Origin: Clostridia bacterium
GTDB lineage: Bacteria > Bacillota > Clostridia > TANB77 > CAG-508
Direction of reading: 5' to 3'
Assembly (NCBI GenBank): GCA_017430135.1
Contig: JAFRNM010000020.1
Location: 1 to 32,000 of the forward strand
DNA length: 32,000 bases
How positions within the stretch are numbered: the first letter of the stretch is position 1; each line of letters starts with the position of its first letter. Both the position numbers and the translations under genes were made by a program. The notes under the pieces were generated by a model, which saw nothing but the letters and a program-made list of their open reading frames with translations, had not been told where the DNA came from and did not search any database. Shown here piece after piece: positions 1-32,000 of this stretch.

Positions 1-1
1 A

Positions 2-508
2 AATAATTTAAATAAAATACATTTAGAAAATAATGTTGATTTGATTTCAATAAAAGAATTATTAAAAAATAAATTTAAGAATATTAATTTTGATTTTTTA
101 GAGTTTAAAAATTTTATTCAAGATTTTTTGGAAAAAGAAAAAAATAATTATAATTTAATTTTAATTGATTTAGGTTCTGAAAATAATCCAGAAATAAATA
201 ATTTAATTTTTGAAAAAAGTGATATCAATATTTTATTAACAGAAGGAAATTTAATTGGAATAAATAAGTTAAAAATATATTTAAATAAATTTAATAAAAT
301 TAATAATTTTAAAATTATCATAAATAAAAAAGATTTATTTTCTATTGATAATATGTTTATAGAAAAAATATTAAAATTAGAAATTATAGGAGAAATAAAA
401 TATAAAAAATTTTATTCAAATTTAATAAATAATCATTTTAATTTTTATTATAATTTTAAAAAGAAATATAAAAAAGAATATGAAAAAATATTTAATAAAT
501 TATATTAA
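2..508 (+). CDS. ParA/MinD/CpaE-like ATPase, C-terminal part (5' end upstream of window)
   Basis: The frame is open from base 2 to the TTG at 41 used by the ORF track, so the gene is cut by the window edge. YNLILIDLGSE...SDINILLTEGNLIGINKLK resembles the Walker-B strand region of ParA/MinD-type ATPases. No Walker A is visible in the window. Confidence 0.3.
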   Translation, partial: NNLNKIHLENNVDLISIKELLKNKFKNINFDFLEFKNFIQDFLEKEKNNYNLILIDLGSENNPEINNLIFEKSDINILLTEGNLIGINKLKIYLNKFNKINNFKIIINKKDLFSIDNMFIEKILKLEIIGEIKYKKFYSNLINNHFNFYYNFKKKYKKEYEKIFNKLY

Positions 509-562
509 AAAAAATAATCATAAAAAACAAATAGAAAAAATAAAATTTTGGAGGTAATAAAT

Positions 563-1375
563 ATGTTAAATGAATTAGAAGAAATAAAAAATTTAAATTC
601 AATACATGAAGTAGATAATTATATAAAAAATAATGCAGATGAATTAAATAAATTAAATTTAGAACAAAAACAACAAATTGCAAATTTATATTTGGAAAAA
701 CAAATATATCAAATTCAAAATGATTGGGCAAATTCAGAGATAACCAATATTTTAAATACAGCATTAGATATTGGTTTAAGAATTATTTTACCAGATTATT
801 TGGATGAGCAAGTTATAGAATTAAAAAATAATATAATAAATTTTGGTGTAAAAGAAGGATTTGAACAATCAATAAATGATGTAGTACAAAAAGGAAAAGA
901 AGCAATAGGACTTTTAACTAATAATTTTGAAAGTATTAGTGATGCTAAAAATGCAGTAAAAAAAGGTGGGACATTAGATATAATATCAGAGTTAGTAGAT
1001 AAGGGAGTAGATGCATTAAAAGATAATAAAAAAATAGATACAAAAACTGCAAAAACAATTAAAAAAGAAAAAGATAATATTATAAAAAGTGTAGAAGCCA
1101 ATATAGATATTACTTTTGAAAATCAAATTGCAGATTTCGAAAAATTAGAAAAATATATTTCAAATTGGAAAGAAGCATATAATTTACAAGATTATAATTC
1201 TATGCAAAAAGAATATAAAAAAATGGAAAAAATAATGAGTAATTTAATGCCATTAGAAAAAACAATAAGCGAATTTAGAACAATAGAAAATTTACAAACT
1301 TTAATAAAAAATAATGGTAAAAATTTTAATTTATCCCAAGAAGAATTAGAGTTAGCAAATAAATTGATAAAATAA
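563..1375 (+). CDS. hypothetical K/E/N-rich coiled-coil-like protein
   Basis: GGAGG at 550-554 precedes ATG 563. The track start at 548 is a TTG inside the SD. A long ORF is followed by a hairpin terminator. No recognisable motif. Confidence 0.5.
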   Translation: MLNELEEIKNLNSIHEVDNYIKNNADELNKLNLEQKQQIANLYLEKQIYQIQNDWANSEITNILNTALDIGLRIILPDYLDEQVIELKNNIINFGVKEGFEQSINDVVQKGKEAIGLLTNNFESISDAKNAVKKGGTLDIISELVDKGVDALKDNKKIDTKTAKTIKKEKDNIIKSVEANIDITFENQIADFEKLEKYISNWKEAYNLQDYNSMQKEYKKMEKIMSNLMPLEKTISEFRTIENLQTLIKNNGKNFNLSQEELELANKLIK

Positions 1376-1440
1376 AAAATGATAATAAGAGGAGACAAGT
1401 TGAAGATTTAAATCTAAGTTTTTAGTTAGATAGTATTATG

Positions 1441-1472
1441 GGAAAATTGAGTAAAATCAATTTTCCTTTTTT
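1441..1472 (+). terminator. rho-independent terminator
   Basis: GGAAAATTGA (1441-1450) / TCAATTTTCC (1457-1466), 6-nt loop, then TTTTTT. Confidence 0.7.
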
Positions 1473-1526
1473 AAATTAAAAAACTAATAAATTAGTTATT
1501 TCCCTAAACTTTTTTGCTAATTTTAC

Positions 1527-1555
1527 TTGCATATTTTTTTGTGTTTTAGTATAAT
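1527..1555 (+). promoter_or_regulatory. sigmaA-type promoter of gyrA
   Basis: TTGCAT (1527-1532), 17-nt spacer, TATAAT (1550-1555), about 50 nt upstream of the gyrA start. Confidence 0.55.
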
Positions 1556-1607
1556 ACATTTGTAGAAAAAAGACGTTAAAAGAAGTCTAGAAAAGAGGGA
1601 AAATACT

Positions 1608-4055
1608 ATGGAAGAAAGACGCGAAGAACACGTAATTGAAAGAGACATTGATAAAGAAATGAGAACTGCATATATTGATTATGCAATGAGCGTTATTGTA
1701 TCTCGTGCATTACCAGATGTAAGAGATGGATTAAAACCTGTTCATAGAAGAATTTTATATGCAATGCATGAAGATGGAATTACATCAGACAAGCCATATA
1801 GGAAATGTGCAAATACTGTTGGATCAGTTTTAGGAAGATACCATCCACATGGAGATGCTTCTGTTTATGATGCAATGGTTAGAATGGCACAAGATTTCTC
1901 TATGAGATATACGCTAATTGATGGACATGGAAACTTCGGTTCAATAGATGGTGATGGAGCAGCCGCAATGAGGTATACAGAGGCAAGAATGGCTAAAATT
2001 TCTCAATATATGTTAACAGATATTGAGAAAAATACAGTTGATTTCATGCCAAACTATGATGATAGATTACAAGAACCTACAGTTTTACCTGCTGCAATAC
2101 CTGCATTATTAATTAATGGGTCATCAGGAATTGCCGTTGGTATGGCAACAAATATACCACCACATAATTTATCTGAAGTAATTGATGGAATTATAAAAAT
2201 AATTGATGAAGATGAAGTTACTGATGAAGATTTAATGAGCGTAATAAAAGGACCAGATTTTCCAACAGGAGGATTAATCTTAGGAAGAGAAGGAATTAAA
2301 CAAGCATATACAACAGGTAGAGGAAAAATTATTTGTAGGGCAGAAGCAGAAATCGAAGAAATGAGCAATAATAAGCAAAGAATTATTGTTTCATCACTTC
2401 CATATCAAGTAAATAAAGCAAGATTAATAGAAAATATTGCTCGTCTTGCAAGAGAAAAGAGAATCGAAGGAATTTCAGAGTTAAGAGATGAATCTGATAG
2501 AATAGATAAAGTAAGAATTGTAATTGAATTAAAAAGAGATGCAAATGCACAGGTTGTTTTAAATCAATTATATAAAAATACACAAATGCAAGATACATTT
2601 GGTGTAATTATGCTTGCTCTTGACCATGGGCAACCTAAAGTATTAACTTTAAGACAATGTTTAGATTGTTATTTAGAGCATAGAAAAGAAGTTATTCTAA
2701 GAAGAACAAAATTTGAATTAGATAAAGCATTAGCAAGAGCTCACATTTTAGAGGGATTAAAAATAGCCTTAGATAATATAGATGAAGTTATAAACATTAT
2801 TCGTTCTTCATATGATGATCCAAAAGAAAGATTAATGGAAAGATTTGGATTAACAGATATTCAAGCTCAAGCTATTCTAGATATGAGATTAAAGACTTTA
2901 TCAGGTTTGCAAAGAGAAAAAATTGAAGAAGAATATAAAGCTTTAATGGAATTAATTGCACATTTAAGAGAAATTTTAAATAGTGAAAAATTAGTATTCG
3001 ACATAATTAAAGAAGAATTACTTCAAATTAAAGAAAAATTCGGAGATGACAGATTAACCAAAATTGTTGCAGCAGAAGGAGAATTTGAAGTTGAAGATTT
3101 AATAAAAGAAGAACAAACTGTAATTGCTTTAACACACTTTGGATATATTAAAAGAATGCCAATAGATACATATAGAAGCCAAAAAAGAGGCGGAAAAGGA
3201 ATTTCTGGAATATCTACAAGAGAAGAAGACTTTGTTAAACAAATATTTACAGCTTCTACTCATGATACAATTTTATTCTTCTCAAATAAAGGAAAATTGT
3301 ACAGATTAAAAGGCTATGAAGTTCCAGAAGCAGGAAGAACTGCAAGAGGTACAGCAATTGTAAACTTATTAAGTCTAGACCCTGGAGAAAAAATATCAGC
3401 TGTAATTCCAATTCAAAACTTTGCAGAAGGAAAATATTTATTAATGGCTACAAAGAATGGTTTAATTAAGAAAACAGCACTTAGTGAATATAATTCTGCA
3501 AGAAAAACAGGTCTTCAAGGAATCGTTTTAAAAGACGAAGATGAATTAATTGGTGTAAGACTAACAGATGGAGAAGATAATGTAGTGTTAGTTACTAAAA
3601 AAGGTATGTGTATTACATTTGATGAAAAAGATGTTAGACCAGTTGGTAGAGTTACACAAGGTGTAATTGGTATGAGACTTGATGATGATGATGTGGTTAT
3701 TGGAATGGAATCAATTATAGCTGGTGGAAAAGCTACATTACTTGCAATTACAGAAAATGGATTTGGTAAGAGAACAGAACTAGATGAATATAGAGTACAA
3801 AACAGAGGCGGAAAAGGTGTAATTACTTACAAAATTACTCCAAAAACAGGAGATATAGTTGGTGTAAGAATTGCAACTGATGACGAAGATGTAATGATGA
3901 TTACTGAAAAAGGAACAATTATAAGAATAAATGTTAAAGATATAAGTGTTCTTGGAAGGTCAACACAAGGTGTAACTCTTATGAGAACTAGTGATGGAGG
4001 AAAAGTTGTAAGTATTGAAACAATTAATCCTAATGAAGATGTTGCTGAAGAATAA
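1608..4055 (+). CDS. gyrA: DNA gyrase subunit A
   Basis: 815 aa. Contains AMSVIVSRALPDVRDGLKPVHRRILYAM, QRDR HPHGDASVYDAMVRMAQ, catalytic-Tyr context AAAMRYTEARM and C-terminal beta-pinwheel repeats (GxGGKG..). Confidence 0.97.
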   Translation: MEERREEHVIERDIDKEMRTAYIDYAMSVIVSRALPDVRDGLKPVHRRILYAMHEDGITSDKPYRKCANTVGSVLGRYHPHGDASVYDAMVRMAQDFSMRYTLIDGHGNFGSIDGDGAAAMRYTEARMAKISQYMLTDIEKNTVDFMPNYDDRLQEPTVLPAAIPALLINGSSGIAVGMATNIPPHNLSEVIDGIIKIIDEDEVTDEDLMSVIKGPDFPTGGLILGREGIKQAYTTGRGKIICRAEAEIEEMSNNKQRIIVSSLPYQVNKARLIENIARLAREKRIEGISELRDESDRIDKVRIVIELKRDANAQVVLNQLYKNTQMQDTFGVIMLALDHGQPKVLTLRQCLDCYLEHRKEVILRRTKFELDKALARAHILEGLKIALDNIDEVINIIRSSYDDPKERLMERFGLTDIQAQAILDMRLKTLSGLQREKIEEEYKALMELIAHLREILNSEKLVFDIIKEELLQIKEKFGDDRLTKIVAAEGEFEVEDLIKEEQTVIALTHFGYIKRMPIDTYRSQKRGGKGISGISTREEDFVKQIFTASTHDTILFFSNKGKLYRLKGYEVPEAGRTARGTAIVNLLSLDPGEKISAVIPIQNFAEGKYLLMATKNGLIKKTALSEYNSARKTGLQGIVLKDEDELIGVRLTDGEDNVVLVTKKGMCITFDEKDVRPVGRVTQGVIGMRLDDDDVVIGMESIIAGGKATLLAITENGFGKRTELDEYRVQNRGGKGVITYKITPKTGDIVGVRIATDDEDVMMITEKGTIIRINVKDISVLGRSTQGVTLMRTSDGGKVVSIETINPNEDVAEE

Positions 4056-4135
4056 TAAAAAAATTCATAATATACTTTACAAAGTATAAAATATAATGTA
4101 AAATATCAATAATAAAAATAGAGGAGGGGAAAACC

Positions 4136-4486
4136 ATGAAAATAGTTTACGCGTCAAGAACAGGTAATGTTGAATCAATAATAAACAAATTAGGTGTAGA
4201 TGCTTTAAGAATCGAAGATGGTTCAGAAAGCGTTGCAGAAGATTATATAATCTTCACATACACAGATGGTTATGGAGATATACCAGGAGAAGTTGCTGAT
4301 TTCTTAGAAAATAATTCAGCAAATGTAAAAGGTGTAGTAGTAAGCGGTGATACTGCTTATGGAGATGCATTCTGCGGAGCAGGGGATGCAATTGCTGAAG
4401 AATACAATGTTCCAGTTTTATACAAAGTAGAAAATGATGGAACAGATGAAGATATAGAAAATATCAAAAATGCAATTAATATGTAA
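4136..4486 (+). CDS. nrdI: NrdI-type flavodoxin-like protein
   Basis: 116 aa. MKIVYASRTGNVE..., FTYTDGYGDIPGEV, VVSGDTAYGDAFCGAGD and VPVLYKVENDGT match the NrdI pattern. Strong SD GAGGAGGGG. Confidence 0.75.
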   Translation: MKIVYASRTGNVESIINKLGVDALRIEDGSESVAEDYIIFTYTDGYGDIPGEVADFLENNSANVKGVVVSGDTAYGDAFCGAGDAIAEEYNVPVLYKVENDGTDEDIENIKNAINM

Positions 4487-4502
4487 TTTTATAAAAATAA
4501 AT

Positions 4503-4527
4503 AAAAAGTATGCTATGCATACTTTTT
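4503..4527. terminator. bidirectional terminator between convergent nrdI and the loader gene
   Basis: AAAAAGTATGC (4503-4513) / GCATACTTTTT (4517-4527), 3-nt loop, with A/T tracts on both sides. Confidence 0.65.
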
Positions 4528-5539
4528 ATTTGTTTATTTTAAATCTTATATCATCGCCAAAGAAATAATAAATATCATAATATCCTGCAATTCTTGAGCC
4601 AATTCTTTCTTCATAAAAATTAAATATTTCTTTTATTCCTAAATTTGTAGAAATTATTGTTTTTGTTATTTTATTATTTGAATTCAATAATCTTGTATTT
4701 ATTATTGTAAATAATTCACTTAATTTCATTGAATTTTGACTTTCTGTACCTAAATCATCTATTATTAATAGATCTGATTCTAAAACAGAATTATAAAAAT
4801 TAAATAAATTATCTTTATTTTTGCTCATTTTATAATTAATTACATTTTCTAATAAAACAGGTGCTGTTTGGTAAAGAACTGTTTTTTCCTTTTTTAACAT
4901 TTCAGCAGCTATGCAATTCGTCATAAAAGTTTTTCCTAAACCAGAGTTCCCTGTAAATAATAGATTTTTATAATCTGGATTATCAAAATTTTCTATAAAT
5001 TCGATTGCTTTTTCTTTGATATTTAAAATATTTTTTCTAGGCGAAACATTGTATTTATATTTTGCAATATCAACTTCATCTGAATACATTAATTCATTGA
5101 ATTTTTTAAAATTTTCTTTATCTAAATTAGATAAATTAGAATTATTAAATGTAATATTTAATAATTTTTGTTTTAAACAACTACACATTGTTGTTTTATT
5201 ATCAGAAGTTATATAACCAGTATCATTACATTTTTTACATTCATAAAATGGCTTTAAATATCCTAAATCAATTCCTTTTGAATTTAAAATTTGCTCTTTT
5301 TCATTTTTTAATTTATTAATTTTATCATTTAATAAATTAATTTCTTCTTTATTTCCATTAATAATATTTTTTGTAGTTTGGATAGCAAATTTATTTAATT
5401 CGTCTTCTATTGCTTGCAATCTTGGAATTGTTAAATATAATTTTTCTTTTCTATTTATAGCATCAAGTTCTGCTTTAGTTTTCTTTTGTTCATATTCCTT
5501 TAAAATGTTATTTAAAATTTCATTAGAAATATTAATCAC
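4526..5539 (-). CDS. dnaI: DnaI/DnaC-type replicative helicase loader (AAA+ ATPase)
   Basis: Walker A GNSGLGKT and Walker B LLIIDDLG. An N-terminal Cys cluster (CKKCNDTGY...CSC) is as in DnaI Zn-binding domains. Lies directly downstream of a DnaD-domain gene. Confidence 0.8.
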   Translation of the reverse strand: MINISNEILNNILKEYEQKKTKAELDAINRKEKLYLTIPRLQAIEDELNKFAIQTTKNIINGNKEEINLLNDKINKLKNEKEQILNSKGIDLGYLKPFYECKKCNDTGYITSDNKTTMCSCLKQKLLNITFNNSNLSNLDKENFKKFNELMYSDEVDIAKYKYNVSPRKNILNIKEKAIEFIENFDNPDYKNLLFTGNSGLGKTFMTNCIAAEMLKKEKTVLYQTAPVLLENVINYKMSKNKDNLFNFYNSVLESDLLIIDDLGTESQNSMKLSELFTIINTRLLNSNNKITKTIISTNLGIKEIFNFYEERIGSRIAGYYDIYYFFGDDIRFKINK

Positions 5540-5568
5540 CTTCTTAATAAAAATTTAATATAAGAGAG

Positions 5569-6534
5569 TTATTTATTATTAGCATACAAAAAGTCTAAAT
5601 TATCATAATTGCGTTGTTCAAAATTAGCCTTAGAAACATTTTTAATTAAATTCTTAACATCTTTATTTTGTTTGTTTCTTTCTTCTATAAAACTATTAAT
5701 TTCTTCAGGAGTCTTAAATCCATGTTCATGCCAATCTTTTATCATATTATTTAAATATTCAAAAGTAACAGATTGTTTAAATGTACTGCGTTTTAAAGCA
5801 ATTTCAATAATATTCATATCATAGCCAAAATTCATAACCCAATCTTCAATATAGCTTTCTTCGTATTCAGTTAAACCATTTCTTTTTCCTAATTTTTTTG
5901 CAATTAGCTTCTTGGTTTTCAACATTTTATCTTCTTGTTGTGTATAATTCTCTAAATCATTCCAAGTTTTAATATTATGAGCTCCCCATGCATCTGCAAC
6001 AGCTTTTACGTAATTTCTGTGCATTGCAGATTTATTATAACAATAGTCAAATAATGAAATCATAACTTGTTCATCAAATGAATATTTTTTGAACCATAAA
6101 TCAATATCATTATACCAAGAGGGTCCCATAATTCCTTGAAAATACATGTTATTTATATGTTCTATAGCTTTAGCACGAGTTTTATTTTTTGCAGTTTTTT
6201 CAACAGTTTCAGCTGATTGTGTTAAATTTGGTGTATATAATTCATGCAAGGTTTTTTCTTGCAAATCTACTAATACAAATCCAGTTGTTTTTTTAGTAAT
6301 TAATCCATTATCTTCTAAAAATTTTGTTGCTTCTTGAATAGTATTTAGAGGGATATTTAATTTTTTAGATAAGTCATTTAATTTCATATCTTTACCATAT
6401 TTTGATAAAAATACCATATACATATATACTTTTAAGTATTCTCCAGGTATTTGTGATAAATGCTCTGCAAAAAATATGTCTGGTATTGATGTTTCTGAAA
6501 ATATTAGTGCTTTTTCGGTTTGTTCAATCTTCAT
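5569..6534 (-). CDS. DnaD-domain replication initiation/membrane attachment protein (B. subtilis DnaB/DnaD-like)
   Basis: N-terminal winged-helix-like region (LNDLSKKLNIPLNTIQEATKFLEDNGLI). Two DnaD-type C-terminal repeats (WFKKYSFDEQVMISLFDYC...; WVMNFGYDMNIIEIALKRS...). Tail is NFEQRNYDNLDFLYANNK. Confidence 0.75.
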   Translation of the reverse strand: MKIEQTEKALIFSETSIPDIFFAEHLSQIPGEYLKVYMYMVFLSKYGKDMKLNDLSKKLNIPLNTIQEATKFLEDNGLITKKTTGFVLVDLQEKTLHELYTPNLTQSAETVEKTAKNKTRAKAIEHINNMYFQGIMGPSWYNDIDLWFKKYSFDEQVMISLFDYCYNKSAMHRNYVKAVADAWGAHNIKTWNDLENYTQQEDKMLKTKKLIAKKLGKRNGLTEYEESYIEDWVMNFGYDMNIIEIALKRSTFKQSVTFEYLNNMIKDWHEHGFKTPEEINSFIEERNKQNKDVKNLIKNVSKANFEQRNYDNLDFLYANNK

Positions 6535-6572
6535 TTTAAATTGCCCCCTATGTATTTAATTTCGTAATTCAA

Positions 6573-6601
6573 ATTATACAAATTTTTATACAAAAATACA
6601 A
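6573..6601 (-). promoter_or_regulatory. candidate promoter of the DnaD-domain/loader operon
   Basis: On the - strand: TTGTAT (6601-6596), 17-nt spacer, TATAAT (6578-6573) preceded by TG. Confidence 0.4.
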
Positions 6602-6624
6602 GAGGAAAAATAAAATTTGTGTTA

Positions 6625-6906
6625 TTATTTGTTGTAAAAATATATTTTTTGTTTTTTTATGAATCTAAACATATAAGAAAAAACTTCTAAAATATTTTCT
6701 CCATTAAAACCTACAAAACTTAATAATAAAATTGGCAAACATAAAATAATTGCGAAAAATATTTTAATTGTTAAACTTGAAAAAATTAAATTTAAAATAA
6801 AAACAATTATTGCAATCCAAATTACATTAAATATTGCTGTGCTATATTCAATTACACCAAATATTTTATTATTAAAATTATAATTTTGGGGAAATATAAA
6901 GTTCAA
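6625..6906 (-). CDS. small two/three-TM membrane protein, TcpE/PrgI(VirB3)-like
   Basis: 93 aa. A short polar N-terminus is followed by hydrophobic helices. The SD AGGTGA lies 4 nt upstream of a TTG start at 6906-6904 (the ORF track writes the TTG as M). Sits in a T4SS-like gene string. Family assignment by size, topology and context only. Confidence 0.4.
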   Translation of the reverse strand: MNFIFPQNYNFNNKIFGVIEYSTAIFNVIWIAIIVFILNLIFSSLTIKIFFAIILCLPILLLSFVGFNGENILEVFSYMFRFIKKQKIYFYNK

Positions 6907-6929
6907 ATTTTCACCTCATTTCTTTTATG

Positions 6930-7049
6930 ACAAATAATATTAATACGTTCGTCCTTGTTGTCGCAACCTTCCTGATTTAATTATGACAGGTTGCTCCAGA
7001 ACTACGCTTCGCTCCGCACTACGCGGACTCACTACTTAATATTATTTGT
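6930..7049. repeat. GC-rich 92-nt core flanked by a perfect 14-bp inverted repeat (structured RNA / MITE-like element, unknown)
   Basis: ACAAATAATATTAA (6930-6943) and TTAATATTATTTGT (7036-7049) are exact reverse complements. The core 6944-7035 has 46 G+C of 92 by hand count, in an intergenic region that is otherwise about 20% GC. Internal stems are GCAACC(T)/(A)GGTTGC and TCCGC/GCGGA. Confidence 0.6.
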
Positions 7050-7069
7050 TAGTATAATGTAATTATTAA

Positions 7070-7909
7070 TTAAATATTTGTAGAGATTCCGCCTATAAAA
7101 TCTCTAACAAACGAATTTGCTTTTATTAGAGCATATATTCCTCCAATATAAATGAATTTTGATAACAATCCGCCAGATGTAAAATCAGTAGAAAATAGTA
7201 TAACTAAAACAAGAGCAACTATTATTTGTATAAATAATAATGAAAATAAATTTTTTGCCCACACAGTAAAAAACCAAGATGTGTTTTTTAAAGATAAAGA
7301 TAGAATTGCAAATGGGGTTAATAGAGCAAAAATTTTAATCATTACATATCTAAATGCATAGGTTAATAATAAATGTAACATAGAAAAGGAAATAGCACCT
7401 CTTAATAATCCATTAAGTGTAAACATATTTAATGCATTATTAGAAATTGAAAAAATAGAATTTACAATATTTATTATTTGATTAAAACTTACTTCATTTA
7501 AATAAATATTTTCTCCTATATTTTTAATTCCAATAGAAATATAATAAAAAATATTAATTACTTGCTCCAATAAAAAATATGAAAAATTCATACAAATACC
7601 AAAAATAATTAATTTAAAAATAAATTCCTTTGGAGATTCCATTTCTGAATATGTAAAATGTGATAATAAATACTTAATTGCAAAATATAAAATAATTCCT
7701 AATAGCAATGAATTTGCAATTAATAAAATTCCATTTGTAGTTGATGTTCCTAAAATTTTTTCAAAATAATTATTTTTTAATATATTAGAATTTACAAATG
7801 TAATTTCATCAAGTGTAGAATATAAGCTATTATCTAATGAGCCAAATAATTGCTCAAACATTGAATTTATCGTAGTTATAATTGTTTGTGTTGCTACATT
7901 AGCTTCCAA
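7070..7909 (-). CDS. polytopic membrane protein, VirB6/TrbL-like T4SS component
   Basis: 279 aa with 6 or more predicted TM helices. TTG start 5 nt after AAGGAGG. Sits between VirB2-like and TcpE-like genes. Confidence 0.5.
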   Translation of the reverse strand: MEANVATQTIITTINSMFEQLFGSLDNSLYSTLDEITFVNSNILKNNYFEKILGTSTTNGILLIANSLLLGIILYFAIKYLLSHFTYSEMESPKEFIFKLIIFGICMNFSYFLLEQVINIFYYISIGIKNIGENIYLNEVSFNQIINIVNSIFSISNNALNMFTLNGLLRGAISFSMLHLLLTYAFRYVMIKIFALLTPFAILSLSLKNTSWFFTVWAKNLFSLLFIQIIVALVLVILFSTDFTSGGLLSKFIYIGGIYALIKANSFVRDFIGGISTNI

Positions 7910-7941
7910 ATTTTCCTCCTTTTTTAAATAAATTTGAGATG

Positions 7942-8002
7942 TTAGAGGTTAGAATTAAAAAAACATATTTTACACATTTTGCTTATACTATCCAACCTCC
8001 AA
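7942..8002 (-). repeat. intercistronic long-range hairpin / inverted GTTRGA repeats
   Basis: In - strand RNA, UUGGAGGUUGGA (8002-7991) pairs with UCUAACCUCUAA (7953-7942): 12 bp including 2 G-U pairs. On the + strand these would be A-C mismatches, so the structure is specific to the coding strand. Confidence 0.4.
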
Positions 8003-8019
8003 TTTCCAACTTCTTACTT

Positions 8020-8340
8020 CTAACTAATTAAAGATCTAATTGCAGACAATATTAAGTCAATTGCTAAAATAAATGCATAAGAAAATAAAGAACCTTTAAT
8101 TATTTTTTTACCTGTTCTTATTTTTTCTTCATCACCAAAACTAAATTTTTTCATAAAAACTCCAGTTCCAACAGCAACTGCTGCAGCAGGAGTTGCAAGT
8201 TTTAGTAACCATCCTTCAATATTTTCGAATGCTGAATTTAATTTATTTATTATTTGTGGATCAGCTGCAAAAGAAATTGAACCTCCAATAAATAAAAATA
8301 AATTAAAAAATATAATTATTAAATAAATCTTTTTTTTCAT
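8020..8340 (-). CDS. VirB2/TrbC pilin-like small secreted membrane protein
   Basis: 106 aa. Signal peptide ending SFA-ADP, then two hydrophobic helices (LATPAAAVAVGTGVF; LFSYAFILAIDLILSAI). Its start is 3 nt from the stop of the upstream ATPase gene. Confidence 0.55.
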   Translation of the reverse strand: MKKKIYLIIIFFNLFLFIGGSISFAADPQIINKLNSAFENIEGWLLKLATPAAAVAVGTGVFMKKFSFGDEEKIRTGKKIIKGSLFSYAFILAIDLILSAIRSLIS

Positions 8341-8343
8341 AAA

Positions 8344-9900
8344 TCATTTCCTTTCTTTAAAGTATGGAAATAAATCTAATTTTTCTGGTTTTAAAATTTT
8401 ATTTCCATCAGATAAAAATGTAAGTGCGGTGAATGTTTCTAATTTTTGTGTAAAAAAATTAGTTTCGTATATAAAATCATTTTGCATATATGTATTATAA
8501 GTTTCTGAAATATTTGAATTTTTAGAATTCAAAGAATTCGTAATATAACTAAATTTAGTCTCTTGTGCGTTTTCGGAAATTGTTTTTGATATTTTTTCTT
8601 TATCTTCTTTACCAAGTTGTTTTTGAGCTTCTTCAATCGTAAAAATATCATCTGTTCTGAACCAAATTTTATTGATTAAATTTTGAATAATAACCTTAAC
8701 AGAAGATTCATCTTTTAATGTATTTTTCAATGAAGAATAACTTTGTGTACTAACAATATTTATACATTTTGCTTCTCTACTTGTAGAGAAAAAATTACCA
8801 TCATTTTTTGTACAATATTTATCATATTCATCACAAATAAATATAGATTTTTTACTATTGTTTTTTGATACATTTTGCATAACTTCTGATTGAAAATCTA
8901 ATTTCAAATATGCTGCAATTATTTTAGAAAGTAATTCATATTCTGAAATATTCATATTTAAAACTACAATTTTACCTTTATCTAAAACCTCATCAAAACC
9001 TGTAAAAGAAAGCTTTTCCTGACTGCTACAAAAAGTATTTACAACATCATAGTCGGAAATAAAAGTATTCGTAATACGCGTAATTTCTGAAATTAAAATT
9101 CCTTTAGTTCTTTGGTCTAAATTTAAAAATTCTTTTTGGAAAAAATCTAAACTTGCATTTAATTCATAAATTTCATTTTGATTTAATTTATTTGAAATAA
9201 ATAAATCTTTAATTATTTTTAATTTATTATTAAAATAATTTTCGTCAGTAACTAATTTATGCAATTCTAAAAATGTAACATAATTATTATTATAAATTCT
9301 AATTATTTTTATTGCTTCGGTAAAAATTTGCTCGACTTTATCAAGCCAATAAGATTCTGAATTATTTTCAGAAAATAAAGTTAGAATTGTTTTAATTCTA
9401 TTTGCTAAAACTTGTGGTTTTAGATTTGGTTTGTGCAATGGATTATAAAAAATATTAGAATTTAATTCTATAATAATTAAATCATTTTCTAAATTATATT
9501 TTTGTGCGAATTTTTTTACCTGATTATAATAATTTCCTTTCACATCTAAAATTAACATTCCAATTTTTTCTGAATTTTCAGAATTATATTTTATAAATTG
9601 TTCAGTAAAAGGGTACATTGCAGAACTTGTTTTGCCTGAGCCAATGGTGCCTGTAATTAAAATATTTTGATATAAACCTAATTCTGGAATCATTATTTTT
9701 TCGTTATTTTTATTTTTTCCAATTAATAAATTTAATTGATTTTTACTTTTAGAATTATTTTTATTATGATTTTTTATTTTATTTTGGGAAATTTTAAAGA
9801 ATTTAAATTTATTTAAAAATCTTGAATAAATTAAATTACTTATGACAATATTAGAAATAAAATAACTGATAATAAAAATTATTTTTATATAATGCCACAA
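8344..9900 (-). CDS. type IV secretion coupling protein-like P-loop ATPase (VirD4/TraG/TraD family)
   Basis: Walker A ITGTIGSGKTS, MLILDVKGNY, Walker B IFICDEYDKY, STQSYSSL and an N-terminal TM helix. The annotated start is TTG. The frame is open a further 51 codons upstream to an ATT at 10053-10051, placed 7 nt after GGAGG (see finding). Confidence 0.7.
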   Translation of the reverse strand: MWHYIKIIFIISYFISNIVISNLIYSRFLNKFKFFKISQNKIKNHNKNNSKSKNQLNLLIGKNKNNEKIMIPELGLYQNILITGTIGSGKTSSAMYPFTEQFIKYNSENSEKIGMLILDVKGNYYNQVKKFAQKYNLENDLIIIELNSNIFYNPLHKPNLKPQVLANRIKTILTLFSENNSESYWLDKVEQIFTEAIKIIRIYNNNYVTFLELHKLVTDENYFNNKLKIIKDLFISNKLNQNEIYELNASLDFFQKEFLNLDQRTKGILISEITRITNTFISDYDVVNTFCSSQEKLSFTGFDEVLDKGKIVVLNMNISEYELLSKIIAAYLKLDFQSEVMQNVSKNNSKKSIFICDEYDKYCTKNDGNFFSTSREAKCINIVSTQSYSSLKNTLKDESSVKVIIQNLINKIWFRTDDIFTIEEAQKQLGKEDKEKISKTISENAQETKFSYITNSLNSKNSNISETYNTYMQNDFIYETNFFTQKLETFTALTFLSDGNKILKPEKLDLFPYFKERK

Positions 9901-10318
9901 AATAGGATTATCTTGACAAATATCAAAAGGATGAATTCCATAAGGAATAATTATTTCTTCCGCAATGAATATAGGATAAAATAATTCAAATGCAATATAA
10001 AAAGAAATTATTAAAAAAATACAAGTAAAAACAAGCTGTTTTTTATTTTTAATAAAAAAACCTCCTTTCTTATTTAATTTGTTTTTGTTTGATTTTTAAT
10101 TTAGAACCTTGTAAATTATGAAAGATTTTAATTTCGAATATAGTATAAATTGAATATAAACTTATAAAGAAATTAAGAAAAAATATTATAAAAAACAAGT
10201 TTAATAAATCTTTTATAGTATCACCACCTTACAGTAACATAATAATATAACATTTTTTTTATTTTGTCTATACTTTTTTGAAATTTTGTGGTAAAATAAT
10301 TATGGTGGAGGTGAAAAC

Positions 10319-10504
10319 ATGAAATTTGATAAAGACACAAAAATTAGTGAAATACTAGAGGTGGCACCAGAAAAGGCTGATATTTTATTAGAAGTTGGAA
10401 TGCATTGTATTACTTGCCCAATTTCTCAAATGGAAACATTAGAAGAAGCTTGTGGTGTACACGGAATTGATGTAGAAGAAGTATTAGAAAAGTTAAATTC
10501 ATAA
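10319..10504 (+). CDS. DUF1858-type small protein (hybrid-cluster-protein-associated redox disulfide family)
   Basis: 61 aa. ISEILEVAPEKADILLEVGMHCITCPISQMETLEEACGVHGID is the typical DUF1858 CxxC pattern. SD is GGAGGTG. Confidence 0.7.
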   Translation: MKFDKDTKISEILEVAPEKADILLEVGMHCITCPISQMETLEEACGVHGIDVEEVLEKLNS

Positions 10505-10659
10505 TTAAAGTAACATTTATAGTGTAAAAAAACATAATATATAAGAGTAAAATATAATGAAAAAATTATATTTTTATATAAAAACATCAATTTTTTACAA
10601 AAAATTACAATATTATACAAACTTTTTATGAAAATTTTGAAATTTTTTTGAAAAATGTA

Positions 10660-10688
10660 TTGACAATTTAAAAAAAATATTGTAAGAT
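10660..10688 (+). promoter_or_regulatory. promoter of the tRNA cluster
   Basis: TTGACA (10660-10665), 17-nt spacer, TAAGAT (10683-10688), about 30 nt upstream of tRNA-Lys. Confidence 0.6.
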
Positions 10689-10718
10689 ATAGGAGCGTTG
10701 TGAGTACACAACAAATTT

Positions 10719-10794
10719 GGGCTATTAGCTCAGGTGGTAGAGCACTTGACTTTTAATCAAGTTGTCCCGCGTTCGAGTCGCGGATAGCTCACCA
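10719..10794 (+). tRNA. tRNA-Lys (anticodon UUU)
   Basis: Cloverleaf folded by hand: acceptor GGGCTAT/ATAGCTC, anticodon arm CTTGA-CTTTTAA-TCAAG, T-loop TTCGAGT, encoded CCA. Confidence 0.95.
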
Positions 10795-10830
10795 AAAGAA
10801 CTAAATAATTGAAAAATTATTTAGTTCTTT
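10795..10830 (+). repeat. perfect 16-bp hairpin with GAAA loop in the tRNA spacer
   Basis: AAAGAACTAAATAATT (10795-10810), GAAA loop, AATTATTTAGTTCTTT (10815-10830). Confidence 0.8.
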
Positions 10831-10838
10831 GTATATAA

Positions 10839-10913
10839 GGCCCGTTGGTCAAGCGGTTAAGACATCGCCCTTTCACGGCGGAGACATGGGTTCGATTCCC
10901 GTACGGGTCACCA
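10839..10913 (+). tRNA. tRNA-Glu (anticodon UUC)
   Basis: Acceptor GGCCCGT/ACGGGTC, anticodon loop CTTTCAC, T-loop TTCGATT, encoded CCA. Confidence 0.95.
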
Positions 10914-10918
10914 ATATT

Positions 10919-10995
10919 GCCACTTTAGCTCAGTTGGCCAGAGCACCGCACTTGTAATGCGGGGGTCCTCAGTTCGAATCTGAGAAGTGGCTCCA
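10919..10995 (+). tRNA. tRNA-Thr (anticodon UGU)
   Basis: Acceptor GCCACTT/AAGTGGC, anticodon arm CCGCA-CTTGTAA-TGCGG, T-loop TTCGAAT, encoded CCA. Confidence 0.95.
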
Positions 10996-11001
10996 TATAA
11001 G

Positions 11002-11039
11002 GTCAGTAGTTTTGTGAAACGCTTAATTACTGGCTTTTT
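11002..11039 (+). terminator. terminator of the tRNA cluster
   Basis: GTCAGTA (11002-11008) pairs with TACTGGC (11028-11034), including one G-U pair, followed by TTTTT. Confidence 0.45.
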
Positions 11040-11104
11040 ATTATGTAAAAGTTTAGTTTTGAACAAGAAGGTAAAAATGTTTGGAAAAATGGAGGTAATT
11101 AAAA

Positions 11105-11560
11105 ATGATGTACACATATGGAACAAAGGTGTTCACAAAATTAAAAGGATATTATGGAGAAAAGGAAGAATGTTTATGTTGTCACAAAGTATATAAAAAG
11201 GCATATGTTAAGTATACAAAATGGTGCCATTTTAATGAGATACCATTATTCCCTATAAATGTTACATATTACAAAATGTGCCCAATATGTGGTGATAGTG
11301 TAGGCCTAAAAGGAAAACAGGCAAAATCTGAAATGGTAGCTACAGATGCCACAGAAACACAACAATTAGAAGCATATGCAAAACACATTTTAGCTAATAA
11401 ACCAAAGGGATTTATGTCAGTGGATTCAAGTTACGAATTCTATGTAAAAGATTTATCAACTAATGAGGAAATATGTGTAGCAACAAATCTTACAAAAGAT
11501 ATGGTTAAGGACATGAAAAAAGAAAGAGGATTGAAAAATTTTAAAATTATTGATGCTTAA
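11105..11560 (+). CDS. zinc-ribbon hypothetical protein
   Basis: 151 aa. CLCC...(about 30 aa)...CPIC four-Cys ribbon at the N-terminus. SD GGAGGTAA lies upstream of ATGATG. Confidence 0.55.
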   Translation: MMYTYGTKVFTKLKGYYGEKEECLCCHKVYKKAYVKYTKWCHFNEIPLFPINVTYYKMCPICGDSVGLKGKQAKSEMVATDATETQQLEAYAKHILANKPKGFMSVDSSYEFYVKDLSTNEEICVATNLTKDMVKDMKKERGLKNFKIIDA

Positions 11561-11591
11561 AGTATAAAATATTTAAAAGGCGGGATATAAA

Positions 11592-12023
11592 ATGGAAGAT
11601 GGTTATATGCTTGGTTTGCTATTTGCAGTGCTTTTCTGTGGATTAATAGTTGTAATTGTAATAAATGAAAACAAAAAGATTATTAAGAAAATAGAAAACA
11701 TAAAGTCAATGGTTGCAAAAGAAAAAATGGAATTATTAGAGAACACAAAATTTTATAAGTATGAATCTAATAATAATTTTTTAGTGGGTACAAGTTATAT
11801 TTATGATATAGTAGAAGAAGAAACAAGAGTAGAAATTATGTTATTATATAAAAAAATTCCAAATAATAAATCTGGGATAAATTATGATCTGGATTGTGTT
11901 TATATGAGCAAGGATGATTTTAGTGAAAAAAATCTGAAAGTTGGAATGTGTGTTAAGACTATTCATAATACTGCACCTCAAGTTTGGTTTAAAGTAAAAG
12001 AAATTTTGAATGTTGAAAAATAA
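11592..12023 (+). CDS. hypothetical N-terminally anchored membrane protein
   Basis: 143 aa. One TM helix (LGLLFAVLFCGLIVVIVI) is followed by a soluble domain and a strong terminator. Confidence 0.5.
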   Translation: MEDGYMLGLLFAVLFCGLIVVIVINENKKIIKKIENIKSMVAKEKMELLENTKFYKYESNNNFLVGTSYIYDIVEEETRVEIMLLYKKIPNNKSGINYDLDCVYMSKDDFSEKNLKVGMCVKTIHNTAPQVWFKVKEILNVEK

Positions 12024-12052
12024 AAAAATTGTAATATAACCATAGAGAAAAT

Positions 12053-12082
12053 AAAAATGCTTACTTTTAGGTAAGCATTTTT
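12053..12082 (+). terminator. rho-independent terminator (near-duplicate of the one at 26066-26090)
   Basis: AAAAATGCTTAC / GTAAGCATTTTT with loop TTTTAG. Confidence 0.7.
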
Positions 12083-12123
12083 ACTTTTAAAGTTTATTTA
12101 TATTTTTTAAATTACAAAAATCG

Positions 12124-12152
12124 TTGAAAAATAAATTAAAAAAAGTTATAAT
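12124..12152 (+). promoter_or_regulatory. promoter of the SprT-like gene
   Basis: TTGAAA (12124-12129), 17-nt spacer, TATAAT (12147-12152). Confidence 0.5.
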
Positions 12153-12200
12153 CAGCTAAAATAGAATATCTATAAAAATATATAAAATAAGGAAATAAAA

Positions 12201-12773
12201 ATGGAAAAAAAATTAAATAAATTATTTTGCGAATGTATAAAGGATTTTAATTTAATTGGAATAGATATTTTAAATGATAAAAAATATGGAAAAATAAATA
12301 TATCAATTTCAAAAAGAAATAATAAAAGATATGGTTGTTGCAAGCAGGAAAATCCAGATAAAAATTTTAAAACGACTATAAAAAATGGAATGAAGAGAAT
12401 AATTAGATATGAAAAATTTGAATTGCATAATATTGAAATAAGCCCATGGGTAATGCAACTTGAAGATGATATAATAAAAAATACAATAATACATGAATTA
12501 ATACATTGCTTGCCATATTGCAATAATCATGGAGAAATATTTAAAAAATATGCAAAAATATTTAATGAAAAATTTGAATATGACATTTCTCGCGTAGGAA
12601 ATAAGAAAAAGGATTTTGAAAAAAGTAATATAGAGTTTAATGAGAATGAAAACTATAAATATAGAATAATTTGTAAAAAATGTGGCCAAGAATTTTTTAG
12701 ACAACGATTGAATAAAGATTTTTTAAGAAAATATAGGTGTGGCAAATGTGGGGGTAAGTTTAGCATTTTATAA
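12201..12773 (+). CDS. SprT-like zinc metalloprotease with C-terminal zinc ribbon
   Basis: HELIH (HExxH) in IIHELIHCLPYCNNHG, plus CKKCG...CGKCGG at the C-terminus. Confidence 0.7.
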   Translation: MEKKLNKLFCECIKDFNLIGIDILNDKKYGKINISISKRNNKRYGCCKQENPDKNFKTTIKNGMKRIIRYEKFELHNIEISPWVMQLEDDIIKNTIIHELIHCLPYCNNHGEIFKKYAKIFNEKFEYDISRVGNKKKDFEKSNIEFNENENYKYRIICKKCGQEFFRQRLNKDFLRKYRCGKCGGKFSIL

Positions 12774-12887
12774 TTTATTTTGCTAATCATAAAAGGAACT
12801 TGTGCTAATATATATTTTTTTATAAAAAATGCTACAAAAATAGAAAATTGTGATATAATGTTTGGCGTATAGAAAGGATAGGGAAAA

Positions 12888-13163
12888 ATGACAAAAGAAT
12901 TTGTATGTGAATATATTTCAGACAAAATAATAAAAGAGGGAAATTTTATTAGAATTACATTTTTTGATATTAGAGTAAGACATAATTTATCAGCAGACGA
13001 AGTAGAAGAATTTTTAAAAGAAGCAAAGGAGATATTGGAGGATAAAGATTATCAAGTATATTTTACAACAGCCAAATATACATATAAACATGAACAAAGA
13101 ATAGTGCAAGATAACGAATACTTAATTGCTATAAAAGATGATGAAAATAATAAAAGGCAGTAA
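12888..13163 (+). CDS. hypothetical small acidic protein
   Basis: 91-aa ORF with a weak SD (AAAGGATAGGGAAAA). No motif recognised. Confidence 0.4.
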   Translation: MTKEFVCEYISDKIIKEGNFIRITFFDIRVRHNLSADEVEEFLKEAKEILEDKDYQVYFTTAKYTYKHEQRIVQDNEYLIAIKDDENNKRQ

Positions 13164-13341
13164 TTTCACTGCTTTTTATTATTTTCTGAAAAAGTTAAAC
13201 TTGTTAAATAGGATTCATATAATTAAAAAATACTAAAAATTTCATCAAATATACAAATTGAGAGAAATAAAAAATTAATAAAATCGTTGAAATTAGGAGA
13301 TTTTTAAGATTTTAACTTTTAAAAATCACTTCATTATGCTA

Positions 13342-13370
13342 TTGCAATTTTGGTTGATGTATGCTATATT
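13342..13370 (+). promoter_or_regulatory. promoter of the interrupted pseudopilin-like gene
   Basis: TTGCAA (13342-13347), 17-nt spacer, TGcTATATT extended -10 (13362-13370). Confidence 0.5.
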
Positions 13371-13428
13371 TTGAGTAATGATAATTTATTCAATTATTTA
13401 TTTGACGAAAAAAACGGAGGATAAAGTT

Positions 13429-13551
13429 ATGGAATTATTAAAAAATAATAAAGGTATTACTCTTATTATACTTGTGGTTACTATTATTGTGTATTGGGTT
13501 TCTTATGACAAGAATAGAAAATATAGTAATTTAGTGGGTTTCAGCCTATGA
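13429..13551 (+). pseudogene. 5' fragment of pseudopilin-like (class III signal-like N-terminus) gene, interrupted after codon 21
   Basis: SD GGAGG precedes ATG 13429. MELLKNNKGITLIILVVTIIV is followed by element-derived codons and a TGA at 13549-13551. The matching continuation is at 25030. Confidence 0.8.
13466..13513. other. attL (B arm - GT core 13489-13490 - P' arm)
   Basis: The P' arm GTTTCTTATGACAAGA (13498-13513) is the 15/16 reverse complement of 25005-25020. The core GT lies 7 nt from the arm. Confidence 0.65.
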
Positions 13552-13675
13552 TTTATATAGATTTATAATGGAATTGTTATTAAAAAGGATAATAATTCTA
13601 TTTTTTTGTTAAAAATGAAAATTTAGTTAGATAGTTTTGACTAATTTCAAATTTCAAATTTTACAAACATTATTA

Positions 13676-13704
13676 TTGATAAATCAATTTTAAAATGATA
13701 TACT
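13676..13704 (+). promoter_or_regulatory. promoter of the DUF1016 nuclease gene
   Basis: TTGATA (13676-13681), 17-nt spacer, TGaTATACT extended -10 (13696-13704). Confidence 0.5.
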
Positions 13705-13731
13705 AGATAAAAATTGAAAGAAGGATTGCTT

Positions 13732-14787
13732 ATGGATAAAAATGAAATAATAGAAAATAATAATCAAGAAGAATTTAAAAAAATATTTAATAATATAAAA
13801 GATGAAATATTAAATGCACAATATGATATATTTAAAGGTGCTAATGCTAGAACTTTAAGCTTGTATTATACAATTGGAAAAATAATAAATGAAAATGCAA
13901 AATGGGGAAATAAATTTGTGAAAAACTTATCAATTAGCTTAAAAATTGATTTTCCCAATATGACTGGTTTTTCAATTACAAATTTAAAATATATGAGAAC
14001 ATATTATTTGGAATGTCAAAAAGATAACAAATTGAAAGAATTATCAGCAAAAATTCCATGGTCACATAATACAATAATTTTAAGCAAAATTAAAGATGAA
14101 GTACAAAGACAATGGTATATTGAACAAACAGAATTGAATGGTTGGGCGTATGATGTTCTAGCATTTCAAATAAAAAGTGATTTATATACAAGGCAAGTTT
14201 TTGGAGATAAGCCTAATAATTTTAAAAGAACTTTAAAGTCTCCACAAAGTGAATTAGCAAGAGATATGATGAAAGATCCGTATATATTAGATTTATCTTA
14301 TTTAAGAGAAAACTATATTGAAAAAGAATTAGAAAATGCAATGGTTGAAAGAATAAAAAATGTTCTTTTAGAATTAGGAAATGGTTTCAGCTTTGTAGGA
14401 AATCAATATAGAATTGAAGTTGATGGAGACGAATACTTCATCGATATGCTTTTCTACCATACAAAATTACATTGTTATATAGTTGTAGAATTAAAAAATA
14501 CACAATATAAACCAGAATATGCTGGAAAATTAAACTTTTATTTATCAGCAGTAGATGATTTGATAAAAACAGAAAATGATAATCCAAGTATTGGAATAAT
14601 ATTATGTAGAGAAAAGAAAAAGTTTTCAGTAGAGTATTCTTTAAAGGATATAAACAAACCTATTGGTGTAAGTTCTTATGAAATATCAAATATATTACCA
14701 AAAGAGATTATGGATGCATTGCCAACAGAGGAGGATTTAAATTTGCATATAGATATAATTGAAGATGAAAATGAAGAGGATAATTAA
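13732..14787 (+). CDS. DUF1016/YhcG-family PDDEXK nuclease-domain protein
   Basis: ATG 13732 lies 6 nt after AAGGA (the track start at 13714 is a TTG). The C-terminal core EYFIDMLFYHTKLHCYIVVELKNTQYKPEYAGKLNFYLSAVDD matches the D...ExK restriction-endonuclease-like fold of DUF1016. Confidence 0.8.
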   Translation: MDKNEIIENNNQEEFKKIFNNIKDEILNAQYDIFKGANARTLSLYYTIGKIINENAKWGNKFVKNLSISLKIDFPNMTGFSITNLKYMRTYYLECQKDNKLKELSAKIPWSHNTIILSKIKDEVQRQWYIEQTELNGWAYDVLAFQIKSDLYTRQVFGDKPNNFKRTLKSPQSELARDMMKDPYILDLSYLRENYIEKELENAMVERIKNVLLELGNGFSFVGNQYRIEVDGDEYFIDMLFYHTKLHCYIVVELKNTQYKPEYAGKLNFYLSAVDDLIKTENDNPSIGIILCREKKKFSVEYSLKDINKPIGVSSYEISNILPKEIMDALPTEEDLNLHIDIIEDENEEDN

Positions 14788-14829
14788 AAAATGAAATTGG
14801 TCAGACGCGTCTGACCAATTTCATTTTTT
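14786..14829. terminator. bidirectional terminator (22-bp perfect palindrome)
   Basis: AAAAAATGAAATTGGTCAGACG / CGTCTGACCAATTTCATTTTTT. Confidence 0.8.
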
Positions 14830-14850
14830 GGTTTTGCAATAAGGCTCATA

Positions 14851-15108
14851 TTATATATTATTAAAATATTCATCTGTTAAGTCATTTACAGATATACCAA
14901 AGATTTTAGCAAAGGCACATAATTCATAGTCAACAATAGTTCTTTTACCAATTTCAATATTGTAAATTGATTGTTTATGAATATCTATGCCCAATAACAT
15001 TAGTTTGTCAGATAGTTTTTGATAAGAAAGGTTATTCTTTTCACGATAATATTTGATTTTACTACCTACAACATTTAAACTACCATTTATTTTTCTTGAA
15101 TTATTCAT
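14851..15108 (-). CDS. XRE-family helix-turn-helix transcriptional regulator
   Basis: 85 aa. IKYYREKNNLSYQKLSDKLMLLGIDIHKQSIYNIEIGKR is an HTH_3 pattern. Divergent from a small ORF. Confidence 0.8.
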   Translation of the reverse strand: MNNSRKINGSLNVVGSKIKYYREKNNLSYQKLSDKLMLLGIDIHKQSIYNIEIGKRTIVDYELCAFAKIFGISVNDLTDEYFNNI

Positions 15109-15197
15109 ATAAACTCCTTAAAATTTCATATTTGTATTGATTTTATAATAAATATTTGCTACAATATAAATACACGCATTTATAAAGGAGAAAATTG

Positions 15198-15437
15198 ATG
15201 AGATTTATTAAATGTAAGAAACACAATTTAGAAATGAAAGAAATATATAAATTAGTAAATAAACTTATAAAAGATAAAAAGCTAAAATTTGAATTTTATA
15301 ATAGTATTCAAGAAATTGACTTATTACAATGTTATTATAATAAAAAAGCAGATACTATTGAATTTAGGTTTAGAGATGTTATGGGGGAAAACATAAAGGA
15401 ATTACAACTTATTATGCATCAAATGGGAAAAGATTAA
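15198..15437 (+). CDS. hypothetical small protein (divergent partner of the XRE regulator)
   Basis: AAGGAG precedes ATG 15198 by 6 nt. 79 aa, followed by a hairpin and T-tract at about 15453-15490. Confidence 0.45.
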   Translation: MRFIKCKKHNLEMKEIYKLVNKLIKDKKLKFEFYNSIQEIDLLQCYYNKKADTIEFRFRDVMGENIKELQLIMHQMGKD

Positions 15438-15605
15438 ACATATAATTTTGAAAAACGCGTTGAATTTAGAAATAAATTCGGCGCTTTTTTTGCTGGGAAT
15501 TTTTTGTCTACATCTATTTAGGTATAAGTTATACCATTTAAGAACTAAAAACGGAAATAAAGGCATTGTGGTGCGAAAGAAAATTGTGGGAAAGGAGTTT
15601 TTGAA

Positions 15606-16037
15606 ATGGCAGATTTGAAATTAAAAGGATTATGGATTCCATTTGGAGTAATGACAGATAAAAATTTGAGTGATAAAGAAAAGTATATATATTCGCTTGT
15701 AGTATTTTTGAGCCAAGAGAAACAATATTGCTATTGTACCAATAAAACTATAAGCGAGTTATTTAATATATCAGTAACTCAAGTATCGAAGCTAATAAAT
15801 GCATTAAAAGATAAAGGTTATATAAATATAGAAATGCAGTATAAAGAAAATACTAAACAAGTTGAAATTAGAAAAATAGTACCTATTGAAGAAAAATTAA
15901 ATACCCTATTTAACAAAAGTTTAATACCCTATACAACAAAACTTCAACACCCTATTGAAGAAAAGTTTAAGGATAATAAATATAATATAAATAATTATAA
16001 AAATAATAATAAAAGGGTTAGCAATTTTGAACAATGA
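15606..16037 (+). CDS. winged-helix (HTH_36 / DnaD-N-like) replication-type protein, apparently truncated by an in-frame TGA
   Basis: KEKYIYSLVVFLSQ...TISELFNISVTQVSKLINALKDKGYI is a wHTH. The ORF ends ...SNFEQ-TGA. The next 21 in-frame codons (DYEKEGYDFESLYANNKFTT) continue the tail motif seen in the DnaD-domain protein at 5569-6534. Confidence 0.6.
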   Translation: MADLKLKGLWIPFGVMTDKNLSDKEKYIYSLVVFLSQEKQYCYCTNKTISELFNISVTQVSKLINALKDKGYINIEMQYKENTKQVEIRKIVPIEEKLNTLFNKSLIPYTTKLQHPIEEKFKDNKYNINNYKNNNKRVSNFEQ

Positions 16038-16116
16038 GATTATGAAAAAGAGGGGTATGATTTTGAAAGCCTTTATGCCAATAATAAATTTACAACATAG
16101 AATTTGCCATATAAAC

Positions 16117-16157
16117 AAAATGAAAGTGTAGATTTTACAAATCTATGCTTTCATTTT
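16117..16157 (+). terminator. hairpin terminator after the wHTH gene
   Basis: 17-bp stem: AAAATGAAAGTGTAGAT / ATCTATGCTTTCATTTT, with 2 G-U pairs and a 7-nt loop. Confidence 0.6.
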
Positions 16158-16159
16158 GT

Positions 16160-16440
16160 ATGCGTGGAAGTTTGAAACCGAGCTAGGTTTCAAGAAAGAG
16201 TAAGAAAATAAATTTTTTTCTTGCTCTTTTTTGCCTGAATTTGCGAATAGCAAGTTTGGGCAATTCAAAAAAGTTCACTTAGTGAACTTTTTTGAAAAAA
16301 CCTAAAAAAGCGAGTAGCGATTTTTAGGTTTTGGGGTGTGGGGTTTGTCAAACCCTGCCACAACTAACACTTTTTAGCGACAAGCGTAAAAAAAGTGTTG
16401 TAGTTGTGTTACATTACTTTTAAAAAAGTAACTATAGAGC
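16160..16440 (+). other. candidate oriT / relaxase recognition region (cluster of 6-7 hairpins)
   Basis: IRs at 16172-16193, 16197-16227, 16267-16293, 16297-16332, 16341-16355, 16359-16408 and 16408-16432. Contains GGGGTGTGGGG at 16333-16343. Lies immediately upstream of the MobV relaxase gene. Confidence 0.5.
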
Positions 16441-16523
16441 TATGCCAAAGAAGATGAAAGCTAGTTCTAAAAGAAGAAATTTTTAAAGTGCTATTTGCAC
16501 AGATTAAGGAGGTAAATTTAAAA

Positions 16524-17777
16524 ATGAGTTATGTAATAATTAGAAATGCAAAATACAAAAGAGAAAATTTAAAAGGAATTTTTAGACACAATGAACGAAA
16601 GAATGTACATTATTCAAACGAAAATATTGATAAGGAAAAATCATATTTAAATTATTCGCTAAAAGCACCAAAATATAGTTATGAAAAAGAGTTTGACAAA
16701 ATTAAGGAAAAGTACAACTTAAAAGGTCAAATAAAAACAGTTAGTAATATAGCTTGTGAATATATAATTACATCTGACCATGATTTCTTTGAAAAAATAG
16801 GCAAAGAAGAAACAAAAAGATTTTTTGAAACTGCATATAAATTTGTAGCTGAATATAAAGATTTAGGAGAACAATATATAATGTCTAGCACTGTGCATAT
16901 GGATGAGCAAACGCCCCATATGCATTTGGTGTTTTTGCCAGTAGTCCATACAACAGATAAAAATGGAAATGCTATTGATAAACTTGCTTGTAGTGAATTT
17001 TGGAAAGCAAAAGATAGTTACAGGCAATTACAAGATACTTTTTTCAAATATATGGTAGAAAACGGGTTTGATTTGCAACGAGGTGTGCCAATAGAAGAAA
17101 CAAATAGAAAGCATTATTCTGTTGAAGAATATAAGCAAATAACAAATTTTAAGCAAACAAAGAAAACACTAGAAAATATAAAATTAGAATTACCAGATGT
17201 ACCAGAAATTGCAGATATAAATGTTGCAAGGTGGTCTAAAAAGAGAGATGAGAAGATTTTAGAAGAAATAATAAAACCCAAAGATGATTTGATACAAAAT
17301 TTATACCAAAACAATTTGGATTTGCATAGAGAATTAACAAGACAAGCACAGGTTATTGAAGAAGCTGAAAAATACCAAAAAGAAAGAGAAAAAATACTTG
17401 CAGACAACGAAGAATTGCACAATTCTGTAAAAATTATAGAGAAAGAATATAAGAAAAAAAGTAATACTCTTGATTTGCAATTTAGTAATAGAAAAAAAGA
17501 CTTGGAAAATGAATTTAAGGAAAAAGAAAGTCAACTCAAAAGTAATTGGATGGATATAATTGATGATTATAAAAAGGAAAACAAGCATTTGAAAAGGCTT
17601 GTAGAAACTTTCAAAAAGACTATTAAAATTTTTATAAAATGGATTTGCAAGAAATTTGATATTGCTGAAGATTATGCTTTAGTTCGTGATTTTGAAAAAG
17701 AAACTAGAATTTCACTAGATGCTGAAAAGCAAGTACAAAATGAAGATAGAGAAAAAGAGTGGGATTTGGAAATGTAA
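16524..17777 (+). CDS. mob: MobV-family (Mob/Pre) relaxase
   Basis: AAGGAGG precedes ATG 16524. MSYVIIRNAKYK..., FRHNERK (HxxR) and STVHMDEQTPHMHLVFLPV (HxDE...PHxH) are present. Coiled-coil C-terminal half. Confidence 0.9.
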   Translation: MSYVIIRNAKYKRENLKGIFRHNERKNVHYSNENIDKEKSYLNYSLKAPKYSYEKEFDKIKEKYNLKGQIKTVSNIACEYIITSDHDFFEKIGKEETKRFFETAYKFVAEYKDLGEQYIMSSTVHMDEQTPHMHLVFLPVVHTTDKNGNAIDKLACSEFWKAKDSYRQLQDTFFKYMVENGFDLQRGVPIEETNRKHYSVEEYKQITNFKQTKKTLENIKLELPDVPEIADINVARWSKKRDEKILEEIIKPKDDLIQNLYQNNLDLHRELTRQAQVIEEAEKYQKEREKILADNEELHNSVKIIEKEYKKKSNTLDLQFSNRKKDLENEFKEKESQLKSNWMDIIDDYKKENKHLKRLVETFKKTIKIFIKWICKKFDIAEDYALVRDFEKETRISLDAEKQVQNEDREKEWDLEM

Positions 17778-17805
17778 AAAGTCGATAGAGAAATTTATCG
17801 ACTTT
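17778..17805. terminator. bidirectional terminator
   Basis: AAAGTCGATA / TATCGACTTT with an 8-nt loop, between convergent mob and the XRE gene. Confidence 0.6.
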
Positions 17806-17808
17806 GGA

Positions 17809-18060
17809 TTATTTTTCATTTGAAGGAGTATATTCTAAAATGTCGGAAATATTACAATTAAGTACATAACAAAATCTTGAAATAATATCTAAATCTACAC
17901 GAGAAATGCTATTATTGTAATATCTATTTATTAAATCAAAGTTAGCACCTACAAGTGAGCATAGTTTATTTCTACTAATTCCTTTTTCTAGTAATATTTC
18001 TTTTAATTTTATTTTGGTTACTCCATAATTTTTTAATATGTAAATACTATTATCTTCCAT
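17809..18060 (-). CDS. XRE-family helix-turn-helix transcriptional regulator
   Basis: 83 aa. LKEILLEKGISRNKLCSLVGANFDLINRYYNN...VLNCNISDILEY is the typical Cro/CI-type HTH. Divergent from the four-gene operon. Confidence 0.8.
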   Translation of the reverse strand: MEDNSIYILKNYGVTKIKLKEILLEKGISRNKLCSLVGANFDLINRYYNNSISRVDLDIISRFCYVLNCNISDILEYTPSNEK

Positions 18061-18183
18061 AATTGCTAATCTCCAAACATTTAATAATAATTTATAGAAA
18101 TATTATATAATGATATTTAATTATTAACACTACCATACTTTTAATGCATTACTAGCAATAGTATCTTAAATAATATAAAAAAC

Positions 18184-18212
18184 TTGCAAAATATTGTTAA
18201 ATATGGTAAAAT
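18184..18212 (+). promoter_or_regulatory. promoter of the four-gene cargo operon
   Basis: TTGCAA (18184-18189), 17-nt spacer, TGgTAAAAT extended -10 (18204-18212). AT-rich palindromic arms TTAATAAT/ATTATTAA lie in the divergent region. Confidence 0.5.
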
Positions 18213-18257
18213 TAAAGTAGTTGAATGACAACAGAAAAATTTAGGAGGTAAAATTAT

Positions 18258-19208
18258 ATGATAAAGAAAATGGGAGAATTATTTATTTATTATGTACTAT
18301 CTACTGAAAAAGAAGGCACAAAGGATTTTTGTTTAAGAGGATGTGTTAATGCAACACAAAAAGCTCTAAATATAATAAAAAATGAAAATTTGCAGGCATG
18401 GAATGAACATTTAAAAAATGTATTTGCATTTTATAAAAATGGAACTCATCCAGGGTTGAATATACAAAATGAATTAATGAAATTATCACAAGAAGAATAT
18501 ATTCAAGATATTGAAAAAATACAGGATTTATTTAGAAAATATAGTAAAATGGGAACTAGTAATTATGATTCATTATATTTAGTTACTTCTGAAAAAGATG
18601 TGTCAAGATTGTCTTATTCTATTATTTTAAGAAATAAGTCTTTAAAAGAAATAAGAAACTTATTAGATGAAGAATTGGAAAAAACAAATAAAGACCAAGA
18701 AATATTGGCTATTCTTACAAACGAATTATGCTGGAAATATCGTTATGGAAGCAAAGAAGATATAAATTTTGATGAGGCTATAAAAGGTTGGAAAATGATA
18801 GCAGATTATTTGACAGATGCGAAATATGAGTTAGCTTGGTGCTATTTTGAGGGAAAAGGTATAAAAGAAGATAAGGAAAAGGCATATAATATATTCTGTG
18901 AAATAATGTCAAAAGATATAAGGGCTAAATTTGAAGTTGCTCGACTAAATCTTTTCGGAGATGGAACTCTAAAAGATGAGAACAAAGCATTTAATATATT
19001 TACTGAAATGAAAGAAAAAGTACCATATGATATGGAAAAATTGATATGCAAATATTTGGGAAGAATGTATTTATATGGCTTAGGAATTAAACAAGATAAA
19101 AAGAAAGGCTTAGAATTATTAGAGAAAGCCTGGAATAGCGGATTTGTAGATTATAAATATGATGAAATAAAAAAAGCGTTAAAAGAGTATTATGGAATTA
19201 ACGATTAA
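18258..19208 (+). CDS. Sel1-like repeat (SLR) protein with unknown ~180-aa N-terminal domain
   Basis: The C-terminal half has SLR units (AKYELAWCYFEGKGIKEDKEKAYNIF; ARLNLFGDGTLKDENKAFNIF; LGRMYLYGLGIKQDKKKGLELLEKA). GGAGG lies 9 nt upstream of the ATG. Confidence 0.65.
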   Translation: MIKKMGELFIYYVLSTEKEGTKDFCLRGCVNATQKALNIIKNENLQAWNEHLKNVFAFYKNGTHPGLNIQNELMKLSQEEYIQDIEKIQDLFRKYSKMGTSNYDSLYLVTSEKDVSRLSYSIILRNKSLKEIRNLLDEELEKTNKDQEILAILTNELCWKYRYGSKEDINFDEAIKGWKMIADYLTDAKYELAWCYFEGKGIKEDKEKAYNIFCEIMSKDIRAKFEVARLNLFGDGTLKDENKAFNIFTEMKEKVPYDMEKLICKYLGRMYLYGLGIKQDKKKGLELLEKAWNSGFVDYKYDEIKKALKEYYGIND

Positions 19209-19230
19209 TTTATTAAAGAGGTGATATAAT

Positions 19231-19854
19231 ATGCCATTAAGATTTTTTGAAAGAAAATTAGAAAATCCAGAAAGTAATATCGAAAATGAAGGTAACTTAT
19301 ATGAAACAACTAATCCAAGAGAAGTTGATGAACCATATGAAGATGAATTTGATAAAAGAATGGGAGCGAGTGATTTAGATTCAAAAAGTTATAGTAAGTT
19401 TGAACAAACGACTAAACCACTTTCTAAAAGGGAAGCTTTTTTGCAATCTATTAGAGTAGAACAAAAAACAGAAGTATCTCCGTTAGTGTTGGCATATAGA
19501 GAACTAGATAGAGCAAGACAAAGTGGAAATAGAGAAGCTATTATACAAGCGGAAGATACAATATTGGATTTAGAACGACAAGAAGAACAAAGGGAATACA
19601 ATACAAGAATTGCAGAGTTAAGGCAAATGAAGGCTACAGCCAAATCAATGGGAGATAAAACAGAATTAGCTAGATTTGTAAAATTAAGAGATGCATTTGT
19701 AGTAGAGATGAAATATGATGAATTAAATTATCAAATCAAAAAATTACAAAATGCTCAAAGGCTATCACCTAGTAGAGATAATTTGCAAAAAATTGCTGAA
19801 TTAAGACAAGAAATGGAAAGTTTAGAAATGCCAGAAAATACAAAAGGAAGATAA
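19231..19854 (+). CDS. hypothetical charged (E/R/Q-rich) coiled-coil protein
   Basis: 207 aa. SD is AGAGGTGA. Composition is visibly different from the N/K/I-rich neighbours. No motif recognised. Confidence 0.5.
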   Translation: MPLRFFERKLENPESNIENEGNLYETTNPREVDEPYEDEFDKRMGASDLDSKSYSKFEQTTKPLSKREAFLQSIRVEQKTEVSPLVLAYRELDRARQSGNREAIIQAEDTILDLERQEEQREYNTRIAELRQMKATAKSMGDKTELARFVKLRDAFVVEMKYDELNYQIKKLQNAQRLSPSRDNLQKIAELRQEMESLEMPENTKGR

Positions 19855-19929
19855 TATAAATAGTTCAATAGGAATATGGTGATTATATGTTTCATTATAT
19901 TCCTATTTATTGATACGGAGGAAAAAATA

Positions 19930-20757
19930 ATGAGTTATATGGATGCCCAAAAATATCTTAATGAAAATAGATTTGAAAATGCATATAATATTTTAGTTAA
20001 AATAGCAAATAACAAATATGATTTCAAACAAAATGAAGCTAATTATAGTTTAGGTGAAATGTATTTACAAGGATTATATGTAAAAAAAGATCTTGATAGA
20101 GCTGTCGAATGTTTTAAAAGAGCTGATATTATAGAAAATCAATATTTGGCATTACTATATTATTATGGAATATTTGGAATACAAAAAAATTATGAAGAAG
20201 CTTGGAAATACAGTCATTCCACTAATAAAGATATTCACGATCCAAAAGAAATTATGGCAAAAAATATTTTATCAAAATATATTGAAAATTTAATTTTATA
20301 TAACAACTATTGGAATAATCAATTTAAAAAATATAGATTTGTTAGTAAAGCTAATATCGAAGATGAAAAGATTAGATTTGAAATTATAAATGATAATTTA
20401 AAAATATTTTTTAATGAATATAATAGTATATCAATTTTAAAAGACGAAAAATATGGGCAGATTTTTTCATATATATTAAATAATATTAAGGATATTGATT
20501 TTTACTTTGTTTTAGGAATATTGTTATTTAGAGATAAAAGATATAATGAGGCTATCAATTATATACAAAAATGTGTTGAAAATAATCATTCTTTTTCAAA
20601 AATAATTTTGTCATATTTATATAACGAAGGGCTTAGCGTTGAAAAAAATAGTTACAAAGCTAATGAAATATTAAATAGTATGAATACTGATAGATTAAGT
20701 GATATATTAGCTATAAATTACAAAAATGATATTTGTAAATGGATTGAAACAAACTAA
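19930..20757 (+). CDS. Sel1-like repeat / TPR-like protein
   Basis: GGAGG (19917-19921) precedes ATG 19930. The track start at 19876 lies inside a hairpin. Contains ANYSLGEMYLQGLYVKKDLDRAVECFKRA and ILSYLYNEGLSVEKNSYKANEIL SLR units. Confidence 0.55.
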   Translation: MSYMDAQKYLNENRFENAYNILVKIANNKYDFKQNEANYSLGEMYLQGLYVKKDLDRAVECFKRADIIENQYLALLYYYGIFGIQKNYEEAWKYSHSTNKDIHDPKEIMAKNILSKYIENLILYNNYWNNQFKKYRFVSKANIEDEKIRFEIINDNLKIFFNEYNSISILKDEKYGQIFSYILNNIKDIDFYFVLGILLFRDKRYNEAINYIQKCVENNHSFSKIILSYLYNEGLSVEKNSYKANEILNSMNTDRLSDILAINYKNDICKWIETN

Positions 20758-20784
20758 GAGATATATTTATATGGGGGTGATTAA

Positions 20785-21264
20785 ATGATTATACAAACTA
20801 ATAGATACAAAAAACTTTTAAAAAGGAACATTATTAGTATAATTGTAAGTTTCTTCATATTAATAGGATTAATTTTTTTAAACGAATTTATAAAAAATAA
20901 TAATATATATGGTAATGATTATAGACAAGTAAAAGCGGAGGTTGTGAAAATAATTGAAAGTCCTGTAGAACAATTAGTAGGCACAAAACATCATAAAACA
21001 ATGAAATTTGTTAAACTTTATAATATAAAAATAAAATATAATGTAAATGATACTGAATATCAAACTGAAATAAGCGGAATAAAAAATAAAAATATAGATA
21101 AAGAATTAAATGTATATTATAGTATTAATAATCCCAATGAAATAAAAGCAAACCTAAAAATAAATGAAAATATTGAAATATTTATTACGATTTCGGTATT
21201 AGTATGTATTGCATTTATTTTAAGGATAATTGATAAGTTAGTACATAAAGAATTATATTTATAA
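20785..21264 (+). CDS. DUF3592-like two-TM membrane protein
   Basis: N-terminal TM (IISIIVSFFILIGLIFL), a beta-rich middle (VKAEVVKI...YNIKIKYNVNDTEYQTE...LNVYYSINNPNEIKANL) and a C-terminal TM. This topology and pattern are typical of DUF3592. Confidence 0.5.
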   Translation: MIIQTNRYKKLLKRNIISIIVSFFILIGLIFLNEFIKNNNIYGNDYRQVKAEVVKIIESPVEQLVGTKHHKTMKFVKLYNIKIKYNVNDTEYQTEISGIKNKNIDKELNVYYSINNPNEIKANLKINENIEIFITISVLVCIAFILRIIDKLVHKELYL

Positions 21265-21266
21265 AT

Positions 21267-21290
21267 AAAATGCCTATAAAAAGGCATTTT
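21267..21290. terminator. bidirectional terminator
   Basis: AAAATGCCT / AGGCATTTT with a 6-nt loop, between convergent genes. Confidence 0.65.
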
Positions 21291-22383
21291 ATTTTGTTTC
21301 TTCAAGCCACTTGTAAACCTCGCTTTCAGTAAGTTCTCCATGTTTTAATTTTGTAATTTTATCTTTTGCTATTTTTTTCCAGTTTTCAAAGTCTTTTTTT
21401 AATTTTTTATCATTTTTATTTTTATTAACGATTCCAAATTTTTGTTGATAAAGTTTTCTGTATTCTCCATAAGCAGATTTTTCTTTTAGTCTGTTTTGGT
21501 ATGAAAGCATTGCTCCTTGTTCTCTGCAAGTTTTCTTATTTCCTTTTGGGTAATCGCAGTAAACTTCATCTAGTCTTGAATTTGGTATAAAGTACATACC
21601 ACAATTCTGACATTTTTTTATTGGATTATTTGTTGTTTTTGAAAGTTCTTCTAATATTGCATAACAAATGCTAGATAGGTCATAGCTTTGGTGTGTATCT
21701 TGCATTGAAATTAGCATACTTTTATTTTTTAGGCTCTCTAAAAGATTTTGTTCACTCATTCCAGTTAGTTCACCATTTTTATTTGAATAACTATCTCTAA
21801 TTATATGGTCATTTTTAGCATAAGTGTATAGGCTACCTTTATGTGTTATTAAATATACTGCATATCTTTCACTTGCAGAATATGGCTTTAAATCTTCTTT
21901 TTCATCTAAATTGTATATGTAAGTTACTGCATTTATTAATTCTTGTTGTATTTCTATTAGTTGTTCTTGCAAATTATTGAAAACTGCTTTTGTTTCTTTC
22001 AAATAATTTTCATCACTTCCATAGTTATTGCTTAAATCAAATTTATAGTTTTCATCTAGGTCTTTTAAAATTTCAAAACCATAAGCATAGAAAAAGTCTT
22101 TGTATGCTGTTTCATACGAAGAAAGGTTTGCATTTAAAAATCTTAACAATAATAAGCCAAATTTTTCTACATAAGGAAAATAAATAGATGCTGGGTGTTT
22201 TAATCCATTATCTGTTTTTTCTTTTTCACTCCAATATACAGTTCTTATTCTATTATCTAAATCCATATTAAAACTAGCCTTATAAAAATACAAAGGTGTA
22301 GAATAATATTCTTCTCTTTTCTCTTTATTAAACCAAATATAAAAATTTTCAAAAGAAGTTGTTTCTGGTAAATTAGTATTCAT
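21289..22383 (-). CDS. DUF6076-like protein with C-terminal Cys cluster
   Basis: 364 aa. IKKCQNCGMYFIPNSRLDEVYCDYPKGNKKTCREQGA is the Cys-rich motif I associate with DUF6076 proteins of clostridial mobile elements. Assignment is from memory, not a search. Confidence 0.5.
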   Translation of the reverse strand: MNTNLPETTSFENFYIWFNKEKREEYYSTPLYFYKASFNMDLDNRIRTVYWSEKEKTDNGLKHPASIYFPYVEKFGLLLLRFLNANLSSYETAYKDFFYAYGFEILKDLDENYKFDLSNNYGSDENYLKETKAVFNNLQEQLIEIQQELINAVTYIYNLDEKEDLKPYSASERYAVYLITHKGSLYTYAKNDHIIRDSYSNKNGELTGMSEQNLLESLKNKSMLISMQDTHQSYDLSSICYAILEELSKTTNNPIKKCQNCGMYFIPNSRLDEVYCDYPKGNKKTCREQGAMLSYQNRLKEKSAYGEYRKLYQQKFGIVNKNKNDKKLKKDFENWKKIAKDKITKLKHGELTESEVYKWLEETK

Positions 22384-22451
22384 ATCAATACTTTCCTCCG
22401 TTTCTAGTATATTGTATCACGAAACAATAACAAAAAATAATAAAATTGTTA

Positions 22452-22480
22452 TTGACATTCTATAATTATTATACTATAAT
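22452..22480 (+). promoter_or_regulatory. promoter of the small HTH gene
   Basis: TTGACA (22452-22457), 17-nt spacer, TATAAT (22475-22480). Confidence 0.55.
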
Positions 22481-22568
22481 ATCTCTAACAATACAATACT
22501 TTTTAGAATAATAATTGTTTTAAATTGTAGACTAAAATTTCACTACAATATTTTAAGAAAGAAATGGG

Positions 22569-23021
22569 GTGATAAAAATAAACAAAACAGATGAGATAAT
22601 CAAACTTTTTTATGAAGAACACAAAAGACCAACAGATATTGCTGAACAAGTAGGTGTTGCAAATTCTTATGTAACAAAAGTAATCCAAAAAGATAAGAGA
22701 TATATTGAAGAAAAGCAACATCGAAAAGAAGAAAACAAAGAAACTCATAAGGTAAGCAAAAGAAGATATATTCAAAAAAGAAGAGAAAAAGAAAAACAAG
22801 AATATCTTGCAATGGTAGTTCAAATAAATAGAGATAACAATTATTTGTCAACTAAAAAGCAAGTGTCAGATATAGCTTTTGCAAAGTGGAACAGAGGAAT
22901 GTTTGAATATGATAAACATAGTTCCGATTTAGTGTTAAGAAATGGTATAACAACAGGTTATAATGTACCAAAAAGAGTTGGTAATGTGGTAAGTGCCGAT
23001 ATGATAAGGGCATATAATTAA
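22569..23021 (+). CDS. small helix-turn-helix protein (sigma-70 region-4/Psq-like HTH), basic middle region
   Basis: GTG start. EIIKLFYEEHKRPTDIAEQVGVANSYVTKVIQ is an HTH. 150 aa. Confidence 0.5.
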   Translation: MIKINKTDEIIKLFYEEHKRPTDIAEQVGVANSYVTKVIQKDKRYIEEKQHRKEENKETHKVSKRRYIQKRREKEKQEYLAMVVQINRDNNYLSTKKQVSDIAFAKWNRGMFEYDKHSSDLVLRNGITTGYNVPKRVGNVVSADMIRAYN

Positions 23022-23191
23022 ATAACATAAACAAATTAGCCAAAGGATATTAAGGCTATTTTTTTATTTCAAATAAGAGTTTTTAGGCTTTATATAGCTT
23101 GAAAGCTCTTATTTTTAGGAAGGGGAAAAAGATGATAAGGTTTTATAAAAATTTCAAAAAGTATGTGGATTTATAGAAAGGAGTAACGCCT

Positions 23192-23326
23192 ATGGGTAAA
23201 AGAAAAACAGAAGAAATAACTATAATAAACAAATTTAATGAAAAATCTTCTGTTGATGTTAAAAAATCAATAGAAAATGCTTTCAAATTGTTTTATAGCT
23301 TAAATGTAAGTAAAAACAAAATATAA
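23192..23326 (+). CDS. possible 44-aa micro-ORF upstream of the recombinase
   Basis: AAAGGAG precedes ATG 23192 by 7 nt (MGKRKTEEITIINKF...). Too short for the ORF track. No homology evidence. Confidence 0.3.
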   Translation: MGKRKTEEITIINKFNEKSSVDVKKSIENAFKLFYSLNVSKNKI

Positions 23327-23340
23327 ATTAAAAAATTAAG

Positions 23341-23446
23341 AGTTTCGCCTATAATTCAGTGTTTTATAAATTTTTATATTAGTTTAAATCGGTTGACTTT
23401 TTATAAATTGAGCGGTAAAATAAGCACATAAATTATAGGCGAAACT
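23341..23446. repeat. perfect 16-bp inverted repeat bracketing the recombinase promoter
   Basis: AGTTTCGCCTATAATT (23341-23356) and AATTATAGGCGAAACT (23431-23446), 74 nt apart. Confidence 0.85.
23393..23421 (+). promoter_or_regulatory. promoter of the serine recombinase gene
   Basis: TTGACT (23393-23398), 17-nt spacer, TAAAAT (23416-23421). Lies inside the IR-bounded segment. Confidence 0.5.
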
Positions 23447-23467
23447 TACTAAAAGTGAGGAGGTAAA

Positions 23468-25015
23468 ATGTTAGTAAGTAACGCAAGAAATTATAATTGT
23501 GCTTTATATTGTAGGTTATCTAGTGAAGATGAGTTGCAAGATGAAAGCAGAAGTATAACAAATCAAAAAGAATTATTAGAAAGATATGCAAAAGAAAACA
23601 ATCTAAATATTTATGATGTTTATGTAGATGATGGTTATAGTGGAACGAACTTTGAAAGACCAGATTTTCAAAGAATGATAAGAGATATTGAAAATAAAAA
23701 AGTAAATATGGTAATAGTAAAAGATAGTTCAAGACTTGGTAGGGATTATATTCAATTTGGAGAATATATTGAAAAATATTTCCCACAAAATAATGTAAGA
23801 GTAATATCAATATTAGATAACTACGATTCTGAACTTGACAATGGTGTAGCAGATACATTGCCATTTAGAGCTGTAATGAACGATTACTATGCAAAAGACA
23901 CATCAAAAAAAGTAAGAAGCACAAAGCAAAAAAATGCAAAACAAGGCTTGTTCATGGGAAGATATGCACCATTTGGCTATGATAAGTCAGCAGAAGATAA
24001 ACATAAACTTGTTATAAATGAAGAACAAGCAAAAGTAGTAAGAAAAATCTTCAAACTATATTTAGAAGATAATTCTCCACTACAAATATCATATATATTG
24101 ATAAATGAGAAAATTCCAACACCATCACAAATAATGAATATGCAAAAACAGACTACAAAATGGTATCCAGAAGTAATAAGAAGAATATTACAAAATGAAA
24201 TGTATATAGGAAATATGGTGCAATGTAGACAAAGGAAAATCAATTATAAATTGAAAAAAGTAGTAGGTTTGCCAAAGTCTGAATGGATTATTGTAGAAAA
24301 TACCCACGAGCCAATAATAGAAAAAGAAACATTTTATGCAGTTCAGCAAATAATGAAAAGCAAAGAAAAAACAAGAGCAAAATCTGTAAAACTATTATTG
24401 AAAGGTTTGGCAGTATGCAAAGAATGTGGTAAGAAAATGAGTACAACGGTTGATTGTCATGGAAATCATAACAGATATTTGAGATGTACCAGTTATGCAA
24501 CAGCACCACGACAAAGAATTTGCACACCACATATAATGAACTATCAAAACTTGGAAAATGCCATAATAAAGGAACTACAAGAACTTTGTAAACAATATTT
24601 AGATAAAAATGAATTAAAGCAAATAGTAGATAAGGAAAATCAAGAAATAGACAACGAAAACAAGGTTAAAAAAGAAAAAAGTGTTACACAAAAGGCAATA
24701 GATGTATTATCTAATCAAATTGATAAGCTATACGAAGATAAGTTAAAGGGCTTATTAAATGAATTAGATTTTAAAAGGCTTTATGATAAAAAATTGGCTG
24801 AAAGAGAATTGAAACAAAAGTATTTGAAAGAATTAGAAAGTGTTACTTTTGAAAAAAAAACTATTGATTATGAAAAAATTATGTCAGATTTCTTAAAGAA
24901 AGAAAATATAACAAGCTATATGCTTACAAGTTTAATTGATAAAATTGAAATTGATAATGATAAAAATGTAACGGTTTATTATAAATTTAGTCCATTAAGT
25001 AATGTCTTGTCATAA
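23468..25015 (+). CDS. large serine recombinase (integrase/excisionase of the element)
   Basis: 515 aa. Resolvase catalytic domain (ALYCRLSSEDE, VKDSSRLGRD), recombinase domain, Zn-ribbon CKECGKKM...C...C and a coiled-coil C-terminus. SD is GAGGAGG. Confidence 0.95.
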   Translation: MLVSNARNYNCALYCRLSSEDELQDESRSITNQKELLERYAKENNLNIYDVYVDDGYSGTNFERPDFQRMIRDIENKKVNMVIVKDSSRLGRDYIQFGEYIEKYFPQNNVRVISILDNYDSELDNGVADTLPFRAVMNDYYAKDTSKKVRSTKQKNAKQGLFMGRYAPFGYDKSAEDKHKLVINEEQAKVVRKIFKLYLEDNSPLQISYILINEKIPTPSQIMNMQKQTTKWYPEVIRRILQNEMYIGNMVQCRQRKINYKLKKVVGLPKSEWIIVENTHEPIIEKETFYAVQQIMKSKEKTRAKSVKLLLKGLAVCKECGKKMSTTVDCHGNHNRYLRCTSYATAPRQRICTPHIMNYQNLENAIIKELQELCKQYLDKNELKQIVDKENQEIDNENKVKKEKSVTQKAIDVLSNQIDKLYEDKLKGLLNELDFKRLYDKKLAERELKQKYLKELESVTFEKKTIDYEKIMSDFLKKENITSYMLTSLIDKIEIDNDKNVTVYYKFSPLSNVLS

Positions 25016-25052
25016 AAAACTATAAGCGTTTTGCTAATTTTAGCTGGTATAA
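25005..25052. other. attR (P arm - GT core 25028-25029 - B' arm)
   Basis: The P arm TCTTGTCATAAAAAAC (25005-25020) overlaps the recombinase stop codon. The core GT lies 7 nt from the arm. Confidence 0.65.
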
Positions 25053-26059
25053 GCATTTCTGCTATTACAGGAGGAGATAGTTCTATGGACAAGGCTAAGA
25101 AAGCTAAAGATGAAACTGCAATAAAAGCAGAAATGGAAGAATTACAAAAAATAATAAATCAATCTGCTGCTAAAGGTATAAGGCATGGAAATTTCTCGGG
25201 TTCAGCAGATTCACAAACTATTAGAGATGCTTTAAAGAAGAACAAACTTATTGAAGAAAATCCAGATGATGTAATTATTGATGGTCAGAGTCAATTTGAT
25301 GTTACTGGTGCAAAAACAGGGCAAAAATATGCAATAACAAGCAGTGGAGAAGTTATCAGAATTTGCAAAGAAAGAATTGGTGATGCAGTTGGTTATTCTA
25401 CATCTATGAATGAAGTTACACTAGATAACTGGAAAGTTTTTTATAAAGAAATAAAAAATGGCACGGAATATGTTTATTTTATATATGGAGATTATTTTCC
25501 GTATAATGCAGTTTCTTCTATAAGCGAATTGTCAAAAGGAAATAGTGATTATATGATCAAAAGTACAAATAGAGCCAATTTATTGAATGCACTAACAACA
25601 AAATCAAATTGGAAAGATTTATTAAAGGGGGCAATAAATGGCAATTCGATAGATTATAGTAATGTTACAAATGATAATATATATGCTATAGGAAGTCCAA
25701 CAATAGAATTGTGGGTAAATAGTTGGAATAAAAGTTATCCAAGTGATAAAATCTTTATAAGATATGAAGAAAATGTAAAAAATAATAATTATGATGGTTG
25801 GTATGTATCCTTAAATAATCCTGCAAATGCTGGAGCGGCATATTTATCTCAAAAAATAGGTTATTCTAATAAATTATATTATCCATATACAAACAAATTA
25901 GATAGTTGTGAGGGATACTGGTTATCCTCGCCTTCTGTATATAATAATGGGCAAACAGTACAGACACGCTATACAGGAGTTTTGGGATATTACTATGGAG
26001 CTGATGGACCATGTTCAATAAGACCAGTTATATGCTTACCTTCAAGCGTATTAGAATAA
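25030..26059 (+). pseudogene. 3' part of the interrupted pseudopilin-like gene (C-terminal domain ...GYWLSSPS...SIRPVICL)
   Basis: Begins mid-helix (LLILAGISISAITGG) with no SD or ATG. In frame with 13429-13490 once the element is removed. Confidence 0.8.
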
Positions 26060-26065
26060 AAATAA

Positions 26066-26090
26066 AAATGCTTACTTTTAGTAAGCATTT
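26066..26090. terminator. terminator (near-duplicate of 12053-12082)
   Basis: AAATGCTTAC / GTAAGCATTT with loop TTTTA. Lies between the convergent pseudopilin-like gene and pdp. Confidence 0.7.
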
Positions 26091-26109
26091 ATTCTTTTAA
26101 ATTTTTTAA

Positions 26110-27414
26110 TTATTTTATAGTTTGAATTACAGTTCTTCTTTTAATTCTCTTTATATTTAAAAGAACGAAAGAATCTTGAATTTGTTTAATTGCTTCTTCT
26201 ATTTTATTTTCTTGATTTGTATAAATATAAGCAATTGGTTCATCTTTTTTGGCATAATCATTAATTTTTTTATTAATAATAATTCCTGCTTCATAATCAA
26301 TTTTATCAGTTTTATTTATTCTACCTGCTCCTATAAATGAGGAAGTTTTTCCAATTAATTCAGTTTTTATTTTTACAACAGTACCACTTCTTTTTGCGGG
26401 AACTGGTACAATATATTTTGCATTTTTAAATTTGCTCAAATCTTCTATATAAGAAACATCGCCACCTTGTTTTTTTACCAATTCTTTAAACTTTTCAAAT
26501 GCTTTTCCAGATGATATTGTTTCTTTTATTAGTAAATTTGCTTCTTCTTGTGTTGTAGCTTTTCCAGCCATTAATAATATTTGCTCAGCCAAAGCATAAG
26601 TTATTTCTTCTATATCTTTTGGCATATTTCCTTTTAGTGCATTTACAGCTTCAATTATTTCTAATTGATTTCCAACAGCTTTACCAACTGGTTCATCCAT
26701 ATTTGTTAGAACACATCTAACTTCTTTATTTAAATTATCACCAATTTTTACCATTGTTTTAGCTAAAATAATTGCGCTCAAAATATTTTTCATAAATGCA
26801 CCGCTACCACAAGTTAAATCAATAAGAATTTTATTAGCGCCTGCAGCAATTTTTTTACTCATAATACTTGAAGCAATTAAAGGAATACTAGAAACACAGC
26901 TAATAGTGTCCCTAAGAGCATATATTTTTTTGTCTGCTGGAGCCAAATTTAAACTAGAAGTAATTAAGCTGATACCAATATCTTTAACATTTTGTTTAAA
27001 TTCTTCAATACTTAAATCTACTTTATAACCAGGAATTGATTCTAATTTATCTGCGGTTCCACCCGTAAAACCTAGTCCTCTACCGGACATTTTAGCAACA
27101 GGAATTCCAAGCGCGGCAATAATTGGCATTAGAATGATTGTTATTTTATCTCCAACGCCTCCTGTTGAATGCTTATCTATAATAATGTCTGAAATATCAG
27201 ATAAATCAAGAGTTTCACCTGAATTTGCCATGGCCATTGTTAAATCTGAAGTTTCTCTACTATTCATTCCATTTAAATATATTGCCATAATTAATGCTGA
27301 CGCTTGGTAATCAGGAATGTTTCCGGCAGTATATTCTTTTATAAAAAATTCAATTTCATCTTTTGATAATTCTTTTTTGTCTCTTTTCTTTTCAATTATA
27401 TTTAAAATATTCAT
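26110..27414 (-). CDS. pdp: pyrimidine-nucleoside (thymidine) phosphorylase
   Basis: 434 aa. Contains DKHSTGGVGDK, KMSGRGLGFTGGTADKLESIPGY, and N-terminal MNILNIIEKKRDKKELSKDEIEFFI. Confidence 0.9.
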   Translation of the reverse strand: MNILNIIEKKRDKKELSKDEIEFFIKEYTAGNIPDYQASALIMAIYLNGMNSRETSDLTMAMANSGETLDLSDISDIIIDKHSTGGVGDKITIILMPIIAALGIPVAKMSGRGLGFTGGTADKLESIPGYKVDLSIEEFKQNVKDIGISLITSSLNLAPADKKIYALRDTISCVSSIPLIASSIMSKKIAAGANKILIDLTCGSGAFMKNILSAIILAKTMVKIGDNLNKEVRCVLTNMDEPVGKAVGNQLEIIEAVNALKGNMPKDIEEITYALAEQILLMAGKATTQEEANLLIKETISSGKAFEKFKELVKKQGGDVSYIEDLSKFKNAKYIVPVPAKRSGTVVKIKTELIGKTSSFIGAGRINKTDKIDYEAGIIINKKINDYAKKDEPIAYIYTNQENKIEEAIKQIQDSFVLLNIKRIKRRTVIQTIK

Positions 27415-27607
27415 ATAATAATCCTCAATTCTTTAGTAATATTTGTATGTAACAGATATAAAATCAATTATAAATAAATATTATCATAATAGAAAAATGA
27501 AATCAATAATTAATTGATTTTTAAATAAAAATATGATATAAAATTATAAAGGTTATAAACAATTTATGGCAAAAATGTGGAAAAATATTGTAAAAATGGA
27601 GGAGAAA

Positions 27608-28339
27608 ATGGATAGAGTTGCTATTGTTACAGGAGCTTCTAGAGGAATAGGCAGGGAAATTGCAAAAGAACTTGCATATAAAGGAATAAAAGTAATTGCA
27701 AATTATAATAAATCAATAGAAGAAGCTGAAAAATTAAAAAAAGAATTAATGCAAGAAGGAATAGAAATAGATATTTTTATGGCTGATGTTTCAAAAAGAG
27801 AAGAAGGAAAATCATTAGTTGAATTTGCATTAAAAAAATATGGAAAAATAGATATTTTAATAAATAATGCAGGAATTTCGGAATATAAACTTTTTACAGA
27901 TGAAACAGACGAAGATTGGAATAGAGTAATAAATACAAATTTATATTCTGCGTTTATGATGTGCCAAGAAGTAATACCGAATATGGTAAGAAACCAATCA
28001 GGCTGTATTGTAAATATTTCTTCAATTTGGGGCCAAGTTGGAAGTTCGTTAGAAGTAATTTATTCAGTTTCTAAAGCGGGAATGGATGGATTGACAAAGG
28101 CATTGGCTAAGGAATTAGGACCTTCTAATATTAGAGTAAATTCAATTGCACCTGGAATTATAAATACAGATATGAATAAAAATTTAAGTAAAACAGATAT
28201 AGAGCGTATTGAAGAAGATATTCCGCTTGGAAAAATTGGATTACCAAAAGATATAGCAAAATGTGTAGGATGGATGGTAGATGAAAAATATACAACAGGG
28301 CAAATTATTGGAATTAATGGTGGATGGTGTATAAATTAA
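27608..28339 (+). CDS. short-chain dehydrogenase/reductase, FabG-like
   Basis: GGAGG (27598-27602) precedes ATG 27608. Contains TGASRGIG, NNAG, the YSVSK catalytic motif and PGIINTDM. Confidence 0.85.
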   Translation: MDRVAIVTGASRGIGREIAKELAYKGIKVIANYNKSIEEAEKLKKELMQEGIEIDIFMADVSKREEGKSLVEFALKKYGKIDILINNAGISEYKLFTDETDEDWNRVINTNLYSAFMMCQEVIPNMVRNQSGCIVNISSIWGQVGSSLEVIYSVSKAGMDGLTKALAKELGPSNIRVNSIAPGIINTDMNKNLSKTDIERIEEDIPLGKIGLPKDIAKCVGWMVDEKYTTGQIIGINGGWCIN

Positions 28340-28344
28340 ATCAA

Positions 28345-28372
28345 AAAACCGAAAGCTTAAGCTTTCGGTTTT
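28345..28372. terminator. bidirectional terminator (28-nt perfect palindrome)
   Basis: AAAACCGAAAGCTT / AAGCTTTCGGTTTT. Confidence 0.75.
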
Positions 28373-28378
28373 ATATTA

Positions 28379-28849
28379 TTATTGTTCTTGTGTTACTTTT
28401 CTTTTATAATTACCAGAAATTAATTTTGGAAGATATGTAATAATTTTATAAACAGCTAAACGAATTTTTTTGCTCCATAAATATGATTTCCTTAATTTTT
28501 TTGCAGTACCTAAAGATACGGGTTCATCTTCTAAAACTACTAATTCTGTTGACATTTTTTCAATAGGAAAAATGTAGTTTTCAGTATTATTATTATCCCA
28601 ATTATTATTTCCATTTTTGAAACATAAATTAAATGTTTCTCCTTCAAGAAGGTTAATTTCAGCTTGGAAACCTAATTCTGTTTTTTCCATTTGAATTTCA
28701 TTTACATTATCCCAGTTTGTTCCAAAACCATAATGTAAAAAGACTTCTTCAGAACCATCTTGAAAAAACTCACCAGTATATGAGATTTTAACACTACTAT
28801 TTTCAATTAGTTTGTCTGTATTAAAAAATATATTTTTAGTTAATTCCAT
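28379..28849 (-). CDS. CBM25/CBM53-like carbohydrate (starch)-binding module protein
   Basis: FLHYGFGTNWDNV...FNLCFKNGNNNWDNNNTENYIF matches the hyG..W...F.ng..WDNN pattern of starch-binding modules. Basic C-terminal tail. Confidence 0.5.
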   Translation of the reverse strand: MELTKNIFFNTDKLIENSSVKISYTGEFFQDGSEEVFLHYGFGTNWDNVNEIQMEKTELGFQAEINLLEGETFNLCFKNGNNNWDNNNTENYIFPIEKMSTELVVLEDEPVSLGTAKKLRKSYLWSKKIRLAVYKIITYLPKLISGNYKRKVTQEQ

Positions 28850-29068
28850 AACAATTTCTCCCCTAATTTGTCTTTTGCTTACTACATTATAATATTAAAT
28901 TCAACAATGTTCAAGTATTTTATACAATATTTTTTGTTAATTTTATGTTACAAAAATATTACAAATATTACAAAAAATGGAATGCTTGATTTTATGCATA
29001 TTTATGAGAGTAATATCATTAAGTATTTTTGAATAAAATCAAATGATAAAATATTTTAATTAAAAATA

Positions 29069-29097
29069 TTGTCAAAAAAAATACTTTATGGTAAGAT
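29069..29097 (+). promoter_or_regulatory. promoter of the VanW-family gene
   Basis: TTGTCA (29069-29074), 17-nt spacer, TGgTAAGAT extended -10 (29089-29097). It overlaps the track's ATG at 29088, which argues for the ATG at 29133 as the start. Confidence 0.5.
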
Positions 29098-29132
29098 TTA
29101 ATATGAAGATATTTTGTAAAGGGGATTTTATT

Positions 29133-31091
29133 ATGCAAAAACAAGAAGAAGGTGAATTAAGTCAGGATACCAAGGTAATCGAGAAAATTAGAGAAAAATT
29201 AGATTTACCAAAACCTGAAGAGAAAAGTAAAGAGGTTGAAAGCAGTACTCAAGTTGAGAAAAAAGAAGAAGAAAAAACAATAAAAGGTGAAGACGAAAAA
29301 AAGGAAGAAAAGACAGAATTTACAAAAACAACTAAAAACTCTAAAAAAGAAATGAAAAAAATGGATAACACCCCAAAGAAAAAATGGGTAAAACCGGTAA
29401 TAATTTTGCTTATTCTAGCTGTTATTATACTAATATTTTCGACGATTTTTGCAATAATGAATATAAATAGTGACAAAATAATTAGTGGAATTTCAATTAA
29501 CAATATTGAAGTTTCTGGCTTAACAAAAGAAGAAGCAAAAGGCAAATTGGAAGCAATACTTAATGAAAAAATTACCAAAAAAATCATGTTAAAATATCAA
29601 GATTTTGAAACAGAGTTAAGCCCAGAGTTGATTGAAGTAAAATATGATTTAGATAATGCAATTGAAGAAGCTTTTCAAACAGGAAGAAATAGCAATATTT
29701 TTGCCAATAACTATACAATATTATTTACATTAACAGGAAAGAAAAATATAGATATAAATATAAGTATAAATGAAGAAGTGTTAGAAAAAACTCTAACAAC
29801 AGCAGGAGCAAACATACCTGGTGCACTTAAAGAGGCAAGTTATTATATAGAAAATGAAGAACTAAAAATTACAAAAGGAACAAAAGGTATAGCAATAAAT
29901 TATGAAGAAGCAAAAGATAAAATACTAGAAGCGCTAAAAGAGATAAATAGTAATAATAAAAATTTTATTGAATTATCAGTAGTTGAAAAAGAACCAGACA
30001 ATATTGACATTGATAAAATATATGGAGAGGTACATAAAGAAGCAAAAGATGCTTACTATACAAAAGATCCATTCCAAATTTTCCCAGAAGTTGATGGAGT
30101 AGATTTCAGTGTAGAAGAAGCCAAAAAACAATTAGAGGAAGATAAAGAAGAATATATAGTAAAATTAACAATTTCTAAACCAAAAGTTACAGTTGACCAA
30201 ATAGGAACAGAAGCATTTCCGGATAGACTTTCAATATTTACAACAAAATATAATGCAGCAGATACAAATAGAACTACAAACTTGAGATTGGCATGTGAAA
30301 AAATAAATGGAAAAGTTTTAATGCCAGGCGAAACATTCTCATATAATAAAACATTGGGACCAAGAACACCGGCAACAGGTTACAAAAATGCAGCAGTATA
30401 CGAAAATGGGCAAGTGGTTGATGGAATAGGTGGAGGAATTTGCCAAATATCTTCTACATTATACAATGCAGCTTTAATGGCAAACTTGGAAATTACAGAT
30501 AGATCAAACCATCAATTTGTAACATCATATTTACCAGCTGGGCGTGATGCAACAGTAGTTTATGGAGCAATAGATTTTAAATTTAAAAATTCAAGAAGCA
30601 ATCCAATAAAATTATATGCTAGTATAAGTGGCGGGGTTGCGACAGTTTCAATATTTGGAGTAAAGGATGAAAATGATTGTACAGTAACATTTGAAACAAG
30701 AACTCTTGCAACATTACCAGTTACAGTAAAATATGAGGAAGATAGCTCTTTAGCACCAGGTCAAGAAGTAGTTAAACAATCAGGGCACACTGGAGTGCAA
30801 ACAGAAACATATATTATAAAAAGTAAAGATGGAAAAGTAGTTTCAAAATCATTATTATCAAAAGATACATATAGTGCAATGCAAAAAATTATAAGAAGAG
30901 GAACTGCTTCAGCACCGGCACCAAAAACAGAAACACCAGCACCTGCTCCAGCTACTCAAGAAACAGCAAAACCAGATAATACAACACAAGAAACAAAAAA
31001 GGATGAAAAGGCAAAGCCAGCTGCAACAGAAAAAACAACACAATCTAATCAAGAAACAAAAAAAGAAGAAACAGAACAGCCTAAAGTATAA
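29133..31091 (+). CDS. VanW-family protein with N-terminal TM anchor, G5-like domain and low-complexity P/T/E/K tail
   Basis: TM WVKPVIILLILAVIILIFSTIF. VanW core is PGETFSYNKTLGPRT...GYKNA...GGGICQISSTLYNAAL. Also VVKQSGHTGVQTETY (G5-like). Confidence 0.85.
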   Translation: MQKQEEGELSQDTKVIEKIREKLDLPKPEEKSKEVESSTQVEKKEEEKTIKGEDEKKEEKTEFTKTTKNSKKEMKKMDNTPKKKWVKPVIILLILAVIILIFSTIFAIMNINSDKIISGISINNIEVSGLTKEEAKGKLEAILNEKITKKIMLKYQDFETELSPELIEVKYDLDNAIEEAFQTGRNSNIFANNYTILFTLTGKKNIDINISINEEVLEKTLTTAGANIPGALKEASYYIENEELKITKGTKGIAINYEEAKDKILEALKEINSNNKNFIELSVVEKEPDNIDIDKIYGEVHKEAKDAYYTKDPFQIFPEVDGVDFSVEEAKKQLEEDKEEYIVKLTISKPKVTVDQIGTEAFPDRLSIFTTKYNAADTNRTTNLRLACEKINGKVLMPGETFSYNKTLGPRTPATGYKNAAVYENGQVVDGIGGGICQISSTLYNAALMANLEITDRSNHQFVTSYLPAGRDATVVYGAIDFKFKNSRSNPIKLYASISGGVATVSIFGVKDENDCTVTFETRTLATLPVTVKYEEDSSLAPGQEVVKQSGHTGVQTETYIIKSKDGKVVSKSLLSKDTYSAMQKIIRRGTASAPAPKTETPAPAPATQETAKPDNTTQETKKDEKAKPAATEKTTQSNQETKKEETEQPKV

Positions 31092-31094
31092 AAT

Positions 31095-31124
31095 AAAAAG
31101 TCTCGGTTTAACCGAGACTTTTTT
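31095..31124 (+). terminator. rho-independent terminator
   Basis: AAAAAGTCTCGG / CCGAGACTTTTT(T) with a 5-nt loop. Confidence 0.8.
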
Positions 31125-31134
31125 AATACTTCTA

Positions 31135-31162
31135 TTGACAAAATGAGAATTTGTAGTATAAT
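31135..31162 (+). promoter_or_regulatory. promoter of tRNA-Lys(CUU)
   Basis: TTGACA (31135-31140), 16-nt spacer, TATAAT (31157-31162). Confidence 0.65.
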
Positions 31163-31178
31163 AAATAAAGTTTCATAT

Positions 31179-31254
31179 GGGCCATTAGCTCAGCTGGTAG
31201 AGCAGCAGACTCTTAATCTGACGGTCGGAGGTTCGATCCCTCTATGGCTCACCA
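31179..31254 (+). tRNA. tRNA-Lys (anticodon CUU)
   Basis: Acceptor GGGCCAT/ATGGCTC, anticodon loop CTCTTAA, T-loop TTCGATC, encoded CCA. The 27:43 pair is a G-A mismatch. Confidence 0.9.
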
Positions 31255-31304
31255 AATTTAATTTAGTTATGTTTTAAAAAGAAACCAGTAGAATTTTATA
31301 GTAA

Positions 31305-31486
31305 CTTATAAGAGAGATAATGGTTGGTGAGAATTATCAGTATATAAAATTTGAATTACAATTCTTATAATAACTAACGTGTTGCTACGAATAAGCTATA
31401 AATGAGGCAATAATTTTAATTATTGTGAATAAAGGTGGTACAACGGAGTCGATTCGTCCTTTAATTAGGATGGATTGGCTTTTTTG
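31305..31486 (+). promoter_or_regulatory. T-box riboswitch leader (tyrosine specifier) of tyrS
   Basis: Stem I has AGAGAG/GGTGAGA elements. The candidate specifier is TAC (31386-31388), followed by G. T-box core is AATAAAGGTGGTACAACGG (31428-31446). The terminator stem GTCGATTCGTCC/GGATGGATTGGC is followed by TTTTTT (31448-31486). Confidence 0.85.
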
Positions 31487-31589
31487 AATATAGGGGGTGG
31501 TGTTATGACCCATAAAATAAATATTTGCGGGTTATTATATGAGAACCAAATAAAAAAGGAAAAAAATAATTAGAAGGGAAGTAAAGAAA

Positions 31590-32000
31590 ATGGATAATTT
31601 AGAAATAATTAAAAGAAAAGCGGTACAAATATTTTCGGAAGAAGAATTAGAGAAAAAAATTAAAAGTGGAAAAAAATTAACAATAAAATTAGGAGCAGAC
31701 CCATCAAGACCTGATTTACACATTGGTCATAGTGTCGTTTTAAGGGTTTTAAGACAATTTCAAGATATGGGACATGAAGTTGTATTTTTAATAGGTGATT
31801 TTACAGGAATGATAGGAGATCCAACAGGAAAAAGCAAAACAAGACCATCACTTACATTTGAACAAACAAGAAAATCTGCAGAAACATATATGGAACAAGC
31901 TACAAAAATACTAGATAAAAATAAAACAAGGATAGCTTTTAATTCAGAATGGCTATCAAAAATGACATTTGAAGATGTATTAAAATTAGCTGGAAAATAT
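31590..32000 (+). CDS. tyrS: tyrosine--tRNA ligase (N-terminal 137 codons; continues beyond window)
   Basis: Hand translation gives [10 protein letters not shown]...[54 protein letters not shown] (HIGH motif). No stop occurs before the window end. Confidence 0.9.

What the first reader, a model, noticed from the sequence alone, without database searches (positions are those of the whole stretch)
13429..26059. An 11.5-kb serine-recombinase element splits a pseudopilin-like gene; excision at a GT core would rebuild the ORF in frame
Seen in sequence:
- A 40-codon ORF (13429-13551) has its own SD and a TTGCAA-17-TGcTATATT promoter. It reads MELLKNNKGITLIILVVTIIV and then runs into unrelated codons.
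- The ORF at 25031 starts mid-helix (LLILAGISISAITGG) with no SD or ATG.
- The large serine recombinase gene stops at 25015, 14 nt from the right junction.
- Joining the two element ends gives a 48-bp attP-like site: TCTTGTCATAAAAAAC (25005-25020), 7 nt, GT, 7 nt, GTTTCTTATGACAAGA (13498-13513). This is a 15/16 inverted repeat centred exactly on a GT present at both junctions (13489-13490 and 25028-25029).
- Joining 13490 to 25030 reads GTT ACT ATT ATT GTT TTG CTA ATT, in frame. It gives a 363-codon gene with a KGITLI..VTIIVLLILAGISI N-terminus.
- The rebuilt attB shows TATAC-N17-GT-N17-GTATA symmetry.

Inference: this is a reversible, gene-disrupting mobilizable element with skin-element / active-lysogeny logic. 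Its target is the conserved hydrophobic N-terminal coding segment of a class-III-signal-like protein family. That would give it many potential attB sites across paralogues and hosts.
Basis: partly seen in the sequence, partly recalled or inferred. Interest (0 to 1): 0.75.

Follow-up and report, generated by a model that had tools for sequence, protein, structure and literature searches.

The report
Mobilizable element splitting a surface-protein gene
An 11.5-kb mobilizable DNA element has inserted, through its own serine recombinase, at one exact codon of a surface-protein gene in an uncultured gut or rumen Clostridia bacterium; its relatives hit the same codon in at least ten different genes, so this is a well-supported new member of a known class of mobile elements.

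Summary
Window 13491-25029 is an 11,539-bp integrative mobilizable element (IME). It carries a large serine recombinase (LSR, 23468-25015), a MobV relaxase, a Rep-like protein, DUF6076 and variable cargo. It sits inside codon 21 (Val, GTN) of a gene for a signal-anchored surface protein with a pilin-like N-terminus.

A related strain (L003/L004) has the same locus empty and the gene intact. Its flank homology (98.7% and 97.8%) ends exactly at the predicted GT. Related elements (92-96% nucleotide identity, or LSRs 68-72% identical) sit at the same V|LLILAG codon in nine further, different genes. Element homology ends exactly at 25029. The attP arms (15/16 inverted repeat, 7 nt either side of GT) occur by chance at about 1e-6 and are conserved between elements.

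Three points are not supported:
- The attB TATAC/GTATA symmetry is not conserved.
- Pilin membership fails: no Glu+5, and N_methyl scores below threshold.
- There is no evidence for a skin-like or active-lysogeny switch. No circular junction was found, and all 13 contigs carrying this gene variant are occupied.

The closest known relatives are the Tn4451/Tn4453 (TnpX) IMEs, which use a GA core and have low target specificity. Verdict: new member of a known kind, moderate interest.

The parts
13342..13370 (+). Promoter-like site of the target gene (TTGCAA-17-TATATT with upstream TG)
   Evidence: Identical in the empty-site strain L003 upstream of the intact gene. As a consensus match alone it is not significant.
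13429..13490 (+). 5' part of the split target gene: codons 1-20 plus GT of Val21 (MELLKNNKGITLIILVVTIIV)
   Evidence: Flank homology to the empty site L003 (98.7%) ends at 13490.
13489..13490 (+). GT crossover dinucleotide in attL
   Evidence: Only GT is shared between attL and attR. It lies at the centre of the attP dyad.
13491..25029 (+). Integrative mobilizable element, 11,539 bp
   Evidence: Absent from the orthologous locus L003/L004. Homology to related elements L084/L088/L089 ends exactly at 25029.
13498..13513 (+). attP right (P') arm, GTTTCTTATGACAAGA
   Evidence: 15/16 complementary to 25005-25020. Conserved in L001, L005 and L006. Chance about 1e-6.
13714..14787 (+). Cargo: YhcG/DUF1016 PD-(D/E)XK nuclease, candidate defence gene
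   Evidence: PF06250 3.4e-62 and PF17761. PADLOC PDC-S02 1.6e-128. Absent from L001, L005 and L006.
14851..15108 (-). HTH_3 (Cro/CI-type) regulator
   Evidence: PF01381 5e-07. PHROG transcriptional repressor.
15606..16037 (+). Rep-like / DnaD_N HTH_36 protein (conserved backbone)
   Evidence: PF13730 and PF21984. PHROG replication initiation protein 1.2e-13. 56-60% identical in L001, L005 and L006.
15882..15970 (+). 23-bp tandem repeats (about four units, iteron-like) inside the 3' end of the Rep-like gene
   Evidence: families D1 and D5.
16100..16440 (+). Hairpin-rich non-coding region upstream of the relaxase gene: candidate oriT
   Evidence: At least five inverted repeats of 12-21 nt. 16098-16360 is 95% identical to L001, while the flanking genes are 78-84% identical. 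The function is inferred.
16488..17777 (+). MobV (Mob_Pre) relaxase
   Evidence: PF01076 3.3e-47. NCBIfam NF041497 MobV 127.4 bits, cut-off 100. 64-71% identical in related elements.
17809..18060 (-). HTH_26 regulator
   Evidence: PF13443 1.4e-15.
18258..21264 (+). Cargo cluster of four genes (Sel1-repeat, unknown, Sel1/TPR, unknown)
   Evidence: Present in the W-like elements L084 and L088. In L001, L005 and L006 this position holds a pilin-like family gene instead.
21289..22383 (-). DUF6076 protein (conserved backbone, function unknown)
   Evidence: PF19553 1.6e-11. 64-97% identical in all four complete elements.
22569..23021 (+). Conserved 150-aa protein of unknown function; candidate regulator or directionality factor (inferred)
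   Evidence: 52-91% identical in L001, L005 and L006. Called as a gene in L084-L089. No significant family hit.
23192..23326 (+). Conserved 44-aa ORF just upstream of the recombinase gene
   Evidence: A 44-aa gene is called at the same position in L001, L002 and L084-L089.
23468..25015 (+). Large serine recombinase (515 aa)
   Evidence: PF00239, PF07508 and PF13408. Catalytic domain 58/111 identical to TnpX (PDB 2MHC), with the YxRLS serine motif aligned. About 36% identical to TndX.
25005..25020 (+). attP left (P) arm, TCTTGTCATAAAAAAC; overlaps the last codons and stop of the recombinase gene
25028..25029 (+). GT crossover dinucleotide in attR
25030..26059 (+). 3' part of the split target gene (third base of Val21, then LLILAGISI... 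to the stop)
   Evidence: Colinear with 26 homologues. Annotated in databases only as a 324-aa product starting at an internal Met (P0001).

Best explanation

Integration. Its large serine recombinase paired an attP site on the circular element with an attB site in the chromosome. attP has two TCTTGTCATAA(A/G)AAAC arms in inverted orientation, each 7 nt from a central GT. attB is the DNA encoding ..VTIIV|LLILAG.. in the N-terminal membrane helix of a surface-protein gene. The recombinase cut both sites at the GT (the first two bases of the Val21 codon), exchanged the strands and religated. This split the gene into a 40-codon stub that keeps the promoter, and a 342-codon promoter-less remainder.

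Target range. GT is not palindromic, so orientation is fixed: the recombinase gene always reads out towards the 3' half of the target. The recognised sequence is conserved because it encodes a conserved helix, so many family members in many hosts can serve as attB.

Excision and transfer (inferred). The reverse attL x attR reaction would release a circle and restore the gene in frame. It might need a directionality factor; candidates are the 150-aa and 44-aa ORFs, or DUF6076. The MobV relaxase would nick the hairpin-rich region at 16100-16440, and the element would transfer through the mating pore of a co-resident conjugative element.

Shown: the insertion, its exact boundaries, the GT core, the target specificity and the gene content. 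Inferred: present-day excision, the directionality factor, oriT and mobilization.
For: - Empty site. L003 and L004 share the window's flanks (7434-13490 at 98.7%; 26103-31906 at 97.8%) and the same gene order. They carry one intact 450-aa gene whose first 105 residues equal the joined product. The DNA reads ...AATTGT|TTTGCT....
- Colinearity. 26 homologues align across the junction with the consensus KGITLIALVITIIVLLILAG.
- Ten distinct attR junctions are known: the window, L001/L002/L087, L084-86/L088-89, L005, L006, L007, L013, L090, L091 and L092. All read arm-N7-GT and then an in-frame (V)LLILAG.
- Four complete elements of 11,539, 9,707, 10,105 and 10,391 bp have the same attL structure.
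- Homology to the W-like elements ends exactly at 25029.
- The attP dyad occurs by chance at about 1e-6.
- Gene content. The LSR has all three domains, and its catalytic domain is 52% identical to TnpX. MobV scores above the NCBIfam cut-off. No T4SS or phage structural genes lie inside the element.
- Conserved backbone: Rep-like, MobV, DUF6076, orf150 and LSR.
- The review PMC5704250 states that serine-recombinase IMEs integrate within, and disrupt, dispensable genes and are flanked by very short repeats. It also states that Tn4451 recombines at 2-bp identities.
Against: - No circular (attP) junction was found in the JGI metagenome scan (three hits, all attR) or in IMG/VR (no hits).
- The exact 363-aa restored protein is not in the 15-billion-protein collection.
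- All 13 contigs carrying this gene variant have the recombinase upstream. Excision in this lineage is therefore undocumented.
- No directionality factor or nick site could be identified by homology.
- No conjugative element that could serve as helper was shown. Only a T4SS-like trio at 7070-9900 is present, partly below family thresholds.
Confidence: 0.88

Rival explanations
1. A domesticated, regulated gene switch, as in the skin element or active lysogeny. The element stays in the chromosome and excises under particular conditions to turn the surface-protein gene back on.
For: Excision would restore the ORF exactly in frame. Both halves of the target are still open and undecayed. All sampled genomes with this gene variant are occupied.
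Against: The element keeps a full mobilization module (MobV, candidate oriT, Rep-like). It is absent from a strain with 98% identical flanks. Copies 92-96% identical sit in other genes and other genomes. One target (L001) is only a 55-codon remnant that could not yield a functional product. The cargo varies between copies. These are properties of an active mobile element, not a fixed switch.
Confidence: 0.06
2. A fossil insertion. The element integrated once by this mechanism but can no longer excise or move in this lineage.
For: No attP junction and no restored gene were found. The element is always present with this gene variant. The window's element lacks TnpV, which the L005 and L006 relatives carry.
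Against: All backbone ORFs are intact and 91-97% identical to those of L001 at the protein level. The attP arms are 15/16 intact. W-like elements occupy a different target in other samples (L084, L088), which indicates recent movement. According to PMC5704250, the related TnpX needs no accessory protein.
Confidence: 0.1
3. A prophage, phage satellite or assembly chimera rather than an IME.
For: Large serine recombinases are common in prophages. The Rep-like protein and the repressors hit PHROG families.
Against: There are no capsid, tail, terminase or lysis genes. There is no nucleotide match in 50,697 phage records and no hit in IMG/VR. A MobV relaxase is present. The same junctions recur in independent assemblies from ENA, NCBI and Logan.
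Confidence: 0.02

Closest known systems
Tn4451/Tn4453 family of clostridial integrative mobilizable elements (TnpX large serine recombinase, TnpZ Mob_Pre relaxase, TnpV)
   Same: Host class is Clostridia. The LSR catalytic domain is 52% identical to TnpX. The relaxase is of the Mob_Pre/MobV type. The relatives L005 and L006 carry TnpV just inside the left end. Recombination is at a 2-bp core (PMC5704250).
   Different: The core is GT, not GA (the GA core of TnpX is from my own knowledge). Target specificity is high, for one coding motif, whereas Tn4451 has low specificity. Full-length identity to the related TndX is only about 36%. The window's element has no TnpV. There is no antibiotic-resistance cargo. 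The recombinase gene lies at the right end and reads outward.
Site-specific serine-recombinase IMEs of streptococci that insert within dispensable genes such as rumA (Guedon et al. 2017; Coluzzi et al. 2017)
   Same: One LSR plus a relaxase, integration inside a coding sequence that it disrupts, very short flanking repeats, and related integrases hitting the same site in different species (PMC5704250).
   Different: Here the target is a motif shared by a multi-member family of modular surface proteins, not a single-copy housekeeping gene. Ten different genes are used.
Gene-interrupting serine-recombinase elements whose excision restores the gene (B. subtilis skin/SpoIVCA in sigK; Listeria phage A118-type insertion in comK; Anabaena XisF fdxN element)
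   Same: An LSR-bounded insertion inside an ORF, where precise excision rebuilds the reading frame. NCBIfam gives sub-threshold similarity to XisF (116.7 bits, cut-off 375).
   Different: Those elements are fixed in the species or are prophages, and their excision is developmentally or infection regulated (my own knowledge). This one is a strain-variable, mobilizable element with many targets, and no regulated excision is shown.
Type IV pilin / pseudopilin N-terminal domain (class III signal peptide, Pfam N_methyl PF07963)
   Same: A short basic leader ending in Gly, then about 20 hydrophobic residues predicted as a helix. In-register but sub-threshold N_methyl matches. The homologues P0061 and P0067 have the same C-terminal domain behind a true KGFTLIELL N_methyl signal.
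   Different: There is no Glu at +5, and Ile replaces Phe/Met at +1. The scores are below Pfam's cut-off. The C-terminal domain has no convincing structural match.

Membership tests
Large serine recombinase (serine integrase) | N-terminal resolvase catalytic domain with the nucleophilic serine | tested here: met
   PF00239 2.8e-26. ALYCRLSSED aligns with ALYERLSRDD of the TnpX catalytic domain 2MHC, E 4.9e-30.
Large serine recombinase (serine integrase) | C-terminal recombinase domain plus zinc-ribbon domain | tested here: met
   PF07508 6.8e-23 and PF13408 1.7e-10. Aligns over residues 10-467 with the SPbeta integrase structures.
Large serine recombinase (serine integrase) | attP of about 50 bp with imperfect inverted arms around a 2-bp crossover that is the only identity between attL and attR | tested here: met
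   Confirmed by the empty site.
Large serine recombinase (serine integrase) | Catalysis of attP x attB recombination | not testable with these tools
   Needs an in vitro or in vivo assay.
Integrative mobilizable element (IME) | Own integration/excision module and defined att boundaries | tested here: met
   LSR plus attL/attR. Presence/absence polymorphism at an orthologous locus.
Integrative mobilizable element (IME) | Own relaxase and/or oriT | tested here: met
   MobV NF041497 127.4 bits, above the cut-off of 100. oriT is only a candidate: the hairpin-rich conserved region at 16100-16440.
Integrative mobilizable element (IME) | No complete conjugation (T4SS) machinery of its own | tested here: met
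   No T4SS family hits among the element's proteins.
Integrative mobilizable element (IME) | Excision and mobilization in trans by a conjugative element | not testable with these tools
   No circular junction in the collections searched. Mating experiments are needed.
Tn4451/Tn4453 family | TnpX-type recombinase | tested here: inconclusive
   Best PDB hit is TnpX, with 52% identity over the 111-aa catalytic domain. Full-length identity to the related TndX is about 36%. It is related, but orthology was not established.
Tn4451/Tn4453 family | TnpV and TnpZ (Mob_Pre) accessory genes | tested here: inconclusive
   Mob_Pre is present. TnpV is absent from the window and from L001, and present in L005 and L006.
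Tn4451/Tn4453 family | Low target specificity | tested here: not met
   All ten junctions fall in the same codon of one protein family, whereas Tn4451 has low specificity (PMC5704250).
Type IV pilin / pseudopilin (N_methyl, class III signal peptide) | Pfam/TIGRFAM N-terminal methylation motif above the curated threshold | tested here: not met
   PF07963 scores 13.1 bits for the joined product and 20.1 bits for P0002, against a cut-off of 21.2. TIGR02532 is not reported for it, while P0061 passes at 21 bits against 16.3.
Type IV pilin / pseudopilin (N_methyl, class III signal peptide) | Gly-1, Phe/Met+1 and Glu+5 | tested here: not met
   The sequence is KG|ITLII. Position +5 is Ile, and it is Ala in the family consensus ITLIA.
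Type IV pilin / pseudopilin (N_methyl, class III signal peptide) | Processing by a prepilin peptidase and assembly into a fibre | not tested
   No prepilin peptidase was looked for outside the window; none is in the window.
skin-like / active-lysogeny regulatory excision elements | Regulated excision that restores a needed gene, with the element retained in the lineage | not testable with these tools
   Only indirect evidence is available, and it points the other way: strain-variable presence, multiple targets including a gene remnant, and an intact mobilization module.

The most novel reading that the evidence does not exclude
The element family may be a site-specific exchanger of surface proteins, not only a passive insertion. 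Three of the four complete elements (L005, L006, and L001 in frameshifted form) carry as cargo a member of the very family they target. The cargo gene includes an attB-like site that is 56/62 identical to the occupied attB and lies in inverted orientation. Integration would therefore knock out one chromosomal family member while delivering a different one. The internal attB-like site, together with the shared N-terminal module, could also let the recombinase or homologous recombination shuffle C-terminal domains onto a conserved promoter and anchor module. The C-terminal cassette swap seen at this very locus between strains would fit that.
Probability: 0.12. Interest if true: 0.65.

Novelty: new member of a known kind. 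Interest (0 to 1): 0.4.

Why it matters
- It defines a previously undescribed clade of clostridial serine-recombinase IMEs from uncultured gut and rumen bacteria, with exact attP, attL, attR and attB sequences and a natural panel of ten attB variants that differ mainly at wobble positions. That is ready-made material for studying how large serine recombinases read their sites, and for integrase tool development.
- It shows a mobile element using the conserved coding sequence of a signal-anchor helix as its landing pad. This gives it many possible sites within and between genomes.
- It explains a database artefact: the target is annotated only as a truncated 324-aa hypothetical protein (MBR0491987.1).
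- The target family (pilin-like N-terminus, swappable C-terminal domains) is uncharacterised and abundant: 1,848 proteins with E <= 0.001 among the candidates scored.

Tried and rejected
- Circular junction. A degenerate right-end pattern would catch both attR and attP. The JGI metagenome scan gave three hits, all new attR junctions. IMG/VR gave none.
- Exact look-up of the restored 363-aa protein: not in the collection.
- Function of the target. Pfam and NCBIfam gave nothing significant. The AlphaFold model is good (pLDDT 83.9), but Foldseek against PDB gave no match with E <= 0.001; the best was a T. ramosa IgA peptidase with a query-normalised TM-score of 0.26.
- attB dyad symmetry (TATAC/GTATA): present in the window, not conserved, at chance level overall. 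Rejected as a feature.
- Prophage reading: no match in phage genomes and no structural PHROGs. Rejected.
- Directionality factor: no homology-based candidate, and the window has no TnpV.
- Literature searches for the motif (LLILAG, ITLIALV), for DUF6076, and for LSR with paralogue targets found nothing specific.
- Rfam found only tRNAs.
- The genome-contig scan with the recombinase returned many LSRs of 35-65% identity whose downstream sequence is unrelated. These were set aside as having other target specificities.

Full report
THE WINDOW. It is 25.5% G+C. It is chromosomal DNA (gyrA, nrdI, DnaB_2- and DnaA/IstB-type ATPase-domain replication proteins, tRNAs, pyrimidine-nucleoside phosphorylase) of an uncultured Clostridia bacterium. 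The truncated target protein and the recombinase are identical to MBR0491987.1 and MBR0491986.1 of a 'Clostridia bacterium' MAG. Both occur together on 11 contigs of up to 534 kb.

CHECK OF THE OBSERVATION.
- The 40-codon ORF at 13429-13551 has GGAGG 8 nt upstream and a TTGCAA-17-TATATT promoter-like site with an upstream TG.
- The promoter-less ORF starts at 25031.
- The recombinase stop is at 25015.
- GT lies at 13489-90 and 25028-29.
- The two 16-nt arms are 15/16 complementary and lie 7 nt either side of the GT once the element ends are joined.
- Joining 13490 to 25030 gives an in-frame 363-aa product.

Random pairings of GT sites from the same window give such a dyad at a frequency of about 1e-6. 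The promoter match alone is not significant (8 found against 8.0 expected in shuffles). The TATAC-N17-GT-N17-GTATA symmetry of the rebuilt attB is there. It is missing from the other three reconstructed attB sites, whose overall dyad symmetry (6-12 of 30) is at chance level.

WHAT THE INSERT IS. The 11,539 bp between the two GTs encode the following.
- A YhcG/DUF1016 nuclease (PADLOC candidate defence family PDC-S02).
- Two Cro/CI-type regulators.
- A Rep-like HTH_36/DnaD_N protein with 23-bp tandem repeats in its 3' end.
- A hairpin-rich non-coding stretch.
- A MobV relaxase (above the NCBIfam cut-off).
- A four-gene Sel1/TPR cluster.
- A DUF6076 protein, and conserved 150-aa and 44-aa ORFs.
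- A 515-aa large serine recombinase with resolvase, recombinase and zinc-ribbon domains.

There are no T4SS genes and no phage structural genes inside, and no match to phage genomes or IMG/VR. This is the gene content of an integrative mobilizable element. The recombinase's best solved relative is the catalytic domain of TnpX of Tn4451 (58 of 111 residues identical, serine motif aligned). Full-length identity to TndX is about 36%.

THE DECISIVE TEST: AN EMPTY SITE. The uninterrupted protein P0008 has the same first 105 residues as the joined product. It lies on contigs L003 (260 kb) and L004, whose gene order matches the window gene for gene. Window 7434-13490 matches at 98.7% and 26103-31906 at 97.8%. 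The left homology stops exactly at 13490, and the right part resumes at the junction. The empty site reads ...GTAGTTACAATAATTGT|TTTGCTTATT.... Twenty-six homologues also align colinearly across the junction, with the consensus KGITLIALVITIIVLLILAG.

THE TARGET IS A MOTIF, NOT A LOCUS. Close relatives of the recombinase were recovered from protein clusters, GTDB genomes and JGI metagenomes. Ten different attR junctions were found: the window, L001/L002/L087, L084-86/L088-89, L005, L006, L007, L013, L090, L091 and L092. All read TCTTGTC(A/G)TAA(A/G)AAAC-N7-GT, followed in frame by (V)LLILAG(I/V)(S/T)I of a different family member. Their DNA differs mainly at wobble positions.

Four elements have both ends: 11,539, 9,707, 10,105 and 10,391 bp. 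In each, the left junction lies after ..(V/I)T-I-(I/V)- and the GT of the Val codon. Apart from one case with an ambiguous TGTA, only GT is shared between attL and attR. Homology between the window's element and W-like elements in another target (92-94% identity) ends exactly at 25029.

Recombinases of 60-65% identity have a different downstream sequence. In L009 the insertion lies inside another serine-recombinase gene. The specificity is therefore a property of the clade of 68% identity and above. A paralogue in the same MAG (P0044) reads TIIT|LLIVAG and so lacks the GT. Not every family member is a possible site.

THE TARGET PROTEIN. The joined product has a short basic leader, a predicted helix at 12-34, a second long helix at 39-72, and a confidently modelled beta-rich C-terminal domain (pLDDT 83.9). 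That domain has no convincing structural relative. The N-terminus resembles a class III (prepilin) signal, and it matches Pfam N_methyl in register but below threshold (13.1 bits; 20.1 for P0002; cut-off 21.2). Glu+5 is missing. Two homologues with the same C-terminal domain, P0061 and P0067, carry a genuine KGFTLIELL signal. 'Pilin-like' is thus a fair description of how the N-terminus looks, but family membership fails the test.

MECHANISM. Shown: integration by a 2-bp (GT) exchange at the centre of a dyad-symmetric attP into the helix-coding attB, in a fixed orientation, splitting the gene.

Inferred from established knowledge of large serine recombinases and of Tn4451 (PMC5704250):
- The same enzyme, alone or with a directionality factor, excises a circle and restores the gene.
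- MobV nicks an oriT. The candidate is 16100-16440, which is 95% conserved with L001 while the neighbouring genes are 78-84% identical.
- A helper conjugative element supplies the pore.

No circle junction and no restored gene of this variant were found, and all 13 contigs with this gene variant are occupied. Current excision is therefore unproven. The intact backbone, the intact arms and the 92-96% identical copies in other targets argue against a dead element.

COMPARISON WITH THE KNOWN. Serine-recombinase IMEs that insert within, and disrupt, dispensable genes and are flanked by very short repeats are an established class. Tn4451/Tn4453 is its studied clostridial prototype (PMC5704250). This element shares with Tn4451 the type of recombinase and the Mob_Pre relaxase, and its relatives L005 and L006 also share TnpV. 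It differs in its GT core, its high target specificity, its gene order and its cargo.

The skin/active-lysogeny analogy holds only in the formal sense that excision would rebuild an ORF. The defining regulated, retained-element behaviour cannot be tested here. The strain-variable, multi-target, mobilizable nature of the element speaks against it. One target (L001) is a 55-codon remnant that could not give a functional protein.

NOVELTY AND VERDICT. This is a new member (a new clade with a new target specificity) of a known kind. Interest is moderate. The case is unusually clean and gives a natural series of attB variants. The use of a conserved signal-anchor coding motif as landing pad is neat but not surprising in principle.

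Two loose ends raise the ceiling.
1. Three of the four complete elements carry a member of the targeted family as cargo, with an attB-like site inside the element.
2. The C-terminal domain of the gene at this locus differs between the occupied and the empty strain, and four synonymous differences cluster within 15 bp of the crossover.

Noticed in passing
L005:5741-7042 (-), L006:5157-6209 (-), L001:6140-7440 (-): Three of the four complete related elements carry a member of the targeted pilin-like family as cargo, between the relaxase and DUF6076 genes. The cargo gene includes an attB-like site, 56/62 identical to the occupied attB in L005, in inverted orientation. In L001 this gene is frameshifted just after VTIVVLLIMA. 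In a circular element, attP x this internal site would invert a segment and destroy attP. Why this is tolerated is unexplained. The window's element has the Sel1/TPR cluster at that position instead.
   Followed up: partly
window 25364-26102 versus L003:6397-7561: At the same chromosomal locus, the occupied and empty strains share the promoter and the first 105 codons but have unrelated C-terminal domains. The window has an unknown beta-rich domain; L003 has DUF285/PARCEL repeats. Homology resumes 43 nt after the stop. Many proteins share the N-terminal 130 residues at 88-92% identity with different C-termini. This suggests cassette-like exchange of C-terminal domains.
   Followed up: partly
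window 13476, 13482, 13485 and 25036: Four synonymous differences from the empty-site allele cluster at -14, -8, -5 and +7 around the GT core. The adjoining 225 bp on the left and 135 bp on the right are identical. Possible causes are import of the element with donor flanks by homologous recombination, paralogue gene conversion, or attB polymorphism.
   Followed up: no
L009:11518-11904 (-); also L008, L010-L012, L014, L024, L034, L047: A sister clade of recombinases (57-65% identical) has a different conserved downstream sequence. In L009 the insertion lies inside the catalytic-domain coding region of another serine-recombinase gene, so these elements appear to nest in other mobile elements.
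   Followed up: partly
window 7070-9900 (-): A T4SS-like trio lies 3.5-6 kb upstream of the target gene: a TrbL/VirB6-like membrane protein (sub-threshold), a T4SS-pilin-like protein (sub-threshold) and a TrwB/TraG-type coupling protein. It is conserved in the empty-site strain. It might be part of a resident conjugative system that could serve as helper.
   Followed up: no
window 15882-15970: About four tandem 23-bp repeats (CCTATTGAAGAAAAATTAAATAC-like) lie inside the 3' end of the Rep-like gene. They look like iterons and may mark a replication origin for the excised form.
   Followed up: no
window 14786-14829: A perfect 22+22-nt palindrome with no spacer lies between the convergent YhcG nuclease and HTH_3 genes. 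It is probably a bidirectional terminator (I20).
   Followed up: no
window 13714-14787; L001:2069-3518; L005:2080-3489: The first cargo genes inside the left end all read in the same direction as the host gene's promoter, and they are defence- or toxin-like: YhcG/PDC-S02 in the window, AbiEi/AbiEii in L001, and a Schlafen AlbA_2 protein in L005 and L006. The captured host promoter might drive them.
   Followed up: no
L088 and L089 contig ends: Two Logan contigs stop 28 nt past the GT core, inside the conserved helix-coding sequence. This is as expected if that sequence is repeated among paralogues and breaks assemblies.
   Followed up: no
P0061, P0067 (homologues, not in the window): The same C-terminal domain occurs behind a genuine prepilin N_methyl signal (KGFTLIELL) in some homologues. 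This suggests that the ITLIA-type N-terminus and true class III signals are functionally interchangeable anchors.
   Followed up: partly

Follow-up and report, generated by a model that had tools for sequence, protein, structure and literature searches.

Organization of the operon

The window, by which we mean the whole 32,000-nucleotide stretch of DNA that was analysed, contains four plus-strand ORFs at 18258-19208 (316 aa), 19231-19854 (207 aa), 19930-20757 (275 aa) and 20785-21264 (159 aa), referred to here as genes 1 to 4. A preliminary description of the locus had reported that these ORFs are co-directional, with gaps of 22, 75 and 27 nt, and that they share one promoter and one terminator. 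All of this was confirmed, and a GGAGG-type ribosome-binding site was found at the start of each gene. On identical contigs, gene callers likewise start gene 3 at 19930. Genes 1 to 4 constitute a real operon, which fills the accessory slot of a mobilizable element in an uncultured gut Clostridia bacterium.

The predicted operon promoter (TTGCAA-17 nt-TGgTAAAAT, with an extended -10; 18184-18212, plus strand) was identified by a promoter scan and by conservation. In this AT-rich DNA the scan returned 51 promoter-like sites in the window versus 41 in shuffled sequences, roughly equal numbers, and the prediction is supported because the site is kept base for base in the 94%-identical copies L025 and L027, which lack the XRE gene described below and where the site lies directly 3' of the mob stop codon. 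The operon terminator (21263-21294) is a hairpin with a 13-bp stem (dG -14 kcal/mol, z = -4.4) that also serves the convergent DUF6076 gene; it overlaps the stop codon of that gene and is therefore bidirectional. Comparison of the window with the L025 copies gave dN/dS values of 0.19, 0.14, 0.17 and 0.14 for genes 1 to 4, with no indels, and all four genes are thus under purifying selection.

A Cro/C1-type HTH (XRE) gene (17809-18060, minus strand) is transcribed divergently from the operon, as had been described. Its product matches PF13443 (HTH_26; E = 1.4e-15, 57.7 bits against a cut-off of 22) and is predicted to bind DNA. A bidirectional hairpin terminator (17778-17805) lies between mob and this gene. 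The segment that carries the XRE gene (17781-18177) is missing from L025, L026 and L027, and the gene is absent from copies of the operon that are 94-96% identical to that of the window. In other elements the divergent slot is taken by HTH or RHH genes that are not orthologues. A small gene of repressor type usually stands opposite the module, and this gene has been replaced several times or lost. Because genes 1 and 2 are conserved even where the slot is empty or filled by a non-orthologous regulator, they cannot be tuned to one repressor. Retention of the promoter in repressor-less copies also argues against a strongly toxic output. A type II toxin-antitoxin system with an XRE antitoxin was considered and rejected: the XRE gene is divergent rather than co-transcribed, no toxin family was matched, and the operon persists without the XRE gene.

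Predicted gene products

Gene 1 (18258-19208, plus strand), which we designate core component A, encodes a family-specific helical N-terminal domain (approximately residues 1-155) followed by Sel1-like repeats (SLR; PF08238). The match to the Sel1 HMM was strong (E = 5.5e-17, 62 bits; Pfam gathering cut-off 30.7), and residues 158-298 were covered by PDB sequence matches to Sel1 proteins and SEL1L. The family of the N-terminal domain had just 11 representatives among 1.84 billion proteins.

Gene 2 (19231-19854, plus strand), or core component B, is the most widely conserved member. It had been described as an E/R/Q-rich coiled-coil protein. The composition was upheld (E+R+Q = 30.4% versus 12-16% in the neighbours, and Arg = 9.7% despite approximately 25% GC) and, because GC3 is uniform, it reflects amino-acid constraint and not foreign origin. 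The long coiled coil was not upheld, as in the AF2 monomer model approximately 80 disordered N-terminal residues precede a compact helical bundle (residues 84-199, pLDDT > 90). Conserved linear motifs (MARRFGRNxENPERRIE and PYEDEFDKK) were evident in the alignment of the disordered N-terminus. We collected 52 homologues, all in uncultured low-GC Clostridia; PDB sequence searches and Foldseek returned no fold or sequence match for gene 2.

Genes 3 and 4 are lineage-specific additions. Gene 3 (19930-20757, plus strand) encodes a protein of Sel1 and TPR repeats only, with E = 1.1e-13 and 51.5 bits against the Sel1 HMM (cut-off 30.7) and a TPR at residues 190-222. The Sel1 repeats previously reported for genes 1 and 3 are therefore present in both. 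The sole relative of gene 3 among the loci is a 169-aa SLR protein of L015, with 35% identity over 89 aa.

Gene 4 (20785-21264, plus strand) encodes a small protein, named 'hypothetical' at NCBI, in which hydropathy predicts two TM segments (residues 15-33 and 130-148) flanking a middle segment of approximately 95 aa. Its earlier assignment as DUF3592-like held for the layout, since DUF3592 (PF12158) has the same order of N-terminal TM, soluble middle domain and C-terminal TM, but not for the family, as no Pfam match to DUF3592 was obtained at E <= 0.1 or even at E <= 10. The C-proximal 'LNVYYSINNPNEIKA' resembles the V.V.Y.P..P motif of DUF3592, and is a lead only. Among 5.8 billion proteins, gene 4 had near-identical relatives only.

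The carrier element

The carrier is an approximately 11.5-kb Tn4451-like integrative mobilizable element (window approximately 13490-25029) inserted in a prepilin-like gene. The operon had been proposed to be cargo on a mobilizable element, and this was borne out by a Mob_Pre relaxase, a large serine recombinase and both halves of the interrupted gene. The left junction (13429-13490, plus strand, to within about 15 bp) includes the 5' half of the split prepilin-like/N-terminal-anchor gene (MELLKNNKGITLIILVVTII), and the right junction (25028-26059, plus strand) includes the 3' half (VLLILAGISISAITGGDS...). The same motif of the interrupted gene is likewise split by a related element in L025, and identity between the window and L027 stops at 25029. 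A candidate crossover dinucleotide, GT, can be read from the sequence at both junctions. Near-identical elements occupy other sites in L025 and L027.

The relaxase (Mob_Pre, MOBV; 16488-17777, plus strand; PF01076, E = 3.3e-47) probably starts at ATG 16524, which gives 417 aa, according to gene calls on identical contigs. The DUF6076 gene (21289-22383, minus strand; PF19553, E = 1.6e-11) belongs to the element backbone and adjoins the module in L009, L019, L021, L024 and L025. The large serine recombinase (Resolvase, Recombinase and Zn ribbon; 23468-25015, plus strand) marks the right end.

Elements of the Tn4451/Tn4453 family in Clostridia encode the large serine recombinase TnpX, the Mob/Pre relaxase TnpZ, and TnpV (PMC5704250). 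The window element, at about 11.5 kb, resembles them in having a MOBV relaxase, a terminally placed large serine recombinase as its sole integrase, defined ends flanked by the halves of one gene, a single accessory slot, and copies at different chromosomal sites; TnpV is present in its relatives L009 and L025. It differs in that the slot carries an orphan operon and not catP/catD, and in the addition of DUF6076, an HTH_36/DnaD-like gene and a YhcG nuclease. Tn4451 has also been described as inserting at many GA sites; insertions of the window type instead lie in prepilin-like genes of one paralogous family, in the conserved segment that codes for the N-terminus.

Distribution of the module

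We compared gene neighbourhoods to determine which genes of the operon are co-conserved. In 11 of 14 distinct contexts, the gene just upstream of the gene-2 homologue encodes a Sel1-repeat protein, the two genes being separated by 3-33 nt. The upstream protein is either of the gene-1 type (full-length homologues, 47-52% identity) or, in a second lineage, an all-SLR protein of 371 aa. The fixed part of the module is gene 2 preceded by a Sel1-repeat protein. Most other elements encode next a third protein of approximately 200-220 aa that is Q/E-rich and soluble. This protein, which has no relationship to gene 2, 3 or 4, was found in 7 lineages. In the window element its position is occupied by genes 3 and 4, which are confined to that element lineage. 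Downstream partners vary, and in L015 they include an AAA ATPase and DUF4116 repeats. The core pair occurs by itself in L018 and L022, and gene 2 is solitary in L016, L017 and L020. The solitary copies keep the N-terminal motifs, so these may have a binding partner other than gene 1.

The idea that the operon is one co-conserved unit accordingly survives for genes 1 and 2 but not for genes 3 and 4 or the XRE gene. This bears on the possibility that five components, namely the XRE repressor, two SLR sensors, a coiled-coil protein and a membrane effector, work only as an obligate set. Such a system would fit the tight operon with its single promoter and terminator, the purifying selection on all four genes, and their joint presence in every near-identical copy. 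We nevertheless regard it as highly improbable: genes 3 and 4 are missing from all diverged relatives, the XRE gene is missing from copies 94-96% identical, and the core pair and the triad are each also found with neither gene 3 nor gene 4. Instead, the window operon is one lineage's variant of a broader module that is itself undescribed and is restricted to uncultured low-GC Clostridia.

Module carriers include serine-recombinase IMEs and elements with RepA_N, Mob_Pre and a tyrosine integrase; the module also lies beside a T4SS coupling protein gene or alone in chromosomes. Its history differs from that of the relaxase. The window and L019 share 75% identity in Mob and 51% in gene 1, and for L009 and L019 the values are 58% in Mob and 85% in gene 1. 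Pairwise distances correlated for genes 1 and 2 (r = 0.53-0.70) and not for gene 1 and Mob (r about 0), although these statistics are weak because the family is small and narrow. The comparisons indicate that the module moves between element backbones.

Comparison with known systems

The preliminary description had found no described system with this gene content, and our searches agree. PADLOC (PADLOC-DB v2) gave no match for genes 1-3, the XRE gene or DUF6076, a chance-level Cas3 match for gene 4 (E = 0.025), and none for the third protein and the L015 partners except a generic AAA similarity to IetA. Pfam, NCBIfam and PHROGs detected only Sel1/TPR and HTH domains in the operon. Gene 2, the N-terminal domain of gene 1, gene 4 and the third protein were left unexplained by PADLOC, Pfam, PHROG, NCBIfam, PDB and Foldseek searches. 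No catalytic or NTPase signature was detected in any component, and the core also had no nuclease, protease or pore-forming signature. By these comparisons, the operon matches no known defence or other system.

SLR and TPR repeats are known to work in defence proteins as sensors or adaptors that bind other proteins, as in the TPR/Sel1 C-terminal sensors of Avs5 (PMC12931631), and Sel1 genes share operons with the HEPN Abi protein AbiU2 (PMC3710099). Similarly, the solenoid of the window module could recognise a protein, its downstream genes are swapped in a modular manner, and it is carried on mobile elements. Unlike those systems, the operon was found to encode neither a STAND NTPase nor a HEPN domain, nor any other effector domain, and had no PADLOC match, and the N-terminal domain of gene 1 has no invariant Rx4-6H motif.

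pLS20 has a switch made up of the XRE repressor Rco, the TPR anti-repressor Rap, and Phr (PMC7641744, PMC3814332). Like it, the window module encodes, on a Gram-positive mobile element, a protein whose helical repeats are joined to a distinct helical domain at the N-terminus, and an XRE-type repressor gene is divergent from the operon. By the logic of Rap/Rco or ImmR/ImmA, the SLR protein might be an anti-repressor or sensor that acts on the XRE protein or another regulator and so controls excision or mobilization of the element. The divergent XRE gene does adjoin the gene for the helical-repeat protein, beside the relaxase gene; the N-terminal and repeat domains of gene 1 loosely parallel Rap; and minimal elements such as L019 retain the module. 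We nonetheless think such a regulatory role improbable, as the regulators in the slot are not conserved with genes 1 and 2, the phylogeny of the module is decoupled from that of Mob, and the pair is also found in chromosomal contexts without element genes. The repeats are Sel1 repeats with no detectable homology to Rap, and the repressor of the window module is swappable or absent, unlike that of pLS20. Rap, NprR and PlcR were each rejected as the identity of gene 1, which matched none of these families. An RRNPP or Rap-Phr cassette was likewise rejected: the gene downstream of gene 1 encodes a 207-aa, apparently cytoplasmic protein in which hydropathy detected no hydrophobic segment, and not a short secreted signalling propeptide.

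Sel1E of K. pneumoniae is a proven Sel1-repeat T6SS immunity protein (PMC7108748), and mobile arrays of orphan immunity genes are known as AID clusters in gut Bacteroidales (bioRxiv 10.1101/471110). DUF3592-type TM proteins, a family without known function, are encoded in LXG toxin loci (PMC12482557). The operon could therefore be viewed as a Firmicute counterpart of AID, an orphan immunity array in which each product would neutralise a different contact-dependent toxin, for example of the T7SS LXG type. The module shares with these systems cytoplasmic SLR proteins that would act purely through binding, and small, co-directional, non-enzymatic genes that vary in content between mobile elements; the sample names of the contigs indicate gut or rumen origin. 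The chances of this explanation are slim in our judgement. No toxin, LXG or T7SS gene was found in any of approximately 30 loci, and gene 4 is not detectably DUF3592. Moreover, immunity arrays assort freely, whereas the SLR protein forms a constant set with gene 2 and the third protein, at 45-85% identity across many elements, and genes 1 and 2 co-diverge.

Proposed function

We tentatively favour an element-borne conflict module that would guard the host or element against phages and other mobile elements that enter the cell, or against the toxins of rivals, a reading that is possible and no stronger than that. Such a module would act through stoichiometric protein binding and not catalysis. 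The SLR solenoid of gene 1 would hold gene 2, probably through the motifs in its disordered N-terminus; what points to this binding is linkage and co-divergence alone, because structures were predicted for monomers only. Together the pair would recognise or sequester another protein, and swappable downstream genes would supply the output. In the window the output would be membrane-anchored, with gene 3 serving as an SLR adaptor to gene 4, and the divergent repressor, where present, would keep expression of the module low. Among the observations that run counter to this favoured reading, the usual third protein is soluble and not effector-like, no component had a PADLOC match, and the core showed no nuclease, NTPase, protease or pore-forming signature.

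A related explanation is that the module serves the element itself in counter-defence, establishment or host manipulation, its products (genes 1 and 2, with the third protein) being stoichiometric inhibitors or adaptors that would bind a host or competitor protein during entry or residence of the element in a cell. This is rather unlikely in our estimation, although several features are consistent with it. None of the components is enzymatic, and all of them are highly charged and either helical or disordered. With few exceptions, the module is found on Mob_Pre or T4SS elements or next to them, and not in chromosomal defence islands. One of the solitary gene-2 copies, that of L016, lies on an element in a cluster of uncharacterised acidic proteins near Fic and HTH genes. 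A dedicated repressor slot is typical where genes need timed expression, and the operon is tolerated without the repressor. The pLS20 anti-repressor and its XRE-type repressor offer a precedent, and analogies can be drawn with the TPR protein Rap on mobilizable and conjugative plasmids of Bacillus or with anti-defence operons under repressor control. However, the module lies 3' of mob, which is not obviously the first-entering region; no similarity was found to a known anti-defence protein or to Rap; the module was absent from the phage records and IMG/VR contigs searched; and the 2-TM protein of the window would be unusual in a set of soluble inhibitors.

Returning to the conflict module, it may perhaps represent a new non-enzymatic system of defence or counter-defence with an invariant core of a Sel1 protein and gene 2, carried as a cassette by MOBV elements of uncultured gut and rumen Clostridia. 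If so, its third position alternates between a Q/E-rich soluble protein, an SLR protein paired with a 2-TM protein, and a version expanded with an AAA ATPase.

Operon structure

The operon consists of four genes on the + strand: gene 1 (18258-19208, 316 aa), gene 2 (19231-19854, 207 aa), gene 3 (19876/19930-20757) and gene 4 (20785-21264, 159 aa). A GGAGG-type ribosome-binding site is found at every one of the four starts, and its presence at 19930 favours this start for gene 3, which is also the choice of gene callers on identical contigs. With this start, the intergenic gaps of 22, 75 and 27 nt given in the preliminary description were reproduced. When the window was compared with a 94%-identical copy (L025), dN/dS values for genes 1-4 were 0.19, 0.14, 0.17 and 0.14 with no indels, indicating that all four are real coding genes.

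A single promoter and a single terminator had been proposed for these genes, and both were retained. The putative promoter, TTGCAA-17-TG.TAAAAT, is located at 18184-18212. Promoter-like hexamers occur at chance level in DNA of ~25% GC (51 found versus 41 expected); the site is kept, however, in 94%-identical operon copies that are missing everything between the mob stop codon and the promoter, and it is this conservation, not the hexamer scan, that is real support for the assignment. The terminator, with a stem of 13 bp (dG -14 kcal/mol, z = -4.4), spans 21263-21294 and overlaps the stop codon of a convergent DUF6076 gene. The divergent gene at 17809-18060 encodes a Cro/C1 helix-turn-helix (HTH) protein (PF13443, E = 1.4e-15), in agreement with its earlier reading as an XRE repressor-type gene. 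The operon as first described was confirmed in its reading frames, gaps, promoter, terminator and divergent gene. A search for operators in the intergenic region 18061-18257 found only AT-rich imperfect repeats, which were not interpretable.

Features of the encoded proteins

Profile searches matched Sel1-like repeats (SLR) in gene 1 (E = 5.5e-17) and gene 3 (E = 1.1e-13), the two proteins in which such repeats had been noticed. The N-terminal domain of gene 1 is predicted to be all-helical, and its best-conserved stretch is GTLNYDSLYLxxSEKDV. No relatives of this domain were found in PDB or Pfam, and an AF2 model from the single sequence had pLDDT < 50 and was unusable. The domain could be a degenerate solenoid extension. 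A match to Exo5/PD-(D/E)xK-like proteins was sub-threshold (E = 0.0025-0.034) and was rejected, as the alignment of the domain is without the conserved acidic/lysine motif. HEPN, a candidate prompted by PMC3710099, was likewise rejected because there is no invariant Rx4-6H.

Gene 2 had been singled out as E/R/Q-rich and unlike its neighbours; E+R+Q amounts to 30% of the protein, versus 12-16% in the adjacent products. GC3 is uniform, which argues that this composition comes from protein constraint and not from foreign DNA. An AF2 model built from a 22-sequence alignment has disordered residues 1-80, followed by a helical bundle at residues 84-199 with pLDDT above 90. The disordered segment bears the near-invariant motifs MARRFGRNxENPERRIE and PYEDEFDKK. 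Foldseek searches with the confident model returned generic helical bundles only (best E = 0.85 in PDB and 0.078 in BFVD).

Gene 4 has hydrophobic segments at residues 15-33 and 130-148 that flank a stretch of ~95 aa. This layout bears out part of its description as DUF3592-like, but the DUF3592 profile gave no match even at E <= 10. A motif near its C-terminus resembles the DUF3592 family, and we treat this as a lead only.

Searches of Pfam, NCBIfam, PHROGs and PADLOC with the operon proteins, the partner genes of related loci and the third protein (a product usually encoded after gene 2 in other elements) gave only Sel1/TPR, HTH and generic AAA domains, consistent with the preliminary finding of no recognised system. 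Profile searches of PDB with gene 2, the third protein and the gene-1 N-domain gave nothing significant. No component carries a catalytic signature, and none matched in PADLOC. The operon belonged to none of the groups with which it was compared (PADLOC systems, RRNPP cassettes, type II TA modules and DUF3592), and its overlap with anything described is limited to generic Sel1 and HTH domains. As judged by these comparisons, the operon fits no known kind of system and is new in that limited sense.

Homologues and gene neighbourhoods

For gene 2, 52 homologue clusters were retrieved at 39-58% identity; none bears a name, and each originates in a metagenome or a genome of uncultured Clostridia. 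The family size of about 50 counts clusters at 90% identity. The gene-1 N-domain family, found by an exhaustive HMMER search of representatives at 50% identity, comprises 11 representatives among 1.84 billion proteins, and the genuine members all pair the N-domain with Sel1 repeats. A word-index search with an N-domain fragment gave zero matches and missed even the parent protein, which is in the collection. Gene 4 has near-identical relatives only. The gene-1 N-domain, gene 2, gene 4 and the third protein were absent from PLSDB plasmids and INPHARED phages (megablast, tblastn) and from IMG/VR (pattern scans).

In eight lineages of related loci (L009, L011, L013, L018, L019, L021, L022 and L024), a full-length gene-1 homologue (47-52% identity, N-domain included) lies directly upstream of gene 2. 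In a second lineage (L015 and L028) its place is filled by an all-SLR protein of 371 aa, and gene 2 stands by itself in L016, L017 and L020. The usual gene after gene 2 is neither gene 3 nor gene 4: L009, L013, L015, L019, L021, L024 and L028 carry the third protein there, a Q/E-rich product of ~200-220 aa that has a coiled-coil segment in its N-terminal part and carries the motif AHQLFVDKISGNGAYHT. Profile-profile comparison was negative for the third protein as a diverged gene 2, 3 or 4 (probability < 1%), and the window has no remnant of the third gene. The sole relative of gene 3 among the compared loci is an extra 169-aa SLR protein of L015 (35% identity over 89 aa). The four genes therefore do not form the co-conserved unit that had been proposed.

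The module takes several forms. L028 (1929-4789) has the plain form of the second lineage, with an XRE gene facing the SLR gene, gene 2 and the third gene, and L015 (3234-9620) an expanded form with an 811-aa AAA+ ATPase (AAA_lid_6, weakly IetA-like), the 169-aa SLR protein and a nine-repeat DUF4116 protein. In L021 an inserted IS110-family transposase (2436-3719) separates the third gene from the gene-2 homologue, so that the module is split with both genes kept. In the chromosomal-looking locus L011 (8805-11188), the gene 1-gene 2 pair is followed, with gaps of about 220 nt, by genes for a membrane-anchored WG-repeat protein and a patatin-like phospholipase. The solitary gene-2 homologue of L016 (5801-10373) sits amid uncharacterised, partly very acidic proteins (495, 150, 99, 228 and 120 aa); it adjoins a 441-aa protein, a Fic protein and an HTH protein, and these three also flank the module in L013.

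Regulator slot and exchange between backbones

The divergent regulator slot carries HTH_26 in the window. L019 and L021 have an unrelated HTH protein of 87 aa there, L024 another HTH protein of 81 aa, L015 and L028 an HTH protein of 112 aa, and L009 an RHH protein of 53 aa. No gene fills the slot in L025, L026 and L027, all of which carry the same four-gene operon at 94-96% identity; the XRE gene, earlier taken as part of the system, is thus optional. An obligate five-part system, the reading first offered for this locus, is accordingly very improbable: its view of the operon as novel cargo of a mobile element stood, but the four genes are not co-conserved, the XRE gene is dispensable and gene 4 has no DUF3592 match.

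The XRE gene, its terminator and its own promoter region form a segment of ~400 bp that is cleanly present or absent (window 17781-18177 versus L025 5398-5402 and L027 ~100). Elements with and without this segment are 94% identical from the operon promoter onwards, whereas the backbone to the left is only ~80% identical, indicating that the elements are mosaic.

Between the window and L019, Mob is 75% identical and gene 1 only 51%; between L009 and L019, gene 1 is 85% identical and Mob only 58%. In pairwise comparisons, identity in gene 1 correlates with identity in gene 2 (r = 0.53-0.70) but shows no correlation with identity in Mob. A backbone function co-inherited with Mob was rejected on these incongruent matrices, by which the module is evidently exchanged between backbones. 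Its contexts include serine-recombinase elements, RepA_N/Mob_Pre/tyrosine-integrase elements and chromosomal settings with the bare pair, as well as the vicinity of a T4SS coupling protein, where an 811-aa AAA ATPase and a DUF4116-repeat protein are added to it. It might instead be an anti-repressor type regulator of the element, but we consider this unlikely, as the regulators are non-orthologous and stand-alone pairs occur in chromosomes.

Possible function of the module

The comparisons show that the SLR protein and gene 2 form a fixed pair that, by sequence, co-diverges and travels as a cassette; that the third position and the repressor are swappable; and that the operon is regulated and carried on a mobile element. 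The SLR-gene 2 module is a well-defined, conserved cassette with no earlier description, and it occurs only in a small clade of uncultured bacteria. An orphan-immunity array has precedents in Sel1E (PMC7108748), AID clusters (10.1101/471110) and DUF3592 in LXG loci (PMC12482557); the gene set here is fixed, however, and such an array seems improbable.

As the module contains no enzyme, it would work through binding. The conserved disordered motifs of gene 2 are probably its points of attachment to the SLR solenoid, and the pair may recognise or sequester another protein. The downstream partner would then set the output, which in the window would be at the membrane via genes 3 and 4. We tentatively rank first an element-borne protective or conflict role, since conflict systems habitually pass between elements as cassettes and swap their outputs and regulators; on present analysis such a role is possible. 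Rather more doubtful is a set of binders that serves the element in counter-defence, establishment or host manipulation, a reading with which the lack of an effector and the tolerance of repressor loss agree.

Were a conflict or host-manipulation role true, this would be a system of binding proteins alone, without a recognisable effector. Its carriers would be mobilizable elements of uncultured gut Clostridia that are small and have received little study, and it would be wholly missed by present defence and anti-defence catalogues (PADLOC models, Pfam). It would also be a further case of output swapping around a fixed sensor pair. For a tiny family from one uncultured clade and without a phenotype, practical value is modest today.

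Carrier element and insertion site

The window comes from the chromosome of a very AT-rich, metagenome-assembled Clostridia genome and bears gyrA, nrdI, tRNA genes and VanW; an Rfam scan of the window found nothing but tRNAs. The operon is flanked by a Mob_Pre relaxase gene (E = 3.3e-47) and the convergent DUF6076 gene, beyond which a large serine recombinase is encoded at 23468-25015. Tn4451-type integrative mobilizable elements (PMC5704250) likewise combine a Mob_Pre relaxase with a large serine recombinase, and we assign the carrier to the Tn4451-like elements as a new member.

The reading frame at 25028-26059 begins in the middle of a hydrophobic helix (VLLILAGISISAITGGDS...), and its absent 5' half (MELLKNNKGITLIILVVTII) was found at 13429-13490. 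The two halves of this split gene place the element at approximately 13490-25029 (~11.5 kb). With relaxase, recombinase and both ends located, the assignment of the operon as cargo of a mobilizable element was upheld. A related element in L025 splits another gene of the same family at the same place (GITLIALIITI / VLLILAGITISALTGSDS), and the right flank of L027 is a third paralogue; copies at different sites indicate that the element moves. A GT dinucleotide at both window junctions is a possible crossover site.

Insertions of the element and its near-identical or related copies lie in the N-terminal hydrophobic coding segment (KGITLIAL.../...LLILAGI) of different prepilin-like surface-protein paralogues, at 13429-13490 / 25028-26059 in the window, ~560-650 / ~12380-12900 in L025 and 6965-7200 in L027. 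The sequences suggest that the recombinase targets this conserved segment of prepilin-like genes, a preference that may help delimit such elements in metagenome-assembled genomes.

The first gene within the element (13714-14787) encodes a YhcG/DUF1016 PD-(D/E)xK nuclease (E = 3.4e-62) and is common to the L025-type element. In related elements (L009/L030, 762-2108 and 11549-13208; L025, 10725-12360) a group II intron reverse transcriptase is present, and the serine recombinase was called as two reading frames (about 192 + 336 aa), indicating a frameshift or a split gene.

Upstream of gyrA, positions 1-1400 of the window are extremely AT-rich (GC 15% over 1-1000), and the two reading frames there (41-508 and 548-1375) had no Pfam match. 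A second block resembling a mobile element occupies 4526-9900 on the - strand, between nrdI and a tRNA-Lys/Glu/Thr cluster (10719-10995). It encodes a DnaI/IstB-like ATPase, a DnaD/DnaB_2 replication protein, a TrbL/VirB6-like protein, a T4SS pilin-like protein and a VirD4/TraG-type coupling protein, and might be a mating apparatus hijacked by the mobilizable element.
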